A stretch of 64,000 nt of DNA from Bacteroidota bacterium (GTDB lineage: Bacteria > Bacteroidota > Bacteroidia > Palsa-948), in the NCBI GenBank assembly GCA_016213405.1, contig JACRAM010000057.1, positions 27,773-91,772 on the forward strand. Reading direction: 5' to 3'. A program made the position numbers and the translations under genes. The notes below the pieces were generated by a model. The model was given only the letters and a program-made list of their open reading frames with translations. It ran no database searches and had not been told where the DNA came from. Positions 1 to 64,000 of the stretch are shown piece after piece. Every line of letters starts with the position of its first letter. Within the stretch, counting starts at the first letter, position 1.

Positions 1-150
1 GCCGATAGATTACGGATAGTTCATCGACAAAAACCCATCACTCGTCTAAATGTTAAGTAATTGTTGCTAAAACGCGGGATTTATGGCGTACACTTGCAAA
101 TTAATAATGTAAATTTATAGAGCAGGATTTTAATTTTTCCGCTATATGTA

Positions 151-3100
151 ATGATGAATTTTTACAAATCATATTTATTTACTGTTGTTTTCTCCTCATT
201 TATTTTTTGTAATTCGGGTTTTGCCACTGTCATTATTAATTCTGGCGTTGCAACAAACCCTAACGGAAGTTTTGAAAATGCAACCAGCACTCCAGCAGCC
301 AACGGATGGACTGCCGTAAACGATGCAAGGAATAAATGGATAGTAAACACCGCCACCGCTTTTGCAGGAACTAAAAGCATATATATAACTACTAATGCTG
401 GAACTACTAATGATTACGATAATACAGCTACTCGTGTATCACATTTTTACAGAGATGTTACCTTTCCTGCAGGCGAGACCTGCATTACACTAACATTTAA
501 CTGGAAAGGAGACGGAGAATCTTGTTGCGACCACCTAAAAGTTTATTTGACAAGCACTGCAACCGCTGTTACAGCGGGAACAGAGCAGGCATCGTTAGAT
601 TTAATTGGAGGACCTTATAATGCGCAAACAACTTGGCAAAGCGCTACTATCACAATTCCGGCATCAAATGCAGGAACAACAAAACGTTTGGTTTTCAGTT
701 GGAGAAATGATGCTTCAGTTGGAACAAATCCTCCGGCAGCAGTAGATAATATTTCACTTATTTCATTAGCTCCTGTAGTTCCAACTTATGCATCGCTTGG
801 CTACACACAAGACTTTGAATCATGGACAAGTTCATGCGGTGCTGGAATAAATGATATACCGAGTACCAATTGGGCTGCAAATCCTTCTACCGGAAATAAT
901 TCATGGCGCAGAGATGATGAAGGCGCGCTTGCTGCATGGGGTGTACCGGGTTCTTACATTTATTCTCCGGTATTTACCACCACTGCCCATTCAGCACGGT
1001 TTCACAGCGGAAACGCGACAAGCGGCTTGCAGGGTATTTTAGATTTATATGTTGACTGCAGCCCTGCCGGCACCAAAACTTTAACTTTCGATTATATAAA
1101 TACGAGCGGCACCGATGTGCTTGATGTGTTGCAATCTACCAACGGAGGCAGCACCTTTCCCACCACGCTGGGCTCTTATGCCGTTGCCGGAAGCTGGACA
1201 CAACAATCCATTAGTATTACAACCACTTCAGCCACCACGGTTATACGGTTCAGGGCTACTGCCGATTATGGTTCTACTGATATTGGAATTGATAATTTAA
1301 GATGTTTACTTCCCTGCTCCGGCACTCCCGCAGGCGGCACGGCTTCGGCTTCGCCTGCATCAATATGCCTCGGGCAGAGTTCTACCATTTCTGCATCGGG
1401 TTATACAGTTGCCGGTGGCATAACTTTTCAGTGGCAATCATCACCCAATCCTATTACTACATGGACAAATATTGCAGGGGCAACTTCATCCACCTACACA
1501 GCCACTCCTGGAGCGAGCACCAACTACCGCTGTGTAATTACCTGCTCGAACAGCGCATTATTCGCCTACTCGGCAAGCACCTTAGTAACCATTACCGGAA
1601 CACCTACTTATGCTACCATCCCTTACTCTCAGAGTTTTGAAGGTCCATGGATAAACCGTTGCGACACCCGCGATATTCCAACAAATGCATGGATAAACAC
1701 ACCTGCCACAGGAAATAATTCATGGCGAAGAGATGATGATGGAGCCGCTGCCGCATGGTCTACTCCGGCAGGAGGTGTCTATGCACCTACCAGCACTCTT
1801 GGCACCTATTCTGCCCGTTTCCATTCTGCCTGGGCTTCCAGCGGTTTGCAAGGAAATCTGGACTTATATGTTAACCTCAGCCCTGCCGGAACAAAGTCAT
1901 TGTGTTTTGATTATAATAATACCAGCGGAAGCGATGTGCTTGATGTGATGCTTTCAACAGATGGAGGCGCAACATTTCCTACTACTCTTTTAACTCTGCC
2001 ACCCAATTCAGGATGGACAAACCAAACTGTTAATATCACTTCAACCTCTGCTACCTGTGTACTACGATTCAGAGGCACTTCCGATTATGGCAGCACAGAT
2101 ATCGGCATTGATAATCTCTGGCTTGGAGTTCCCGGAGTTCCCGGCTGCGCTACCTATACTTCACCTGCAAATGGCGCATCGGGAATCACCTGCGGGATAA
2201 ATGCCATATTGAACTGGACTGCACCTGCCGTTACCGCCTGCAACCCTGCAACCAGTTATGATGTGTATTTTGGCACTGCTGCTGCTCCGCCATATCTTAC
2301 CAATGTTACTTCTTTATTCTATAATCCCGGAACGCTTTTGCCAAGCACTACTTATTACTGGAGAATAGTTCCGCGCAATGGCGGAGGCGCTGGCGCCTGT
2401 GCAACGGTTTGGTCATTTGCAACAGGCGCTTCATACACTCCTTCGCAAACCACACCGCCTATCACCGATGGTTTTGAAACCTGCACCGACTGGACAATAG
2501 TGAATGGCGCTCAACCCAATGTATGGATAAGAGGCACAAATACTTTTTATACAGGAGCCAATTCAATGTATATTCATAATGGGGGAGGTACAGATAATGA
2601 TTATGATATTACTGCAACATCAACCGTTCATTTTTATAAAGACATAACTTTTCCTGCGGGAAGCAATGATTATGCGTTGAGATTTTATTGGAAAGGAATG
2701 GGAGAAAGCGCTTCGTATGATTATCTGAGAGTATTTTTTGCTCCTACTTCGGTTACTCCGGTTGCCGGAACACAGGTAAGTTCCACTTATGAGTTAACTC
2801 CTTATGTATATAATCAATCGGCAACATGGCAGCAGTTTACAAATACATTGCCTGTTGCCTGCGGAGGAAACGAAACATGGCGGCTTATTTTCTCATGGTG
2901 GAATGATGGAGGCGGAGGCACACAACCGCCCATTGCCGTTGACGATATTCAGATAACCACCACCCCGCGCACAGGAACCACTTGCGCCAATCCTGTGAAC
3001 ATCACTTTGCCGTATTTAAAAACAGGAGAAACCACCGCCTGCATGGGCGATGATTACACCAATGCAAGTGTTGCTTCCTGCGGCTCAAGTTATGAATCAG

Positions 3101-6100
3101 ACAATGATAAGGTATATAAAGTATTGGTAGGCGCTGCCGGTTGTGTTAATGTTACACTCAGCAATACCAGTTCCACCTCTATCGGTTTTCAGGTTTATAA
3201 TGGCTGCCCGGATGTGAGCGGAAGCACCTGCATATTTAATTCTACCACCGGCACCATTGGCGGATTTCTTACTGCCGATATTAACATTCCTTCAGCCGGA
3301 TACTATTATGTTATTGTAGACAGTTGGTCGGTTCCGGGTGATTATGTAAATTATGATATTACCATCAGCGCACCAGGCGGAAATACAGCTAACGACCCTT
3401 GCAGCGGAGCCATACCCTTAACGCTTGGCGTGAGCGCAAATGGAGACAACACCTGCACCAACGCTATGGGTGAGCCGGTAGCCCCCGCCTGCTGGACAAC
3501 CGGAGCGATGAATACAATTTGGTACAGAGTTACTATACCTGCATCCAGAGACCTTGTCATAAAAACCACTGCCGGTTCATTATTGAAAACACAAATTGAT
3601 GTCTATAGAGGCAATTCCTGTGCTGGACTAACCTATGTTGACTGTAATCAGGATGCGGCATCCTGCGGAACACAATACGACCATTCTTATTTAAATCTTC
3701 AGAATATTGGCGCAGGCACTTATGCCTATATAAGAGTAGATGGCGAGGATAATCTCGTTGGTACTTTCTCCATTCTGGTTATTGATGGAAACAATATAGC
3801 CCTTCCTGTATTGCCTCCTGTAGTAGGTCAGGATTGCGGACCGGTTCTAACATATACAAATCCTATTTGCGGTCAAACCACCACGGTTGCCAATCCCGGT
3901 AATTTTGCATTCGGCAATATCTGTGATTTTACCGGCACCGGAATATGTCTTGCCAGCGGAGAAAAAAGTTCTACATGGTACACCATCAACATCAATGCAA
4001 ACGGAACTCTTGCATTTGATATTGTTCCCAATGATTATGGCAACCCGAACCCACTGACCGGACAATCCAATCCGGGGTATATCTCGCCTGGCGATGAAAC
4101 CGACTACGATTGGTCATTATGGAGATGGTCAGCCGCTTGTAATGGCACAGGTGATGGCACATGGTGTTGTACCGAAATTGCTGCTGCAACTGCTCCCTCT
4201 ACGCCCACTCGATGCAATTATAGTTATCTCGGAGTAACCGGACTGTATACAACAACAGGAACAGCCCCGCCTGCTTATGCGGGATTTGGTGGCGCATATG
4301 AAGCAAATTTAGCAGTCACCAATGGAGAAATTTATGTTCTTGCCGTCAGCAACTATGCGAATGATTATGTTTCAGGATACACACTAAAATTCAGCGGCAC
4401 TTCGCCCATTGCCTATTCTACACCGGGTTCCACCATGACTTGGGGAAGCAGCACAAGCAACGCGTGGGTTCAGGCAGGAAATTGGGGAGGATGCGGTCCG
4501 CCTAACTGCGGGATAAATGCCATCATTGCTTCAGGAGGAGCTCAGCCCATAATCAGTTCAAATGTAAACGTTCAGAATATTACTATCAATGCCGGAGCAA
4601 CTCTGATGATTAACCCAAACTGCACGCTGACTGTTTGCGGTGACTTTATCAATAACGGAACGCTTACGATGGCATCTACCGCAACACTGCTTTTTAATAA
4701 TGGCGCTGTTGTGCAGAACATCAGCGGCTCATTGACCGGAGCAAATAAAATCGGAAATCTTGTTATTAATAAAACAGGCGGCAGCCTTATACTGGCAGCA
4801 GCAACACCTCTTGACATAGGAGGAAATTTTGTAACTCAAAATACGACCAGTGTTTTCAATGGCAATAATAATGTGATAAAAATTGCCGGCAACTTCAGCA
4901 CGGCATCAAACGTAACCGTTACGAATTTCCCCAATGTTGAATTTAACGGAACCATTCCTCAAACGTATACCAACAGTGCCGGAACTATAACCTGGACCAA
5001 TGTTACTATGAATAATTCGGGCGGAGGAATGACATTGACAGGAACCGCCACCAGCAACTTAGTGATTGCAGGAATATTAACCTTAACCAATGGAATTATT
5101 TATACTGCCAATCCTCCATTATTAATAATGAATGCCGGCTCTTCAGTTCCTTCGCCCTACGGAAGTATTATAAGTTTTGTTGACGGACCGATGCAGAAAA
5201 TCGGAGCCACCGCTTTTGTATTTCCTGTTGGTGATGCTTTCAACCGTTGGGCAAGAATAGCGATTTCTGCCCCAACAGCTGCTTCCACTTTTCAGGCGCA
5301 ATATTTTTTCACGCCTTATACAAATATTACTTCTATGTGCGCTGCACCTCTTCCGGTGCTGAATAATGTAAGCGGATTTGAATATTGGCAACTTGACAGA
5401 CCTGCAGGCACAGGAAACGCAGCGGTTACTTTATATTGGGAAAATGCTGCCAGCAGTGGGATAAACAGTTGCACAGGCACTCCGGGTGATTTAGTAGTTG
5501 GGCGTTTCACGGGTGCTTGCTGGGAAAATAAAAATCTAGCAGCCGTTAATCCTTACACAGGTTCTTGCGCTGGTACTGCAGCAGGAACAGTAACTTCTGA
5601 TGTTGTTACTGCTTTCAGTCCTTTTACTTTTAGTTCAAAATCACCGGGAGTCAACCCGCTTCCTGCTGAACTTTTATCCTTCACAGGAAAAAGTAATGGG
5701 GAAGAAAATATTCTTGAATGGGTAACTGCTTCTGAAAGAAACAACGATTATTTTACGCTGGAACGCGGAACGGATGGATTTAACTTTGAAAAACTTGCAG
5801 TAGTGGATGGAGCGGGCAACAGCAGTACCACAAAGCATTATCAATCCATAGACAAAGAACCTTTTATCGGCATTAATTATTACCGGCTGAAGCAAACTGA
5901 TTTTGATGGTTCAGTAAAATACGCTGCAAATATTATTGTGATTGATTTCAAACAAGCGCCTCATTATCTGTTTTACCCTAACCCTGCAAATAATGAAATA
6001 ATGGTTTACACCACATCCTTGCAGGAAGAAAATATCGCCATTGATATAGCAGATGTTTTTGGAAGAAAAATGATGCAGCAAAAACAACTGACTGTGAAAG

Positions 6101-6219
6101 GAATCAATCAGGCGGAAAGCATTGACATCAGCAATTTTGCGGAAGGAATTTATTTTGTTATCATCAGCGATATGAATAACAAAACCATTTCTCAGCAAAA
6201 GTTTGTGAAGAGGAAGTAA
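151..6219 (+). CDS. Very large (2022 aa) secreted cell-surface/adhesin-like protein with a C-terminal T9SS (Por secretion) sorting domain. It contains duplicated N-terminal modules, two PPC-like beta-sandwich regions and an FN3-like region.
   Basis: N-terminal signal peptide (MMNFYKSYLFTVVFSSFIFC). Last ~80 aa (YPNPANNEIMVYTT...GIYFVIISDMNNKTISQQKFVKRK) match the Bacteroidota T9SS C-terminal domain pattern. Internal duplications: NSWRRDD-G-AAW...DYGSTDIGIDNL modules appear twice, and TFPAG...WKG-GES modules appear twice. Composition is Thr/Ser/Gly/Asn-rich. Confidence 0.7.
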   Translation: MMNFYKSYLFTVVFSSFIFCNSGFATVIINSGVATNPNGSFENATSTPAANGWTAVNDARNKWIVNTATAFAGTKSIYITTNAGTTNDYDNTATRVSHFYRDVTFPAGETCITLTFNWKGDGESCCDHLKVYLTSTATAVTAGTEQASLDLIGGPYNAQTTWQSATITIPASNAGTTKRLVFSWRNDASVGTNPPAAVDNISLISLAPVVPTYASLGYTQDFESWTSSCGAGINDIPSTNWAANPSTGNNSWRRDDEGALAAWGVPGSYIYSPVFTTTAHSARFHSGNATSGLQGILDLYVDCSPAGTKTLTFDYINTSGTDVLDVLQSTNGGSTFPTTLGSYAVAGSWTQQSISITTTSATTVIRFRATADYGSTDIGIDNLRCLLPCSGTPAGGTASASPASICLGQSSTISASGYTVAGGITFQWQSSPNPITTWTNIAGATSSTYTATPGASTNYRCVITCSNSALFAYSASTLVTITGTPTYATIPYSQSFEGPWINRCDTRDIPTNAWINTPATGNNSWRRDDDGAAAAWSTPAGGVYAPTSTLGTYSARFHSAWASSGLQGNLDLYVNLSPAGTKSLCFDYNNTSGSDVLDVMLSTDGGATFPTTLLTLPPNSGWTNQTVNITSTSATCVLRFRGTSDYGSTDIGIDNLWLGVPGVPGCATYTSPANGASGITCGINAILNWTAPAVTACNPATSYDVYFGTAAAPPYLTNVTSLFYNPGTLLPSTTYYWRIVPRNGGGAGACATVWSFATGASYTPSQTTPPITDGFETCTDWTIVNGAQPNVWIRGTNTFYTGANSMYIHNGGGTDNDYDITATSTVHFYKDITFPAGSNDYALRFYWKGMGESASYDYLRVFFAPTSVTPVAGTQVSSTYELTPYVYNQSATWQQFTNTLPVACGGNETWRLIFSWWNDGGGGTQPPIAVDDIQITTTPRTGTTCANPVNITLPYLKTGETTACMGDDYTNASVASCGSSYESDNDKVYKVLVGAAGCVNVTLSNTSSTSIGFQVYNGCPDVSGSTCIFNSTTGTIGGFLTADINIPSAGYYYVIVDSWSVPGDYVNYDITISAPGGNTANDPCSGAIPLTLGVSANGDNTCTNAMGEPVAPACWTTGAMNTIWYRVTIPASRDLVIKTTAGSLLKTQIDVYRGNSCAGLTYVDCNQDAASCGTQYDHSYLNLQNIGAGTYAYIRVDGEDNLVGTFSILVIDGNNIALPVLPPVVGQDCGPVLTYTNPICGQTTTVANPGNFAFGNICDFTGTGICLASGEKSSTWYTININANGTLAFDIVPNDYGNPNPLTGQSNPGYISPGDETDYDWSLWRWSAACNGTGDGTWCCTEIAAATAPSTPTRCNYSYLGVTGLYTTTGTAPPAYAGFGGAYEANLAVTNGEIYVLAVSNYANDYVSGYTLKFSGTSPIAYSTPGSTMTWGSSTSNAWVQAGNWGGCGPPNCGINAIIASGGAQPIISSNVNVQNITINAGATLMINPNCTLTVCGDFINNGTLTMASTATLLFNNGAVVQNISGSLTGANKIGNLVINKTGGSLILAAATPLDIGGNFVTQNTTSVFNGNNNVIKIAGNFSTASNVTVTNFPNVEFNGTIPQTYTNSAGTITWTNVTMNNSGGGMTLTGTATSNLVIAGILTLTNGIIYTANPPLLIMNAGSSVPSPYGSIISFVDGPMQKIGATAFVFPVGDAFNRWARIAISAPTAASTFQAQYFFTPYTNITSMCAAPLPVLNNVSGFEYWQLDRPAGTGNAAVTLYWENAASSGINSCTGTPGDLVVGRFTGACWENKNLAAVNPYTGSCAGTAAGTVTSDVVTAFSPFTFSSKSPGVNPLPAELLSFTGKSNGEENILEWVTASERNNDYFTLERGTDGFNFEKLAVVDGAGNSSTTKHYQSIDKEPFIGINYYRLKQTDFDGSVKYAANIIVIDFKQAPHYLFYPNPANNEIMVYTTSLQEENIAIDIADVFGRKMMQQKQLTVKGINQAESIDISNFAEGIYFVIISDMNNKTISQQKFVKRK
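328..2970 (+). repeat. Intragenic duplicated coding modules: module B at ~328-780 and ~2518-2970; module A at ~781-1305 and ~1618-2145
   Basis: Protein self-similarity. Module B: ...HFYRDVTFPAGETCITLTFNWKGDGES... versus ...HFYKDITFPAGSNDYALRFYWKGMGES.... Module A: ...TGNNSWRRDDEGALAAWG...DYGSTDIGIDNL... versus ...TGNNSWRRDDDGAAAAWS...DYGSTDIGIDNL.... Confidence 0.6.
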
Positions 6220-6337
6220 CGCCCTCTCTCTCCTTTTTCTTTTTATTCTTTCTTTCCTCTGTTTATTGCTGTGCTGCAACCGCGCTCAGTAAATAGAAAA
6301 GTTATATTTTCGCTTATCATCTCAAAAACACCTTATC

Positions 6338-7357
6338 ATGAAAATCGTTAAAGGAATATTAATTGCGCTGGTAGTTCTGGCAGCAATAGTTTCAATTGTC
6401 GGATTTCTTTCACCCAAACACGTGCATGTTGAGCGTTCGCTCACTATCAGTGCACCGGCAGAAATCATTCACGAGCAGATTAACAATCTTAAAAACTGGG
6501 AAAAGTGGTCGCCCTGGCAAAAGATGGACCCTGCCATGAAAACAGAATATAGCGGGAGCGAAGCAGGTGCGGGCGCCTCTTCAAAATGGACAAGCGAAAA
6601 TAAAAATGTAGGAAGCGGAGATATGACGATTACTTCCAGCACACCGGATTCTATTACTACTGCAATAAACTTTATGGAAAACGGAACCGCTACGGGAAAA
6701 TTTATTTTTGCAAAATCAGACAGTGGAATAAAAGTTACATGGAGCATGGAAAGCGATATGGGAATGAATCCTATCGGAAGAATCTTTGGTTTGTTCATGG
6801 ACAAAATGATGGGACCTGATTTTGAAAAGGGATTAGCGGGCATTAAAGAAGTAGCAGAAGCAATTCCAACAGGACCAAAAAAATACCGCGGCTTTGAAGT
6901 AATGGAAATGGATTCGCCCGAAATGGTTTACATCGGAAAAAAAGATTCTTTGGGCTGGGCTCAGATTTCGGAGTTCTACCAGAAAAATCTTCCCGCTATT
7001 TTTGAAGCGGTTGGAAAAGCAAAACTTGAACCAGCGGCTTCTCCTTCAGGATTATATTTCAGCTGGGACACGGTGAACAAAATCGCTGTAATGGCTGCCG
7101 CCATTCCCGTGAAAGGAGATTCAAAAACAAAAGTGAAAGGGTTTGAAACATTTATTCTTCCCGCAGGAAAAATGCTTCACATCGCCTACATGGGCGGCTA
7201 CAACGGAATTGGCACAGCGCACATGGCAATGGATGACTACATGCATGAAAAAGGATTCATGCAACTCACGCCCATTGCTGAAGAATATGTTACTGACCCG
7301 GGCAAAGAACCCGATTCAACCAAGTGGCTGACGAATGTGTATTACCCTGTGAAGTAA
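6338..7357 (+). CDS. Membrane-anchored hypothetical protein with an SRPBCC/START-like N-terminal half and a GyrI-like small-molecule-binding C-terminal half
   Basis: N-terminal TM helix (ILIALVVLAAIVSIVGFL). The sequence pattern resembles polyketide-cyclase/SRPBCC and GyrI-like folds. There is no catalytic motif I can anchor. Confidence 0.4.
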   Translation: MKIVKGILIALVVLAAIVSIVGFLSPKHVHVERSLTISAPAEIIHEQINNLKNWEKWSPWQKMDPAMKTEYSGSEAGAGASSKWTSENKNVGSGDMTITSSTPDSITTAINFMENGTATGKFIFAKSDSGIKVTWSMESDMGMNPIGRIFGLFMDKMMGPDFEKGLAGIKEVAEAIPTGPKKYRGFEVMEMDSPEMVYIGKKDSLGWAQISEFYQKNLPAIFEAVGKAKLEPAASPSGLYFSWDTVNKIAVMAAAIPVKGDSKTKVKGFETFILPAGKMLHIAYMGGYNGIGTAHMAMDDYMHEKGFMQLTPIAEEYVTDPGKEPDSTKWLTNVYYPVK

Positions 7358-7464
7358 TTAAAAGCTAAGAATTTGTAATACTGTGTAACTAATTACAGTT
7401 TGAAAACGTCCAAGCAATATTAAAAGAGTATTCTTCTTAAATTTACCTTTAAAACAATAATTAC

Positions 7465-8418
7465 ATGAAAAACAAATCAATCATTGTCATGCTTTCGATA
7501 GCAGCAATGAGCGTGTTGCTTGTTACAACAAGCTGCCGAAAAAGGAAAGAATTCAAAAATGAAAACGGGCAGTCATCGGAAGACAACCGCAACATTCAGA
7601 GCCAAACCGATCAGGGTGTAAGCGATGCCAACACAGCTATCGGCAATTATTCATCCATGTCAGGAAGAAGCACCCAGCTTCCTTCGGTTTTGACAACCAT
7701 TTGCGGTGCATCCATTGATAGTATAGGTCCAGGTATTGTCAAAATTAATTATGATGGTACCGTGTGCAACAACCGAAAAAGAGAGGGCTCCATCCGCCTC
7801 ACCATTCTGAATTATTCAAGCGGAGTGCGATGGAAAAATGCGGGTTGTGTTTTACAGGTTGAATATTTAAGTTATAAAGTAACACGCGCCTCTGACGACA
7901 AGAGCATTAAATTTGACGGCACTCACCTTGTGACCAACGTAAACGGTGGAACTTGGTTTGATTTGATTTTCTTAGGTCAGCCAAGTTTGATTCATACTGT
8001 TACTCCCAGCGGTGCGCTTACCTGCACGTTTGAAGACGGAAAATCTGCTACCTGCAACCTGAACCGAAAATTCACTTACGTATGGGCAAACAGTGTTCTT
8101 ACCTGCACAGGCGAAGGAACAGGCTCTTACAACAGTTTAAGTAATCTTGAAAACTACGGCACTACCCGCAATGGCGATGCATTCACTAGTCAGGTTACAA
8201 CCCCTGTTATCTGGAACACTACTTGCGGTGCATGGGCTCCTGTTCAGGGAGAAGTGAGCGTTGTTGTGGAGGGCAAAGAGTTCAACTTAATTTGCACATT
8301 TGGTGTGGATGCCAGCGGAAATCCAGTTCCGGTTGTGGCAAATGATTGCCCTTATGGATGGAAACTCTACTGGAAATACAAGAAAAAAGATAAAACAAAA
8401 ATATTCGGGTATCACTAA
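7465..8418 (+). CDS. Hypothetical lipoprotein
   Basis: Signal peptide ending LLVTTSC (lipobox-like Cys), Cys-rich. No recognisable family. Confidence 0.45.
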   Translation: MKNKSIIVMLSIAAMSVLLVTTSCRKRKEFKNENGQSSEDNRNIQSQTDQGVSDANTAIGNYSSMSGRSTQLPSVLTTICGASIDSIGPGIVKINYDGTVCNNRKREGSIRLTILNYSSGVRWKNAGCVLQVEYLSYKVTRASDDKSIKFDGTHLVTNVNGGTWFDLIFLGQPSLIHTVTPSGALTCTFEDGKSATCNLNRKFTYVWANSVLTCTGEGTGSYNSLSNLENYGTTRNGDAFTSQVTTPVIWNTTCGAWAPVQGEVSVVVEGKEFNLICTFGVDASGNPVPVVANDCPYGWKLYWKYKKKDKTKIFGYH

Positions 8419-8442
8419 AAATTAAAACCTTCAGTAATAATA

Positions 8443-8476
8443 AAACCCATTCCGCACTGCGCGGGATGGGTTTTTA
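8443..8476. terminator. Putative bidirectional rho-independent terminator between convergent genes
   Basis: AAACCCATTCCGCACTGCGCGGGATGGGTTTTT: imperfect GC stem followed by a T-run. It lies between the 3' ends of 7465..8418 (+) and 8509..9435 (-). Confidence 0.5.
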
Positions 8477-8508
8477 ATTTTTGATCTTTTCGGATAACCA
8501 GCTCTACC

Positions 8509-9435
8509 TTAATCTTTCACCTTTTCAAATACAATCCTGTAATGATCAAAGATGTGCCGGGTGAACACATGCAGGTTGGCTTGTATTTTAAACCTGCGCA
8601 TCCATTCTCTGAAAGTGGGGTCAAATAAATAATCGGGGATGAAAGATGCGAAAAGCAAATACTTGCGGAAACTGAATTTAGTAAATGCGGCTGTCCACCG
8701 GTGAATGGTTTCGATGTAATCGAACCTGCCGCTGTCAACCGATATTAATTTGAAATGTTCTTCGGTGGCGGGGTTAATCAATCCTTCTTTTCCATAGGGA
8801 AGCCATGAGCCGGGAAACACACGGCAGATGATATCCATGTATTCTTCGTTTGTAAATTCTTTTTTGCTTAAATCGGTTTTATCAAAGGGGATATCTTCGA
8901 ACTTCACCATATTAGGACCGAACACCATTGATTGGCAATAAAAACGTCCACCTACTGGAAGCAAACTGGCTACTTGCTTAAAATATTTTTTATAAATTTT
9001 TTCCTGCTCGCCTGCTGCATATTCTTCCACAGAACATAAATGTTCGGGGCTTCCCATTGCAGTTATGGCATCAAACTTTCCGAATGTTTCAGGAGTAATA
9101 TCTTTAGAGTTCATGTGTTTAACTTTCAAACCGTTTTTTATGCAGGCATCCGCCTGTCCTTTGGCTAATACCACACCATACGCATCTACTCCCATCCCGC
9201 CTAAATAATCTACAAAGTTGCCCCACCCGCATCCCATATCCAACACTTTTGAGCCGTTTTTGATATTACATCCATCAATAATGAACTGGTATTTTTTGAG
9301 TTGCGCTGCTTCCGTGGTCATGGAAAAATCTCCATCAAACCGGGCGCAGCTGTAAGCGCCTTTGTCGCCTAAGCTTAAACGGAATATTTTATCCATCCGT
9401 GTATAGTGCGCATCTAAGTGTTTTTGGTCTGCCAT
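8509..9435 (-). CDS. Class I SAM-dependent methyltransferase, cyclopropane-fatty-acyl-phospholipid-synthase-like (mycolic acid/CFA synthase family)
   Basis: Motif I VLDMGCGWGNFVDYL and overall CFA-synthase-like architecture (~308 aa). It is the last gene of a minus-strand block of secreted/membrane proteins. Confidence 0.6.
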   Translation of the reverse strand: MADQKHLDAHYTRMDKIFRLSLGDKGAYSCARFDGDFSMTTEAAQLKKYQFIIDGCNIKNGSKVLDMGCGWGNFVDYLGGMGVDAYGVVLAKGQADACIKNGLKVKHMNSKDITPETFGKFDAITAMGSPEHLCSVEEYAAGEQEKIYKKYFKQVASLLPVGGRFYCQSMVFGPNMVKFEDIPFDKTDLSKKEFTNEEYMDIICRVFPGSWLPYGKEGLINPATEEHFKLISVDSGRFDYIETIHRWTAAFTKFSFRKYLLFASFIPDYLFDPTFREWMRRFKIQANLHVFTRHIFDHYRIVFEKVKD

Positions 9436-9480
9436 GTTTTTTTATTTTTTATTTGTTCTATGGAGTAAATTTCTATCTGT

Positions 9481-10038
9481 TTATATGGAGAAGTAAAAAC
9501 CACTTAATGCCCTCGACAAAAGTGCTAAAAATACTACAATCACAATAATTACAAGTATGATTACAATAACTATTTTATTAGTAACAGAGCTATTATTTTC
9601 CTGCATTTGCTTGTCGGTTTTCGCTTTTGAATCCCAATTATAGGATGCTACATCTGTTCTTAAGATAGATTGTTCAACTTTGCTCATCGCAGAATCCTGC
9701 GAAACGGAAACTTCATTTTTTACATAGTAAATACGCACAGAAGTTTCTCTGATGATTTTGCAATGAATCGTATCACCTCTTTTTGTTATGATAATACCAT
9801 CGGCAACGCTTTTGTTTTCATTCAAGATTAAAGGTGGTTCGCTGAAAACTACAGGAGGTTTTTTCTTGAAGGAGATAGTTTGAATATCAGAGTTATTGTC
9901 AGCGCTTAATACATCTTCATTAAAAACAGTTTCTGTTTCTGCCTGCCCCGACAAAGCCTGGGTGTTTTCTTTTCTTGCTGTTTGTTTTTCTTCCGGATTA
10001 TTTCTCTTGCTGTTCCACTCAATATGATAACCGGGCAT
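9481..10038 (-). CDS. Hypothetical protein with C-terminal transmembrane anchor
   Basis: C-terminal IVIVIILVIIVIVVFLALL helix. No known motif. Confidence 0.35.
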   Translation of the reverse strand: MPGYHIEWNSKRNNPEEKQTARKENTQALSGQAETETVFNEDVLSADNNSDIQTISFKKKPPVVFSEPPLILNENKSVADGIIITKRGDTIHCKIIRETSVRIYYVKNEVSVSQDSAMSKVEQSILRTDVASYNWDSKAKTDKQMQENNSSVTNKIVIVIILVIIVIVVFLALLSRALSGFYFSI

Positions 10039-10389
10039 ATATTTTCTTTGTTCAATAGTGCACGAAGTAATAAATGAGAGAAGAAATAACAGGAGCAGGA
10101 GCTTTGTTTTTATTGTGTTTTATTTTTGTATAATGAATTTTTTTGTTGCTGTTTCTTGTTTAGTTTGAATTTGATCAGTTGTTTCATCTTTAATAACAAT
10201 CCTTGCTCTTGCACATTTTGAAAAGGAGATAGAATCTTTCTTCTCAACATTATTATGTGTTTTTTGTTTTTTTGTACTGTCATCTGTTTGTACAAACATA
10301 GGCACCCAAAGAAACATGGACAAACTTATAAACATATGTATTTTGAATAAGTTACGTATTGCTTTGTTTTTATTTCCATCATCCACCAC

Positions 10390-11412
10390 TTAAAGCCCTG
10401 CAGAAGCAAGAGCAATAAAAATTATAAAACCGATTATTCCTTTTGCCACGGATGCGCCACCCGCTGCTTTTTTTGTTCTCATTTTCACCATTTCATTTTC
10501 ATAACCATTGCGATATAATTTCTCATCCACACCCGAAGGAATTTTTTCAAACGACACTTTAGAATTTATTGCTGCGGATGAAACAAACGGAGAACCGAAA
10601 GTCATGCCCGTGCAAAAGCCACCAGCCGCCCAACCACCTTTGTAATTCCGAACAGCATCGCTCACTCCGCGCTGATAACTTTGATAATAATAAGATGACT
10701 GCATATTATTCCATTTTTCTTTTTCATCTACTTCTCCCAAAGGGACAGAAACCTGAAGTTTCTTTTTTGCATCATAATAATCATCTGCATTTGTTTGAGC
10801 AGGAATCGTTCTTTGTTCGTTTGCCACCAGCCCTAAAGGGTGCTGCGAAGTATCTGGTATTTCTTTCTTCATGTTCTTCCCTGCTTCTTCTCCCTTTAAG
10901 GTTGGGGCAGGCGTTTCAGGTTTTTGCTCGGGCCACTGCAAATAAGTTTTTACAGCACTCTTCGTGATGCTTTTCTTCGTATCGCTTCCGGCTGGCAGAT
11001 ATGAAATCACCCATTCATCTTCCTTTAGAATAAAACAGCGAATGGTGTCTCCATAATAGGGAACAATTAAATCATAATTTTTTTTCAGGATTTTTTTCTC
11101 TTCATTAAATGTAATGAGATAAGTGGGCGTTTCAATTTTTTTTACATCCGAAGTTTTTACATCCATAAGGTTTCCATTTATAACATATTCCACCTTTGTG
11201 GTATCAATTTTCCAGAGGCGAACATGTTTTATTTCCTTTCCTGAAAAAAGTTGAATGCGGCTATTGCCCTGGGGCAGGGTGCTATCTTGCGCCAGCAAGA
11301 CGTAAGATGTTCCGAAGGGATTGAGACCAAGCAGAAAGCAGATGGAAAGAAAAATTATGCTGATGACCGACAGCCGGTTGCTGATTACTGATATATATAA
11401 TATTATTTTCAT
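10390..11412 (-). CDS. Hypothetical secreted/membrane protein (N-terminal signal/TM, C-terminal Gly-zipper TM)
   Basis: N-terminal hydrophobic segment, C-terminal GIIGFIIFIALASAGL. Part of the minus-strand cluster. Confidence 0.4.
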   Translation of the reverse strand: MKIILYISVISNRLSVISIIFLSICFLLGLNPFGTSYVLLAQDSTLPQGNSRIQLFSGKEIKHVRLWKIDTTKVEYVINGNLMDVKTSDVKKIETPTYLITFNEEKKILKKNYDLIVPYYGDTIRCFILKEDEWVISYLPAGSDTKKSITKSAVKTYLQWPEQKPETPAPTLKGEEAGKNMKKEIPDTSQHPLGLVANEQRTIPAQTNADDYYDAKKKLQVSVPLGEVDEKEKWNNMQSSYYYQSYQRGVSDAVRNYKGGWAAGGFCTGMTFGSPFVSSAAINSKVSFEKIPSGVDEKLYRNGYENEMVKMRTKKAAGGASVAKGIIGFIIFIALASAGL

Positions 11413-11422
11413 GAAAATTAGT

Positions 11423-11743
11423 TTAGTAATTCAGATAATGCGTTTCGGGTTTGTTGTTATGAAATTCAAGCTTCAAGGGACCCCATTTGCTTTCAGTAAA
11501 TTCAATCCTGCTAATAACATCCATCATCTTATCATGTGTGCTTGAATTCTTTTCGTACACAATCCAGTATTCTTTTATTTCCAGAAGATTGATGTTCTTT
11601 ATTACAGAGTTATCCTTTTCAATAATTTTTCCTATTCCGAGTGCTTTTATGTCTTCCGGTTTGGTAAGGTCAGGCGCTTTGTTTTGCATGGCTGATGAAA
11701 AAGAGAACACCAGTGCAAATGAGAGGATAATTAAGTTAGACAT
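11423..11743 (-). CDS. Small secreted hypothetical protein
   Basis: Signal peptide MSNLIILSFALVFSFSSAMQ, 106 aa. Confidence 0.4.
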   Translation of the reverse strand: MSNLIILSFALVFSFSSAMQNKAPDLTKPEDIKALGIGKIIEKDNSVIKNINLLEIKEYWIVYEKNSSTHDKMMDVISRIEFTESKWGPLKLEFHNNKPETHYLNY

Positions 11744-11847
11744 GGTTTGTATTTTTTGATTGCACCGATTTTAAAAATGATTACACCGATTCTTTTGCTT
11801 TAATCGGTGTAATCATACTGTTTCTCATCGGTGAAATAGGTGAAGGT

Positions 11848-13017
11848 TTATTGAACTCTTGGTTTTTTATAAATATTAAACCCGAATGAAACGCCAACCG
11901 TTGTTCCTGCCTTATCAGGCACTACAAACACATTCACGGGAATATTCAGGTAACCAGATTTAAATGTTCTTCCTACAGCTAAAACCAATCGGGCGGACAG
12001 AGCAGAAGAACCGCGGCTGTCTAATCGTTTTTCAGTCGAATAGGGATTGGGTACAGGGCGAGGAATGCCGGCAACTGTATCCATAATATTCCACTCATTC
12101 TCTAAGTGCCATGCATCGTTGCCAGCACCTAAAGAATTATTTGTATCATAAAATCCTTTTGCTTTTTGAACAATTCTGAAACTGGGACCGAAAGCAAATT
12201 CCCATCCTCCTTTTCCAAATCTGAAGCCATTCATAAAAGTTACGGAAGGAATGAACTTACCCGATTCAAGCCCGCTGATCATAGGGATGAACTCCACCAG
12301 TGCCTGAAAATTTCCGGCACTCAGGTATTGCCATTCATGCTGCCATCCGCAATCGAACATTACAGGATACATATCAAAACCGCCTTTGTCAGCTGAAGGC
12401 TCCTGAAGAACTTTTGCTCCATCGCCAAACACCATTGAGCCGCCCATTCTTGGACCATTCAATCTCAGTTGCGTCTTCGGGCTTTCAACAGGCGTATCGT
12501 AATTGATAAGAAGGTTCACCAAGTTTTGGTCAGGCGTAATACCCATCATCTTCTGCACCGAAATAGCTATCATCTTCTGCAATTCGGGCTGTAGATTCAG
12601 ATACTCAGTCGCATCTTGTTTCTCAACCACTTCTGTTTTTACATCAATCACTTTAAGTGAGATCACAATCTTTTCTCCGAATCGCTCCACGCTTCCTGTA
12701 ATCATCTTGTCAACTCCCAGCGATTTTCCAGCCGCCACCACGCATGATTTTCCAAAACAGGTTTTCGCATCAATGTTGTTTTTCTTCACACCTTCTGCCA
12801 CATCGTATTTGTCCATTACATTGTACACGTTTGCTTTCTCCATTTCGAGCCGAACCATGTAGCCGACTGCTTCAGCATCTGATATAACGCCTTTGCTGTC
12901 AATACCCAGCACTGCTGCCACGGGCTTGGCTTGGTTTTGTGCACTTGAACTAATGATTGCCCCGCACATTATAATACCGAGCATCATTGTTTTGATTGTT
13001 TGATTTGTTGTTTTCAT
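11848..13017 (-). CDS. Hypothetical outer-membrane-associated protein (periplasmic lipoprotein-like N-terminal module plus beta-rich C-terminus)
   Basis: Signal peptide. The N-terminal module (VAAVLGIDSKGV...GKSLGVDKMITGSVERFGEKIVISLKVIDVKTE) resembles a CsgG/TolB-N-like periplasmic fold. The C-terminus is Gly/aromatic-rich. Confidence 0.4.
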   Translation of the reverse strand: MKTTNQTIKTMMLGIIMCGAIISSSAQNQAKPVAAVLGIDSKGVISDAEAVGYMVRLEMEKANVYNVMDKYDVAEGVKKNNIDAKTCFGKSCVVAAGKSLGVDKMITGSVERFGEKIVISLKVIDVKTEVVEKQDATEYLNLQPELQKMIAISVQKMMGITPDQNLVNLLINYDTPVESPKTQLRLNGPRMGGSMVFGDGAKVLQEPSADKGGFDMYPVMFDCGWQHEWQYLSAGNFQALVEFIPMISGLESGKFIPSVTFMNGFRFGKGGWEFAFGPSFRIVQKAKGFYDTNNSLGAGNDAWHLENEWNIMDTVAGIPRPVPNPYSTEKRLDSRGSSALSARLVLAVGRTFKSGYLNIPVNVFVVPDKAGTTVGVSFGFNIYKKPRVQ

Positions 13018-13062
13018 TGTTGTTGATTTTGATTTTAATTGTTATTGTTATAAAAATATTTC

Positions 13063-13749
13063 TTAGAAATAAAATCTCACGAGCAAGTTGGTTTCAGTCG
13101 TGATAGAAGTGGAGGCATAATCCTCCTCTTGGTAATAAGAACCAGACGGATAATCCGCATTGGATTTTGTGCGCAGTAATCCCACTTCGGTGCCAACGCT
13201 GAAATGCCCGCTTAAAAAATATTCTCCGCCCAGCACAAGCCCCACCGCGCTGTTAGTAAAGGTTGCGGTAGTTTTATTATATGTAGTTATAGTATTATAA
13301 GGAGGGTTGGGATTATAGGTTGTGGTTTGTTGCACACCCTCATCACTGTTTTTAGATGCTATGTATTTTAATCCCGCATATAAATTGGTTTTTTCTTTTT
13401 GCCACATTCCATACATGCCCGCTCCGTAGGCAAAACTTTTGTTGACTAAATCTTCTTTCAAATATTTATTGTAACTTTTCGTTTGAAAATAACCAACTTC
13501 AGGTTGTATTCTGAAATTCGGATGGGCGTTAATGGTTACCACTATCCTGTTGCCGGCAGGCATAACATATTCGTATTGGCTTTGTAATAAATCATTCAAC
13601 AGGTTGGATGATTTCAGCCCTATGCCTATGATTCTATCCTTCTGTTTTTTCTCATCAGCAGGTTTAGTGGGCGCTGTAGGAATTTCCTGTGCTTTTGTAA
13701 ATGCACTTGCTGCAAGCAACAGTGTAATGATTGTGAGTTTTGTTTTCAT
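13063..13749 (-). CDS. Outer membrane beta-barrel protein (porin-family-like)
   Basis: Signal peptide MKTKLTIITLLLAASAFTKAQ, alternating amphipathic strands, C-terminal ...LLVRFYF with terminal Phe. Confidence 0.55.
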   Translation of the reverse strand: MKTKLTIITLLLAASAFTKAQEIPTAPTKPADEKKQKDRIIGIGLKSSNLLNDLLQSQYEYVMPAGNRIVVTINAHPNFRIQPEVGYFQTKSYNKYLKEDLVNKSFAYGAGMYGMWQKEKTNLYAGLKYIASKNSDEGVQQTTTYNPNPPYNTITTYNKTTATFTNSAVGLVLGGEYFLSGHFSVGTEVGLLRTKSNADYPSGSYYQEEDYASTSITTETNLLVRFYF

Positions 13750-13786
13750 TTTAATTGATTTTGGTTTGTGTTTGTTTTCCGTTTGA

Positions 13787-13811
13787 CCCGTTGGATGTTA
13801 TCCTACGGGTT
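13787..13811. repeat. 25-nt hairpin motif CCCGTTGGATGTTATCCTACGGGTT (copy 1)
   Basis: Perfect stem CCCGT/ACGGG plus GGAT/ATCC. A near-identical copy lies at 15829-15853. Confidence 0.6.
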
Positions 13812-14000
13812 TTGATGAAACAAAGATGTGCCCTATTGGCGAAGAGAAAAAACGGATTTGAGATAGAGAGAAACTGAACTCTTAGCGATTTCTGCAAAAA
13901 GAGCGCGGTACTATGCTTGAAGGCAGGTGTTTTTGCATTTTATGCAAATGGAAAAAGTAAATTATTGAATACTGCAAAAGAATTTTCGCACAATGTTGAT

Positions 14001-14639
14001 TTAAACTAAACTTTCTTTGTATTTAAATGCACTTTTGTATTTGTGTTTTAACCCGAAATAGATAAAAAGCAAGCTAAATAACATTATCATATGCGAAATA
14101 TCATTATGATTAAACCATGAAGCAAGTGATATTTTTTTTGAATGAATATAAATGGTAGAAAAAGATATAATAAAACCAGAGAATATCATCGCTTTATATT
14201 TTCGGGTGCGGATTGATGTTGGAAAATACAATACAACAAGTTGCACTAAGCCAACTAATGAATTGACAGAAACAACCAAAAAGTTTTTAAAATAAAATAC
14301 GCAAGCGAAAAAAACAAATAGCTGCACCAGAGAAATAGTAAAAAATAATTTATGCTTGTTAACATCAGCTATTTCTTCTTTACATGCCGCTACTTGTGCA
14401 TAAAACAAAGAAACGCCTGCAATGCACTGCATGATAAGCCAAGTAATTATATAGTAGCCGGAAGTGTGTTCCCAAGGCAAGCCATGAACCACAACACCCA
14501 AAAAAGTGGATACACAAAGAAATAAAAAGAATAATCGCCATTGAGTAATGTAAGTATTCCCTATCCGCAGTTTTGACAATGATTTGTAACACCAAAAACA
14601 AAAAATTGCCAATAAAAGATCGGTGAAGGCGGTTACCAT
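14001..14639 (-). CDS. Polytopic integral membrane protein (about 6 TM), co-transcribed with the desaturase
   Basis: Multiple hydrophobic helices. 7-nt gap to the upstream desaturase gene on the same strand. Confidence 0.45.
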   Translation of the reverse strand: MVTAFTDLLLAIFCFWCYKSLSKLRIGNTYITQWRLFFLFLCVSTFLGVVVHGLPWEHTSGYYIITWLIMQCIAGVSLFYAQVAACKEEIADVNKHKLFFTISLVQLFVFFACVFYFKNFLVVSVNSLVGLVQLVVLYFPTSIRTRKYKAMIFSGFIISFSTIYIHSKKISLASWFNHNDISHMIMLFSLLFIYFGLKHKYKSAFKYKESLV

Positions 14640-14646
14640 AACTGAA

Positions 14647-15741
14647 TTATATTTTGCCTGCTAATTTTTCAGTTCTTCCCATAATCTTTAAAAGATTTAT
14701 ATGAGAAGATAATGCCTGAAAAATTGTATTTTCTCTAAACCTGATATTATGTTTTAAAGCAGTTGCCCGTATTATTTGAGTAAGATCAAAATAATGAATA
14801 TGGCAAACGGAAGAAAAAAGGTGATGAGCGATATGAGTGTTAAGCCCTCCGCTTAACCAAAATAATATCTTGTTATTAACGCCAAAGTTGGTAGTCACTT
14901 CTACCTGATGCACTGCCCAGCTATTATCTATTATGCCATTATCTGGTTCAGGAAATGGACTGTCATCTAACGCATGAACAGGAAAAAAGATGATGGCAAG
15001 AAACACGCCCAAAACAAAGTGCATTAAAAAAAAGCCGATTAATATTTTCCAGCAGACAAGATTTATAAAAACTAATGGAATGACCAAAGCATACGTAAAG
15101 TAAACCAGTTTAGAAACAAATAAAATCAGATATTCTTTTTTGGGATGATTATAAAAATTATTATTTCCGAATTTTTTTGTGGCGAACAGTTGAAAATCTT
15201 TTATGAAAATCATGTATAAACTTGTGACCGGATAGAGCAGCGGCACATAGATATGCTGATAGCGATAAAACCATTTTAGTTTAACATGGTTCACCAATCT
15301 TGCAATTTTTATTTGTTCAATATCCATATCATAACCAGGAACGTTGGTAAAAGAATGGTGAGAAACGTTATGCTTTATATCCCAAATATACCTGTTCACG
15401 CCTATTAAATTGAAAGAATATGAAAATAGTTTATTCAGTTTTGAATTACTAAACAGAGCATTGTGCGAAGCATCATGAGAAATATTAAAGGCAATTAATG
15501 CTTGTGAAAGTCCGAATAATAACGCAAGCAGCAGCAGGGTTTGTTCACTAAACCTGTTACTTAATAAAGCGGCATAGGAACCAAAGAATAAAAAAGCAAT
15601 AATTACCATTTTAAGAATCATGGCTCTATTCGCCTTTTTTCCATATCCTTTTGAAATAAAATAGTTATCAGTTTTTTCTTTAACCTCTTTGTAAAAAGGA
15701 GTATGTAATGGTCTGCCAAATTTGATTGTATTATTTTCCAT
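14647..15741 (-). CDS. Membrane fatty-acid desaturase (acyl-lipid/acyl-CoA desaturase family, three His boxes)
   Basis: His boxes HDASHNALF, HNVSHHSFTN and HIAHHLFSSVCHIHY, with TM segments between them. Confidence 0.8.
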   Translation of the reverse strand: MENNTIKFGRPLHTPFYKEVKEKTDNYFISKGYGKKANRAMILKMVIIAFLFFGSYAALLSNRFSEQTLLLLALLFGLSQALIAFNISHDASHNALFSNSKLNKLFSYSFNLIGVNRYIWDIKHNVSHHSFTNVPGYDMDIEQIKIARLVNHVKLKWFYRYQHIYVPLLYPVTSLYMIFIKDFQLFATKKFGNNNFYNHPKKEYLILFVSKLVYFTYALVIPLVFINLVCWKILIGFFLMHFVLGVFLAIIFFPVHALDDSPFPEPDNGIIDNSWAVHQVEVTTNFGVNNKILFWLSGGLNTHIAHHLFSSVCHIHYFDLTQIIRATALKHNIRFRENTIFQALSSHINLLKIMGRTEKLAGKI

Positions 15742-15828
15742 GACTTTTTTTATAAAAACCTTTCCAACCCGGTTTGATGCTGGGCTGGAAAAGTTTAAAA
15801 GATGTTTTCAACACGGCTGCGGCTTTAA

Positions 15829-15853
15829 CCCGTTGGATTTTATCCTACGGGTT
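15829..15853. repeat. 25-nt hairpin motif CCCGTTGGATTTTATCCTACGGGTT (copy 2)
   Basis: 24/25 identical to the copy at 13787-13811. Confidence 0.6.
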
Positions 15854-16772
15854 GGAGATTCACATCCTGAGTGAGGTCGCCTCCTTCGGGAATGTTAAGG
15901 GCTTTGGTGTCGGTGACGAATAATGGTTTTGCAAATTCCATATTGCCGGGTCCCACAAAACCGGTTACAAGTTCAAAGTCGCCATTGGCATCGGTTACTG
16001 CGCTTTCGTTGGTTTCAACCAGGCGCGCGCTCATTCCTGCAAGGGCGGCTGCGGTAACGGCATGGCGCCCTTTTCCGCGGATGGTTGTTTTCACAGTGCT
16101 GACATACACCAATCCCCATTCGCGGGCTTTGTTGCGCTTGCTGGTGATGGGTTCTTCATTAAAAAATGTTTCCACTTCGTCCCAAACTTTCAAAATTATT
16201 TTGTCGGCTTCTTCGCGCTGGTCTTCCACATCTTCCTGCGCGCTGTCATAATTATTTTTTGCCGTGCTCTGCGCAATGTTGGCATTCTTGAAGGCGTTGT
16301 ATTCAAAAGTTACTTCAGCAATAGTGGGCATCGCCATGGGCGCTCCGCCTGCGGCAATGCGCGCGGCATCTCCGTCAATCAATCGCTGCCACCACTGGGT
16401 GAGCAGGGGTTCGGTGCTGATGTCAGGGACGCTGTTTGAGTTCACATCCAACTGGTAAAATGCGCGGTGCGATGGGGGAAACATTCCTCTATCCACTCCA
16501 TTATTAAATGCCTGAATGAAATGCGATACGAACATGCGCGCTCTTGCCTGAGCGGTTTCTTTCACCGTGGTGGAATCGGTTTGCGCCTGAAGTTTGTTTG
16601 CCCGCGCCTGCATCAGCGATGAAAACAGCGGCTGCATGGCATCCAACCGTGTGATAGTGTTTGGAGTAATGGCGATGTTAGCCGGTGCGGTGTTGTCTTT
16701 TTTGGTTTTTGCTCCGCTCAGGGCGATGTTGCGCTTTTCGTCTGAGTCGGGAAGTTTTCTTGTTATGCTCAT
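15840..16772 (-). CDS. Hypothetical protein encoded by a GC-rich (~55% versus ~35% background) gene. The C-terminus resembles a carboxypeptidase-regulatory-like (CarbopepD_reg/Cna-B-like) beta-sandwich.
   Basis: Base composition is strikingly different from its neighbours. C-terminal VTDANGDFELVTGFVGPGNMEFAKP pattern. No signal peptide detected. Confidence 0.45.
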   Translation of the reverse strand: MSITRKLPDSDEKRNIALSGAKTKKDNTAPANIAITPNTITRLDAMQPLFSSLMQARANKLQAQTDSTTVKETAQARARMFVSHFIQAFNNGVDRGMFPPSHRAFYQLDVNSNSVPDISTEPLLTQWWQRLIDGDAARIAAGGAPMAMPTIAEVTFEYNAFKNANIAQSTAKNNYDSAQEDVEDQREEADKIILKVWDEVETFFNEEPITSKRNKAREWGLVYVSTVKTTIRGKGRHAVTAAALAGMSARLVETNESAVTDANGDFELVTGFVGPGNMEFAKPLFVTDTKALNIPEGGDLTQDVNLQPVG

Positions 16773-16826
16773 TGTGATTGATTATTGGTTATTGTTTAGT
16801 GATTATTTATTATTAGTTGTTTTTTT

Positions 16827-17121
16827 GCCTCTCGCATTTGTGCGATACTATGTTTTAAACTTTTTTACGCCTCTCGCATTTATGCGAACTAATGTTTCAA
16901 TCTTTTTTATACCTGTCGCATTTGTGCGAACTCATATTTTGAACTTTTTTATGCCCCTCTCATTTATACGAACCCATGTTTCAAACTTTTTTCTCCCTCT
17001 CGTATTTGTGCGAACCCATACTTCAAACTTTTTTCTACCCTTCGGATTTGTGAAAACCCATCTTTCAAACTTTGTTTTGCCCTTCGGATTTGCGCGAACC
17101 CATGCTTTAAACTTTTTTATG
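16827..17121. repeat. Seven head-to-tail tandem 42-bp repeats (units 42,42,42,42,43,42,42 bp), each with a palindromic core TCGCATTTGTGCGA. Repeats degenerate toward 17121.
   Basis: Direct reading: GCCTCTCGCATTTGTGCGATACTATGTTTTAAACTTTTTTAC / GCCTCTCGCATTTATGCGAACTAATGTTTCAATCTTTTTTAT / ACCTGTCGCATTTGTGCGAACTCATATTTTGAACTTTTTTAT / ... It lies upstream of the start of 15840..16772 (-) and downstream of the XRE gene stop. Confidence 0.9.
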
Positions 17122-17133
17122 CTCATTGTATTC

Positions 17134-17370
17134 TTAATTTATATCCATTAATATTCTGAGCGGAACACCCAATGCTTTTGCAATATCACGCACATACAAA
17201 AAACCAGGATTTACTACCCCGCGTTCTAACCGCTGTATGCTCGACTTGTCTCTATTCATTTCATAGGCAAGTTTCTCCTGGCTGTAACCCAATTGCCTTC
17301 TAATCCATTTAATCCTTGCTATAAGTTTCAGCAAATCGGCATCTATATATATGTGAGAACTTTTTGGCAT
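17134..17370 (-). CDS. XRE-family helix-turn-helix transcriptional regulator (78 aa)
   Basis: HTH_XRE signature LGYSQEKLAYEMNRDKSSIQRLERG. Confidence 0.75.
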   Translation of the reverse strand: MPKSSHIYIDADLLKLIARIKWIRRQLGYSQEKLAYEMNRDKSSIQRLERGVVNPGFLYVRDIAKALGVPLRILMDIN

Positions 17371-17654
17371 TGCTAATATCGGTTATAGTTATTAAAGGAT
17401 GGGCAACACATTTGTTGTCGGGTAGTTTGTATGATGACCTATTTTTATTTTCATACAACAAATGTAAGTCGGCTTATCCGGCAATAAAAACGGATTTGAA
17501 CTAAAAGAAATTAAAAACCAAATGGAATCTTGCAAAAGCTTGCCCGAAACTGTAAAACGAAATCACTTTTTGCATTTTTCGCCAATGCATAATTGATAAA
17601 AATCATATCTTGCAAAACATTTCTAATGAAATAATTACAATTCGATAAACTAAA

Positions 17655-18674
17655 ATGGAAGAAACCACAACAAAAAATCCTATCCAGTTAAAGTTTTTTG
17701 AAAAGTTAAAGCATCTTGCGCCTGCAAACATTTCGCTTGCCAATGAAATAGCCGATGTGCTTGAAATAAGTGCCGATGGCGCTTACCGCAGAATGCGCGG
17801 TGAAAGCGTGCTGAGCATGGATGAAATGGTGAAACTCTGCCGCCATTATAAAATTCCACCTGATGCCATTGTGGCTTCAGACGAAAATACTTCCGCCACT
17901 TTCCAGTTCCGAAAAATGATTCAGGATGAATCGGGGTTTGAAGATTACCTGAAAAATATTTACAATGATTTGCAGCGGATAAACGCCTCTCATCCCAAGC
18001 AGATTATTTATGCGGCAAGTGATATTCCCATCTTTCACCAGTTTTACCTTCCTGAATACGCGGCATTCAAAATGTATTGGTGGCAGAAAGCTATTTTGAA
18101 TTTACCATCCGTTGAAGGAAAAAAATTTGACCCTTCCGAAATCAGGAATGATTTCATTGAAACCTGTAAGCGCATCACCGATACCTATATTCAAATCCCT
18201 TCTATAGAAATCTGGCATAACGATACTTTTTCAAGCAACCTCGCCATGCTTGACTTTGCCTGGGAATCGGGCTGGTTTGATTCTAAGGAAAAAGCTTTCT
18301 TAGTTTGCGACAGCCTGACAAAAATTCTCAACTCGCTTGAAAAGCAGGCAGAAAAAAGTTCTAAATTCATTAAAGAAGAAAAGTGGGCTGAGAATGAGGG
18401 GAACTTTACCTTCTATCACAGCGAAGTGATTCTTACCAACAATCACATTTTTGTTACTGCGGGAAATGCACGGGTGCTTTATCTCACGCACAATACATTT
18501 AATTCCATGGCAACCACCAATAAAGTCTTCTGTGATGAAACCGAATCATGGCTGAAAAACCTGATGAAGAAATCTACTCAGATAAGCGGGATGGGAGAAA
18601 AGCAGCGCCACAAGTTTTTCAAAAAATGCCATGAAAAAGTTTCTGCTGTTGTTACCCGTATTTCAGAATCCTGA
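17655..18674 (+). CDS. Hypothetical protein with a putative N-terminal HTH-like domain
   Basis: N-terminal KFFEKLKHLAPANISLANEIADVLEISADGAYRRMRGE looks like a DNA-binding HTH. The rest is unassigned. Divergent from the XRE gene. Confidence 0.4.
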   Translation: MEETTTKNPIQLKFFEKLKHLAPANISLANEIADVLEISADGAYRRMRGESVLSMDEMVKLCRHYKIPPDAIVASDENTSATFQFRKMIQDESGFEDYLKNIYNDLQRINASHPKQIIYAASDIPIFHQFYLPEYAAFKMYWWQKAILNLPSVEGKKFDPSEIRNDFIETCKRITDTYIQIPSIEIWHNDTFSSNLAMLDFAWESGWFDSKEKAFLVCDSLTKILNSLEKQAEKSSKFIKEEKWAENEGNFTFYHSEVILTNNHIFVTAGNARVLYLTHNTFNSMATTNKVFCDETESWLKNLMKKSTQISGMGEKQRHKFFKKCHEKVSAVVTRISES

Positions 18675-18702
18675 CGGATAATCAAAGCAGGCAATACGGA
18701 GT

Positions 18703-19134
18703 TTACTTCTTTTTCTTCTTCGCTGTTGGTTTTTTAGCCGCAGTTTTTTTTGCCACAGGAGCCTTCTTCGCTACAGGTTTGCTAACTTTCTTTGCCGGGC
18801 TTTTCTCTTTTTTCTTAGTTGCTTTTGTTTCGGTATGGACTGGTGCTTCTCCGAAGGAGTCCTTATGGACAACCGCAGAGACTGTTTCTGCAACAACCGG
18901 TTTAACCACTTCAACTGCAGGAGTAACTACTTCTGCTACTTGCGGTTTAACTGCTTCAACAACCGGCTTTTTCACGATTTGTTCAGCGGCTATTTTCGGC
19001 AGGTCTTTCAACACTTTTACCTTACGAACCGGAGCAGCCGGGCGAATACCTTTGCTTTTTTTGCGAGGACGGCTAACTCCTGTAGTGCCTCTCCATATTT
19101 TTCCTCTTTTGGTGCGGATATCTCCTTTTCCCAT
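18703..19134 (-). CDS. Ribosomal protein THX (bTHX) homologue fused to a Lys/Ala/Pro-rich histone H1-like tail
   Basis: N-terminus [26 protein letters not shown] closely matches Thermus Thx ([25 protein letters not shown]). C-terminal tail ...[36 protein letters not shown]. Confidence 0.6.
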   Translation of the reverse strand: [143 protein letters not shown]

Positions 19135-19189
19135 GACTTTATATTTTTTTGTTACTATTTAATTGGGTCGCAAATATATGCAAATATCC

Positions 19190-19867
19190 CTACGAGGCTT
19201 TGGAAGAATTTCGGATAAAATCCTTTTCTAAAATTTCAGATTTCGGAACAGAATTTTTTAGCCACTGGAGGAGAATTTCCTGTTCTTCTTCAGGTGATAA
19301 CTTCCAGTTCACAGAAGTTTTTTTCAGGCGTGAAGCAAGCGTATAAAGCGTAACAGCAGCCGAAACAGAAATGTTTAAGCTCTCGGTAAATCCCACCATA
19401 GGAATTTTTACAAACCCATCTGCTTTTTCAAAGGCAACAGGAGTTGCACCCCGCATTTCTGTGCCAAAGAAAAGAGCAGTTTTATTTGTGATGTCGAGTT
19501 CTTCTATGGAGCAATCGTTTTTATGAGGAGAAGTGACAACGATTTTATATCCGTTCTTTTTCAAAAAAGCAATACAATCTTCTGTATTATTTTTTTTTGC
19601 GTTGTGTTTGATAAGCGTAATCCATTTTGCTGAACCCAATTCCACATCGGGGTTTGCTTCAAACTTGTTTTGATTTTCAATTACGTGTACATCCTGAATG
19701 CCGAAACAATCGCATGAACGGAGCACAGCAGCAGCATTGTGAGGCTGGTAGATGTCTTCAAGTACAACAGTAAGATGGCGAGTGCGGTGCTGAATAAGCG
19801 CATCAAACTTTTGCATGCGGCTCTCCGTGATGAAGGAGGAGAGATATTTTATTAGTTCTTGATTCAT
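19190..19867 (-). CDS. SpoU/TrmH-family RNA 2'-O-methyltransferase
   Basis: SPOUT motifs: ...LRSCDCFGIQDVHVIENQ..., ...ALFFGTEMRGATP..., ...FVKIPMVGFTESLNISVSAAVTLY. Confidence 0.75.
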   Translation of the reverse strand: MNQELIKYLSSFITESRMQKFDALIQHRTRHLTVVLEDIYQPHNAAAVLRSCDCFGIQDVHVIENQNKFEANPDVELGSAKWITLIKHNAKKNNTEDCIAFLKKNGYKIVVTSPHKNDCSIEELDITNKTALFFGTEMRGATPVAFEKADGFVKIPMVGFTESLNISVSAAVTLYTLASRLKKTSVNWKLSPEEEQEILLQWLKNSVPKSEILEKDFIRNSSKAS

Positions 19868-19880
19868 TGATTACTTTGGC

Positions 19881-19904
19881 TGTCACGCTGAGCGGAGTCG
19901 AAGC
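19881..19904. repeat. Right-hand inverted repeat flanking the GIY-YIG gene (GTCACGCTGAGCGGAGTCGAAGCG)
   Basis: The reverse complement of 20259-20281 is GTCATCCCGAGCGGAGTCGAGG, 19/22 identical. It overlaps the last codons (ALRLRSA*) of the GIY-YIG ORF. Confidence 0.7.
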
Positions 19905-20254
19905 GCTTTCACTTTTTTAGAATTCAAATGGCTTGTTTCATTTTTACAAATCGAAAGTTCCTTGAGGTCATCCCACTTATCTTGAATGATAGCCTCTTTC
20001 TTTTTTCTTGACCATTTTTTAATCTTCTTTTCTATGGCAATTGCCTGATGTATGTCATTATACATTTGATAAAAGACTATCTCTAAAGGTCGTCTTGAAA
20101 AAGTATAACATTCTGAATCAATTCCTTCTTCGTGTTCTATGAAACGCCTTTCCAGATTATTTGTAACGCCAGTATAATATGAATCATCAGAGCATTTGAG
20201 TATGTACACATAATAATTTTTCATTTCTCTATTTCTTTTTGACTTACTCTTCAA
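19883..20254 (-). CDS. GIY-YIG nuclease family protein (123 aa)
   Basis: YYVYILKCSDDSYYTGVTNNLERRFIEHEEG: GIY-YIG motif with the conserved Arg and Glu. Confidence 0.8.
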   Translation of the reverse strand: MKSKSKRNREMKNYYVYILKCSDDSYYTGVTNNLERRFIEHEEGIDSECYTFSRRPLEIVFYQMYNDIHQAIAIEKKIKKWSRKKKEAIIQDKWDDLKELSICKNETSHLNSKKVKALRLRSA

Positions 20255-20258
20255 CTCT

Positions 20259-20281
20259 CCCTCGACTCCGCTCGGGATGAC
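20259..20281. repeat. Left-hand inverted repeat flanking the GIY-YIG gene (CCTCGACTCCGCTCGGGATGAC)
   Basis: Inverted copy of 19881-19904, immediately upstream of the GIY-YIG start codon. Confidence 0.7.
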
Positions 20282-20288
20282 ATTGGAA

Positions 20289-21353
20289 TTATTGATTAAA
20301 TGTTGCTAAACCGTTTGATGCGGCTGCAAGATTGCACATCCTGAAAAGCATTCTTGCACCTACGTTTCCATTCCATTCATTATTTCCCGGAGCTACTTCG
20401 TTCAGGTCAAAACCAATGATTTTCTTTCCGGAGCGGGCAAGCATTTCAAACAAGAAAACTGCCTGCTCGAATTCCAAACCTCCGGGAACAGGTGTTCCGC
20501 TGTTCGGGCAAAGTTTAGGATCAAGCCCGTCAATATCAAAACTTATATAAACGTGTTTAGGCAGTTCCTGTATAATATCAGAGCAGATGGAAACCCAACT
20601 TCTGCTGCGATACAATTGCTCTTTCAGCTGAAAATCAAAAAATGTTTTCACTTTTCCATTCGAAGAATTGATATAATTATTTTCCTCTTCGCACCAGTCG
20701 CGGATTCCAACCTGAACGAGTTTTTTTATCTGAGGAATTCTTAATGCATTATACATAATGGAAGCATGGGAATACTTAAATCCTTCATATGCTTTTCTCA
20801 AATCACAGTGCGCATCTATTTGTAAAATACCAAACCCAGAATGTTTTTCAGCCAGCGCTTCCATTAATCCAAGCGGAGTACTGTGGTCTCCACCAACCAG
20901 TCCGACTAATTTATTTTTCTTCAGATGTTTTTCCGCAGATTTTTTTACCCATGACTTTAATTCTGTACAACCTTTATTTACCACAGTACAGATACTTTTC
21001 ATAGCAGGAGTATCCGTTGAAATACCTTTTTCAACGTTGCTGATATATTTGGAAGAAATTTTTCTCAGCGCAGTATTCTTTTTGAAAATCTCTTTTGAAA
21101 TTTCTTCCATTGCCACACCAATCTTCCAGGAATCTTTCACCAGCGGGTCAAACAAATCCACCTGAGCCGAAGCCTCAAAAATCGCCTGCGGACCGCATGA
21201 TGTTCCTTCAGCATACGAAACAGTTACATCCCAAGGCACGGGAATGAGAATGAGTTCCGCTTCATCGGTTGTGAATGGAAGTCCGAAAATATTTCCATCG
21301 CCTGTTGCGGGACTATTCGGGTCGAAGTTTTTAAATTTAGATTCTTTGCTCAT
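20289..21353 (-). CDS. Arginase-family metallohydrolase (agmatinase/formimidoylglutamase-like)
   Basis: Mn-binding motifs GGDHS, DAHCDLR and SFDIDGLDP are all present. Confidence 0.7.
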   Translation of the reverse strand: MSKESKFKNFDPNSPATGDGNIFGLPFTTDEAELILIPVPWDVTVSYAEGTSCGPQAIFEASAQVDLFDPLVKDSWKIGVAMEEISKEIFKKNTALRKISSKYISNVEKGISTDTPAMKSICTVVNKGCTELKSWVKKSAEKHLKKNKLVGLVGGDHSTPLGLMEALAEKHSGFGILQIDAHCDLRKAYEGFKYSHASIMYNALRIPQIKKLVQVGIRDWCEEENNYINSSNGKVKTFFDFQLKEQLYRSRSWVSICSDIIQELPKHVYISFDIDGLDPKLCPNSGTPVPGGLEFEQAVFLFEMLARSGKKIIGFDLNEVAPGNNEWNGNVGARMLFRMCNLAAASNGLATFNQ

Positions 21354-21354
21354 G

Positions 21355-22320
21355 CTATAGAATTATTTTCCATTCATTAAAATTAAAACCTCTTAGAAAT
21401 TCTTCAATGTTCATTTTTTTTCTTCCTGCTAATTGCAACTCCAAAAGATTAATAAATCCTTCTTTCACGGCAATCTTAACAAACAATTTTCCATCCGTTT
21501 GTATTGAGCCCAGTTCATTCTGATGATTGACTATTTCTTTTGAAGCGCTGAATATTTTTAAAGATAAAATTTCATTTTCTTTTTTGACTTCAGTCCATGC
21601 TGTAGGGTACGGGCTTAATCCGCGGATAAAATCATAAACATCTTCCGCTTTTTTCTTCCAGTTTATTTTGCAATCCTCTTTAAAAATCTTCGGGGCAAGT
21701 TTTGGTTTTTCACTGGGCTTCAGATAAGTTAACTGGTCTTCAGGAGTATAATTTCCTGATTCTATAGCCCGAACAGTTTTGAGCATCAGATCCGCACCGT
21801 CTTTCATTAAGCGTTCGTATAAATCTCCCGCGTTGTCTTCTTCCCGGATATTTTCTTTAGCGCGAAGAATTATTTTTCCAGTATCAATTTCGTCATCAAG
21901 AAAAAAAGTAGTGACACCGCTTTCTTTTTCCCCATTGATGATTGCCCAGTTGATAGGTGCGGCTCCGCGGTAATGTGGAAGAAGCGAGGCATGAAGATTA
22001 AATGTTCCAAGTGAAGGGAATGACCAAACTTTTTTCGGAAGTTTCCGAAACGCGACAACAATGCCAAGATTGGGATTCAGTTCTTTCATCTGACTGAGAA
22101 ATTCTTCGCTCTTTAAATTTTCTGGCTGGAGCACACTGATGTTTTTACTCATCGCGTACTCTTTCACTGCTGAAAACTTTAACTCAAGCCCTCTTCCCGC
22201 AGGTTTATCAGCAGCGGTGACAATTCCAACAACGTCATAATTATTTTTCATCAGCATATCTAAAGAAGCGACTGCAAATTCAGGAGTGCCGAAAAAAACT
22301 ATGCGTAGTTTTTCATCCAT
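21355..22320 (-). CDS. fmt: Methionyl-tRNA formyltransferase
   Basis: RIVFFGTPEFAV...NLHASLLPHYRGAAPINWAIINGEKESGVT, plus C-terminal domain. 1-nt spacing to the downstream gene. Confidence 0.9.
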   Translation of the reverse strand: MDEKLRIVFFGTPEFAVASLDMLMKNNYDVVGIVTAADKPAGRGLELKFSAVKEYAMSKNISVLQPENLKSEEFLSQMKELNPNLGIVVAFRKLPKKVWSFPSLGTFNLHASLLPHYRGAAPINWAIINGEKESGVTTFFLDDEIDTGKIILRAKENIREEDNAGDLYERLMKDGADLMLKTVRAIESGNYTPEDQLTYLKPSEKPKLAPKIFKEDCKINWKKKAEDVYDFIRGLSPYPTAWTEVKKENEILSLKIFSASKEIVNHQNELGSIQTDGKLFVKIAVKEGFINLLELQLAGRKKMNIEEFLRGFNFNEWKIIL

Positions 22321-22325
22321 AATTA

Positions 22326-22673
22326 TCAGCGTCCTTGAATATCGGTGAGTTCAACAATTTGCCCTGCCATACAAGTGCTCACGGCATTCTTTTTAGGAAT
22401 ATACTTTATCCAAACAGACAATAAGTCTTTCTTAAATCCCAAAGAAAGATTGGTCGGCTCTAATTTTTTTTCATCCTCCAGTTTGAGAATATATTCACAT
22501 CCGGAAACTTCATAATAAATCACAGTAGCTTTAGTATATCCTTCTTTTTCAAAATCTCTTTTTTGTTCAATGGAAGTTACTGTATCTGTGGTTGTTTTCT
22601 TTTTACAATGACAGGAGGAAAAGAACCAAGAACCACTACTCAACAATACAGAAATAAAAAATATTTTTTTCAT
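22326..22673 (-). CDS. Small hypothetical lipoprotein
   Basis: Signal peptide ending SSC. Sits in the rlmI-fmt operon. Confidence 0.4.
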   Translation of the reverse strand: MKKIFFISVLLSSGSWFFSSCHCKKKTTTDTVTSIEQKRDFEKEGYTKATVIYYEVSGCEYILKLEDEKKLEPTNLSLGFKKDLLSVWIKYIPKKNAVSTCMAGQIVELTDIQGR

Positions 22674-22709
22674 GAAAAATGTTTTGCCAAACTTACGAAG
22701 AAAGAATGT

Positions 22710-23903
22710 TCATTCGACAAAAAGCACAAGCCCTTTTAAGTATTCTCCTTCAGGATGGAAAATGTTTACAGCATGGTCGGGGGCTTGAGAAAGATGATGA
22801 AGCACGCGAACGTTTCTTCCGGCTATTATCGCTGCGGATAAAATTGTTTTTTCAAAAAGCGGGCGGTCAATCACCTGCGAGCAGGAAAAAGTGAAAAGAA
22901 TTCCTCCTGCCTTAATCTGTTTCAGCGCTTCAATGTTCAATCGTTTATATCCCATCAACGCATTGTGGCGAACATTAAAATGCTTGGCAAATGCGGGAGG
23001 ATCAAGCACCATCACATCATACACATCTTTTTTGTTTTTCAGAAAATCACAAACATCCGCAGCAAAGGATTTATGTTTGCCGGAAAAGGAATTCATCTTC
23101 ACATTTTTTTCAGCGAGTTCAATGGCTCGCTTTGAACTATCCACAGAATGAACTTCGTTTGCTCCTGCATTCAAAGCATAAACCGAAAATGCTCCCGTAT
23201 AGCAAAAAGCATTGAGAATATTTTTTTCTTGGGAGTAGCGCGCAAGCATCTGGCGGTTCTCACGCTGGTCAAGAAAGAACCCTGTTTTCTGACCGCCTTT
23301 CCAATCTGACCAGAAGGATAATCCGTTTTCAAAAATCAAATGTTGTTCATCGGTCCCTTTTCCAAAAAGATATTCGTTCTTTACGCCTTCGGCATATTTT
23401 TTAGGAAGGGTTTCCGCACTTTTATCGTAAACAGCTAATAGCTTTTCTCCATAAATTTCTTTCAGCGCTTCCACGATTTCATTTTTTGCAAGATGCATCC
23501 CGATAGAATGGCATTGCATTACACAGGTTCCGTTGTAATAATCAATGATGAGTCCGGGCAAACCGTCCCCTTCTGCGAAAACAAGCCGATAGCAATTAGT
23601 GGCAGGATTTTCTGCAAGCCCTATTTTTTTTCGAAAGTCGTAAGCGTTTTTAATTTTTGATTTCCAAAAATCAGAATCAGGATTTATCTTTTCAAAAGAA
23701 AAAATTCGCACAGCAATACTTGAATCCTGATAATGCCCTATGCCGAGGAATTCGTCTTTATTGTCGAACACTTCAACAATGTCTCCATCCTTAACCTCAA
23801 CCTTATCCTTCACCTTTTTTATCGCACCTGAAAAAACCCATGGGTGAAACCTGCGAAGCGATTGGTCTTTTCCTGAAGAGAGCGTGATTTTGAGGAATCC
23901 CAT
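22710..23903 (-). CDS. rlmI: Class I SAM-dependent 23S rRNA m5C methyltransferase, RlmI/RlmK-like (PUA domain plus methyltransferase domain)
   Basis: N-terminal PUA-like region. Methyltransferase motif NAFCYTGAFSVYALNAGANEVHSVDSS; ...VLDPPAF. Confidence 0.7.
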   Translation of the reverse strand: MGFLKITLSSGKDQSLRRFHPWVFSGAIKKVKDKVEVKDGDIVEVFDNKDEFLGIGHYQDSSIAVRIFSFEKINPDSDFWKSKIKNAYDFRKKIGLAENPATNCYRLVFAEGDGLPGLIIDYYNGTCVMQCHSIGMHLAKNEIVEALKEIYGEKLLAVYDKSAETLPKKYAEGVKNEYLFGKGTDEQHLIFENGLSFWSDWKGGQKTGFFLDQRENRQMLARYSQEKNILNAFCYTGAFSVYALNAGANEVHSVDSSKRAIELAEKNVKMNSFSGKHKSFAADVCDFLKNKKDVYDVMVLDPPAFAKHFNVRHNALMGYKRLNIEALKQIKAGGILFTFSCSQVIDRPLFEKTILSAAIIAGRNVRVLHHLSQAPDHAVNIFHPEGEYLKGLVLFVE

Positions 23904-24029
23904 AAAGTAAATCTACATATAAAAGGGCGCAAAGATAAGTTTTTGGCTTAGTATCCTATTATTTATCAAATTTGTGCAATAATATTTTTACTACATTTGC
24001 CATCAACTTAAACAAGACTAATAAATCCA

Positions 24030-24929
24030 ATGAAAAAACTAATTCTACTTGCCAATGCCTTAGTGCTGGCTGGTTTTCTTTCTTCTTGCGGAAATTCTAC
24101 AGACAAAACGGATAATAATGCAGTGGACTCAACCGCTGTGGATTCCTCCGCTATGAACGCTGTTCCTGAGCAACCTCAGGAATATATTTCTATTCCATCG
24201 CCCGATGAGATGTTTTCTTTTATGAAGGATGTTGGCGGTGAAGGAAAAAGTACTACCTACTTGAATAATCCTGACAATTACAAAAATTATGTAGAAACAA
24301 AATCCAAAGCACTCAATTTTGGAATTTACGCTACTGATTTTCTTTATTGCTCCACATTTGATTACGGAACAGAAGCTCTCAAGTATTTTGTGAATGTGAA
24401 AAAATTAGGCGATGATCTTGGTATTTCAAATGTTATCAGCCAATCCACAGCAGACCGTATTAAAAGCAATATCGGCAAAAATGATTCTTTAACTGATATT
24501 TCAAATACACTTTATTTTTCTGCTATTGCTGAATTGGAGAAAAGCGACAAAGCAAGTGTGCTTGCACTCGTTATTGTTGGCGGATGGATTGAAAGTATGA
24601 ATTTGGTTACTAACATGGTAAAAAAATATAAAGCTGATAACCCGGCTATTGACCGCATCGCAGAACAGAAATATACTTTAGATAATCTTTTGGGATACCT
24701 TGATAAATATAAAGAAGATGCAAATGTTGTTTCCGTCACTGGTCAATTGAACGAATTAAAAGGCGTTTATGACCAATTAAAAGAAGAAGCTACAAGTGGC
24801 ACGGTTTCTGCAAAAGGCGGTAAGAAGGTACTTGGAGGAGGAACAAAAATCACCATCACAGAAGCGCAGTACAAAGCGATTGCAGAAAAAGTAAAAAACA
24901 TACACGATAGTTTCACAATGCCAAAATAA
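24030..24929 (+). CDS. Hypothetical lipoprotein
   Basis: Signal peptide LAGFLSSCGNS. Confidence 0.45.
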   Translation: MKKLILLANALVLAGFLSSCGNSTDKTDNNAVDSTAVDSSAMNAVPEQPQEYISIPSPDEMFSFMKDVGGEGKSTTYLNNPDNYKNYVETKSKALNFGIYATDFLYCSTFDYGTEALKYFVNVKKLGDDLGISNVISQSTADRIKSNIGKNDSLTDISNTLYFSAIAELEKSDKASVLALVIVGGWIESMNLVTNMVKKYKADNPAIDRIAEQKYTLDNLLGYLDKYKEDANVVSVTGQLNELKGVYDQLKEEATSGTVSAKGGKKVLGGGTKITITEAQYKAIAEKVKNIHDSFTMPK

Positions 24930-24958
24930 TATCAGACAATAACTCAAAAAAAAATATC

Positions 24959-25471
24959 ATGAAAAAGTTTGCATCCCTCTCTCTCTCTCTCCTATTCAGC
25001 ATTGCATCATTTGTTGGAATGGCACAGCGATATGGAAATGTTCCAAAGGTTGCTGCTTCAAACCCCTGCACGGATTTTCACAGAAAATCCTGTCTCCGTT
25101 CGCCTGACGAAGGATTTGCTTATAACGGGCAATCCCGCAGCGGACTTTTCGCAAAAGGGCAGCAGTCAACCATAAAAGCAGTATTCTACAAAGGAATGGA
25201 TTATCATATTTCTGTTTGCACGGAAGATGAAACTCAGGCAAACTTCCTGATTAAAGATGCAAAAACAGGCGAAGTGTTATATGATAATACAACTGATAAT
25301 AATACTCAGGAGATTCAAATAAGTAACGAAAATACCCGAAGCGTAAACATTCAGGTTGTTCTTCCGGGTGGCGATGGAAAAGACGCGAAAAAAGATATGG
25401 TGAAAGGACAGGAAGGAATGTGCGCGGGATTGCTCATTGAACACCGAAGAAGCGACAAAACAGGTTTCTAA
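24959..25471 (+). CDS. Hypothetical secreted protein. Its 5' coding region contains a (CT)7 dinucleotide tract.
   Basis: Signal peptide MKKFASLSLSLLFSIASFVGMAQ. (CT)7 at 24975-24990 encodes SLSLSL. Confidence 0.4.
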   Translation: MKKFASLSLSLLFSIASFVGMAQRYGNVPKVAASNPCTDFHRKSCLRSPDEGFAYNGQSRSGLFAKGQQSTIKAVFYKGMDYHISVCTEDETQANFLIKDAKTGEVLYDNTTDNNTQEIQISNENTRSVNIQVVLPGGDGKDAKKDMVKGQEGMCAGLLIEHRRSDKTGF

Positions 25472-26043
25472 CTATTAACTAAAAATCTATAGGGCAACAA
25501 AGCATCAGCCCCTGCATAGTCAACACCTATGCGGGGGCTTTTTGTTATCTGCCTTTTGGAAACAATTACTCCTTTATCTTCAATCCATATTTTATTTCCG
25601 AGCAGATTTATTCCTGTGTGAGTTGTATTGATTCCTAACCCCTGTGAAACAGTTCCTGGTCCTGAACAGATATGAACATAGTTTTTTTTCTTTCCTCTCC
25701 TTATTAAAATTATTTCGATTCCCTCAAGTGGTTTAATTCCTCTGATCAGTACAGCATGTGGAATATTTTTTTCATTAGTAACCACATTAAATAAGTGATG
25801 CATCCCATAACAGAGATACACATAGGCAGTTCCGCCAACAGAATACATTGTTTCTGTCCGATTAGTTCTTCTGCCGCCATATGCATGAGAAGCACGGTCT
25901 GTTTCTCCTGCATAAGCTTCCGTTTCAGTGATAATACCAGCAGAAATTTTTTCATCAAACCTGGTATACAAAACTTTACCAAGAAGCTCTTTTGCTATGA
26001 GAACAGTATTTTGTCTCGTATAGAATTCGCGCGGGAGTTTCAT
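25468..26043 (-). CDS. mpg: DNA-3-methyladenine glycosylase (Mpg/AAG family)
   Basis: ...ITETEAYAGETDRASHAYGGRRTNRTETMY...GGTAYVYLCYGMHHLFNVV..., C-terminal PYRF. 4-nt start overlap with recQ. Confidence 0.8.
   Translation of the reverse strand: MKLPREFYTRQNTVLIAKELLGKVLYTRFDEKISAGIITETEAYAGETDRASHAYGGRRTNRTETMYSVGGTAYVYLCYGMHHLFNVVTNEKNIPHAVLIRGIKPLEGIEIILIRRGKKKNYVHICSGPGTVSQGLGINTTHTGINLLGNKIWIEDKGVIVSKRQITKSPRIGVDYAGADALLPYRFLVNS
25506..25545. terminator. Rho-independent terminator-like hairpin (CAGCCCCTGCATAG-N7-CTATGCGGGGGCT followed by TTTTT) embedded in the 3' coding end of the convergent mpg gene
   Basis: 13-bp perfect stem plus T5. It is downstream of the 24959..25471 (+) stop. 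The same bases encode ...SPRIGVDYAGADA... of the minus-strand gene. Confidence 0.5.
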
Positions 26044-27944
26044 TTATGCCAAGAAAGTTTGTTGCCCTCGTCATACACTAATTTATTATTATCTATCAGC
26101 CATTGAATCACCTTAATGCTTTTATCCTCTGACGAGTTTTTTATAGCATTAACCAATTCTGAAAGTGAAAGCGATCTTTTTGCAAGCAGGATTTTCAACT
26201 GTTCAGTCACTTTTTCAAATTCAAGATTACTCAATTCAAGTTTGTTTCTTTCAAGGCAGAAATCACAGATGCCGCATCGGTAAGAATCGGTTTCGCCAAA
26301 ATAAGAAAGGAGCATTACGTTTCGGCATTTAGTTTTTGATTCAACATAATGAAGCATCCCATCTTTCCGCTCAACTGATTTTTGTTTCCTTTTTTGAAAA
26401 TTCTCAGATGAGATATGAATGTTCTTTGCGTCAATTCTTTCTCTGAGAAAAATCATTTTTGGCATTTCAGTTTGAGGGAGATAAGAAAGCACCTCCAACT
26501 TTTCAAGTTCATTAAGAAGTGCTCTTATATTATCAACTGATTTTCCCATTCTCTTTCCGAGTTCCTGCTCAGCAATCTTTACGTACCCGTCAAAGACACC
26601 CGAATAAGATCGTAATAACAATTTTATGAATTCATCAAACCCAGTATGTTCTACCTGAAATTTATACAACTCTTCCTTATTAATGCTAAAATGAATCCGC
26701 GAGGGCTGATAAAAAGCATCTGTCATCGAGATGTATCCTTCCTTCTCAAGGAATTTTATGGCGTTAAAAGCAATAAGATGATTCAAACTATAATGCGAAC
26801 AGAAATCACTTATGTCAAATTCAAACATGCTGCCTTGCCCTGCTCCAATGGGAATCTGAAAATAGTTGGCAAGCGCCTGATATGTTTTTTTTATCTCTTC
26901 CATGGCAGGAAAACTCATCTGGAGATTGTGTTCCATTTCAATTTTATCTGAGTCATTATAAAGCAAAACCGCATATGATTTTTTTTCATCGCGCCCTGCC
27001 CTTCCCGCTTCCTGAAAATACGCTTCAATACAATCAGGTAAATCCATGTGAACCACAAAACGAACATCAGGCTTATCTATTCCCATACCGAAGGCATTGG
27101 TGCAAACAATCACACGTACTTTATTCTGAATCCACGATTCTTGTTTCGCATCGCGAATATGAGCTTCAAGTCCTGCGTGATAAAAATCCGCGCTGATTTT
27201 ACTACGATGAAGGAAATCTGCAATCTCCTGAGTTTTTTTTCGGTTACGCACATACACAATTCCAGTTCCCTTAATTTTTGCAATGATTTTTAAAAGACGA
27301 TTCATTTTATCTTCTTCCTTCACCACCACATAAGCAAGATTTTTTCTTTCAAAACTTTTTTTCAGAAGATTTTCCTTTTTAAATAAAAGTTTTTGCTGAA
27401 TGTCTTTTGCGACTTCAGGAGTAGCAGTAGCAGTAAGAGCCAGAATAGGAATTGCAGGAACAAGTTCCCGCAATTCAGCAATCTTCATATAGCTCGGACG
27501 GAAATCATATCCCCACTGAGAAATGCAATGTGCTTCATCCACTGCAATCAGGTTTACTTTCATTTTCTTAATTCTCTCACGCGCAATCTCAGTTTCCAGT
27601 CTTTCAGGAGAGAGATAAAGAAATTTATAATTGCCGTGCACGCAATTATCAAACGCAATGTCAATTTCCCTTTTGTTCATGGCGGATGTTATCGCCATTG
27701 CCTTAATTCCTTTCGCTTTCAGATTTTCTACCTGATCTTTCATTAAAGCGATGAGGGGAGAAATCACAAGGCAGGTTCCTTCTTTCACTAATGCGGGAAC
27801 CTGAAAACAAATTGACTTACCTCCACCTGTTGGCATCAGCGCAAGCGTATCATTTTCATCAAGAACAGAATTAATAATTTCTTCCTGTAAGGGACGAAAC
27901 TGACTGTAACCCCAGTGCTTAAGAAGTATTTGCTGAATAGTCAT
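26040..27944 (-). CDS. recQ: ATP-dependent DNA helicase RecQ
   Basis: LLKHWGYSQFRPLQEEII..., Walker A PTGGGKS, DEAH box (VDEAHCISQWGYDFRP), RQC and HRDC-length C-terminus. Confidence 0.9.
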   Translation of the reverse strand: MTIQQILLKHWGYSQFRPLQEEIINSVLDENDTLALMPTGGGKSICFQVPALVKEGTCLVISPLIALMKDQVENLKAKGIKAMAITSAMNKREIDIAFDNCVHGNYKFLYLSPERLETEIARERIKKMKVNLIAVDEAHCISQWGYDFRPSYMKIAELRELVPAIPILALTATATPEVAKDIQQKLLFKKENLLKKSFERKNLAYVVVKEEDKMNRLLKIIAKIKGTGIVYVRNRKKTQEIADFLHRSKISADFYHAGLEAHIRDAKQESWIQNKVRVIVCTNAFGMGIDKPDVRFVVHMDLPDCIEAYFQEAGRAGRDEKKSYAVLLYNDSDKIEMEHNLQMSFPAMEEIKKTYQALANYFQIPIGAGQGSMFEFDISDFCSHYSLNHLIAFNAIKFLEKEGYISMTDAFYQPSRIHFSINKEELYKFQVEHTGFDEFIKLLLRSYSGVFDGYVKIAEQELGKRMGKSVDNIRALLNELEKLEVLSYLPQTEMPKMIFLRERIDAKNIHISSENFQKRKQKSVERKDGMLHYVESKTKCRNVMLLSYFGETDSYRCGICDFCLERNKLELSNLEFEKVTEQLKILLAKRSLSLSELVNAIKNSSEDKSIKVIQWLIDNNKLVYDEGNKLSWHK

Positions 27945-27995
27945 TGTACAAATAGCTAATCAAGTACGAATATACGAATCGTACTTTTAGAAAAA

Positions 27996-30269
27996 TCACT
28001 CTAAGAGTCTGCGGAGTTTATCTATGGATTCACGGTTTTCAGGAAGGTCAATAGAGTTTGCAACTTTTTGTTTTTCGTGATTGGTAAGATGCCATGAAAG
28101 AGAAATCTTGTCTGGAACTTCATTCTTCAGGTCAAAATCAACAATATCAATCTGCCCGTTGAACCACGAGCTGATAAATTCAATTTCCTGGCTCTGAGTG
28201 AAATCCTGCATATAAAAAAGATTTCCGTAAAAACTTCCTAGAGGGCGGGTGAGAGCACCCATCATAGTGGGCAAAGGATTTTCTTCTATGGGAAACTCTT
28301 TGTGCCTGTCACGGATTTGTATGATGACAACTCCACTGGTATTTGTTTCTATCCAATTTTTGAAAACATATAAATATTTCAACGCCACTTCTATTCCGTA
28401 ATTATCACGCATGCCAGCATCCATTATTTCGATGGCGGGCTCGCTGGGCAGAGAAACTATCGGTGTGATGTAAGGAAAGGTTGAACTCATCCTCAAAACA
28501 CTTGTAAATAAAATGCTGTCGGCACTTTGTTTTCTGAAGAAGCGGGAAAACTCGATCCCATCATTCAGCTGTGTAACATGGAGATTTGCAGTTTTCGCGT
28601 TCTGCGTTAGAAATGAAACAGGAAGTGACGAAACAATAAGCTTTCTTCCGTCATTTACAATCGTTGGAGAAAAAATCATCATCGGCACAATCGCTTCTGA
28701 TTCTACTAATCGGTAATCAAATAATCGCTTTCCTTCAAAAACATTTCCCAGATTTTCATCCATCCGCTCTTCAAAAACATAACCTCTGTCCTTATTGTAC
28801 TTATATTTTCCATAGCTTACTTTTTGTAAAGAAAGAAACCAATCGCTGGTGGCAATGCTGAAGGCAACTGAATTCAAAATATCTTTTGAGACATCAGAGA
28901 GATAATTTTGGCTATAGAGATTTGCTTTGCCCGATTGACTTTGCCAGTAACGTTCACGCAAATAAGCAGCGCCAATCATTCCGCCAGAGGCACCGGTAAT
29001 GAGTGCAATATGTTTCATTAATTCACCTTGCAATAAACTATCTGCAAACTGCAAAGATTGAAAAGTCCACAGGGAAGAACGAAGTCCGCCACCGCTTGTG
29101 CATACTATTACAAACTTTGGTTTTTCATTTTTTTCTAACGTTGATTTCAGGTTTTTCAATCTCCATTTATTCAGAATCTCAATCATATTTTTGAAATCAG
29201 CAGCGGCTGTATCTTTCTGCGAAGCAAATTCATTCAGGCGTTTGTTGTTAAAAATAGCTTTTTCAGTTTCGTAATTTAAACCATATACTTTATTAATGTT
29301 ATTGAAAAAATCAAATTGATATAAATAATTCAGGACAACCATAAACAGAAGAAGTACTACCGGAGCCCATCCTTTAAAAATAGTATACAAGGGAACAGGA
29401 AGCATGATGAGCATAGTGAGCAAAAGAAAAACACTAGCACCTGCGGGGAACATGAGAAAAGGCACTTCACGAAAAAATCCAAATCCGAGCAGCGTGATTA
29501 TTGCAATGGAAGAATATATTCCAGCATTCCTGTAATTCTGGCTAAAAACCTTTTTAAGCATCTCGCGCTTATAGTGCCGCACAGCACGAACCAGACGGAC
29601 GCGAAATAAATTACTCAGATACGTTTCTACATACCAGTCGCGGGATTCTTTTATAAGGTAGGGGTTTTTCCACGAATCACTTCTTTTCTGAAAACGCTGA
29701 AGCAGTTTCGTATCTTTTTCTTCCTGTGGTTTCACACCAAACATTCTGTGAATGTCTTTATTCGTCCTGAAAAAATATAAAAGAGTTACCACCACAAATA
29801 AAGTAAACCCACCAAGAAATCCTCCAACAAAAGTCATAATCTCAGTGACAGAATAAATTTGTTCGCCTCTGAGAAATGAAATAATGTTCCACACATAAAC
29901 AAAAAGGAAAACACACGGAATAATGTAATTATTGATGCAATATTTTGTAAACGGGTGTGAAAGCGTGGCAAGAAAAGGAAAGCGAAAACTGTTAAGTATA
30001 TAACTGGCAATATTGAATGCCATGGTGAATCCTCCGCAGGCAAAGCCAACGATAAAATAAGAAAGTGCAGAAACCTCATCAAGATATTCAGGATTCAGGA
30101 ATAAATAAGGAATTCCATAGCGGGGAGCAAACGACTGGGTAACGATACCAAAAAGCAAACCCCAGATGGAAAGAAGGAGAATATTTTTTTTCAGATGAAG
30201 AAAAAGCAACTGGAATGGGAAAAAGAAAATAAACCGTCTAAAACTTGGATGCAGAAATAATTTTTTCAT
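27996..30269 (-). CDS. Patatin-like phospholipase with a large N-terminal polytopic membrane domain
   Basis: Oxyanion-hole motif CTSGGGLRS and GxSxG nucleophile ITGASGGMIGAAYL. About 350 aa of TM helices precede the patatin domain. Confidence 0.7.
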   Translation of the reverse strand: MKKLFLHPSFRRFIFFFPFQLLFLHLKKNILLLSIWGLLFGIVTQSFAPRYGIPYLFLNPEYLDEVSALSYFIVGFACGGFTMAFNIASYILNSFRFPFLATLSHPFTKYCINNYIIPCVFLFVYVWNIISFLRGEQIYSVTEIMTFVGGFLGGFTLFVVVTLLYFFRTNKDIHRMFGVKPQEEKDTKLLQRFQKRSDSWKNPYLIKESRDWYVETYLSNLFRVRLVRAVRHYKREMLKKVFSQNYRNAGIYSSIAIITLLGFGFFREVPFLMFPAGASVFLLLTMLIMLPVPLYTIFKGWAPVVLLLFMVVLNYLYQFDFFNNINKVYGLNYETEKAIFNNKRLNEFASQKDTAAADFKNMIEILNKWRLKNLKSTLEKNEKPKFVIVCTSGGGLRSSLWTFQSLQFADSLLQGELMKHIALITGASGGMIGAAYLRERYWQSQSGKANLYSQNYLSDVSKDILNSVAFSIATSDWFLSLQKVSYGKYKYNKDRGYVFEERMDENLGNVFEGKRLFDYRLVESEAIVPMMIFSPTIVNDGRKLIVSSLPVSFLTQNAKTANLHVTQLNDGIEFSRFFRKQSADSILFTSVLRMSSTFPYITPIVSLPSEPAIEIMDAGMRDNYGIEVALKYLYVFKNWIETNTSGVVIIQIRDRHKEFPIEENPLPTMMGALTRPLGSFYGNLFYMQDFTQSQEIEFISSWFNGQIDIVDFDLKNEVPDKISLSWHLTNHEKQKVANSIDLPENRESIDKLRRLLE

Positions 30270-30301
30270 ACTCTCTTTTACGGAACAAAACCGAATTAGT
30301 T

Positions 30302-31936
30302 TCAGATTTTCGCTCTGATAATGGCAAGAATTTTTATTTCCATTTTTTTCGCATTATCTTCAATTCTTTTGCCTTTCTGTACAATACTTCGCGCAAAATT
30401 CTTGTCCGATAAACCTTTTGCATTGATTTTCACGTTGAGGTAAGCACCCAGCACCGCGCTTCTAACACAGAGTGCTCCCACTCCTGCGTCAGAAATAGAA
30501 TTAGGATTTCCATATCGCACCATTGCTTCAATGATTTCCATTGACTCATAGCACAACTTCATTACACTGAAAGGAACTTCAGTTGCGTATTTCGTTGCAG
30601 ATTGAATTTCCTTTTCTCTCGCTTTCTTTTCTTCTGCACTGGCTCTCGGCAAACTGAATGCGCTCATGATTTTATTGAAAGCATTTGTATCTTCATCTAC
30701 TAGTTTCAAAAGTTCATCTTTTACTTTCTGCCCTTTCTCAGCCCATTTTGAAAATTCTTCCCACTGCTCGTCCCAGCCTTTCTTGTGTGAAGAAAGATTC
30801 GCCACCATTGTTCCGAGGGAAATTCCAAGCGCACCGATGTATGCTGAAATGCTTCCACCGCCCGGGGCAGGACTTTCACTTGCCGTTTCATCAGCGAAAT
30901 CGCTGAGAGACATTCCGATTAAATTCATTTTGTTTTTGTCTGTGAGTTGATATTCGATTATTCGTTCTTCCGGTTTGAAAGGTTTGAGTTCATCTAACCC
31001 GAGTGACTTCACAGCAATCTTTATTAATTCTTTTTCTGAAATACCGACAGAACGATTTTGTTTTTTCAGAAAATATTTTCCTGCATCAAGTAATGATTGC
31101 AATGGAATTAATCCTACAAGTTCAGAACCAGTCACACGCATTCCCCGATTGTTTGCGCTTTTTACGCATTCATCAAACGCAACGTGAACAGGAGTGATGT
31201 TGATGTTGGTGAGATTCATGCTTACCTGAGCGATTCCGTATTCCGCAATGTACCAGCCGATTCCTTTCACAGCTTTACATGTGCCAGGATGAACTACATC
31301 ATTTACTTTTCTTCCTGCCTCACGAACATCAAATGCAACAGAATTTGCTCTGCGAATAGAAGTCGTATTCAGATTCACATTGTACGCAACTAAAAATTCT
31401 CTTGCGCCAATTACAATTGCTCCTCGTTTTGGATCATATTCTGCCGGACCAAAATCAGGTTTCCATTCTGTTTTTTTAATCTTTTTAAAAAATCCTTCGT
31501 ACTCTCCTTCGCGGATGATAGCAAGATTTTTTCGGGCAGGATTCTTTTGAGCATGTTCATATAAATAAACAGGAATCTTCAATTCTTTTCCTACACGCTC
31601 GGCAAGTATCTGCGCGAACTTCGCAGTCTCTTCCATAGAAATTCCGAAAATGGGAATGAACGGGCAAACATCTGTTGCACCCATGCGGGGATGCTCACCT
31701 TTGTGCTTGCTCATGTCAATGAGTTCTCCTGCTTTTTTGATGGCGTTGAAACATGCTTCAACGCAGACATCGGGTGCTCCGACAAAAGTCACCACCGTTC
31801 TATTCGTTGTTTTGCCCGGATCAACATTCAGAAGTTTTGCACCTTCCACTTTTTTAATCTCGTCAGTGATTTGCTTGATGATGGACAAATCATTTCCTTC
31901 GGAAAAATTGGGAACACATTCAATAAGTTGTTTCAT
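30302..31936 (-). CDS. ftcD: Bifunctional glutamate formimidoyltransferase / formimidoyltetrahydrofolate cyclodeaminase
   Basis: N-terminal MKQLIECVPNFSEGND... formiminotransferase domain (~320 aa) plus a C-terminal cyclodeaminase-like helical domain. Confidence 0.8.
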   Translation of the reverse strand: MKQLIECVPNFSEGNDLSIIKQITDEIKKVEGAKLLNVDPGKTTNRTVVTFVGAPDVCVEACFNAIKKAGELIDMSKHKGEHPRMGATDVCPFIPIFGISMEETAKFAQILAERVGKELKIPVYLYEHAQKNPARKNLAIIREGEYEGFFKKIKKTEWKPDFGPAEYDPKRGAIVIGAREFLVAYNVNLNTTSIRRANSVAFDVREAGRKVNDVVHPGTCKAVKGIGWYIAEYGIAQVSMNLTNINITPVHVAFDECVKSANNRGMRVTGSELVGLIPLQSLLDAGKYFLKKQNRSVGISEKELIKIAVKSLGLDELKPFKPEERIIEYQLTDKNKMNLIGMSLSDFADETASESPAPGGGSISAYIGALGISLGTMVANLSSHKKGWDEQWEEFSKWAEKGQKVKDELLKLVDEDTNAFNKIMSAFSLPRASAEEKKAREKEIQSATKYATEVPFSVMKLCYESMEIIEAMVRYGNPNSISDAGVGALCVRSAVLGAYLNVKINAKGLSDKNFARSIVQKGKRIEDNAKKMEIKILAIIRAKI

Positions 31937-31948
31937 AGTGAAAAAATA

Positions 31949-33205
31949 TTATGCAAAACTAACTATAAATTTTCTCAGTGTATTGTAATTGGATTTTTTA
32001 AATAAAGAATATAATTTTGCTGCTGAAATAAGTGCTAAAAAAATCAACAACGGTTCAATAAGTAATCGGTGTCTTGTTTCAACATAAAAAAAAGCATGAA
32101 AAAGTGACAATGCTACAGGCATGGTCATCAGGATCCATGTTTTTCTAATAAAAAAGCAAGATGTAAATGCAAGAATCAAGATAGTCAAAAAGAAAAATTT
32201 ATAAAAAGGAATGAACTGCTGAATGAAAAATGGGTATTCATTCCCAATCAGTTTTCTGAACATCCAAAAATTCTTCAACTTAAGCAAATAAAGTTTCAAA
32301 TAACCAGATGGGTTTTCTTTAACATTTTTAACAAACTTATTAATAAAAAAATCATTTTGACCAGCTGGAGTAAGAGTGCCAATATAGTTCACGTCTTTTG
32401 TTGACAGCGCACTGTAATAATTCAAACCTGAGTTCAAATAATTACTGCCTTCTGAATCAGGAATTGATCCTTTCCATAAATCCCTGCCAGATGAAGCAAA
32501 TCCAACAATATTATCCTTGTGAAAATTTCTTATCAACCAGGGAGCATTGACAAAACCTGTCACTAAGAAAAGAATAAATGTATTTCGAGTCAAGCGCAAA
32601 AAACCAAAACGATTTTTACTGAGAATCAGAAAAGGCAGAATAGAAATTGCAAGCGTAGTTCTATCCATTACGGCAAAACCAAATGCAATTGCATACAAAA
32701 AAAGATTTTGAAAATTATTTTTTTCTAAAAATCTGAACATCAGAAAATTTAAAAGAGTAAAAAAGAAAAGATTTTCAATGAATGGATGGATTTTTAAAAA
32801 AATGTAATAATTAATAATGGGATGTAGGAGAAAAATAAGTACAGATATTTTCACAATAGTGCCTGAATATTTTTTTAAACTTTCATTCAAATTAAAGACA
32901 CCCAGCCATTTCTGAAATACACATGGCAGCATAAACGCAGTAAGCATGTTAAGAAAAATATGATACAGAATAACACAGAACAGGTTGATATTGCTGATCT
33001 TATAAATCATAAATAACATGAATGGGTAAATAGGAAACTGAAAACTGTAATGACGAGCGCCATCACAATCATAAAAAAAATTACCTGTTTTTAAAAGATT
33101 AACTGCAATATCATGGTCTTCGTAAAGAAAAATATCCTGCTTAATCAATAAACTAAAAATAATTTTTATCGCTGTTAATAATAAAATGATTAGAGTGAAT
33201 CTCAT
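31949..33205 (-). CDS. Polytopic membrane protein, ArnT/PMT-like (GT39/GT83-type) glycosyltransferase fold. Located between ftcD and hutI.
   Basis: More than 10 predicted TM helices, aromatic-rich. 4-nt overlap with hutI. No catalytic motif confirmed. Confidence 0.35.
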   Translation of the reverse strand: MRFTLIILLLTAIKIIFSLLIKQDIFLYEDHDIAVNLLKTGNFFYDCDGARHYSFQFPIYPFMLFMIYKISNINLFCVILYHIFLNMLTAFMLPCVFQKWLGVFNLNESLKKYSGTIVKISVLIFLLHPIINYYIFLKIHPFIENLFFFTLLNFLMFRFLEKNNFQNLFLYAIAFGFAVMDRTTLAISILPFLILSKNRFGFLRLTRNTFILFLVTGFVNAPWLIRNFHKDNIVGFASSGRDLWKGSIPDSEGSNYLNSGLNYYSALSTKDVNYIGTLTPAGQNDFFINKFVKNVKENPSGYLKLYLLKLKNFWMFRKLIGNEYPFFIQQFIPFYKFFFLTILILAFTSCFFIRKTWILMTMPVALSLFHAFFYVETRHRLLIEPLLIFLALISAAKLYSLFKKSNYNTLRKFIVSFA

Positions 33206-34443
33206 GTTTGGATTTTTCCATTAAGGATAACAATGCCAATTAAATCATTCGCAAAAGAATATGGAATGAATGAATAGTCAGGAATTTCTTTGGTAATGAA
33301 AATATTCGCCTGCTTTCCTATGGCAATGCTTCCGTGTGTTGCGGATAAATTCATTGCGAAAGCGGAATTTATTGTTGCTGCATTAATCGCTTCTTCAGGC
33401 GTGAGTTTATAATGAACGCAGGCATGAGCAACCATAAAGTTCATATTTCCGCTTGGAGATGAGCCAGGATTGTAATCAGAAGCAATAGCAAGAGGCAAAC
33501 CAGCGTCAATCATTTTGCGTGCAGGCGGATATTGCAGGCAGAGAAAATACTGCGCACCCGGAAGAATGGTTGGCATAGTTTCGGATTTTTTCAGAAGAGA
33601 AATATCATTGTCATTCACAAATTCAAGATGATCAACTGAAATACCACCGCATTCAACTCCTGCCTCAACTCCACCGCTGTGGCTCAACTGTTCCGCATGA
33701 ACTTTTCCTTTCAGTCCGAATTTATTTGCAGCTGTAAGAATTTTTATCGTGTCTTCTTTCATAAAATAATCTTTCTCGCAGAACACATCGCAATAGTCAG
33801 CCAGTTTTTCTTCTGCGATCTGCGGAAGCATTTCATTTATAATTGCATCAATATATTTTTCTTTTGTCGTGCCTGATGGAACTGCATGTGCACCTAAAAA
33901 AGTTGCTTTAATGGTGAGCGGGGAAAGTGTTTTCAGTTTTTTTATCACGCGCAGCATTTTCAATTCCGATTCAAGAGAAAGTCCGTAACCGCTTTTGATT
34001 TCCACTGCACTAGTTCCGGTCATCATGATTTCATTCAGCCGTTTCAAAGCGGATTGAATCAATTCTTCTTCCGAAGCTTCATTAAGTTTTTTTGCGGAGT
34101 TCAGAATTCCTCCACCACGTTTTGCAATTTCTTCATAACTCAAACCATTTATCCTGTCCACAAATTCTTTTTCGCGCGAGCCGGCAAAAACAATGTGCGT
34201 GTGTGAATCGCACCAGCAGGGAAAAACGAGTTTGTCGGTTGCGTCAATCACCTGCAGACTGCTCCAGTCAGTAATGCCGGGAAAATCTTTCATTTCGCCA
34301 AAATCTGCAATCTTATCATCTTTAATTGCCAGCCATGCGTTTTCAAGACAAGGAAGTTTTTTCATCTCAACGCCAGAAACTTTTTTAATTCCGCTTTCGC
34401 GAACTTGAACGAGTGATTTTATATTTTTTATTAAAATCTTCAT
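33202..34443 (-). CDS. hutI: Imidazolonepropionase
   Basis: Amidohydrolase motifs DSHTHIVFAG, ...HAEQL...DHLEFV... Confidence 0.85.
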   Translation of the reverse strand: MKILIKNIKSLVQVRESGIKKVSGVEMKKLPCLENAWLAIKDDKIADFGEMKDFPGITDWSSLQVIDATDKLVFPCWCDSHTHIVFAGSREKEFVDRINGLSYEEIAKRGGGILNSAKKLNEASEEELIQSALKRLNEIMMTGTSAVEIKSGYGLSLESELKMLRVIKKLKTLSPLTIKATFLGAHAVPSGTTKEKYIDAIINEMLPQIAEEKLADYCDVFCEKDYFMKEDTIKILTAANKFGLKGKVHAEQLSHSGGVEAGVECGGISVDHLEFVNDNDISLLKKSETMPTILPGAQYFLCLQYPPARKMIDAGLPLAIASDYNPGSSPSGNMNFMVAHACVHYKLTPEEAINAATINSAFAMNLSATHGSIAIGKQANIFITKEIPDYSFIPYSFANDLIGIVILNGKIQT

Positions 34444-34496
34444 AGCAGATTGAAGGCGAAGTTAATAAATAGAAGGGATTGTGTATTTTTGCTTCC

Positions 34497-35588
34497 ATGT
34501 CAAACACCCTCGGCAAAATATTTTCACTTACCACTTTTGGAGAATCGCACGGAGTTGCGTTGGGCGGTGTGATTGATGGCTGTCCTGCCGGGTTAGCAAT
34601 TGATTTGGATTTTATTCAATCCGAACTTGACCGCAGAAGACCGGGACAATCCAACATTGTTTCGCAGCGGAAAGAAGGCGACAAAGTAGAATTCCTCTCT
34701 GGAATTTTTGAGGGCAAGACCACAGGAACTCCTATTGGCTTCATCATCAAAAACGAAAATCAAAAACCTCTAGACTACGATCATCTGATTGATGCGTATC
34801 GTCCTTCACACGCAGATTTTACCTACGATAAAAAATACGGCATCCGCGATCACAAAGGCGGAGGAAGAGCATCGGCACGTGCTACTGTTTCAAGTGTTGT
34901 TGGAGGAGCGATTGCAAAACTTCTTCTTAATAAGTCAGGAATTAAAATTTCTGCTTACACTTCGCAAGTTGGAGATATAAAACTTTTGAAAGATTATCAC
35001 ACGCTTGATTTATCTAAGACAGATTCCAACGCAGTGCGTTGTCCCGATGAGTTGATTGCCGACACGATGATTAAAAAAATTGAGCAGGTGAGAAAAGATG
35101 GCGATACGATTGGTGGAGTAATTTCCTGCATCGCGCAAAATATTCCGGTTGGTTTGGGCGAACCCATCTTTGACAAACTTAACGCAGAGTTAGGAAAAGC
35201 AATGCTTGGCATTAACGCAGTGAAAGGTTTTGAAATAGGAAGCGGATTTGAAGGCGTGAAGATGAAAGGAAGCGAGCACAATGACCAATTTCAAATTACG
35301 AATGACAAATTACGAATGACGAATATAAGAACCAAAACAAATTTCTCAGGAGGAATTCAAGGAGGAATTTCCAACGGAGAAGATATTTTTTTCACAGTAG
35401 CGTTCAAACCTGTTGCAACAATTATGCAAAAGCAAATGACAGTGAATTCAAAAGGAGAAGAAGTGGAGTTGATGGGAAAAGGTCGGCATGACCCTTGCGT
35501 TCTTCCCCGTGCGGTGTCGATTGTGGAGGCGATGTGCGCTCTGGTTCTGGCTGACCATTTGCTAAGGCACAGATGCACACAGATGTAA
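34497..35588 (+). CDS. aroC: Chorismate synthase
   Basis: [33 protein letters not shown]...RRPGQS. The track ORF starts 18 nt earlier at 34479. The ATG at 34497 gives the canonical N-terminus. Confidence 0.9.
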
Positions 35589-35594
35589 ACTGAT

Positions 35595-36185
35595 TCAGAA
35601 GGATTTATTTATTAGCCAACTTTTTACAAATTCTTTCGCTTGAGGCAAAAACTGATTGAATTCATTTTCGAATTCGGAATAATACTTTTTCAAATCCTCC
35701 GAGGCAAATTCCATATTTGATTTGAAAGTAGTTCTCCTGCTCATTCCATAAAGCGCATCCCCTATTCCCTCAATGCTTGCATACGAAACAAACAAATTGG
35801 TCCTGAAAGCGTATTTCAGAAACATCAACGACTTTTCAGGAAAATGAAAAACATTTTTTAACATCAGCGAATGAACTTCGTCTGCGTATTGCTCCAGCGG
35901 TTTGCCGGAATAATCCATCCAGTTCTTTGCAAGGAAGTGGTCATAAAAAATATCCACGATAACGCCTGCGTACTTCCTGTAGTTGGGGCGCAGCCGCTCA
36001 ACACTTTTTAAAAATACAGGATGATTGTCAGAATAATAATCAATAGCTCGATGAAGCAGGATTCCTTTTTTGATTCCATCAGGAAACTTCTGATAAGCAC
36101 TTCCCTTCACCGAATCAGCAATGAAGTTGCCGATCATCAGTTGCTCATCGTTGCCGGAGAGATATAAATGCGCGAGGAAGTTCAT
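35595..36185 (-). CDS. acpH: Acyl carrier protein phosphodiesterase
   Basis: MNFLAHLYLSGNDEQLMIGNFIADSVKG is the characteristic AcpH N-terminus. Confidence 0.8.
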   Translation of the reverse strand: MNFLAHLYLSGNDEQLMIGNFIADSVKGSAYQKFPDGIKKGILLHRAIDYYSDNHPVFLKSVERLRPNYRKYAGVIVDIFYDHFLAKNWMDYSGKPLEQYADEVHSLMLKNVFHFPEKSLMFLKYAFRTNLFVSYASIEGIGDALYGMSRRTTFKSNMEFASEDLKKYYSEFENEFNQFLPQAKEFVKSWLINKSF

Positions 36186-36258
36186 AACTCTACGAATGTA
36201 CCATTTAACAAATATTAAATCTTAAATATTACATATTACTTTATATTCGCAAAGAATT

Positions 36259-36990
36259 ATGCTTACGCTTTTCAAAAAAGAAATTCGCGCTTTCCTGAGT
36301 TCCCTCATCGGCTATATTGCCATCTGCGTTTTTCTTTTACTCATCGGATTGTTTTTGTGGATACTTCCAACGGATTCAAACATTCTCAACAACGGATACG
36401 CAGGACTTGACGCACTTTTCTCCCTCGCTCCATGGGTTTTTCTTTTCCTGATTCCTGCCATCACCATGCGTTCATTTGCAGATGAAAAAAAAGCGGGTAC
36501 GATAGAATTTCTTTTAACAAAACCTCTCACCGACTTGCAAATCATCCTCGCAAAATATTTCGCAAGCGTTACACTGGTACTTGTTTCTTTGCTTCCTACT
36601 CTCATTTATTACTACACGATTTACAAACTCGGAAATCCTGTCGGCAATATTGATTCAGGCGGAACATGGGGCTCTTACATCGGGTTGTTTTTTCTGGCTT
36701 CTGCTTTCTCTGCTATAGGAATTTTTGCTTCCTCGCTATCCGATAACCAAATCGTTGCATTCATTCTCGCAGTGTTTCTTTGCTTTTTTCTCTACATCGG
36801 TTTTGAATACATCAGCATGCTTGATTTGTTCGGAAAGGTGGATGATTTTATTCTCTCGCTAGGTATCAACGACCATTATACATCCATGAGCCGCGGGGTA
36901 ATTGATACGCGCGATGTGATTTATTATCTAAGCATAATCGGGATTTTTATTTTACTCACGAAAACAACTCTTGAAAGCCGAAAGTGGTAA
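36259..36990 (+). CDS. gldF: Gliding motility ABC transporter permease GldF (ABC-2 type)
   Basis: Six-TM ABC-2 permease immediately upstream of gldG. Stop TAA overlaps the gldG ATG (TAATG). Confidence 0.75.
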   Translation: MLTLFKKEIRAFLSSLIGYIAICVFLLLIGLFLWILPTDSNILNNGYAGLDALFSLAPWVFLFLIPAITMRSFADEKKAGTIEFLLTKPLTDLQIILAKYFASVTLVLVSLLPTLIYYYTIYKLGNPVGNIDSGGTWGSYIGLFFLASAFSAIGIFASSLSDNQIVAFILAVFLCFFLYIGFEYISMLDLFGKVDDFILSLGINDHYTSMSRGVIDTRDVIYYLSIIGIFILLTKTTLESRKW

Positions 36991-38663
36991 TGAAAAAACG
37001 AAAAGACATAATTCAATTGTTCCTGAGCATCGCCATTATAGTGCTCGTGAATTTCATTGCTACATTTTTCTTTTCCCGCTTTGATTTAACTTCCGACAAA
37101 CGCTACACGCTTTCTCCCGCCACCAAAGCAATGCTCGGAAAACTGGATGACATTATTTATTTTAAAGTTTATTTAGACGGAGATTTGCCCGCAGCATTTG
37201 ACCGTCTGAAAACTTCTACAAAAGAAATGCTGGACGAAATGCGAGTGTACTCACACGGAAACATCGAGTATCAGTTCATAAACCCTCTCGAAAGCAACGA
37301 GAAGAAAAAACAGGATGACATTATCCGCCAGTTGATGCAGAAAGGTCTTGTGCCAACCGATATTCAATTGAATGAAAAGGCGGGAATGACTCAGCAGACA
37401 ATTTTCCCCGCTGCGCTCGCAACTTATCGCACGCGGGAATTTCCGGTGCAGCTCTTCAAAGAGCAAATAGGCACCCCGAGTGATTTACAGCTTAATAATT
37501 CCATCCAATCGCTGGAGTATGAACTCATTTCTGCCATCCGAAAGTTAACCATAAATGTAAAAGAAAAAATAGCTTTTACGGAAGGGCATGGAGAATTAGA
37601 CTCAACCGATGTGGCAGACATTACTACATCTCTTGCCGATTATTACACCATGAGCAGAATTAAACTTGAAGGAAAAATTAAAAATATAGAAGAAATAAAT
37701 AAACTGCAGACCATTATCATTGCGAAGCCTGATTCGGTTTTCTCAGAGCAGAACAAATTCATCATTGACCAGTTCATCATGCAAGGCGGAAAAGTACTTT
37801 GGCTGGTGGATGGCACCTATGCCAGCATGGATAGTTTGACCCGATCTCCGGAAACGTTCGCGCTTGCCATGCCCCTTAATCTCGAAAGCCAGCTCTTCAA
37901 ATACGGTGCGCGCATCAATGCAAACCTTGTGATGGACATGCGCTCTGGTGTTATACCGGTTCCTGTGAACAATAAATACCAACTGTTATCCTGGTTTCAT
38001 TTTCCGTTGCTTGCCCAAAGCAATAATCATCCGATTGTGAATAACATCAATCTTGTGAAAGGAGAATTTACAAGCACTGTTGATACGGTTAGCGTTTCAG
38101 GAATTAAGAAAACATTTTTACTATCAACTTCAAAATACACAAATGTTCAGAATGCTCCTGCGAGAATCGACATCCGAACTATTTTCAAGGAACCCGATGT
38201 CAGATTTTTTAATCAGGCATATAAAACCGTTGCCGTTCTGCTGGAAGGTGAATTTGAATCGCTATATAAAAATCACCCTCTGCCGGGAATTGATTCCATT
38301 CCGGAAATAAAATTCAGGGAAAAAAGTTCTCCCACTAAAATGATTGTAGTGGCAGATGGCGATGTGATAAAAAATGCCGTTCAACATTCCTCTGGCAGGG
38401 CTTATCCCTTGGGGTATGATATTTATTCCAAGCAAACGTATGGAAATAAAAATTTCATCCTGAATGCAGTTAATTATCTTTGCGATGATTCAGGATTGCT
38501 GGAAGTACGCTCACGCGAAATAAAATTAAGAATGATGGACAGGAAAAAAGTTACAGAAGAAAAATTCAAATGGCAGACGATGAATACCGCAGTGCCTCTT
38601 CTTCTTGTGATTGTTTTTGGAATTGTTCAGGCAATTATCCGTAAAAGAAAATTTGCAAATTAA
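36990..38663 (+). CDS. gldG: Gliding motility-associated ABC transporter accessory/substrate-binding protein GldG
   Basis: About 558 aa with N- and C-terminal TM anchors and a large periplasmic domain, in the gldF-gldG arrangement. The track start GTG at 36984 is likely the ATG at 36990. Confidence 0.75.
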   Translation: MKKRKDIIQLFLSIAIIVLVNFIATFFFSRFDLTSDKRYTLSPATKAMLGKLDDIIYFKVYLDGDLPAAFDRLKTSTKEMLDEMRVYSHGNIEYQFINPLESNEKKKQDDIIRQLMQKGLVPTDIQLNEKAGMTQQTIFPAALATYRTREFPVQLFKEQIGTPSDLQLNNSIQSLEYELISAIRKLTINVKEKIAFTEGHGELDSTDVADITTSLADYYTMSRIKLEGKIKNIEEINKLQTIIIAKPDSVFSEQNKFIIDQFIMQGGKVLWLVDGTYASMDSLTRSPETFALAMPLNLESQLFKYGARINANLVMDMRSGVIPVPVNNKYQLLSWFHFPLLAQSNNHPIVNNINLVKGEFTSTVDTVSVSGIKKTFLLSTSKYTNVQNAPARIDIRTIFKEPDVRFFNQAYKTVAVLLEGEFESLYKNHPLPGIDSIPEIKFREKSSPTKMIVVADGDVIKNAVQHSSGRAYPLGYDIYSKQTYGNKNFILNAVNYLCDDSGLLEVRSREIKLRMMDRKKVTEEKFKWQTMNTAVPLLLVIVFGIVQAIIRKRKFAN

Positions 38664-38665
38664 AT

Positions 38666-39736
38666 ATGAAATCAAAAAGAAGAATTCGCGTTGCTGCAGT
38701 AATGGTGATTATCCTTTCATCTCTGTCTTTCTGGATGATTTCACACAATGGCAAAGGAACCATCCGCAAGGAACTCTTTGATTTCGCAGTAGCCGATACT
38801 GCTTCTATCTCTAAAATTTACATGGCAAACACAGGTGGAAAACAAATTACAATTGAGAAAGAAAAACCGGGCGAGTGGAAAGTGAACGGGAAATTTAAAG
38901 CGAGAACCGAAGCAGTGAAAAATCTTCTTACCTGCATAAAAGACTTGCAGGTGAGAAACCCGGTGGCTAAAAGCGCTATTGAAAATATTTCCAAACAGAT
39001 GGCAACCTCCTCAACCAAAATTGAGATTTATAACGGAGAAAATTTAATAAAGACGTATTATGTGGGAAGCGACACGCAGGACGGACTCGGCACATTCATG
39101 CTTCTTGTTGACGCGGAGACCGGAGAAAACTCTACCCTGCCTTTTGTAATGTTCATTCCCGGCTTCAACGGATTTCTTTCCGTGAGATACTTTATGGATG
39201 AAGATTTGTGGCGTGACAGAAGCATCTTTTCTTTTTACCCGGATCAGATTTCATCCATATCCGTTGAGTATACCCGCTACAGGGATTCATCCTTCACTAT
39301 TTATTTTTCTGATAAAAATGAAATTTCAATCGCAGACAGCAAGGGTGCCAATCTTCCCAGCTTCGATACCCTCAAAGCAAAACGCTATATTACCTACTAC
39401 TCAAACATCCAGTATGATGCTTTGAAAAATCAGTTGCGTGATTCTTTTAAAGATTCAGTTATTGCAAAAGGACCGGTGCACATTATCAAACTTAAAGACC
39501 GGAAAGGTAAAATTCATGTTGTGAAAACATTTTCAAAACAACCGGATAATCCCGGGCAAATTGATGAAGTTACCGGCAAGCCGATAGTCGAAGACCTTGA
39601 GCGCATGTTTGTATTAATCAATGACGATAAAGATTTTGCGCTCATTCAATATTATGTCTTTGGAAAACTTTTTATTGGCATTTCCTACTTCAAAACTCCC
39701 GTTTCGTCCGACAAAGCAATTGGTGTTAAGAAATAG
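38666..39736 (+). CDS. DUF4340-like hypothetical protein co-transcribed with gldFG
   Basis: N-terminal TM. 2-nt spacing after gldG. Confidence 0.45.
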   Translation: MKSKRRIRVAAVMVIILSSLSFWMISHNGKGTIRKELFDFAVADTASISKIYMANTGGKQITIEKEKPGEWKVNGKFKARTEAVKNLLTCIKDLQVRNPVAKSAIENISKQMATSSTKIEIYNGENLIKTYYVGSDTQDGLGTFMLLVDAETGENSTLPFVMFIPGFNGFLSVRYFMDEDLWRDRSIFSFYPDQISSISVEYTRYRDSSFTIYFSDKNEISIADSKGANLPSFDTLKAKRYITYYSNIQYDALKNQLRDSFKDSVIAKGPVHIIKLKDRKGKIHVVKTFSKQPDNPGQIDEVTGKPIVEDLERMFVLINDDKDFALIQYYVFGKLFIGISYFKTPVSSDKAIGVKK

Positions 39737-39836
39737 TGAAGAAGTTGTGTAAAAGTATGCTCTCAGGAGGTAATTTTTTTATCCTTATTAATTACTTTCG
39801 TTCCCCATTCAACCTAACAAATAATTTATAACAAAA

Positions 39837-40955
39837 ATGAAATTCATCGTCTCCAGTTCAGCATTATTAAAACAGCTTTCTGCGCTCAGCGGAGTGCTCA
39901 GCACCAGCAACGCGCTTCCCATTCTTGATAATTTTCTTTTTCAGATAAATAAAGGAGAATTAAAAATTTCTGCTTCCGATCTGGAAACAACCATGACTGC
40001 CTCGCTTCCTGTTGAATCAAAAGATTCAGGAACGATTGCGGTTCCTGCACGATTGCTTTTGGATACATTAAAAACCTTTCCGGAACAGCCATTGACATTC
40101 ACTATTGATAAGAAAAAATTCGCCATAGAAATTTCCTCTGACTACGGAAAATACAAACTCACCGGTCATGACGGAGAAGATTTTCCGAAGATTGCGGAAA
40201 TAGAATCTCCTTCTTCTTTTGAAATGGAAGCCGATACGCTGAACAAAGCCATCAGCAAAACATTATTTGCAGTGGGAAATGACGAACTCCGCCCGGTGAT
40301 GTGCGGTGTGTTTGTACAATTGGAATCAAACGGAATCACGTTTGTTTCTACAGACGCGCATAAATTGGTACGTTACAAACGCAGTGATGCGAAATCAAAA
40401 AAAGCAAGTTCATACATTATTCCCAGAAAGCCGCTCACGCTTCTTAAAAATGTTTTAGCAGGAGATGGAAAAGTGAAAGTGGAATACAACAACACGAATG
40501 TTTCTTTCTCTTTCGGAAATTCTCATCTGATTTCCCGCCTCATTGATGGTAAATATCCAAACTATGATGCCGTGATTCCGAAAGAAAATCCAAATAAACT
40601 TATAGTGGACCGTGAAGCTTTTTTGAATTCCATTCGCAGAGTTTCCATCTTCGCTAATAAAACAACTCACCAGGTTCGGCTGAAAGTAAAAGGAAGCGAG
40701 CTAAATGTTTCAGCGGAAGATTTGGATTTCTCCAACGAAGCCAGCGAGCGCCTCACCTGCAATTATAAAGGAGAGGATATGGAAATAGGCTTTAACTCAA
40801 AATTTCTTGCCGAAATGCTCAGCAACATGGACAGCGAAGAAGTGCAATTTGAAATGAGCAGTCCGAACCGCGCGGGAGTGATGATTCCGGCAAAGAACGG
40901 AAACAAAGAGGAGGACATCCTCATGCTGGTGATGCCGGTGATGCTCAATAACTAA
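39837..40955 (+). CDS. dnaN: DNA polymerase III beta sliding clamp
   Basis: MKFIVSSSALLKQLSALSGVLSTSNALPILDNFLFQINKGELKISASDLETTM, three-domain length (372 aa). Confidence 0.9.
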   Translation: MKFIVSSSALLKQLSALSGVLSTSNALPILDNFLFQINKGELKISASDLETTMTASLPVESKDSGTIAVPARLLLDTLKTFPEQPLTFTIDKKKFAIEISSDYGKYKLTGHDGEDFPKIAEIESPSSFEMEADTLNKAISKTLFAVGNDELRPVMCGVFVQLESNGITFVSTDAHKLVRYKRSDAKSKKASSYIIPRKPLTLLKNVLAGDGKVKVEYNNTNVSFSFGNSHLISRLIDGKYPNYDAVIPKENPNKLIVDREAFLNSIRRVSIFANKTTHQVRLKVKGSELNVSAEDLDFSNEASERLTCNYKGEDMEIGFNSKFLAEMLSNMDSEEVQFEMSSPNRAGVMIPAKNGNKEEDILMLVMPVMLNN

Positions 40956-41056
40956 TTTTTGTATTCTGCTTTGCATCGAATTTCCAAGATTGAGTTAAAA
41001 AATATTTTGACTTTCTTAATCTATTACTTACGTTTACATATTAATTTCTCTATGGA

Positions 41057-42415
41057 ATGAAAAAACATTTTCTTTTTTTGCTTCTCATTTCTCAATTCTC
41101 TTTTTTTCCTCCTGCATTTGCTCAATCTCAAATTTGCTTAGACATCGGTCAGCCCATCGATAACTTGACAGGGCAGATTTATGTGAACTACGGTGTGATA
41201 GCAAATACCTGCACGCCAAATGTTCGTTTGAATTTTATTCTCGGTCCGTGGAATTCTCCCGATGACGTTACTCTACACAACGGAAAAACATGGAAACAGA
41301 CATACGATGAAATTGTAGACAGCCTGATAAACCGCGGAATAACTATTTACGGTTTAATTGGCGCACAGATTTCATACAATGCCATAGGAGATTTTCTTAT
41401 TAATTACCCGAGTGACACACAAGCTGATTCCGCTCAGGCATCTCAATGGGAGCAGGATTATGTTTACAATTTTGTTAGCGTGGTGGATAAATTTAAAGAC
41501 CGTATTCGCTCATTTGAATCTTATAACGAGCCAAACAACTGGGACAACGGCTGGACTTCTGTTGTCTGCGCGAAATGGTTTGCATTAATGCTTCAGGATA
41601 TTTATCTCAACACAAAATATTTCAACGGACATGCAACGGATCCACTATGGCAGGTAAATTTAATTTCCGGTCCGCTTTTCACTTTTGATTTAAATGACGG
41701 TTCTTCTTATCTGAATGACACCTACAATTACGGAAAAAATATCTGGGCATGGGACTGGACGCACGCGCAAACAGGAAGTTATCCGCTGGATGGAATCGGA
41801 ATGCATATTTATTGCGCGCAGGGAACCAATGATTCAGCAACAGTTGTAAATGCAATGTCGGCAAACATCAATGCGATGTACAGTGCCATTACAAACTGGG
41901 AAGGAGTCACAAATAAACAAATCTGGATTTCTGAATTTGGCTGGGAATCATTAACAATAACCGAACAAGGACAAGCAGATAATTTGAAAAATGCATTTAA
42001 TCTTTTGCTGAACGATACACGAATTGGTCTTGCAACATTTTTTACAATCCGCGACTGGCCCGGTTATTACTGGGGAATGTATTATTGGGGAAATTTTTCT
42101 GCTGCTGACAGAAAACTTGCCTACTATGAATTTCTGAATATTACGAATTGCAGCCCAACATCTGTTGCTGAAATGGCTAATGAAAAACCAACTCTTTTGT
42201 TTGACGCCTCAACAGGGAACTATATGTTGAATTTTTCCGGGAATGAAAAAATAAAAATTGAAATCTGGAATTCACTTGGGGAAAAGATTTCTGAAATAGA
42301 AAATAAATCTCCTTCTATATCTATTAGCAAAAATTCTCTTGGAGTAAATTCAGGAATATATTTCCTGCGTGTAGAAAGAGAAAGCTATTCTTCAGTTTTT
42401 AAACTTATCTTCTGA
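41057..42415 (+). CDS. Secreted clan GH-A (GH5-like) glycoside hydrolase with T9SS C-terminal sorting domain
   Basis: Signal peptide. NEP (acid/base) in ESYNEPNNWDN and nucleophile-like WISEFGWES. C-terminal ...GIYFLRVERESYSSVFKLIF is a T9SS CTD. Confidence 0.55.
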   Translation: MKKHFLFLLLISQFSFFPPAFAQSQICLDIGQPIDNLTGQIYVNYGVIANTCTPNVRLNFILGPWNSPDDVTLHNGKTWKQTYDEIVDSLINRGITIYGLIGAQISYNAIGDFLINYPSDTQADSAQASQWEQDYVYNFVSVVDKFKDRIRSFESYNEPNNWDNGWTSVVCAKWFALMLQDIYLNTKYFNGHATDPLWQVNLISGPLFTFDLNDGSSYLNDTYNYGKNIWAWDWTHAQTGSYPLDGIGMHIYCAQGTNDSATVVNAMSANINAMYSAITNWEGVTNKQIWISEFGWESLTITEQGQADNLKNAFNLLLNDTRIGLATFFTIRDWPGYYWGMYYWGNFSAADRKLAYYEFLNITNCSPTSVAEMANEKPTLLFDASTGNYMLNFSGNEKIKIEIWNSLGEKISEIENKSPSISISKNSLGVNSGIYFLRVERESYSSVFKLIF

Positions 42416-42457
42416 TTGCCCACTTTCTGGTAAGCCGGAGGGCGCTTGGTTTTTATT

Positions 42458-43108
42458 TTATATCTTCCATTCTCCGTTATCCTCTTCCTCCTCATTCCAC
42501 TCAAATTTTTTTGCCTGCGGGCCTTCTTTGCGAAAATAAAATGCGGTGATGATTCCTGCCAGCGAGCCGAGCAAATGTGATTCCCATGAAATCTCGCGAT
42601 GAATCGGAAAAATTCCCCACACTAAACTTCCATAGAGAAAAACTACCAGAAGCGAAAGCACCATTAATGATCTTTCTTTTCTGAAAATCCCACTGAAGAA
42701 AAGAAATGAAGCGAAGCCGTATACCAATCCGCTTGCGCCAATGTGATAGGCTTCTCTTCCAGCCGCCCATAGCCATATACCGCTCATAAGATACACCCAG
42801 AAGAAAACTGAAAAAGCAATAGGGCGGTAAAAATAAAAGGTCATTCCTCCGAGAACAAGAAGCGGAATACTGTTGGAAGAAAGATGATTGAATGAACTAT
42901 GGACTAATGGACATGTTAAAATGCCGATAAGCCCGCTGTATGCGCGTGGATACAATCCAAACAGGATAAAGTCTGTGTTAAAAATAATTTCAGCCAACTT
43001 TACTGCCCATAATAGAGCAACGAATAACACAGGATAAAGTATGCTTCGGAATATTTTTTGTTTTTCAGAATTGTCCATAAGTCCGGTTTTAGTCAATGAC
43101 CGTTCCAA
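42458..43108 (-). CDS. Rhomboid-family intramembrane serine protease
   Basis: GxSG (HIGASGLVYGF) and downstream His (WESHLLGSLAGII) within 6 TM helices. Confidence 0.7.
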   Translation of the reverse strand: MERSLTKTGLMDNSEKQKIFRSILYPVLFVALLWAVKLAEIIFNTDFILFGLYPRAYSGLIGILTCPLVHSSFNHLSSNSIPLLVLGGMTFYFYRPIAFSVFFWVYLMSGIWLWAAGREAYHIGASGLVYGFASFLFFSGIFRKERSLMVLSLLVVFLYGSLVWGIFPIHREISWESHLLGSLAGIITAFYFRKEGPQAKKFEWNEEEEDNGEWKI

Positions 43109-43151
43109 TTGCGAAGTTATGACATTGAGTCAGATTGTTTACATTTGACCT

Positions 43152-43667
43152 ATGAAACGAATTGTATCCATAGCACTTCTTTCACTCTTCCTCTTCAGCA
43201 TAGTGGGATATTATATTCTGTTTCTTGCGATGGATTCACAGAATAGAAATGAAATACAAAGCAGTTTGTTTCAGAATACTTCTCTTGAGACATTGCGGAT
43301 TCACAAATCAGAACTCAAAAACATACTTTTAAAAGATAACGGCAAAGAAATTTCATTCAATGGAGAAATGTATGATGTGAGCGGTGAATCTTTTGATGGT
43401 GATTATATTACCTTTCATTGCAAGCATGACCAGAAAGAAACCACACTCCTCGCAGGACTTGACAAACAAGTGAAGAATAATTCAGATTCAAAATCATCTT
43501 CTGAGAAAAAACAAAACGGCAAAAAACCTGTGAAGGATTTATTCTTTCATCAAAACAAAATGACTGTGATTTCATCTGCCGCATTTGAATTTCCATCTGC
43601 CATCTGCCATTTTACATCTTACATCTCCTCTACCGTTTCTCTTCCTCCCGAAGTTTCTATTGTTTAG
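43152..43667 (+). CDS. Hypothetical membrane-anchored protein
   Basis: N-terminal TM helix only. Confidence 0.35.
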   Translation: MKRIVSIALLSLFLFSIVGYYILFLAMDSQNRNEIQSSLFQNTSLETLRIHKSELKNILLKDNGKEISFNGEMYDVSGESFDGDYITFHCKHDQKETTLLAGLDKQVKNNSDSKSSSEKKQNGKKPVKDLFFHQNKMTVISSAAFEFPSAICHFTSYISSTVSLPPEVSIV

Positions 43668-43732
43668 TTCCGGCAAATTCAACCGTTCTCCGAAAATTCG
43701 GAAGAACATATTCAACTCGTTAAATTCTTATT

Positions 43733-45997
43733 ATGAAAAAGATTACAATGTTATTCTCATCAGCATTTATTTTCATGAATGTTTTTGCGCAAGACAACGA
43801 TACCATCAATAAAGTCATTCAGTTGAATGAAATGGTGATTTCGGCAAATAAATCAGAAGAAAAAAAATCTGACATACCGCAAACGATCGAAATCATTAAA
43901 AGTAGGGATGTAGAGTTCAATAATCCGCAGACATCAGCTGATATGCTTCAGAGCACGGGAAATGTTTTCGTGCAGAAAAGTCAGGCAGGCGGAGGAAGTC
44001 CGGTGCTGAGGGGTTTTGAAGCGAACAGAGTTTTAATTGTAATTGACGGAATACGAATGAACAATGCTATTTACCGCGCTGGGCATTTGCAGGACGTAAT
44101 CACCGTTGACAACATGATGCTCGATAGAACGGAAGTTCTTTTTGGTCCAGCTTCCGTGATGTACGGGAGCGATGCACTGGGAGGCGTGATGCACTTCTAC
44201 ACAAAAAATCCTGAACTCGTCCGCAAGGACTCCTTCGGAGGAGATACTTCTGGCGTGAATACGAAAATAAATATCGGGCTTCGCTATTCAAGTGCGAACA
44301 GGGAAAACACCGCACATATCAATTTGAATCTTGGATACAAAAAAGTTGCTTTCCTCACCGGCATAACTTCGAGTGATTTTTCTGATTTAAGAAGCGGAAG
44401 TGTCCGTCCGCCATTTGACAAGCCATTCGGCAAGTGCAATTATTATGTGGTGCAATTGGACAGTCTGGATACGCTCATCAGAAACTCTGACCCGAATGTT
44501 CAGCGGTTTTCAGGATACAAACAATTTGACGTGATGCAGAAAATTCTTTTCCGGCAAAACAGCAGTGTTTCTCATCTTGTGAATTTTCAGTATTCCAATT
44601 CATCTGACATTCCGCGCTATGATCGCCTTCAGCAGTTTCAGCCCAACGCGGAACCCGTGTATGCAAAATGGCATTACGGTCCGCAGAAAAGAATTCTCGC
44701 TTCTCTGAAAACAAAAATTCTTTCGGAAGGAAAATTTTTTAATGACATGAACATCATTCTTGCCTGGCAGAATATTGAGCAAGAACGCGTGAGCAGAAAA
44801 TATAAAAAGACGAGCGAGAAAGACCAGCTGGAAAATGTGGGCGTTTATTCCGCGAACATTGATTTCAGAAAAGAGATAAATCCCGTAGGAACTTCTTCCA
44901 ACGGGATAAAAGAAAAACACGAACTGCATTACGGCATTGAAGGAACTTACAACGATGTGCAGTCCTCCGCCACGATGACGGATATTTTTACAAAAGTTGA
45001 AACCGCTACCGCACCTCGCTATCCCGATGGAGGAAGCACAATGATGACTTCCGCCATGTATCTTTCTCACAGCTGGGAGATAAATGAAAAATATATTCTC
45101 ACCGATGGCATTCGGTTTAACTATGTTGATTTGAAATCGCAGTGGAAAGACACCTCACTTTTTCATTTCCCGTTTTCTTCCATTGAACAAAAAAACAATG
45201 CTCTTAATGGGAATATTGGTTTCGTTGCCATGCCGGGATTCGGATGGAGATTCACTCTCCTTGGCTCAAGCGGGTTCCGCGCGCCAAATGTGGATGACAT
45301 GGGAAAAGTGAATGAGTCTGCTCAGGGACAACTCATTGTTCCGAATCCCGTTCTGAAACCCGAGTTCGCTTACAGCAGTGAAGCGGGGATTTCAAAAAAC
45401 TTCAGCGGGAAAGTAAAAATGGAAGCAGTTTATTTCTACACGCTTCTTCAAAATGCTATCGTGGTGAAAGACGATAAGTTTAACGGAGCCGATTCTGTTT
45501 TGTACGATGGCGTGATGAGCAAAGTGCAGTCGGCACAAAACGCAGATGAAGCATACATACAAGGATTTTCTGCAAACTTCATGGCAGACTTTGATGAAAA
45601 TTTTTCTCTGAAGAGTTCGATAAATTACACATACGGAATGTATAAAGACAAAGCAAACGATACGCTTGTTCCGATGGATCACATTCCGCCTGTGTTCGGG
45701 CAGACCACATTAATATATCACTATAAAAGAATTGAAACTGAATTTAACGTTCGATACAACGGATGGAAGCGCCTCGAAGATTACAGTCCGAGCGGAGAAG
45801 ATAATCTGGCACAAGCAACCGCTTATGGAATGCCGGCATGGTACACACTCAATTTTAAAACTGCGTTCGAAATAAATCCGCACATGAAAATCATCGTTGG
45901 AATGGATAATATCCTCGACATGCACTATCGCACTTTTGCTTCAGGCGTGAGCGCTCCCGGAAGAAATTTCATTTTTGCGATAAGAGCCAAACTATAA
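43733..45997 (+). CDS. TonB-dependent outer membrane receptor
   Basis: Signal peptide, plug-domain motifs (...NRVLIVIDGIRMNNA...), about 754 aa beta-barrel. Confidence 0.75.
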   Translation: MKKITMLFSSAFIFMNVFAQDNDTINKVIQLNEMVISANKSEEKKSDIPQTIEIIKSRDVEFNNPQTSADMLQSTGNVFVQKSQAGGGSPVLRGFEANRVLIVIDGIRMNNAIYRAGHLQDVITVDNMMLDRTEVLFGPASVMYGSDALGGVMHFYTKNPELVRKDSFGGDTSGVNTKINIGLRYSSANRENTAHINLNLGYKKVAFLTGITSSDFSDLRSGSVRPPFDKPFGKCNYYVVQLDSLDTLIRNSDPNVQRFSGYKQFDVMQKILFRQNSSVSHLVNFQYSNSSDIPRYDRLQQFQPNAEPVYAKWHYGPQKRILASLKTKILSEGKFFNDMNIILAWQNIEQERVSRKYKKTSEKDQLENVGVYSANIDFRKEINPVGTSSNGIKEKHELHYGIEGTYNDVQSSATMTDIFTKVETATAPRYPDGGSTMMTSAMYLSHSWEINEKYILTDGIRFNYVDLKSQWKDTSLFHFPFSSIEQKNNALNGNIGFVAMPGFGWRFTLLGSSGFRAPNVDDMGKVNESAQGQLIVPNPVLKPEFAYSSEAGISKNFSGKVKMEAVYFYTLLQNAIVVKDDKFNGADSVLYDGVMSKVQSAQNADEAYIQGFSANFMADFDENFSLKSSINYTYGMYKDKANDTLVPMDHIPPVFGQTTLIYHYKRIETEFNVRYNGWKRLEDYSPSGEDNLAQATAYGMPAWYTLNFKTAFEINPHMKIIVGMDNILDMHYRTFASGVSAPGRNFIFAIRAKL

Positions 45998-46086
45998 GAA
46001 GCCCCACCCCTTCCCTCCCCATTAGGGAGGGAGAAAGTAATGCAAGTCCTCCCCAATGGGGAGGATTTAGGAGGGGCTTTTTTATT
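45998..46086. repeat. GC-rich nested-palindrome element (family exemplar). It also functions as a terminator-like structure after the TonB receptor gene.
   Basis: GAAGCCCCACCCCTTCCCTCCCCATTAGGGAGGGAGAAAGTAATGCAAGTCCTCCCCAATGGGGAGGATTTAGGAGGGGCTTTTTTATTTT. Stems CCCTCCCC/GGGAGGG, CCTCCCC/GGGGAGG, GCCCC/GGGGC, then a T-run. Core repeated at 53341-53378 (reverse complement) and 63916-63950. Confidence 0.75.
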
Positions 46087-46092
46087 TTACAT

Positions 46093-46974
46093 TTGTATAT
46101 GTACAACGAACTCATGCTCAACCCAAATTCCCTCAAAGACAAAATCATCATTGTTACTGGAGGAGGAACAGGACTTGGAAAATCAATGGTGAAATGTTTT
46201 CTCCAGCTGGGAGCAAAGGTTGCCATCGCCAGCAGAAAAGAAGATGTGCTAAAAAAAACTGCCGAGGAACTTGCAAAAGAAACAGGCGGAGAAATTCTTC
46301 CAGTAAAATGCGATGTGCGCAATTACGAAGAAGTGGAAGCGATGATGAAAACTGTAATTGAAAAATTCGGAAGCTTTAATGTGCTTGTGAATAATGCCGC
46401 AGGAAATTTCATCAGCCCCACGGAAAGATTATCTCACCGCGCATTTGATACTGTAGTTGATATTGTTCTCAAAGGTTCTTACAACTGCGCGCTCGCTGCC
46501 GGAAAATACTGGATAAAAGAAAAAATAAAAGGAAACGTTCTCAGCACACTTGCCGCGTATGCATTCACGGGTTCAGGATATGTAGTGCCTTCCGCCTGCG
46601 GAAAAGCAGGAGTGCTTGCGCTCACGCAATCGCTCGCAGTGGAATGGGGAAAATTTGGAATTCGTTTGAATGCAGTTACACCCGGACCATTTCCTTCTGA
46701 AGGAGCGTGGTCTCGCTTAATGCCGGGAGAAATGTTTAAAAAGTTTGACCCGGCAAATACCACCGCGCTCGGCAGAATGGGCGAACATCAGGAACTCGCC
46801 AACCTATGCTCTTTTCTTGTTTCTGATTTCTCCTCGTACATCACCGGAGAAAATATTGTGATTGATGCGGGGCAATGGCTCAAAGGCGCAGGGCAATTCA
46901 ACGCGCTCGATATGGTTCCCAAAGAGATGTGGGATACCATTGAACAGCTTACACGCAAAGGAAAATCTTCGTAG
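46093..46974 (+). CDS. SDR-family oxidoreductase (2,4-dienoyl-CoA reductase / trans-2-enoyl-CoA reductase-like)
   Basis: TGGGTGLGKSM NAD(P)-binding motif, NNAAGNF, catalytic region ...YVVPSACGKAG... Confidence 0.8.
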   Translation: MYMYNELMLNPNSLKDKIIIVTGGGTGLGKSMVKCFLQLGAKVAIASRKEDVLKKTAEELAKETGGEILPVKCDVRNYEEVEAMMKTVIEKFGSFNVLVNNAAGNFISPTERLSHRAFDTVVDIVLKGSYNCALAAGKYWIKEKIKGNVLSTLAAYAFTGSGYVVPSACGKAGVLALTQSLAVEWGKFGIRLNAVTPGPFPSEGAWSRLMPGEMFKKFDPANTTALGRMGEHQELANLCSFLVSDFSSYITGENIVIDAGQWLKGAGQFNALDMVPKEMWDTIEQLTRKGKSS

Positions 46975-46976
46975 AA

Positions 46977-47020
46977 CCGCCCCCTCCAGACCTGTCCCGA
47001 TCGTAGCATCGGGAGGGGGA
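46977..47020. repeat. GC-rich palindromic element (CCCCTCC...CCCGATCGTAGCATCGGG...GGGAGGGGG) downstream of the SDR gene
   Basis: Nested palindromes CCCGAT/ATCGGG within CCCCTCC/GGGAGGGG. Intergenic. Confidence 0.5.
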
Positions 47021-47064
47021 CAAACACACTCACGGCACAAACCCCGTTGAACAAAAAACTATTT

Positions 47065-48024
47065 CTACGGGGTAAACTCCCACACCTCATGCAGGCAGAA
47101 GAAATAACATTTTCCCTGAAGGACAAACGCAGGAGAAAAATATTTTGATGGCAATTGAGAATCTTTTTTCTCTGTCCATGAGTCAGAAGACGGATTGTAT
47201 TCAAGCAAATTATTTTTTCCGCGAATAACATATCCTTTCCCACCAACAGAAAACGCACACAACGTGTCGTTTCCGGCAATAGGAAGGTCATTCTTATTTA
47301 TCCATTCAAGAGTGCGCGGATTAAATTCCCATAGCTGGTTGATGCAAACCCTTTTCTTATAGATGGAAGTAATGATGAATTCCCTTCCTCCCGCAGAAAA
47401 ATCAATATTGCTCCCGTTAATGTCAGAGTAACCGGGAGCAAGCGCCTTCTTTCCCCATTCGCTCTCAGTCCATGTATCGGTTAAAGGATTATACTTTTTT
47501 AAAACCCTGTATTCAGCATTCACACTCCAGGCAGTATCGTTTACCCCGTTGGATGAATCTCCTGCGGGGTGAAGCACAAAACAAATATCGCGGTCGGCTA
47601 AATAGTTATCGTTCCTTTTCGACCAGGTGTTTGCCAAAGGGTCAAACTCATACAGGTCCGGCTTGTAATCATTGCCTCCTGCGTTGGCTCCATACGGCAT
47701 AATGAAATAACCATAGCCAACATATCCTTTGCCGTTCAGGGAAAAACCCTTGGCGCCCAATCGCCCGCCATTCGGGAATTCCGCTTTCTGAGTCCAGGTG
47801 TTTTCTTCCGCGTCATACTCCCAAAAGTCATTGTATACTTTGTAAGTAAAAACCTCAATTTGTTTTTGCCCCATTCCGTAATATCCTTTGTTGCCTATTG
47901 AAAAGCTCACGGCAAAAAACCGCGAAGAGCCCGGAAAATCTTTTTTCTTTGTCCATTGCGAAAAACAGCTGGCAGCAGGCAAGAGGCAACAGGCAAAAAG
48001 GAAAAGAAGAAGTTTTGCTTTCAC
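47065..48024 (-). CDS. Kelch-repeat / beta-propeller secreted protein
   Basis: Repeated ...G.GY...WEYD...W motifs. A signal peptide (V/M)KAKLLLFLFACCLLPAASCFSQ follows a GTG at 48024. The track ORF (to 48213) probably over-extends into the neighbouring gene. Confidence 0.5.
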   Translation of the reverse strand: MKAKLLLFLFACCLLPAASCFSQWTKKKDFPGSSRFFAVSFSIGNKGYYGMGQKQIEVFTYKVYNDFWEYDAEENTWTQKAEFPNGGRLGAKGFSLNGKGYVGYGYFIMPYGANAGGNDYKPDLYEFDPLANTWSKRNDNYLADRDICFVLHPAGDSSNGVNDTAWSVNAEYRVLKKYNPLTDTWTESEWGKKALAPGYSDINGSNIDFSAGGREFIITSIYKKRVCINQLWEFNPRTLEWINKNDLPIAGNDTLCAFSVGGKGYVIRGKNNLLEYNPSSDSWTEKKDSQLPSKYFSPAFVLQGKCYFFCLHEVWEFTP

Positions 48025-48124
48025 ATAACAAAGATAATTTTTTGAATAAGTCCAGTGAATGGAGATTGCACTTCTCGAAAATGCATTAAAATAAGAATAG
48101 GATTGTAAAAGTGGGGGACAAACA

Positions 48125-49330
48125 TCAAAACATTTTTCGGTAACACCGCTTACGCTTGTGCTGAATATGCTCGTAACTCTTCCAGTTGGAAATGGCGTTG
48201 AGGTTGGTTTCAAAAATGCCGGTGGTCTCTATGTGCTTCATCCCCTTGCTCACCATTTCTTTCTGTATCTCTGCCATGAGAACCACACCCGCGCCTGTGT
48301 ACATCACTTCTTTTTTCACGCCTGTGAGCAGTTGGTCCATCACATCCTTGCCTTTGCGTGCCTTGAGGATGTGCAAAAAACCGAACGGGAAAAGTTTTCC
48401 GTTTGCTTTTTGCATGGCTTCGGATAAAGAAGGAAGACCTACGATGAATCCAACCAAAGCCCCCCTTAATCCCCCCGAAAGGGGGAAACTTGCGGATGCT
48501 TTTCCTGTGCTCCCCCCTTTGGGGGGAGGGGCTATTACCATCTTTACAAATTCAGGATTGAGAAGCTTGATATATTTCTCTTTGTAGAACGCCATCATCT
48601 TAGGAGAAAACTCTGAAACGAACGGGAGTTCGCTGAACGCGTCATTAAGTATCTTGAAAATAGTATCGGAATGCGGAAGCAGTTCATTCATTGTTTTAAA
48701 ATGAAGCACTTCTATGCCGTAGCGTTTCTGAATCAGTGCAGCACCGCGGGTTACTTTATCCACGATTCTCGGGTTGACAGTGAGGCGGAACTCGAGCCAG
48801 TCAATTTCTTTTACGTAGCCGAGTTTTTCTAAGTGCCGGTGATAATATTCATGATGATACACCGAACCGATAGATTGCAGATGGTTAAAACCTTCCACCA
48901 ACATTCCCTGCGTATCTAAATTCGCAAAGCCAAGCGGACCGTGAATGCCGATGGCTCCGTTTTCTTTTGCCCATGCTTCAACAGTGGAAATAAGCTTTGC
49001 GATTACTTCTGGAGAACCTGTGGTGAGCGGAGTCGAACCATCAAAGAATTCCAAGCGCGAGAAGCGCGCCATCTTTTCGTCTGTCTTTTTATTGTACTCT
49101 TCATTGATGATGGCTCCGATCCTTCCAACGCACTTGCCGTTCTTATAGGCTAACCAGAACTTTGCCTTGCAGAAATCAAACGCAGGATTTGTTTCCGCGA
49201 AAAGCGATTTCATTTCTCCTGCCTTCAATGGAGGAACCCAAAATTTATTGCCTTTGTAAATGTCAAACGGAAGATTTACAAACTGCTTTGCGTCACTCTT
49301 TGATTTAACTTGCTTTATTTCTATTGACAT
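48125..49330 (-). CDS. Hypothetical protein (possibly GNAT-fold acyltransferase-like) carrying an in-frame GC-rich element insertion
   Basis: No secure motif. The product contains the Pro/Gly-rich segment PPPKGGSTGKASASFPLSGGLRGA encoded by the palindromic element at 48458-48533. Confidence 0.35.
   Translation of the reverse strand: MSIEIKQVKSKSDAKQFVNLPFDIYKGNKFWVPPLKAGEMKSLFAETNPAFDFCKAKFWLAYKNGKCVGRIGAIINEEYNKKTDEKMARFSRLEFFDGSTPLTTGSPEVIAKLISTVEAWAKENGAIGIHGPLGFANLDTQGMLVEGFNHLQSIGSVYHHEYYHRHLEKLGYVKEIDWLEFRLTVNPRIVDKVTRGAALIQKRYGIEVLHFKTMNELLPHSDTIFKILNDAFSELPFVSEFSPKMMAFYKEKYIKLLNPEFVKMVIAPPPKGGSTGKASASFPLSGGLRGALVGFIVGLPSLSEAMQKANGKLFPFGFLHILKARKGKDVMDQLLTGVKKEVMYTGAGVVLMAEIQKEMVSKGMKHIETTGIFETNLNAISNWKSYEHIQHKRKRCYRKMF
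48458..48533. repeat. GC-rich palindromic element inserted in-frame in gene 48125..49330
   Basis: AGCCCCCCTTAATCCCCCCGAAAGGGGGAAACTTGC...CTCCCCCCTTTGGGGGGAGGGGCT. Stems CCCCC/GGGGG and CTCCCCCC/GGGGGGAG. The host reading frame is preserved. Confidence 0.6.
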
Positions 49331-49376
49331 AATTCTTTCTAACGGACAAATGTAATTCTATTTAATAAAATTCCAA

Positions 49377-49455
49377 CGAAGTACAAATCGTTACGAACTA
49401 CGAACGAATGTATTATTCGCTCTTCGTATGTTCGTGAATTTTTGTTCGTACTTCG
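49377..49455. promoter_or_regulatory. Composite imperfect inverted repeat built from TACGAAC/GTTCGTA half-sites upstream of gene 48125..49330 (-)
   Basis: CGAAGTACAAATCGTTACGAACTACGAACGAATG...TTCGTATGTTCGTGAATTTTTGTTCGTACTTCG. Two direct plus two inverted copies of TACGAAC, with outer arms CGAAGTAC/GTACTTCG. Confidence 0.4.
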
Positions 49456-49463
49456 ATGGGGTT

Positions 49464-50225
49464 TTAATTCAATCCCCGCTTCTTCTTAATATTCTCATAG
49501 GCTTCCTGCACCTTTTTAAATTTTTCGGTTGCCGAGCGCTGAACTTCTTCGCCTTCCTGTGCCACTTTATCGGGATGAAACTTGAGCGCCATCTTGCGGT
49601 ATGCCTTTTTTATTTCTTCATCGGTTGCCTTTTCATCCGTTTCAAGAATTTTGTAATCGCTGGTTGCATCGCGGTAATACATCGCCTTGATGGAATGCAT
49701 GTCGGCAGAATTAATTCCCATGTAATAGGCAATCTGTTCGATGGTAGAAATTTCGGCAGGGTGAATGGTTCCGTCAGCGTTGGAAAGTCCGTAGAGATAA
49801 TGAATGAGCTGCAGGCGCGAAGCAATGGGCATGAACTGTTTTATCTGTGCGCACACTTCGCGAATATCAATATCGCGCTTGAGAATTTCTTTGAGCAGAA
49901 GCATGTCGGCATTTGCTTTTGCTTCTCCGAACTGCCGGACGAAAAACCTTCTAACAAACTCCAACTCTGATTTCATTACAGCGCCATCGCTTTTCATCAC
50001 TGCGCCTGAAAGCACAAGAAGGGAAGCGGTGAAATCATTCACGGTGGCGGAAGCATAGGATGATGAAGTGGTTGTTCTTCCGCGCGTAACGGTTACTTCG
50101 CTTTCATCCAGCAAGGAGCCGAGTCCAAATCCAATGAGCGCTCCTATGGGTCCGCCAAGCGCCCAACCGAGTCCTCCACCTAACCATTTTCCAAAAGCCA
50201 TTTTCAGTCTGTAAATAAGCTCCAA
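49464..50225 (-). CDS. djlA: DjlA-like co-chaperone (N-terminal TM, TerB-like domain, C-terminal J domain)
   Basis: C-terminal J-domain YKILETDEKATDEEIKKAYRKMALKFHPDKV, N-terminal Gly-zipper TM, central TerB-like region. Confidence 0.65.
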   Translation of the reverse strand: MELIYRLKMAFGKWLGGGLGWALGGPIGALIGFGLGSLLDESEVTVTRGRTTTSSSYASATVNDFTASLLVLSGAVMKSDGAVMKSELEFVRRFFVRQFGEAKANADMLLLKEILKRDIDIREVCAQIKQFMPIASRLQLIHYLYGLSNADGTIHPAEISTIEQIAYYMGINSADMHSIKAMYYRDATSDYKILETDEKATDEEIKKAYRKMALKFHPDKVAQEGEEVQRSATEKFKKVQEAYENIKKKRGLN

Positions 50226-50353
50226 AGGAGTTCCTTCGGGAGAAAGCGAATGTACGAAACTCCTTTTCTCACTATGGTAAATTAAATTATCTTTGCGTCC
50301 CTTTTACCCGTAGGAAAATTTTCAACAGGTTTAACAGTAAATAAAAAATTCAA

Positions 50354-50914
50354 ATGGATACCACACAAGACATCAGCCTCGGCTCGGTGATCCGCTACAA
50401 CGGAGACCTTTGCCAGATAACCGAATTACAGCACCGCACACCGGGAAATAAACGTGCGTTCGTTCAGGTAAGAATGCGCAACCTCCGCACAGGAAAAACA
50501 CTTGACCAGCGCTACCGTTCTGGCGAACAACTTGAGATCGCGCGCCTCGAATATAAAATGATGCAATACCTCTATCCCGAAGGTGAAACGCTTGTTTGCA
50601 TGGATCCGATTACGTTTGAACAGATTTATGTTCCGAAAATGCTTTTCGGTGAAGGCACAAAGTTTCTGAAAGAGAACATGGAAGTGAAAATCGGAATTGA
50701 AAGCGATATTGCCATTTATGCCGAACCACCCACTTTTGTTGAAGTGGAAATCACTCACACCGAACCCGGAGTGAAAGGCAACACCGCCACCAACGCAATG
50801 AAACCTGCCACGGTTGAAACAGGCGCAACGGTTAACGTTCCTTTGTTCGTGAATCAAGGTGACAAAATCCGCATTGACACACGCACGAGCGAATATGTGG
50901 AGAGGGTAAAATAA
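50354..50914 (+). CDS. efp: Elongation factor P
   Basis: ...GSVIRYNGDLCQITELQHRTPGNKRAFVQVRMRNLRTGK... (KOW-like), 186 aa. Confidence 0.9.
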   Translation: MDTTQDISLGSVIRYNGDLCQITELQHRTPGNKRAFVQVRMRNLRTGKTLDQRYRSGEQLEIARLEYKMMQYLYPEGETLVCMDPITFEQIYVPKMLFGEGTKFLKENMEVKIGIESDIAIYAEPPTFVEVEITHTEPGVKGNTATNAMKPATVETGATVNVPLFVNQGDKIRIDTRTSEYVERVK

Positions 50915-51077
50915 TTTTTGGGCGCGTCCCTTCGGGTCACGCTTTCCGCTTCAATCGTTCGCGCAACAGCCACATGTCACTCCTACGGAGTTTAAATATT
51001 TTTTCGGAATGTATTTCTATTAACATATCGCTCCTGCGGAGCGAAGAAAATACAAATGCAAAATTTTATGGCTGTGC

Positions 51078-51180
51078 TTCCCCGTAGGGGAAAATGTTAA
51101 TAGCCCCGACCTTTAGGACGGGGGCAATTGCGCCACCACACAAACTCCCCTCTCCTGTTTTAGGAGAGGGTTTGGGGGTG
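51078..51180. repeat. Cluster of GC-rich hairpins in the efp-downstream intergenic region
   Basis: TTCCCCGTAGGGGAA, GCCCCGACCTTTAGGACGGGGGC, CCCCTCTCCTGTTTTAGGAGAGGGG (perfect 10-bp stem). The same family as the other GC-rich elements. Also TCGCTCCTGCGGAGCGA at 51035-51051. Confidence 0.55.
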
Positions 51181-51205
51181 AGGTCTATTTACTTTTATCT
51201 TTGCA

Positions 51206-52465
51206 TTGATGACCACTCCTTGGATTATAGTTTTAGTAATGCTAGTCCTCTCTGCATTTTTTTCAGGACTTGAAATCGCTTTTCTCACCGCCAACAAATT
51301 ACGGATTGAATTAATGAGCAAGCGAAATATTTTTCCTGCACAGATTCTCTCTTACTTCATAAAAAATTCTTCGCATTACATCAGTACCATGTTGGTAGGA
51401 AATTGCATTTCACTCGTAGTGTTCAGTATCTTCATGGCTCAGATTCTCCAACCGCATTTGATACAATACATTCAGTCTCCGATATTAATTCTTCTGCTAA
51501 CAACCGTTCTCTCCACAATTTTTATTCTTGTCACGGCTGAGTTTCTCCCCAAAAACCTTTTCAGAATAAATCCAAACCGAACGCTTTCCGTGTTTGCCGT
51601 TCCACTAATGCTCGTTTATCTGGCTTTGTTCCCGATCGTTTTCATCACCAATAAAATCGCTCGTTTCATTCTTACTTTTTTTCTCGGAACAAAATTCCCC
51701 GAGAAGAAACTTGCCTTCGGAAGAATTGACCTGCACCATTACATTCAGGAAAGCACTTCGCCAAACGTGGAGAGGAAGGAATTAGAAAACGAAGTGAAGA
51801 TATTTAAACGCGCCATGGGTTTTTCAAAAGTAAAAGCCCGCGACTGCATGATTCCAAGAACAGAAATCGTTGCAGTGAATGTGGAAGATTCGGTGGAAGA
51901 ACTTAAAAAAACTTTTATTGAAACCCGCCTCTCAAAAATTCTTGTCTTCCGCGACAGCGTGGATAATATCATCGGCTATACACACTCGTATGAAATCTTC
52001 AAGAAGCCGGAAAACATTTTATCGGTGCTTCTTCCTGTGATAATTGTTCCCGAATCCATGTCAGCAAACGAAGTGCTCACGCTTTTCATTCAACAACACA
52101 AGAGCGTTGCGCTGGTGGTAGATGAGTTTGGGGGAACATCGGGCATGCTCACGATGGAAGATATCATTGAAGAAATTTTCGGAGAGATCGAGGACGAGCA
52201 CGACAAAGATGAAATGGTGGAGAAGCAAATATCCGAGAATGAATTTGTTTTTTCAGGCCGGCACGAAATTGATTTCCTGAATGAAAAATACAAGTTGAGT
52301 TTACCGCAATCGGATGAATACACTACACTTGCAGGATTAATTCTTCACATCCGTCAGAGCCTTCCGAAAAATAATGAGATTGTGGTGATAAGTCCGTATG
52401 TTTTCAAAATCATCAGTACTTCAGATACTATGATTGAACAGGTTCAAGTGAAAATTCTCGACTAA
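51206..52465 (+). CDS. CNNM/CorC-HlyC family membrane protein (DUF21 + CBS pair + CorC_HlyC; GldE-like)
   Basis: Four N-terminal TM helices, tandem CBS region, C-terminal transporter-associated domain. Similar architecture to gliding motility protein GldE and hemolysin-family proteins. Confidence 0.65.
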   Translation: MMTTPWIIVLVMLVLSAFFSGLEIAFLTANKLRIELMSKRNIFPAQILSYFIKNSSHYISTMLVGNCISLVVFSIFMAQILQPHLIQYIQSPILILLLTTVLSTIFILVTAEFLPKNLFRINPNRTLSVFAVPLMLVYLALFPIVFITNKIARFILTFFLGTKFPEKKLAFGRIDLHHYIQESTSPNVERKELENEVKIFKRAMGFSKVKARDCMIPRTEIVAVNVEDSVEELKKTFIETRLSKILVFRDSVDNIIGYTHSYEIFKKPENILSVLLPVIIVPESMSANEVLTLFIQQHKSVALVVDEFGGTSGMLTMEDIIEEIFGEIEDEHDKDEMVEKQISENEFVFSGRHEIDFLNEKYKLSLPQSDEYTTLAGLILHIRQSLPKNNEIVVISPYVFKIISTSDTMIEQVQVKILD

Positions 52466-52507
52466 AATATTTTTCCAAAACAATCTTTTCATTCCAAACA
52501 GCAGACC

Positions 52508-52654
52508 TATGTTAAAATTACTTCCTCCTAAAAAGAATCTAAGAATAATTCTCTGCTTTTCTTTCCTGATTACTTGTCTTGTATTTTCTTCCTGTCACAC
52601 TCACAGAAAATGCAATGGAAAAAAAGCCATCATGACACCGATGGGACCGATGTA
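52508..52654 (+). CDS. Possible small ORF (48 aa, signal-peptide-like plus Cys) in the 322-nt leader region upstream of lysC
   Basis: MLKLLPPKKNLRIILCFSFLITCLVFSSCHTHRKCNGKKAIMTPMGPM. Not in the ORF track (under 60 aa). Could equally be non-coding leader. Confidence 0.2.
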
Positions 52655-52787
52655 AAAATTGTGATTTCGACCAAAGCGAGCAGTCTCCTCAAGTGAAGCA
52701 GAAATTATAAGAAGATTCTTCGCTTTGCTCAGACTGACAATTTACCTTCATTCGTATATTCGCAAACCTTAATTCGTTATTCGAAAA

Positions 52788-54173
52788 ATGAAAGTTTTAA
52801 AATTCGGTGGGACATCGCTTGGATCGGCAGAACGGATGAAAAATCTTGTTCAGCTTATCGTGAATGATGAGCCAAAGATTGTTGTTCTTTCTGCCATGAG
52901 CGGAACCACCAATGCATTGGTTGAAATCGCAAATGCACTTTACGAAAGAGAAAACAACAAAGCAAAGCAGCTCATTGACGCACTGGAAAAAAAATACGAA
53001 TTAGTTCTGAAAGAACTTTATTCAAAAGAATCTTCGCTTAACAAAGGAAAAGAGCTAGTAAAGAATCATTTTGAGTTTATCCGCTCTTTCACGCTGGATA
53101 TGTTCACCGCGAATGAGGAAAAAGCCATTCTCGCGCAGGGTGAACTTCTTTCCACCGCTATGGAACATTTTTATCTGGAAGAAATCGGGGTTGATTCTGT
53201 TCTGCTTCCTGCACTCAACTTTATGCGTATTGACGAGAACGATGAACCGGATCTGAAATACATTGAAGAGAACTTAAAAGCGGAATTAAAGAAATACCAA
53301 GCCCTACCTAAATCCTCCCCATCGGGGAGGACTTCAGAAAATACTCCCTCCCTAACGGGGAGGGTTGGGGAGGGGCTCTTATTTATCACACAGGGATATA
53401 TCTGCCGAAATGCATTCGGAGAAATTGATAATCTGAAACGTGGCGGAAGCGATTACACTGCAACGCTCATCGGTGCAGCACTTACTGCGGAAGAAATTCA
53501 AATCTGGACAGATATTGACGGCATGCACAACAATGACCCACGCATTGTTGACAAAACTTTTCCCGTCACTGATTTGTCATTTGAAGAAGCGGCAGAGCTT
53601 GCATATTTTGGAGCGAAGATTCTTCATCCTACCTGCGTAATTCCTGCAAAGAAGAGGAATGTTCCTGTTCGATTGCTGAACACAATGGAACCAAATGCAA
53701 AAGGAACGGTCATAACAAAAAAATCCCCGGGCGATAGAATCACGGCAGTTGCAGCCAAAGACGGAATCATCGCCATCAATATTAAATCTGCTCGAATGCT
53801 TTTAGCTTATGGGTTCCTGAGAAGCGTATTTGAAATTTTTGAGCGCTACAAAACTCCGATCGATATGATTACTACTTCGGAGGTAGCAGTATCGGTTACA
53901 ATTGATAACGACAAAAACTTAGAAGCTATTCTGAAAGAGCTGAAAGAATTTTGTTCTGTTGAAACAGATAAAGACCAAACTATTATTTGCATTGTAGGAA
54001 GTTTCACTGCAGAAAAACAAGGTGTAGCAGTAAAAATTTTTGCTGCGCTATCAACTATTCCTCTGAGAATGATTTCGTATGGCGGCAGCGAGAACAATGT
54101 TTCGGTGCTGGTGGAATCAAAATATAAAAAGGATGCGCTGGTTGCGCTTAATAAAGGATTGTTCAACTTATAA
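52788..54173 (+). CDS. lysC: Aspartate kinase (with C-terminal ACT domains) carrying an in-frame GC-rich element insertion
   Basis: MKVLKFGGTSLGSAERM... N-terminus, LKRGGSDYTATLIGAAL, C-terminal ACT repeats. Insert ALPKSSPSGRTSENTPSLTGRVGEGL immediately before the conserved ITQGY strand. Confidence 0.85.
   Translation: MKVLKFGGTSLGSAERMKNLVQLIVNDEPKIVVLSAMSGTTNALVEIANALYERENNKAKQLIDALEKKYELVLKELYSKESSLNKGKELVKNHFEFIRSFTLDMFTANEEKAILAQGELLSTAMEHFYLEEIGVDSVLLPALNFMRIDENDEPDLKYIEENLKAELKKYQALPKSSPSGRTSENTPSLTGRVGEGLLFITQGYICRNAFGEIDNLKRGGSDYTATLIGAALTAEEIQIWTDIDGMHNNDPRIVDKTFPVTDLSFEEAAELAYFGAKILHPTCVIPAKKRNVPVRLLNTMEPNAKGTVITKKSPGDRITAVAAKDGIIAINIKSARMLLAYGFLRSVFEIFERYKTPIDMITTSEVAVSVTIDNDKNLEAILKELKEFCSVETDKDQTIICIVGSFTAEKQGVAVKIFAALSTIPLRMISYGGSENNVSVLVESKYKKDALVALNKGLFNL
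53312..53378. repeat. GC-rich palindromic element inserted in-frame in lysC
   Basis: CCTCCCCATCGGGGAGG plus ACTCCCTCCCTAACGGGGAGGGTTGGGGAGGGGCTC. The second part is the reverse complement of the core at 63916-63950 and 45998-46034. Confidence 0.7.
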
Positions 54174-54181
54174 TGTATTAA

Positions 54182-54729
54182 CCCCATGCTTCAGCATGGG
54201 GGATAAAAACGGAAAACAAAAAGGGCTTTAGCCCTGAATTGAAAACGAGAATGTCATTTGTAAAAATATGGGTGCATGCAGTATGGGGTACTAAAAACCG
54301 TACTCCTGTTCTTTCGAAAGAGATTCGAATGAAATTGTTTCAGCACATAAGAGAAAATGCAAAGGAAAAAGAAATCTATATTGATTTTATTAATGGACAT
54401 CTTGACCATGTTCATTGTTTGCTTGCATTGAATGCCGAAATGAGCATTTCAAAAGCAATTCAATTGCTTAAAGGCGAATCAGCATTCTGGGCAAACAAAA
54501 ATAAATTAACAGAAGCAAAATTAGAGTGGGCAGACGAATACTTCGCTGTTTCCGTCAGCGAATCTTTGATTGACAAAGTCAGAGATTACATAAAAAATCA
54601 GGAACAACATCATGCAAAAATTACATTCATGCAGGAGTATGAAAATTTTATGCAGAAATATGAATTTATAAATCATGGCTAAAGCCCTTTTAATACGATT
54701 ATGATATACTCCACACTTAAGTGCGGAGT
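54182..54729 (+). mobile_element. REP-associated tyrosine transposase (RAYT)-like unit: Y1 HUH transposase gene flanked by small inverted hairpins. Inserted between lysC and lysA.
   Basis: Flanks: CCCCATGCTTCAGCATGGGGG (54182-54202) and AGGGCTTTAGCCCT (54222-54235) upstream; GGCTAAAGCCC (54678-54688) and ACTCCACACTTAAGTGCGGAGT (54708-54729) downstream. Confidence 0.55.
54239..54682 (+). CDS. IS200/IS605-type Y1 (HUH) transposase, REP-associated tyrosine transposase (RAYT)-like
   Basis: MKTRMSFVKIWVHAVWGTKNRTPVLS... and HUH motif in GHLDHVHCLLAL. 147 aa, typical size. Single-domain Y1 transposase. Confidence 0.6.
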   Translation: MKTRMSFVKIWVHAVWGTKNRTPVLSKEIRMKLFQHIRENAKEKEIYIDFINGHLDHVHCLLALNAEMSISKAIQLLKGESAFWANKNKLTEAKLEWADEYFAVSVSESLIDKVRDYIKNQEQHHAKITFMQEYENFMQKYEFINHG

Positions 54730-54738
54730 TAAAACAAA

Positions 54739-55926
54739 ATGTTCAGCAAAGAAACCATACAAAAATTCCAGAGCACTCCTACTCCATTTTATTATTATGA
54801 TTTGGATTTGCTGAATCGTACCATTGAAGCACTGAAAAAAGAATCGGAGAAATATAGCTACCACATTCATTACGCTCTCAAAGCAAATGCGAATGATGAA
54901 ATACTTTCTGTGATTAAAAAATCAGGATTAGGTGCAGACTGCGTGAGCGGAAATGAGGTGAAGAAAGCCAGCGAACACAAGTTTGAAAAAATATTTTTTG
55001 CAGGAGTCGGAAAAAGCGATGAAGAAATAAATACCGCACTGGATTGCAACATTACTTGTTTCAATTGTGAAAGTTTGCAGGAGATTGAAGTAATAAATGA
55101 ACTTGCGAAGAAAAAAAGCAAAATCGCGCAAATCGCTTTCCGCATAAATCCGAATGTGAACGCGAATACGCATAAATACATTACTACAGGATTGGAAGAA
55201 AATAAATTCGGAATTAATATCTGGGAACTGGAAGAAGTGGTGAAGAGAACACAGCAACTGAAGAATATAAAAATTTCAGGAATTCATTTTCACATCGGGT
55301 CGCAGATTACGGATTTGAGCGCATTCAAATCACTTTGCTTGCGCGCGAATGAAATTCAGAGTTGGTTTGTGAGTCACAAGGTTTCATTGGAACATATAAA
55401 TGTCGGAGGCGGTCTAGGTGTGGATTACCACTACCCCGACAAAAATTCAATACCTGATTTTTCTTCTTACTTTGGCTTGTTCAAACAATTTTTAGAACTA
55501 CGCCCGAAACAAATTCTCCATTTTGAAATCGGCAGAGCCATTGTGGCACAATGCGGAAGCTTGATTTCAAAAGTGCTCTATGTAAAAAAAGGAGTGAGCA
55601 CAAGTTTTGTAATTCTTGATGCAGGAATGACAGAATTGATTCGTCCTGCACTGTATCAATCGTATCACAAAATACAGAAGTTAGGAGTTGGGGGTTCGGA
55701 GTTGGGAGCAACAGCCAACTCCTCCGAACTCCACACTCCACACTCCGCACTAATGAAATATGATGTGGTGGGTCCCATCTGCGAATCATCCGACTGTTTT
55801 GGCAAAGCGGTAATGCTTCCTGAAACAAAGCGTGGGGATTTAGTTGCTATCCGTACAACTGGCGCGTACGGTGAAGTAATGGCTTCGCAATATAATTTAA
55901 GAGAGAAGGTGAAGGCATTTTATTAG
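54739..55926 (+). CDS. lysA: Diaminopimelate decarboxylase carrying an in-frame GC-rich element insertion
   Basis: PLP fold-III decarboxylase: ...YHIHYALKANAN..., ...GGGLGVDY..., C-terminal ...ESSDCFGK...GAYG.... Insert LGVGGSELGATANSSELHTPHSA between conserved blocks. Confidence 0.85.
   Translation: MFSKETIQKFQSTPTPFYYYDLDLLNRTIEALKKESEKYSYHIHYALKANANDEILSVIKKSGLGADCVSGNEVKKASEHKFEKIFFAGVGKSDEEINTALDCNITCFNCESLQEIEVINELAKKKSKIAQIAFRINPNVNANTHKYITTGLEENKFGINIWELEEVVKRTQQLKNIKISGIHFHIGSQITDLSAFKSLCLRANEIQSWFVSHKVSLEHINVGGGLGVDYHYPDKNSIPDFSSYFGLFKQFLELRPKQILHFEIGRAIVAQCGSLISKVLYVKKGVSTSFVILDAGMTELIRPALYQSYHKIQKLGVGGSELGATANSSELHTPHSALMKYDVVGPICESSDCFGKAVMLPETKRGDLVAIRTTGAYGEVMASQYNLREKVKAFY
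55684..55750. repeat. GC-rich palindromic element inserted in-frame in lysA
   Basis: GGAGTTGGGGGTTCGGAGTTGGGAGCAACAGCCAACTCCTCCGAACTCCACACTCCACACTCCGCAC. Arms TTCGGAGTTGG / CCAACTCC(TC)CGAA. ACTCCACACT is shared with the hairpin at 54708. Confidence 0.6.
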
Positions 55927-56588
55927 TGTTTCAGCTTTCCTTTGAAAACTTTCTGAAACTTTTCCACTTTGGGTTTTATCACAAACTGGCAGTAAGATTC
56001 TTCACCGTTATTATTGTAATAGTTTGAATGATAATCTTCAGCTTTGTAAAAAACAGTGAATGGTGAAATTTCTGTTACTACAGGAGAATTATAAACCTTT
56101 TCATCGTTCAGTTTTTTCTTGTAGAGTTCGGCAAGTTTTTTCTGATTTTCGTTGTGATAAAAAATTGCAGAACGGTACTGTGTGCCGATATCGTTACCCT
56201 GCCTGTTCAATTGCGTAGGGTCATGCGTTTGCCAAAAAGCGTACAGCATTTCTTCGTAAGAAATTTTTTTCGAATCAAAAACAATATTGCAAACCTCAGC
56301 ATGTCCGGTATTTCCGTTGCAGACTTCTTTATAAGAAGGATTCTTAATGCTTCCACCAGAAAATCCTGACTCCACTTTCACCACACCGTCAAGCATCTGA
56401 AATTGCGCTTCCACACACCAGAAACATCCGGCACCGAATGTTGCGGTGTCAAGATTTGAAGCTTGAGATTTAGCGGTAGTTGTTGAATCAGTTTTTGTTT
56501 CCATAGTTGGTACTTCTTTATTTTGATTCTGCACGCAGGAAGTAAGAGAAATGATTCCCATCACTGCGTTAAAAAAATTTGATTTCAT
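55923..56588 (-). CDS. msrA: Peptide methionine sulfoxide reductase MsrA (with lipoprotein-type signal)
   Basis: Catalytic GAGCFWCVEAQF motif. N-terminal signal ending TSC. 4-nt overlap with lysA stop (convergent). Confidence 0.85.
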   Translation of the reverse strand: MKSNFFNAVMGIISLTSCVQNQNKEVPTMETKTDSTTTAKSQASNLDTATFGAGCFWCVEAQFQMLDGVVKVESGFSGGSIKNPSYKEVCNGNTGHAEVCNIVFDSKKISYEEMLYAFWQTHDPTQLNRQGNDIGTQYRSAIFYHNENQKKLAELYKKKLNDEKVYNSPVVTEISPFTVFYKAEDYHSNYYNNNGEESYCQFVIKPKVEKFQKVFKGKLKH

Positions 56589-56759
56589 AAATTGAATTTT
56601 AAAGGTAGAAATGTTTTCAATAGTTATTACTTTCTATTCAGAGAAAAGGTTTCGTTAAATATTGTTAAACAACCGAGATTCAGACGAAAAAAAACACGAA
56701 TGCAAACGGATAAATCTGTCTAAATCTTTCTTCGTATTATTGCGTTCCGAATCATCTAT

Positions 56760-59297
56760 ATGAAAAAACCCTTTTTTGTTGTTGCATTCGTTATTTGTCA
56801 TTCGTTATTCGCCATTCATTCCTACGCACAATCTAAGACTCGCTCATATATAAATGATCCCCTTCTCGCTCCGCGCGAACACATGGTGGATTTTCAGCAT
56901 CTGAAGTTGGAAGTTTCCTTTGAGCCGACAAAAAATCTGGTAAAAGGAAAAGTTACGCATACATTTATTCCTCTCCTGCAAAAAACCGATTCTATTGTTC
57001 TTGACGGAATCAACATGAATATAAAAGAAGTTTCGCTTAACGGAAAACCGGCAAAATTTCGTTCTGATAGTGAAACTGTTGTCATCTACACACCTTCTCT
57101 TGCGTGGGAACAAAAAGATTCCATGACAATTACTTACGAATGCACTCCGCGCCAAGGACTTTATTTCATCGGATGGAATGACAAAACCGGAATTTGCCGC
57201 AGACAAATCTGGTCGCAGGGACAAGGCATTGAAAACCGCAACTGGATTCCGATGTACGATGAGATGAACGATAAAATCATAACTGAAATGTTTGTTATTT
57301 TCGACACAGCGTACAAAGTTCTGTCTAACGGAAAAATGATCGACAAAAAAACAAACAAGAACGGAACCTACACATGGCATTATAAAATGTCTCACCCCCA
57401 CGCTTCTTACCTCATCATGCTTGGAATTGGAAAATATGAAATTGACAAACGATTTTCAAAATCGGGTGTGCCCGTCAATCTTTATTACTATCCCGAATGG
57501 AAAGACAGAGTTCAGAACACTTACCGATGGAGCGAAAACATGATTGATTTTTATGAAAAAGAAATTGGGGTTCCATATCAATGGGAATCGTATTCGCAAA
57601 TTCCTGTTCAGGACTTCATGTATGGTGCAATGGAAAATACTACAGCTACTGTGTTCGGAGATTTTTTCTTCTGTGATGAGCGCGGGAGCATGGAGCGGGA
57701 TTATGTTTCAGTGAACGCGCACGAACTCGCTCATCAGTGGTTCGGAGATTTTATCACCGCCCGAAGCGATGCGCATCACTGGCTACAGGAAAGTTTTGCC
57801 ACCTATTACAACTGGCTTTTTGAACGAGAAGTGTTTGGCAAAAATCATTACGACTGGGGAAGAAGAATTGCTCAAAATAATTCCATAGAAGAATCAAAAA
57901 AAAATTCTTATCCCATCGCGCACAGCGAAGCAGGAACGGTACGCCATTATCCCAAAGGAGCATTCGTGTTAAGTATGTTAAAAAATATTCTCGGCGGGAG
58001 AGAAGTTTACAACAAATGCATCAAACATTATCTTGAAACTCATCCATACACCAATGTAGATTCTGAAGATTTTCTCATCGCCTGCGAAGAAGTTACGGGT
58101 ATTCAGTTGGATTGGTTCTGGGAAGAATGGATTTACAAAGGAGGAGAGCCGAACTACAAAGTTTCTTTTCGTGACATAACGGAGAATGCCGGAGAAAAAA
58201 ATTCTTCGCACTATTCAGAATTTTTAGTTCAGCAGGTGCAAGAGCAATCAGAAGTAACCGGGCTTCCGCAGTCAGGAGGAAATAAAACTAACGCGGTGAA
58301 TACTGACCCGTTTGTTCAGGAGACAGATAATCATTTCCCTTCTCCAGCAGGTCTTTGGAAAATGCCGATATGGTTTGAAGTTCATTATACCGATGGAACC
58401 GTTGAGAAAAAACAGGTATGGATTGAAAAGCAAACTGAAATTGTTCACCTGCCGATTCCAGCAGGAAAAAAAATTGACTTCGCTTTGTTTGACCCCGATA
58501 ACGAAGTGCTGAAATCCGTTTCGTTCAATAAAAGTTTTGATATGCTGAAATCACAAGCTATGAAATCCGTCAGCCTGCTGGACAGATATGACGCACTCGT
58601 TGCAATGGAGGATATTGACATTGAGCGCAAGCGTGATTTTCTGGTTGCGTATTATAAAACAGAGGACAAAGCAAACTTCCATGCGCTGAAAGCAGAAATC
58701 GTAAAACAGCTTTCTCACGATAACAATAAGCAGTCGGAAGAAATTATAAAACTTGCTTTGGAGGACACAGATGCCCCTGTGCGAAAATCAGTGCTCGATA
58801 ATTTCAAACTTCTTCCCGAAGAATTATTGCCCAGTGTAGAAAAATTATTGAAAGACCCTTCGTACGATATTATTGCAACCGTTCTTGAAAATCTTTCGTT
58901 CGCAAATCCTGATAAAATCGGTTTCTATCTTGAGCAGACAAAAGACGTGGAAGGAATGCCCGGAAGAAACGTGAAAATAAAATGGCTGGAGATTTCTTCT
59001 CTGATAAATCCAAAATATGTTGACCAGCTCGTGAGTTTGTGCAGCGATGCGTATGAATTCCGCACGCGTACAAACGCGATGAACTCGCTTAAGAAATTAA
59101 ACTACCTTGATGAAATTGAAATAGAATATTTGACAAACGCAATGCTCAGCTCTAACACCCGCCTGAGCGGACCGGCCTCTGATGCACTCTCATTTTTTTA
59201 TCTGCAATCTGCGTATAAGCGGATCATCATTAATTACGTTGAATCAAAAGAATGGAAACCATGGGAAAATAAAATCATCAAACAAGTTGTTAAGTAA
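56760..59297 (+). CDS. M1-family zinc aminopeptidase (aminopeptidase N-like) with C-terminal HEAT/ARM-like repeats
   Basis: GAMEN (YGAMENT) and HEXXH-(18)-E (HELAHQWFGD...ESFATY). Signal peptide. Confidence 0.85.
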   Translation: MKKPFFVVAFVICHSLFAIHSYAQSKTRSYINDPLLAPREHMVDFQHLKLEVSFEPTKNLVKGKVTHTFIPLLQKTDSIVLDGINMNIKEVSLNGKPAKFRSDSETVVIYTPSLAWEQKDSMTITYECTPRQGLYFIGWNDKTGICRRQIWSQGQGIENRNWIPMYDEMNDKIITEMFVIFDTAYKVLSNGKMIDKKTNKNGTYTWHYKMSHPHASYLIMLGIGKYEIDKRFSKSGVPVNLYYYPEWKDRVQNTYRWSENMIDFYEKEIGVPYQWESYSQIPVQDFMYGAMENTTATVFGDFFFCDERGSMERDYVSVNAHELAHQWFGDFITARSDAHHWLQESFATYYNWLFEREVFGKNHYDWGRRIAQNNSIEESKKNSYPIAHSEAGTVRHYPKGAFVLSMLKNILGGREVYNKCIKHYLETHPYTNVDSEDFLIACEEVTGIQLDWFWEEWIYKGGEPNYKVSFRDITENAGEKNSSHYSEFLVQQVQEQSEVTGLPQSGGNKTNAVNTDPFVQETDNHFPSPAGLWKMPIWFEVHYTDGTVEKKQVWIEKQTEIVHLPIPAGKKIDFALFDPDNEVLKSVSFNKSFDMLKSQAMKSVSLLDRYDALVAMEDIDIERKRDFLVAYYKTEDKANFHALKAEIVKQLSHDNNKQSEEIIKLALEDTDAPVRKSVLDNFKLLPEELLPSVEKLLKDPSYDIIATVLENLSFANPDKIGFYLEQTKDVEGMPGRNVKIKWLEISSLINPKYVDQLVSLCSDAYEFRTRTNAMNSLKKLNYLDEIEIEYLTNAMLSSNTRLSGPASDALSFFYLQSAYKRIIINYVESKEWKPWENKIIKQVVK

Positions 59298-59399
59298 TGA
59301 AAATTATTTTTGCCTTGCCTCCAACTCTCGAGAAACCTCCTGTCGATGTGAAAGAAAATAAATTGAGAAATATAAAAAGTAAGATTACGTTTTAGAGAA

Positions 59400-61466
59400 A
59401 TGAATTTTGTTTATCCCCAGTTTTTGTTCGCGCTGTTTGCAGTTTCCATTCCCATTATCATTCATCTTTTCAATTTTCGCAGATTCAAGAAAGTTTATTT
59501 TTCTGACATACGTTTTCTTAAGGAAGTAAAACAACAAACGCAGAACAGGAATCGTATTAAACATATTCTTATTTTGATTTCACGGATATTTGCTGTTTCA
59601 TTTCTGGTGTTTGCTTTTGCCCAACCTTATATTCCATCCGATAAAAAAAATGCAGTGGCAGGAATTCAGGCGGTGAGCGTATATGTGGATAATTCCTTCA
59701 GCATGGAAAATATCAGCAAGAACGGAATGCTCTTTGACGAAGCAAAAAAAATAGCTCATGAGATCGCCCAAACACACTCGCAGACAGATTTGTTTCAACT
59801 CCTCACTAACGATTTTGAAGGCAAACATCAGCGATTAGTCAGCCGTGAAGAATTTTTCACCCTGCTGGACGAAGTAAAAGTAAGTCCTGCCGTGAAAACT
59901 GTTTCTGAAATTTCAGCTAGACAAACTGACGTTCTAAGCAAAACAGAAGAAAAAAATAAAAAAGCATTCATTGTTTCTGATTTTCAAAAATCTATTTCTG
60001 ATTTTGAAAATGTGAAGAACGATACAAGCATCAAAACAATTCTTCTTCCCGTTCCTTCCAACCAGCAAAGTAATCTCTATATTGATTCCTGCTGGTTTGA
60101 ATCGCCAGTACACCAATTAAACCAAACTGAAAAATTAAATGTCAGAATCAAAAATATTTCTGAAAATAATTCGGAAAACGTTCCCGTAAAACTCTTCCTT
60201 AACAACCAGCAAAAAACTCCTGCTTCCTTCTCCATTGCATCAAACGAAAGCAAAGACATTCAACTTTCTTTCGTGATTAAAGAACATGGCATTCAACAGG
60301 GAAGGATTGAAATCACAGATTATCCGGTGACATATGATGATAAATTTTATTTCTCTTTTAATGTGGCAAAAAATATTTCTATCACCTGCATTTCGGCTGC
60401 TTCTCCCCCTATGGAGAGGGGCAATAGGGAAGACTCTAAGAAATCAATTCAATCATTGTTCGGCAAGGATTCTCTTTTTATTCTGACAAACCAAGACGAA
60501 AATAATATTGACTACGCATCTCTCACTTCACAGCAAGTGATCGTTTTATCCGAACTAAAAAATATTTCGTCAGGACTTGCACAGGAACTCGACCGCTTTG
60601 TACAGAATGGAGGAAGCTTGATCGTGTTTCCTTCCACAGAAACAGATACCGGATCTTACAAATCATTTCTTTCTTCACTCGGAACAAATTTTTATTTACG
60701 ACAAGATACCACCAACACAAAAATCGACTGGGTAAATTTTGAAAATGAAATTTTTGCAGATGTATTCGAGAAAAGGGGAGAGAATTTAGATTTGCCCGTT
60801 TTACAATCTCATTACACGCAGTCACACTCCAATCATACCAGCGAAGAAGTTCTTCTGAAAATGAGAAACGGAAATCCTTTCTTTTCAAAATACACTTTCA
60901 AAAAAGGAAAAGTTTATCTGAGTGCTGTCCCGTTGAACTCCGACTGGAGTAATTTCGCCAAGCACGCAATCTTTGTTCCATTGATGTATAAGATTGCGAT
61001 AAACAGTCAGCCCTCTTCAGAATTGTTTTATACTGTTGGCGAAGACAACTCCATTCCCGTTACTCCCAAACTCACAGGAGAAAGTGTTTTCAAAATAAAA
61101 GGTGAAAATAATTTTGAAATAATTCCGGAAAACAGGATCGTTGACCTGCAGCCTACCATTTTCGTGCATGACCAGATAAAAAATGCAGGCAACTATAATC
61201 TCTTTGCAGGAGTAGAAAACATTTCAGGAATTTCTTTCAACTACAACAGAAAAGAATCAGACCTCAGCCGGTATTCTCCTGATGAACTTATTTCACTCTA
61301 TGAAAAATCAAATCTCAAAAACTTTTCTCTCATTGATGCGGGAGAGAACGACATCAGCAAAGTGTTGGCAGACATCAGGCAAGGCAAAAAGCTTTGGAAG
61401 TGGTGTATTCTTCTCGTTCTCATTTTCCTAGCGACAGAAACTGCTCTTCTCAGGTTGTGGAAATAA
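59400..61466 (+). CDS. Hypothetical membrane protein with BatA-type N-terminal double-TM domain
   Basis: MNFVYPQFLFALFAVSIPIIIHLFNFRRFKKVYFSDIRFL matches the aerotolerance-related N-terminal domain. C-terminal TM. Contains a possible small GC-palindrome insert (AASPPMERGNRED). Confidence 0.5.
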   Translation: MNFVYPQFLFALFAVSIPIIIHLFNFRRFKKVYFSDIRFLKEVKQQTQNRNRIKHILILISRIFAVSFLVFAFAQPYIPSDKKNAVAGIQAVSVYVDNSFSMENISKNGMLFDEAKKIAHEIAQTHSQTDLFQLLTNDFEGKHQRLVSREEFFTLLDEVKVSPAVKTVSEISARQTDVLSKTEEKNKKAFIVSDFQKSISDFENVKNDTSIKTILLPVPSNQQSNLYIDSCWFESPVHQLNQTEKLNVRIKNISENNSENVPVKLFLNNQQKTPASFSIASNESKDIQLSFVIKEHGIQQGRIEITDYPVTYDDKFYFSFNVAKNISITCISAASPPMERGNREDSKKSIQSLFGKDSLFILTNQDENNIDYASLTSQQVIVLSELKNISSGLAQELDRFVQNGGSLIVFPSTETDTGSYKSFLSSLGTNFYLRQDTTNTKIDWVNFENEIFADVFEKRGENLDLPVLQSHYTQSHSNHTSEEVLLKMRNGNPFFSKYTFKKGKVYLSAVPLNSDWSNFAKHAIFVPLMYKIAINSQPSSELFYTVGEDNSIPVTPKLTGESVFKIKGENNFEIIPENRIVDLQPTIFVHDQIKNAGNYNLFAGVENISGISFNYNRKESDLSRYSPDELISLYEKSNLKNFSLIDAGENDISKVLADIRQGKKLWKWCILLVLIFLATETALLRLWK
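60400..60432. repeat. Small GC-rich palindrome (CCCTAT-GGAGAGGGGCA-ATAGGG) in-frame in gene 59400..61466
   Basis: TCTCCCCCTATGGAGAGGGGCAATAGGG. Compositionally aberrant in AT-rich coding sequence. Weaker member of the family. Confidence 0.35.
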
Positions 61467-61475
61467 ATTCTATCT

Positions 61476-62756
61476 TTGCCACTTGAAATGCAATTGCTCA
61501 TAAAGTCCGCGAAAGTTGTAGACCCTTCCTCGCCTTACACCGGCAAAACAGTCAGCATTTTTATTGAGAACGGAATCATCAGGCAAATCACAAGTGCCAA
61601 GTTAGAAGTCACAAGCAATACAAAAGTCATTGACATAGATGGTTTGCATGTAGCGCCAGGTTTTTTTGACATGCAGGTGAACTTCCGCGACCCTGGTCAC
61701 GAGTACAAAGAAGATCTGCTTAGCGGTTGCGCTTCGGCTTCGGCTGGCGGATTCACGGGTGTTGCGGTGATGCCCGGCACTCACCCTCCCATTGACAATA
61801 AATCGCAGATAGAATATGTAAAGAAAAAATCTGCGGGCAATATTGTGGATGTTTTTCCTGTGGGTGCGATAACGCATAACACTGACGGAAAAGAACTTTC
61901 AGAAATGTTTGACATGCACACGGCTGGCGCAGTTGCTTTCTCGGATGACAAGAAACCGGTTGCTGACGCTGGACTTTTAATGCGCGCCCTTCTCTATGCA
62001 AAAAATTTCAAAGGACTGCTGATGCCTTTCTGCGATGAGAAAACAATTTCTCTGAATGGGCACATGAACGAAGAAAAAATTTCCACTTCTCTTGGGCTGA
62101 AAGGGATTCCTGCACTGGCGGAAGAAGTGATGGTGGCACGGAATCTTTTCCTCTGCGAATACACGAACGGGAAAATTCACTTTCCTTCCGTCTCCACAAA
62201 AAAATCTGTTGAACTTATCCGCGAAGCGAAGAAAAAAGGACTGAAAGTAACTGCTTCCGTTAATGCATACAATATAGCACTGGATGATTCTGCACTGAAA
62301 GATTTTGATACGAACTGCAAAGTAAATCCTCCGCTCCGCACAAAAGAAGATATGGGCGCCCTGAAAAAATGTTTAGCGGATGGAACAATCGATGCGATTA
62401 CTTCCGATCACTCGCCAGAGGATGTAGAAAATAAAAATGTGGAGTTTGATTACGCTTCGTTCGGAATGATTGGGCTGGAAACCTGTTTCACGCTGGCGAA
62501 TACCTACAGCAATCTCAGACTTATAGACCTCATTAAAAAATTCTCTGTCGCCCCGCGGCAGATACTTGGCTTGCCTGTTCCGAAAATAAAAGTGAAAGAA
62601 AAAGCCAACCTCACGCTCTTCCTTCCAAACAAAGAATGGAAGCTCGATGAGACATCTATTCGCTCCAAATCCAAAAACACGCCTTTCATCGGCAAGAAAC
62701 TGAAAGGGAAAATTGTGGGTGTTGTCAATAACGGGAAGTTAGAAACATCCCTTTAA
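61476..62756 (+). CDS. Dihydroorotase-like protein with the N-terminal metal-binding HxH motif replaced (DMQVNFRDPG instead of DxHVHxRxPG). Possibly a non-catalytic PyrC-prime type.
   Basis: Strong DHOase similarity (GFFDMQVNFRDPGHEYKEDLLSGCASASAGGFTGVAVMPGTHPPIDN; later TSDHSPE). His-x-His substituted by Gln-x-Asn. Confidence 0.7.
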   Translation: MPLEMQLLIKSAKVVDPSSPYTGKTVSIFIENGIIRQITSAKLEVTSNTKVIDIDGLHVAPGFFDMQVNFRDPGHEYKEDLLSGCASASAGGFTGVAVMPGTHPPIDNKSQIEYVKKKSAGNIVDVFPVGAITHNTDGKELSEMFDMHTAGAVAFSDDKKPVADAGLLMRALLYAKNFKGLLMPFCDEKTISLNGHMNEEKISTSLGLKGIPALAEEVMVARNLFLCEYTNGKIHFPSVSTKKSVELIREAKKKGLKVTASVNAYNIALDDSALKDFDTNCKVNPPLRTKEDMGALKKCLADGTIDAITSDHSPEDVENKNVEFDYASFGMIGLETCFTLANTYSNLRLIDLIKKFSVAPRQILGLPVPKIKVKEKANLTLFLPNKEWKLDETSIRSKSKNTPFIGKKLKGKIVGVVNNGKLETSL

Positions 62757-62800
62757 GGTTATACCTCTTTTTGTATATTCGTATCCCTTCATTTAAGCAG

Positions 62801-63916
62801 ATGGAAAACTTCATTGTATCAGCACGAAAGTATCGTCCTCAGACGTTTGACACCGTTGTCGGGCAGGCGCATATTACGAGCACTTTAATAAATGCTATTA
62901 AAACAAACCACGTTTCCCAGGCGTATTTGTTCTGCGGTCCACGCGGAGTAGGAAAAACTACCTGCGCGCGAATTCTGGCGAAGACAATCAACTGCTTTAA
63001 CCGAACAACAAATATTGAAGCGTGCGATGAATGTGATTCATGCAAATCATTTAATACAGGTAACTCATTAAATATTTTTGAACTTGATGCAGCATCAAAT
63101 AATTCGGTGGAAGATATCCGCAATCTGATTAATCAGGTGAGTTTTGCCCCACAAATCGGAACTCACAAAGTATATATTATTGATGAGGTTCATATGCTTT
63201 CGTCAAATGCGTTCAATGCTTTTCTGAAAACGCTGGAAGAGCCGCCAAAACACGCAATTTTCATTCTGGCGACTACGGAAAAACATAAAATTATTCCTAC
63301 GATACTTTCCCGATGCCAGATCTTTGATTTCAACCGGATAAAGATTGATGATATTGTCGGACATCTTTCAACTATTTCAAAAAAAGAAAAAGTAAAATCC
63401 GAAGAAGAAGCGCTGCACACCATCGCCCAAAAAGTAGATGGGTCCATGCGCGATGCACTGAGTATTTTCGACCAGATGGTTTCGCTGTCGGGAGATGTGA
63501 TTACGTATAAATCGGTCATCGACAATCTCAGCATTCTGGATTATGATTATTATTTCAAGGTGACGGATGCATTGCTGGAAAAAAATACTTCTTCATCGCT
63601 TCTCATCTTCAACGAAATACTGAACAAAGGTTTTGACGGACATCATTTCATCAACGGATTAGCAGAGCATTTGAGAAATCTCTTGGTATGCCGAGATGAA
63701 ATTACGCTACAACTTTTAGAAGTAAGTACGAGCATTCGCGGACTCTACAAAACGCAGAGCAAAAAAACAGAACCTGATTTTCTCCTTCGTTGCCTGAGCA
63801 TTCTCAACAAAGCGGATGTGCAGTACAAAGCCAGCCGAAACCAGCGCTTGTTGGTGGAACTTACACTTCTTCAGTTGTGTTCGCTACAAGGCGCTGAAAA
63901 AAAAAATGATATACTG
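62801..63916 (+). CDS. dnaX: DNA polymerase III subunit gamma/tau, zero-frame product (371 aa, domains I-III). Tau-type extension continues in the -1 frame after an A9 run.
   Basis: MENFIVSARKYRPQTFDTVVGQAHIT...GPRGVGKTT...DEVHML...SRCQIFDF...QRLLVELTLLQLCSLQGAEKKMIY then TGA at 63914-63916. Frame verified at several motifs. This ORF is absent from the supplied track. The -1 frame is open to the window end. Confidence 0.75.
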
Positions 63917-63950
63917 AGCCCCACCCCTGCCCTCCCCGTTAGGGAGGGAG
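63897..63950 (+). other. Candidate recoding site in dnaX: A9 slippery run (63897-63905) followed by GC-rich stem-loop element (63916-63950)
   Basis: GCT GAA AAA AAA ATG ATA TAC TGA in zero frame. After a -1 shift or one extra A: ...KKNDILSPTPALPVREGENKTISSKIVSEVKEEQ. Stem CCCTCCC(63929-63935)/GGGAGGG(63941-63947). Confidence 0.55.
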
Positions 63951-64000
63951 AAAATAAAACCATTTCTTCAAAAATAGTTTCGGAAGTAAAAGAAGAGCAA

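What the first reader, a model, noticed from the sequence alone, without database searches (positions are those of the whole stretch)
54182..54729. RAYT-type HUH transposase inserted between lysC and lysA, flanked by inverted hairpins
lysC and lysA are normally adjacent or co-transcribed. Here a 147-aa Y1 transposase of the REP-associated (RAYT) type sits between them (HUH motif in GHLDHVHCLLAL, N-terminal KIWVHAVWGTKNRTPVL). It is bounded by short palindromes: CCCCATGCTTCAGCATGGGGG and AGGGCTTTAGCCCT upstream, GGCTAAAGCCC and ACTCCACACTTAAGTGCGGAGT downstream. RAYTs are the proposed mobilisers of REP elements in proteobacteria. Finding one next to two genes that each carry in-frame palindromic inserts suggests a RAYT/REP-like system operating in this Bacteroidota genome.
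Basis: partly seen in the sequence, partly recalled or inferred. Interest (0 to 1): 0.6.

Follow-up and report, generated by a model that had tools for sequence, protein, structure and literature searches.

The report
Hairpin-flanked IS200-like transposase gene cassette
A small single-strand-DNA "tyrosine transposase" gene, bracketed by mirror-image pairs of DNA hairpins, sits as an insertion between two lysine-biosynthesis genes; its protein is IS200-like rather than a true RAYT, yet the gene, hairpins and inheritance are arranged much as in REP-associated transposases.

Summary

The two flanks are inverted copies of one ~60-nt module: TTAA tag, 8-bp hairpin with a TTNA loop, ~20-24 nt spacer, then the small hairpin GGCTTTAGCC.

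The same layout flanks homologues in dozens of Bacteroidota and Ignavibacteria genomes. Of 171 such modules, 165 lie within 1 kb of the gene.

About 70 related lysC-lysA loci lack the gene, so it is an insertion. One close relative shares it.

The protein is not a RAYT by sequence:
- IS200 model 72.7 bits, against 21.9 for the RAYT model.
- Best solved relative is IS608 TnpA.
- The Y motif is YIKNQEQHH.

It fits TnpA-Y1 "subclass 1.2" (Quentin 2018), described as IS200-related, low-copy and without REPs.

The arrangement is nevertheless REPtron-like. The ends are inverted tagged hairpins, and solo, doublet and arrayed gene-less modules exist. The gene keeps stable positions inside operons: umuD-umuC in 16 genomes, cas9-cas1 in 4.

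The hairpins are not a dispersed REP family in this window; there is one extra outer-type hairpin in 64 kb. The in-frame inserts in lysC and lysA belong to other repeat families.

Verdict: a new variant of a known kind, of moderate interest.

The parts
52788..54173 (+). lysC (aspartokinase), the upstream neighbour. It carries an unrelated in-frame palindromic insert at about 53293-53377.
   Evidence: Pfam AA_kinase plus ACT domains; NCBIfam aspartate kinase. The insert is absent from most relatives.
54178..54201 (+). Left outer hairpin with its 5' tag: TTAA, then CCCCATGC-TTCA-GCATGGGG.
   Evidence: Best hit of covariance model R1, 41 bits. A homologous hairpin lies 40-67 nt upstream of the ATG in 23 homologue loci.
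54202..54221 (+). A-rich spacer of the left module.
   Evidence: The spacer between outer and inner hairpin is 20-26 nt in most of 171 modules.
54222..54237 (+). Left inner hairpin AGGGCTTTAGCCCT followed by GA (the GGCTTTAGCC-CTGA motif).
   Evidence: The sequence is conserved across homologue loci.
54251..54682 (+). Y1/HUH gene, 143 aa, IS200-related 'subclass 1.2' type. In 143-aa numbering: HUH at H53/H55, Tyr113, Gln117, HH120-121.
   Evidence: Pfam Y1_Tnp 1.7e-27. NCBIfam IS200 72.7 bits against RAYT 21.9. IS608 TnpA E = 3.4e-9. Alignment A1. Motifs of Quentin 2018.
54673..54687 (-). Right inner hairpin (TCATGGCTAAAGCCC on the + strand), the inverted copy of the left one. It overlaps codons His-Gly-stop.
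   Evidence: Where the C-terminus differs, as in Flavobacterium, the motif lies after the stop codon instead, so it is a cis element and not a by-product of coding.
54708..54732 (-). Right outer hairpin with its tag. On the - strand it reads TTAA, then CTCCGCAC-TTAA-GTGTGGAG.
   Evidence: R1 hit of 34.6 bits on the - strand. It folds better on the - strand (G.T pair) than on the + strand (A.C mismatch).
54219..54245 (.). Left arm of the 27-nt inverted repeat. Its partner is 54665-54691.
   Evidence: the repeat finder pair I4, 85% complementary.
54665..54691 (.). Right arm of the 27-nt inverted repeat.
54739..55926 (+). lysA (diaminopimelate decarboxylase), the downstream neighbour. It starts 6 nt after the right tag and carries an unrelated in-frame insert at about 55679-55744.
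   Evidence: TIGR01048 lysA 377.6 bits. The insert varies among relatives.
51097..51130 (+). Solitary outer-type hairpin (ATAG, then CCCCGACC-TTTA-GGACGGGG, then GCAATTG). It is the only other hit in the window and has no inner hairpin beside it.
   Evidence: R1 21.9 bits, E about 6e-4.

Best explanation
This is a roughly 555-bp cassette (54178-54732). It consists of one IS200-related HUH/Y1 gene, of the 'subclass 1.2' type of Quentin et al. 2018, enclosed by its own cognate DNA sites.

Each end is a ~55-60-nt module: a 5' TTAA tag, an 8-bp G+C-rich hairpin with a TTNA loop, a ~20-24-nt spacer, then the small conserved hairpin GGCTTTAGCC followed by (C/A)TGA. The two ends are inverted copies of each other.

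Shown:
- The cassette entered the lysC-lysA spacer as a unit in an ancestor of this lineage.
- It has since been inherited vertically.
- The wider family sits in fixed, co-oriented positions inside operons for long periods.
- The modules also exist without the gene, as solo ends, end-to-end doublets and tandem arrays, mostly right beside the gene.

Inferred, by analogy with IS608 TnpA and E. coli TnpA-REP:
- The enzyme binds the hairpins when the DNA is single-stranded, for example at a replication fork.
- It uses the tag at the hairpin foot to place the cut, forms a 5'-phosphotyrosine link through Tyr113, and rejoins strands. This would duplicate, delete or move modules, and rarely the whole cassette.
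- Because the ends are inverted rather than left and right ends on one strand, the recognised form occurs on opposite strands at the two ends, as in REPINs and REPtrons.

In short, it works like a REPtron or TIRtron but is built on an IS200-clade enzyme.
For: Protein:
- Y1_Tnp 1.7e-27 and IS200 model 72.7 bits, above its cut-off of 55.
- It aligns with IS608 TnpA over HUH, Tyr and Gln.
- H53, H55, Q117 and HH120-121 are invariant in 30 homologues, and Y113 is nearly so.
- The DHVH and YIKNQEQHH motifs, 143-aa length and Bacteroidota host match subclass 1.2.

Ends belong to the gene:
- The same module lies at fixed distance on both sides, in inverted orientation, in 23 left and 21 right ends from different genomes.
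- The outer stem varies while staying paired: 98.6% paired, 7 of 8 pairs with changes on both sides. Tag, loop and inner hairpin are conserved.
- Hairpin density is 7.5 per kb within 100 nt of the gene and about 0.02 per kb or less beyond 1 kb.
- Of 171 full modules, 85 lie within 60 nt of the gene, 80 at 61-1000 nt and 6 further away. There are 0 in shuffles and 2 in 393 kb of loci chosen independently of the gene.

Insertion:
- About 70 related lysC-lysA loci lack it. The spacer is as short as 2 nt (TAATG) in L108.
- L081 (lysC 88%, lysA 86-90%, Y1 85% identical) shares the whole arrangement.

Gene-less copies:
- A doublet at L002:3853-3974, a doublet after the gene in L079, and tandem units in L007.
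- Solo left modules on both sides of lysC in L160.

Persistence:
- umuD-Y1-umuC in 16 Chitinophagaceae-type genomes; cas9-Y1-cas1-cas2 in 4 Flavobacterium; lysC-Y1-serS in 2 Runella.
- Y1 divergence equals and tracks that of UmuC and UmuD: means 69, 69 and 65%; Spearman 0.55 and 0.61.
- Both neighbours are co-oriented with the gene in 49 of 65 loci.
- There is only one Y1_Tnp ORF in the window.
Against: - No biochemical or mobility evidence exists. Cleavage sites, the active strand, and even whether DNA or RNA is the relevant form are inferred.
- The hairpins used for the covariation count were selected for pairing, so the pairing percentage is partly circular.
- The arrays in L007 carry along flanking non-module sequence. 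That looks like tandem duplication or recombination rather than repeated transposition.
- Copy number in the source genome beyond 64 kb is unknown.
- Assignment to subclass 1.2 rests on motifs only. The published 'W' motif is WQ, whereas this family has WA.
- Stable intra-operon positions could also mean the gene has a host function unrelated to moving its hairpins.
Confidence: 0.65

Rival explanations
1. It is a genuine RAYT/REP system. A RAYT-clade transposase would disperse its flanking hairpins genome-wide, including the in-frame palindromic inserts in lysC and lysA.
For: - The gene is flanked by inverted tagged hairpins.
- JGI labels many homologues 'REP element-mobilizing transposase RayT', a generic COG name.
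- REPs of RAYT classes 2.7 and 2.8 have the same stem-TTTA/TTCA-stem design.
- One unrelated contig has 11 two-hairpin modules in about 21 kb.
Against: - The RAYT model scores 21.9 bits against a cut-off of 80, and no TnpA-REP structure is matched.
- The Y motif is not Y---NP.
- The tag is TTAA, not GT[AG]G.
- There is only one extra weak hairpin in 64 kb.
- The model finds nothing in the lysC or lysA inserts, which belong to other families and differ between close relatives.
Confidence: 0.07
2. It is an ordinary, currently active IS of the IS200 group that happens to be single-copy here. The hairpins would be its left and right ends, and it transposes by the standard strand-specific peel-and-paste route.
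For: - The IS200 model is above its cut-off, and NCBI names it an IS200/IS605 family transposase.
- The closest structures are IS608 and ISDra2 TnpA.
- The cassette occupies different genomic contexts in different lineages, so it has moved as a unit.
- Its G+C content is 33% against 40-41% for the neighbours.
Against: - The ends are inverted copies of each other rather than distinct left and right hairpins on one strand.
- The same insertion site is kept across 16 species-level genomes, with divergence equal to that of the neighbours.
- No second copy is present in 64 kb, nor in any 12-kb locus apart from fragments.
- The published description of subclass 1.2 gives 1.7 copies per genome, only 36% identical to each other, and 'does not share IS properties'.
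Confidence: 0.15
3. It is a domesticated gene with a host function, for example processing of single-stranded DNA linked to the SOS response or CRISPR adaptation. The flanking hairpins would be its regulatory or binding sites, not mobile substrates.
For: - It holds conserved positions between umuD and umuC, and between cas9 and cas1.
- It is co-oriented with the surrounding operon genes.
- Sequence conservation suggests purifying selection: 77% mean column identity.
- Its divergence tracks that of its neighbours.
Against: - The contexts are functionally unrelated (lysine synthesis, SOS polymerase, CRISPR, serS). That fits permissive operon spacers better than a shared function.
- Gene-less modules and doublets exist away from the gene.
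- The cassette is absent from most close relatives of this genome, so it is dispensable.
Confidence: 0.1
4. The hairpins are host transcription terminators or insulators of the lysC-lysA operon, and their association with the gene is incidental.
For: - The left outer hairpin lies 8 nt after the lysC stop codon.
- The terminator scan flags the left inner hairpin on the - strand.
Against: - The same tag, loop, spacing and inner hairpin travel with the gene in unrelated contexts.
- No T-run follows the outer hairpins.
- Relatives without the gene lack these hairpins, except L160.
Confidence: 0.03

Closest known systems
TnpA-Y1 subclass 1.2 (Quentin et al. 2018, BMC Genomics 19:475, PMC6006769)
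   Same: DH[IV]H HUH motif; Y---Q--HH tyrosine motif (published YIKNQKEHH, here YIKNQEQHH); about 148 aa with a conserved C-terminal tail; low copy number; found in Bacteroidetes; IS200-related but 'does not share IS properties'.
   Different: [quoted passage not shown] Its automated search required a GT[AG]G tag. Here the genes are flanked by conserved inverted two-hairpin modules with NTAA or NTTG tags. The published W motif is WQ; this family has WA.
REPtron: TnpA-REP/RAYT gene with flanking REP/BIME/REPIN sequences (E. coli yafM; Pseudomonas RAYTs)
   Same: A low-copy Y1 gene flanked by inverted hairpins that carry a short conserved tag at the 5' foot. The hairpins also occur alone, as inverted doublets and in clusters. 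Inheritance is vertical. REPs of classes 2.7 and 2.8 share the stem-TTTA/TTCA-stem design.
   Different: The protein belongs to the IS200 clade, not the RAYT clade. The tag is TTAA, not GTAG. Each end has two hairpins. The repeats are concentrated at the gene rather than dispersed in hundreds of copies. The cassette has moved as a unit, whereas REPtrons are said not to.
IS200/IS605 family insertion sequences (IS200, IS608, ISDra2)
   Same: Closest by sequence and by solved structure (IS608 TnpA E = 3.4e-9). Same catalytic residues, similar size, subterminal hairpins, and no obvious target duplication.
   Different: IS200/IS605 ends are different left and right hairpins on one strand, with no inverted repeats, and the elements are typically multi-copy and horizontally transferred. 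Here the ends are inverted repeats, the gene is single-copy, and it stays syntenic over long periods.
TIRtron/TIRYT (Di Nocera et al. 2013, BMC Genomics 14:522, PMC3733652)
   Same: Tyrosine-transposase genes flanked by terminal inverted repeats, some self-complementary or doubly palindromic and some overlapping the gene ends. The repeat families are small or absent elsewhere in the genome.
   Different: Most TIRYTs are RAYT-like class 2.1 proteins with HTH tails and a GGGGWSAS repeat motif. The protein and repeats here are unrelated to those.
'RAYT-like IS200 Group 3' (Bertels, Gallie & Rainey 2017, GBE 9:2110, PMC5581495)
   Same: A distinct IS200-family group with no duplicates, none on plasmids, and abundant flanking 16-mers. 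It is the IS200 group closest to RAYTs. This is the same lifestyle as seen here.
   Different: Whether that group is this family could not be checked, because no sequences or motifs are given in the text held. No flank architecture was described.

Membership tests
RAYT / TnpA-REP (class 2 Y1 proteins) | Protein matches the curated RAYT model (NCBIfam NF047646, cut-off 80 bits). | tested here: not met
   21.9 bits. No TnpA-REP chain is among the PDB sequence hits at E <= 0.01.
RAYT / TnpA-REP (class 2 Y1 proteins) | Tyrosine motif Y---NP, common to all class 2 members (Quentin 2018). | tested here: not met
   The motif is YIKNQEQHH.
RAYT / TnpA-REP (class 2 Y1 proteins) | Gene flanked by cognate palindromic repeats in inverted orientation. 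| tested here: met
RAYT / TnpA-REP (class 2 Y1 proteins) | 5' GT[AG]G tag at the foot of the hairpin. | tested here: not met
   The tag is TTAA in the window. Across 171 modules: TAA 80, TTG 49, CAA 10, TAG 9.
RAYT / TnpA-REP (class 2 Y1 proteins) | Cognate repeats dispersed in many copies over the genome. | tested here: inconclusive
   Only one extra, weaker hairpin in 64 kb, and about 0.02 per kb or less beyond 1 kb in 80 loci. The whole genome is not available. L160 and one viral-collection contig show that dense dispersal can occur elsewhere.
RAYT / TnpA-REP (class 2 Y1 proteins) | Single copy, vertically inherited. | tested here: met
   One Y1_Tnp ORF in the window. The arrangement is shared with L081. 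Family-level synteny and divergence correlated with neighbours. Copy number over the whole genome was not testable.
IS200/IS605 insertion sequences (subclass 1.1) | Protein matches the curated IS200 transposase model (NF033573, cut-off 55 bits), with HUH, Tyr and Gln. | tested here: met
   72.7 bits; alignment to IS608 TnpA.
IS200/IS605 insertion sequences (subclass 1.1) | Distinct left and right subterminal hairpins on the same strand, with no terminal inverted repeats. | tested here: not met
   The ends are inverted copies of one module.
IS200/IS605 insertion sequences (subclass 1.1) | Several near-identical copies per genome; patchy, horizontally spread distribution. | tested here: inconclusive
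   No second copy in 64 kb. Each protein cluster is seen on 1-2 contigs as a rule. Synteny is kept over 16 genomes. Whole genomes were not available.
TnpA-Y1 subclass 1.2 (Quentin 2018) | HUH motif DH[IV]H and tyrosine motif Y---Q--HH. | tested here: met
   DHVH and YIKNQEQHH; H53, H55, Q117, H120 and H121 are invariant in alignment A1.
TnpA-Y1 subclass 1.2 (Quentin 2018) | About 148 aa, a short core plus a conserved C-terminal tail of about 30 aa; host in Bacteroidetes or Cyanobacteria. | tested here: met
   143 aa with a conserved tail after HH. Hosts are Bacteroidota and Ignavibacteria.
TnpA-Y1 subclass 1.2 (Quentin 2018) | W motif 'WQ' in the published table. | tested here: not met
   This family has W-A (EWADEYF). 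It may be a sub-branch.
TnpA-Y1 subclass 1.2 (Quentin 2018) | Placement by the authors' subclass HMM or tree. | not testable with these tools
   The profiles and member lists are not in the held text or supplements.

The most novel reading that the evidence does not exclude
Subclass 1.2 Y1 proteins together with the two-hairpin modules (NTAA/NTTG tag, 8-bp hairpin with TTNA loop, about 23 nt, GGCTTTAGCC) form a distinct REPtron-like system of Bacteroidota and Ignavibacteria that has not been described. It would be built on an IS200-clade enzyme and on REPs without the GTAG tag, which GT[AG]G-based searches missed. It lodges co-directionally inside operons (umuDC, cas9-cas1, lysC-lysA) and persists there for family-level time spans. 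If so, it would be a second, independent route from IS200 to a RAYT-like lifestyle, or the missing intermediate between the two.
Probability: 0.45. Interest if true: 0.6.

Novelty: new variant of a known kind. Interest (0 to 1): 0.45.

Why it matters
If the reading holds, a group of IS200-like genes now annotated as ordinary transposases, and reported to have no associated repeats, does have cognate hairpin repeats and a REPtron-like life style.

- That gives a concrete, testable substrate for an uncharacterised HUH enzyme: two defined ~55-60-nt single-stranded modules.
- It bears on how RAYT/REP systems arose from IS200.
- It warns that REP searches keyed on GTAG miss whole families.
- The recurrent lodging between umuD and umuC, and between cas9 and cas1, offers natural settings for asking whether such cassettes exploit operon transcription or the availability of single-stranded DNA.

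For the window itself the practical message is modest. The gene is an insertion that splits lysC from lysA by 565 nt, and it is unrelated to the in-frame inserts in those two genes.

Tried and rejected
- **Rfam:** a scan of the whole window at gathering thresholds gave no match, so no riboswitch or known RNA explains the hairpins.
- **Promoter and terminator scan of 53900-55000:** counts were at shuffle level and nothing was informative.
- **Link to the lysA insert:** the right hairpin and the lysA insert share the 10-mers ACTCCACACT and ACTCCGCACT. However, the covariance model finds nothing in the insert, and the insert is a run of heptads that differs in each relative. I treat it as a different element; the shared 10-mers remain unexplained.
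- **Strand test from wobble pairs:** G.T pairs on the tag strand against A.C mismatches, counted by hand from alignment A2, gave 6 against 2. That is too few to decide.
- **Literature search for GGCTTTAGCC or GGCTAAAGCC as text:** only primers were found. Nezha/ISNpu3 MITEs were checked as a possible link, but no sequence details are held.
- **Viral-contig scan for inner-hairpin doublets:** the result was a mixture. Many hits are classical GTAG or GTGG REPINs whose apical stem-loop happens to be GGCTTTAGCC. The 10-mer alone is therefore not diagnostic; only the two-hairpin module is.
- **Target site:** the TTAA at both borders cannot be told apart from part of the inverted repeat. Empty sites in relatives are too diverged to fix the junctions.
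- **Not run:** structure prediction and the large representative-protein search, because sequence evidence already placed the protein.
Full report
**1. What is in the sequence**

Between lysC (52788-54173) and lysA (54739-55926) there is one ORF, 54239-54682 from TTG. It more likely starts at the ATG at 54251. That gives 143 aa, the length of almost every homologue.

The ORF matches Pfam Y1_Tnp with E = 1.7e-27. None is expected by chance: shuffles give 0 for the long hairpins and 0.17 for the 12-mer.

- The flanks are inverted copies of each other. The 27-nt arms at 54219-54245 and 54665-54691 are 85% complementary.
- The right inner hairpin overlaps the end of the gene. In CAT GGC TAA AGCC the stop codon is the hairpin loop.

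With the TTAA that abuts each outer hairpin, the unit spans 54178-54732. It ends 6 nt before the lysA start codon.

**2. What the protein is**

- The NCBIfam IS200 model scores 72.7 bits (cut-off 55). The RAYT model scores 21.9 bits (cut-off 80).
- By sequence the nearest solved structures are IS608 TnpA (E = 3.4e-9) and ISDra2 TnpA. No TnpA-REP chain appears.
- DHVH aligns with the HUH of IS608, and Tyr113 and Gln117 align with IS608 Y127 and Q131.
- The tyrosine motif is YIKNQEQHH, not the Y---NP shared by all RAYT classes.

This combination is what Quentin et al. 2018 call TnpA-Y1 subclass 1.2: DH[IV]H, Y---Q--HH, about 148 aa, a conserved C-terminal tail, and Bacteroidetes hosts. They describe the subclass as closely related to IS200 transposases but not sharing IS properties. 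They report 1.7 copies per genome, only 36% identical to each other, and 'REP: no'.

One listed motif differs: WQ in their table, WA here. Their profiles are not available, so the assignment rests on motifs.

Bertels et al. 2017 describe a 'RAYT-like IS200 Group 3'. It has no duplicates, none on plasmids, and abundant flanking 16-mers. It may be the same family, but I could not check this.

**3. The flanks belong to the gene**

I fetched 80 genomic loci of homologues, each from a different species-level genome, mostly Bacteroidota and Ignavibacteria. Printing the flanks showed the window's layout again and again:
- upstream: (T)TAA, an 8-bp hairpin with a TTTA or TTCA loop, an A-rich spacer, GGCTTTAGCC(C)TGA, 15-25 nt, then ATG;
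- downstream: the mirror image, with the inner hairpin on or just after the stop codon.

Aligned, 23 left ends and 21 right ends give one consensus: TAAC-CCnnnn-TTTA-nnnnGGG, 22-26 nt, GGCTTTAGCC(C/A)TGA.

The outer stem differs between genomes while staying paired: 98.6% of cells paired, and 7 of 8 pairs with changes on both sides. The hairpins were picked for pairing, so that percentage is partly circular. The fixed position, tag and loop are not circular.

Other sub-branches (Flavobacterium, Chitinophagaceae) use the tag (A)ATTG. Where the C-terminus differs, the inner hairpin lies after the stop codon. It is therefore a cis element and not a by-product of coding.

Density of outer-type hairpins, by distance from the gene:

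| Distance from gene | Hairpins per kb |
|---|---|
| under 100 nt | 7.5 |
| 100-300 nt | 1.75 |
| 300-1000 nt | 0.31 |
| beyond 1 kb | 0.004-0.03 |

Counting complete two-hairpin modules in the 868 kb of Y1 loci plus the window gives 171:
- 85 within 60 nt of a gene end;
- 80 at 61-1000 nt;
- 6 further away;
- none in shuffled sequence;
- only 2, both in one locus, in 393 kb of Bacteroidota loci chosen independently of the gene.

**4. It is an insertion, and it has been inherited since**

Using lysA as the query I fetched 80 related metagenome loci.
- In about 70 of them lysC and lysA are adjacent, 2-390 nt apart.
- None contains the Y1 gene.
- Among the closest relatives (lysC 81-88% identical), L108 has the two genes overlapping as TAATG.
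- L086 has a 33-nt spacer.
- L083 and L084 carry other palindromes.
- L088 carries a different small ORF.
- L160 carries a solitary left module directly before the lysA ATG, plus a second module upstream of lysC.

One relative, L081, has the full lysC-Y1-lysA arrangement with both modules. It is 88% identical in lysC, 86-90% in lysA and 85% in Y1.

So the cassette entered this spacer as a unit. It has since diverged in step with its neighbours.

**5. Behaviour of the family**

- Neighbour clustering and Pfam show the gene between umuD and umuC in 16 Chitinophagaceae-type genomes.
- It lies between cas9 and cas1-cas2 in four Flavobacterium species.
- It lies between lysC and serS in two Runella genomes.
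- In the umuDC group, Y1 divergence (mean 69%) equals that of UmuC (69%) and UmuD (65%). It correlates with them, with Spearman 0.55 and 0.61.
- Both neighbours are co-oriented with the gene in 49 of 65 loci.
- The window holds no second Y1_Tnp ORF.

This is the pattern of the 'domesticated' RAYTs (Bertels 2017), not of an IS. Yet the identical end architecture in unrelated contexts shows that the cassette has moved as a unit several times, which REPtrons are said not to do.

**6. Gene-less modules**

- L002 has a complete 122-nt doublet (outer, inner, inner', outer') 2 kb from the gene.
- L079 has one just after the gene.
- L007, L017, L033, L019 and L078 have arrays beside the gene.
- L082 has a solo right end before the gene and a truncated second copy after it.

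The L007 array repeats non-module flanking sequence too. At least some arrays are therefore tandem duplications.

A scan of the viral-contig collection for inner-hairpin doublets gave 40 stretches of mixed nature.
- Many are classical GTAG or GTGG REPINs whose apical stem-loop is GGCTTTAGCC.
- Some are true two-hairpin doublets (L174, L202, L199, L169).
- One contig carries 11 modules in about 21 kb, with no Y1 gene in the part fetched.

REPs listed by Quentin et al. for RAYT classes 2.7 and 2.8 have the same stem-TTTA/TTCA-stem design. Examples are GTAGGACAGACTTTAGTCTGTC and GTAGTGAGGGCTTTAGCCCT. Their automated search required GT[AG]G, which would miss the TAA- and TTG-tagged hairpins found here.

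**7. In this window**

Covariance model R1, run with filters off, finds three things: the two flanking hairpins (41 and 34.6 bits), and one weaker solitary hairpin at 51097-51130 (21.9 bits). The inner motif occurs only at the two flanks.

The model finds nothing in the in-frame inserts of lysC (about 53293-53377) or lysA (about 55679-55744).
- The lysC insert belongs to a CCCTCCC/GGGAGGG family with other copies at 45993-46040 and 63910-63957.
- Both inserts are absent from, or different in, close relatives.

**8. How it most likely works**

Shown:
- The catalytic residues are intact and conserved.
- Cognate inverted two-hairpin ends travel with the gene.
- Gene-less solo, doublet and arrayed modules exist.
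- The cassette arrived by insertion and then persisted vertically.

Inferred, from the IS608 and TnpA-REP paradigms (established knowledge; summarised):
- The enzyme recognises the hairpins in single-stranded DNA.
- The tag at the hairpin foot helps place the cut, and Tyr113 forms the covalent intermediate.
- Because the ends are inverted, the tagged form lies on opposite strands at the two ends, as in REPINs.

One small supporting observation: in the window the right hairpin folds better on the tag-bearing strand, -8.5 against -6.1 kcal/mol, with a G.T pair where the other strand has an A.C mismatch.

Unknown: the cleavage positions, whether modules move by the enzyme or by recombination, and any benefit to the host.

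**9. Verdict**

The element works like a REPtron or TIRtron but fails the membership tests for RAYT on the protein model, the Y motif and the tag. It fails the IS200 test on end architecture. It fits subclass 1.2.

What may be new is the conserved two-hairpin, non-GTAG end module and the long-lived intra-operon positions, for a subclass reported as having no REPs. That makes it a new variant of a known kind, of moderate interest.

Noticed in passing
L012, L014, L023, L028, L031, L032, L040, L041, L049, L052, L053, L065, L069, L070, L073, L080 (gene at about 6001-6420 in most): In 16 Chitinophagaceae-type genomes the homologous Y1 gene sits between umuD (Peptidase_S24) and umuC (IMS/IMS_C/DUF4113), co-oriented with both. 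Its divergence tracks theirs.
   Followed up: partly
L056, L057, L067, L072 (gene at about 6001-6420): In four Flavobacterium species the Y1 gene lies between cas9 (RuvC_III + HNH_4) and cas1-cas2, in the same orientation.
   Followed up: partly
window 53293-53377 (lysC) and 55679-55744 (lysA): Both genes carry in-frame palindromic inserts in variable loops. Relatives have no insert, or a different one, at the same sites. The lysC insert belongs to a CCCTCCC/GGGAGGG family also seen at 45993-46068, 48510-48528, 51148-51170 and 63910-63957. The lysA insert is built of inverted runs of AGTKNGG heptads and shares two 10-mers with the right outer hairpin, which is unexplained.
   Followed up: partly
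L088:2030-2500: In one relative the lysC-lysA spacer holds a different small ORF of about 125 aa. By eye it looks like a DUF559 endonuclease-type protein, but it was not scanned. It is flanked by GEGLGVR-type palindromes, so this spacer appears to be a hot spot for several kinds of palindrome-flanked insertions.
   Followed up: no
L021:6485-7954: In a Runella MAG a tandem array of about 43-nt hairpin units after the Y1 gene runs in frame into the N-terminus of the downstream gene. I identified that gene as serS by eye only. The array gives a repeated PKTPRLQAGDN peptide.
   Followed up: no
L160:976-1033 and 2427-2486: Two solitary left-type modules flank lysC in a relative that has no Y1 gene in the 6 kb held. 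One of them sits directly in front of the lysA start codon, where the Y1 gene would be.
   Followed up: partly
L163 and L166 (one IMG/VR contig, G+C 0.58): There are 11 two-hairpin modules with the tag TCAG (GGCACGGC-TTTA-GCCGTGCC, about 22 nt, GGGCTTTAGCCCC) in about 21 kb. No Y1 homologue is in the fetched part, and the organism is unknown.
   Followed up: no
window 16778-17122: A tandem array of about 8 copies of a 42-nt unit (…CTCGCATTTGTGCGAAC…), each unit with a small palindrome, lies in an intergenic region. It was not examined.
   Followed up: no
window 13782-13811, 15824-15853, 50302-50331: Three copies of a hairpin AACCCGTTGGAT…ATCCTACGGGTT sit in intergenic positions. They may be a terminator-like repeat family and are unrelated to the finding.
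   Followed up: no
window 52656-52743: An imperfect inverted repeat with 34-nt arms lies in the 322-nt leader upstream of lysC. No Rfam family, including the lysine riboswitch, reaches its threshold there.
   Followed up: partly

Follow-up and report, generated by a model that had tools for sequence, protein, structure and literature searches.

The dnaX gene at the end of the 64-kb stretch of DNA analysed here (the window) is a single intact ORF of 580 codons for the tau form of the DNA polymerase III gamma/tau subunit, neither split nor frameshifted, and it contains at the end of domain III a homopolymer of ten A's that is probably a programmed transcriptional slippage site of the Thermus type, at which 580-aa tau and gamma-like products of ~369 or 371 aa would both arise. 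Programmed slippage at this A10 run by either mechanism, i.e., by RNA polymerase or by the ribosome, appears very likely. From comparison of the sequence with those of its relatives we infer that slippage occurs, that it is transcriptional in nature and that the short product is used. The positions of the corresponding features are listed in Table 1.

Table 1. Features of the dnaX region, given as positions in the window.
Feature	Position	Strand	Basis
dnaX (DNA polymerase III gamma/tau), first 400 of 580 codons	62801..64000	+	uninterrupted frame, runs off the window end
A10 homopolymer, candidate slippery site	63897..63906	+	exact count; phasing GA_A AAA AAA AAT (E366 K367 K368 N369)
TGA stop, -1 frame, 0 nt after the run	63907..63909	+	simulated A11 and A8 translations
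TGA stop, +1 frame, 8 nt after the run	63915..63917	+	simulated A9 and A12 translations
Partial in-frame copy of a dispersed GC-rich element (GAGCCCCACCCCTG-CCCTCCCcgttaGGGAGGG-AGAAA)	63916..63953	+	19-mer copies, shared flank
Hairpin CCCTCCC-cgtta-GGGAGGG, 7-bp stem, 5-nt loop	63930-63948	+	fold

The identification of the gene as dnaX, made in a preliminary description of this DNA, was confirmed by Pfam, which finds DNA_pol3_delta2, DNAX_ATPase_lid and DNA_pol3_gamma3 (corresponding to domain III, residues 243-368) in the encoded protein. The landmarks that had been used to fix the phase fit as well: in translation, GPRGVGKT of the Walker A motif (62936) and DEVHML (63182) are both in frame with the ATG at 62801. 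At the run, the zero frame reads GAA AAA AAA AAT GAT ATA CTG AGC, which is translated as ...GAEKKNDILSPTPALPVREGENK... (also written ...LQGAEKKNDILSPTPALPVREGENKTISSKIVSEVKEEQ), and it stays open to base 64000. The continuation of the ORF beyond the window end rests on an identical deposited protein (P0001, NCBI; record title 'MAG: DNA polymerase III subunit gamma/tau [Bacteroidetes bacterium]'), which is 100% identical to the window dnaX and consists of 580 aa encoded by one ORF. According to the precomputed annotation, the C-terminal domain of this protein is PF28557 (DUF8439), and the domain is present in all full-length homologues. The gene is missing from the ORF lists, as had been noted correctly, because the ORF runs off the window end.

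The preliminary description had also placed a long A run near the end of domain III. The run is indeed present there, but its length is 10, not 9. The zero-frame stop that had been reported (TGA at 63914-63916, with a 371-aa product) results from this A count being one base short, and the TGA in question is the one that ends the +1 frame (63915-63917); the zero frame is open, and deletion of one A from the sequence reproduces the described 'EKKMIY*' exactly. Similarly, the -1 frame, which was said to continue into a Pro/Ser/Glu-rich linker, is ended by a TGA directly after the run, and the linker is encoded in the zero frame. The proposal of a reversed polarity, in which the unshifted frame would give gamma and the shifted frame tau, does not apply to this gene, as the zero frame encodes tau and the shifted frames both end at once. 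Listing the window dnaX as split or frameshifted would accordingly be wrong.

An error of the assembly in the length of the homopolymer had been offered as the other explanation and is not needed, for the assembled A10 gives an in-frame EKKND as in dozens of independent homologues. We regard it as extremely improbable that the true genomic run is A9 (or that the assembly is wrong), in which case the gene would be split and tau would require a frameshift. Homopolymers are error-prone, genuine two-ORF relatives exist, and runs of deviating length are found in single relatives (A11 in L081; A8 plus further frame breaks in L082). Yet the given sequence has ten A's and is in frame, its EKKND is matched by dozens of independently assembled homologues and by the deposited 580-aa protein, and the count of nine came from the preliminary description, not from data. 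Two short homologues, P0110 and P0091, were looked at as possible signs of run-length heterogeneity, but in single cases such as L081 and L082 an indel and an assembly error cannot be separated. The additional frame breaks of L082 suggest a poor assembly, and in L081 the C-terminal ORF of the split gene carries DUF8439 (PF28557).

The run spans codons 366-369, and the Pfam domain III ends at residue 368. Simulated translation of mRNAs with 11 or 8 A's gave a 369-aa product ending with ...GAEKKK, which is also the product of a -1 ribosomal shift, and translation of mRNAs with 9 or 12 A's gave a 371-aa product ending with ...GAEKKMIY. Both products consist of domains I-III only. In the mechanism that we propose, RNA polymerase would slip on the ten-A/T stretch, so that the number of A's would vary among the mRNAs. 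Transcripts that carry 10 A's (or 7 or 13) would be translated to full-length tau, those with 11 or 8 A's would lead to the immediate TGA and thus to the 369-aa product, and those with 9 or 12 A's would reach a TGA three codons later, giving the 371-aa product. Both short products would be gamma-like, comprising domains I-III and lacking both the linker and the C-terminal DUF8439 domain. The 369-aa product would also result from a -1 ribosomal shift on A_AAA_AAA, which may contribute to its formation.

The A10 run is the sole A or T homopolymer of at least 10 bases in the window. AAA makes up 79% of the Lys codons in the window's long ORFs, and 6.0 of the 12 other KKK tripeptides in these ORFs would be expected to be encoded as AAAAAAAAA; in fact, none is (0/12; p ~3e-4, calculated by hand from the counts and the codon share). 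The genome thus avoids nine-A runs in coding sequence, dnaX being the exception. Such avoidance is expected where RNA polymerase slips on A runs (Baranov et al. 2005, PMC1088944).

The conservation of the site was analysed in two collections of Bacteroidota dnaX loci: 80 loci of GTDB species representatives, in which the end of domain III was mapped by tblastn, and a replication set of 76 metagenome loci, mostly for proteins of 40-70% identity. A run of A9-A12 is present just after domain III in 114 of these 156 loci, and in 82 of them it is exactly A10. In the GTDB set, 65 of the 80 loci have a run of at least nine A's in the linker (exactly A10 at 48), and A9-A12 was found at 49 of the 76 metagenome loci (A10 at 34). 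The distance of the run from domain III varies from 13 to ~80 nt among the GTDB loci, and its codon phase varies as well (phase 1, 37 loci; phase 2, 17 loci; phase 0, 9 loci). The residues encoded at the run differ accordingly (e.g., EKKN, LKKKP, DKKKL, VKKKA), and the ten A's persist. Note that every phase of A10 still encodes KK or KKK, so that some selection at the peptide level may be involved too. Outside dnaX, the 505 kb of the GTDB loci contain no more than three further A or T runs of at least 10 bases.

Besides the run itself, stop codons in the alternative frames are conserved. Codon boundaries in the same genes served as the background for the stop distances. Off-frame stops are common anyway in this genome of 40% GC, a -1 stop being found within 12 nt at 37% of the background positions. 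For the 57 one-ORF GTDB loci, the median distance from the run to the next stop is 3 nt in the -1 frame (20 nt for the background) and 10 nt in the +1 frame (34 nt for the background), with Mann-Whitney p values of 4e-16 and 2e-10, respectively, which are inflated by the relatedness of the loci, as is the value given below. In 96% of the one-ORF loci vs 37% of the background positions, the next -1 stop is no more than 12 nt away, and both off-frame stops lie within 30 nt in 84% vs 29% (Mann-Whitney p 3e-22). The sequences flanking the run are not the same from lineage to lineage.

Past domain III, the linker of the 120 closest homologues (68-100% identity) is hypervariable except for an island E-K-K-(N/S)-(D/E). 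At the DNA level this island is GAA AAA AAA A(A/G)T GAN, in which a -1 frame TGA comes after an A run. The locus L083 has the close variant A9-G-TGA, which encodes EKKSE and resembles the KKSE site of E. coli. Alignment with related Bacteroidota had been recommended in the preliminary description as a check on the conservation of the run and of an out-of-frame tau extension. The A run is kept in most of the relatives, and the out-of-frame tau layout exists in 19 of them. What holds of the earlier proposal, and is strengthened, is the candidate recoding site as such and its resemblance to the A9 slippage site of Thermus: Bacteroidota conserve an A10 run with nearby stops in both alternative frames, whatever its codon phase. 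The assignment of the frames does not hold.

These data also bear on the possibility that there is no recoding at all, in which case only tau would be made, the A run would be a tolerated by-product of a Lys-rich linker in an AT-rich genome, and the off-frame stops would be incidental. The ORF is unbroken, its annotation gives a single protein, AAA is by far the preferred Lys codon, and off-frame stops are frequent. Furthermore, about one quarter of the Bacteroidota loci have no run, mostly those of the Bacteroides, Prevotella or Phocaeicola type, and the run is therefore dispensable in some lineages. Nevertheless, we consider this explanation improbable. A by-product of the linker would hardly be expected to keep ten A's in three codon phases with different flanking residues, nor to be so rare elsewhere, AAAAAAAAA being avoided in the other KKK tripeptides of the window and long runs being almost absent from the GTDB loci outside dnaX. 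Incidental stops would not be enriched in both alternative frames, and there are relatives with two ORFs that cannot produce tau without slipping on the very same run.

The two-ORF layout, which is the reverse of that in the window, was found in 8 GTDB and 11 metagenome loci. The GTDB loci (L037-L039, L042, L060, L062 from Fluviicola chungangensis, L064 and L067) encode proteins 66-71% identical to the window protein; in all eight, the zero frame stops 4-7 nt past A10, and the -1 frame is open for ~610 nt more. Of the metagenome loci that have the run, 38 have one ORF and 11 have two, tau being in the -1 frame at 10 of the latter and in the +1 frame at one. Altogether, tau is in the -1 frame in 18 of 20 two-ORF cases and in the +1 frame in L133 and L081. 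Tau is essential in E. coli. If the same applies to the two-ORF relatives, slippage at the run must be efficient in this phylum, and of the indirect arguments for real slippage the one from these relatives is thus the strongest. Flips between the two layouts are permitted by a site of ~50% efficiency (Atkins 2016, PMC5009743).

Runs of ten A's are mutable in DNA as well, and length variants from A9 to A12 exist among the relatives. One could thus imagine a phase-variable tract, in which replication slippage would switch between tau-proficient and tau-truncated genotypes. We find this very unlikely: the OFF state is expected to be lethal if tau is essential as in E. coli, unless slippage at the RNA level comes to the rescue, and the length of the run is tightly centred on 10, the downstream frame having been adjusted instead.

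The remaining alternative is that the short product is formed mainly through -1 programmed ribosomal frameshifting on A_AAA_AAA, as in E. coli dnaX. This heptamer is in phase within the A10 run (63898-63904), and the TGA of the -1 frame follows one codon on, which is the geometry of the E. coli site (A_AAA_AAG AGU GA). The -1 stops are nearer to the run than the +1 stops (median 3 vs 10 nt), 18 of the 20 two-ORF relatives need a -1 change, and the close variant A9-G-TGA of L083 (EKKSE) resembles the KKSE site of E. coli. Note that the bias towards -1, seen in the nearer -1 stops and in the two-ORF cases, fits the insertion of a single A as well as it fits a ribosomal -1 shift. We nevertheless consider ribosomal frameshifting unlikely as the main route and favour transcription over translation for four reasons: the run (9-12 nt, mode 10) exceeds the 7 nt of a ribosomal site, stops are enriched in both alternative frames, tau may lie in either shifted frame among two-ORF relatives (+1 in L133 and L081), and there is no conserved flanking structure. 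In addition, A_AAA_AAA is much less shift-prone in E. coli than A_AAA_AAG, and no conserved Shine-Dalgarno-like stimulator is visible in the 5' flanks of the run in the GTDB loci.

The search for flanking signals may be summarized as follows. In the window, the 5' flank of the run is ...CAAGGCGCTG and contains neither AGGAGG nor GGAG. The 5' flanks vary widely among the GTDB loci, and GGAG adjoins the run in some metagenome loci of Flavobacteriia. Fold z-scores for 65 loci revealed no RNA structure conserved across the loci: the 45 nt downstream of the run have a mean z of -0.35, which is no different from the control (-0.18), and the upstream sequence has a weak tendency to fold (mean z -0.66, p = 0.02 vs control).

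The GC-rich hairpin downstream of the run had been interpreted as a stimulator similar to that of E. coli and, at the same time, as a member of a dispersed GC-rich family. The latter is correct. The window contains three copies of the hairpin 19-mer, at 46013, 53346 (minus strand) and 63930, and none of 100 shuffled sequences contains one. The copy in dnaX has ~38 nt (GAGCCCCACCCCTG...AGAAA) in common with the copy at 46013 and, unlike the other two copies, is not followed by a second hairpin. It begins 23 nt after the A10 run and encodes a part of the variable linker (SPTPALPVREGE). As a frameshift stimulator it was rejected: the spacer of 23 nt compares with about 5-9 nt usual for a ribosomal site, the sequence is a copy of a dispersed element, the hairpin was not found in the closest homologues (P0002, P0004 and P0005, 87-92% identity), and there is no general signal of downstream structure across the loci. 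The hairpin is probably not a part of the recoding signal.

The proposed site closely resembles that of Thermus thermophilus dnaX. In PMC5009743 and PMC1088944, which summarize Larsen et al. 2000, an A9 run is described as giving rise to mRNAs with variable numbers of A's and to gamma and tau in a ratio of about 1:1, with stops nearby in both non-zero frames. The Thermus gene and the window gene have in common that tau is encoded in one ORF, that an A run in the sense strand follows the clamp-loader core and that stops in both non-zero frames are close. The logic is also the same, as any change in the run that is not a multiple of three leads to gamma. The two differ in that the window has A10 rather than A9, belongs to another phylum, is of 40% GC and encodes the Bacteroidota-specific DUF8439, and in that slippage was demonstrated experimentally in Thermus, whereas here it is proposed.

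Compared with E. coli dnaX, the window gene likewise has an in-phase heptamer rich in A, one further codon and then a TGA in the -1 frame, with tau in the zero frame and gamma formed by a shift. In contrast to the A_AAA_AAG of E. coli, the heptamer of the window is A_AAA_AAA and is situated inside a 10-nt run, there is no stem-loop at the usual spacing, and no conserved Shine-Dalgarno-like element is apparent upstream. Furthermore, the window site lies at the very end of domain III, unlike that of E. coli, which is located ~60 residues further past this domain.

The closest published counterpart is the 'novel organisation' of dnaX reported by Antonov et al. 2013 (PMC3711429), comprising 17 two-ORF genes, nine of them with A10. 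Two-ORF dnaX genes with A10 are present in Flavobacterium johnsoniae, F. psychrophilum, Cytophaga hutchinsonii, Capnocytophaga ochracea, Chlorobium species and Coraliomargarita (PMC3711429, Supplementary Figure S3). These authors aligned the two-ORF sites to the A9 of Thermus and proposed transcriptional realignment (PMC3711429). The eight two-ORF GTDB loci named above belong to this type. The window gene agrees with theirs in the phylum group, the A10, the position in the gene and the proposed mechanism; it differs in that tau requires the frame change there, whereas in the window the short product does. It is thus the in-frame counterpart of the genes of Antonov et al., and our proposal is a direct extension of this published work rather than a new idea. 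Note that the one-ORF form is undetectable for a frameshift-finder such as GeneTack. In the literature searched, we found no paper describing the one-ORF A10 form in Bacteroidota, nor an experimental paper on Bacteroidota dnaX or its products.

Taken across the two collections, the data incline us, by a narrow measure, to a wider proposal: A10 would be a phylum-wide signal at the nucleotide level that slips in about half of the transcripts, the layouts would flip repeatedly with the one-ORF form in the majority, and most Bacteroidota would make an unannotated gamma. If the candidate slippage site is real, the organism studied here, along with most Bacteroidota, makes a gamma-like clamp-loader subunit via A10 slippage that is missing from its annotation. 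The two-ORF observation of 2013 would then be extended to the commoner one-ORF form, and the dnaX genes of this phylum would offer about 115 natural sites, covering three phases and both polarities, on which the slippage of Bacteroidota RNA polymerase could be studied.

Among the Bacteroidota dnaX loci from GTDB species representatives and metagenomes, about one quarter lack a long A run after domain III. Most of these loci are Bacteroides-, Phocaeicola- or Prevotella-type or come from gut-metagenome contigs (see the table, which also lists the other features). They may produce a gamma subunit by a different route, such as proteolysis or another slippery motif, or may produce none. In a few loci (L010, L128 and L031), a long A run is found far deeper in the linker, 260-360 nt past domain III, which suggests that the run was moved or re-created at differing positions over evolution.

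Three loci deviate in run length or in the frame of tau, the full-length product. The close relatives of one of them, L081, possess A10 and read tau in frame. L082 probably represents a poor assembly, as further frame breaks follow its A8 run. The deviations in L081, L082 and L133 could be true indels that slippage compensates for, or they could be errors in assembling the homopolymer.

Selected features of the Bacteroidota dnaX loci (L-numbers) and hairpin copies in the window
Feature	Locus or position	Details
Loci without long A run, first set	L017, L024, L030, L040, L045, L065, L066, L068, L076-L078, L080	
Loci without long A run, second set	L085, L088, L089, L093-L095, L110, L118, L134, L135, L139, L143, L145, L146, L149, L151	
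Deep-linker A run	L010, 3861	
Deep-linker A run	L128	offset 260
Deep-linker A run	L031, 1724	
Off-pattern run	L081, 1413-1423	A11; tau (DUF8439) in +1 frame
Off-pattern run	L082, 1338-1345	A8
Off-pattern frame	L133	A10; tau in +1 frame
GATGGAG abutting run (in the roughly 12 nt before it)	L108, L109, L113, L119, L120, L137, L138, L141, L142, L162	
Composite copy, two hairpins	46013-46064	CCCTCCCcattaGGGAGGG + CCTCCCCaatGGGGAGG
Composite copy, two hairpins	53314-53364	same pair, orientation opposite to 46013-46064
Third hairpin type	48510-48528	CTCCCCCctttgGGGGGAG
Partial copy, single hairpin	63916-63953	in-frame insertion in dnaX linker

Many Flavobacteriia-like dnaX loci carry GATGGAG immediately adjoining the A run (gatggagAAAAAAAAAA), an arrangement that recalls the Thermus dnaX site, GAGGGAGAAAAAAAAAGCCTGA (Antonov 2013, Supplementary Figure S3, PMC3711429). 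In the lineage of the window, GGCGCTG stands in its place. The GGAG before the run may play a part, for instance as a Shine-Dalgarno-like element or a polymerase pause.

The hairpin of the dnaX linker is one of several related short, GC-rich hairpins in the window (the genome has 40% GC), and this family resembles REP or MITE elements. The stop of the ORF 43733-45997 immediately precedes the copy at 46013, and the mechanical ORF 52788-54173 contains the copy at 53346.

Runs of nine A are avoided in the coding sequence of all long ORFs of the window. In these ORFs, AAAAAAAAA encodes none of the 12 Lys-Lys-Lys tripeptides (6.0 expected), despite AAA accounting for 79% of the Lys codons. This codon usage suggests that the polymerase or the ribosome of this organism slips on nine-A runs.
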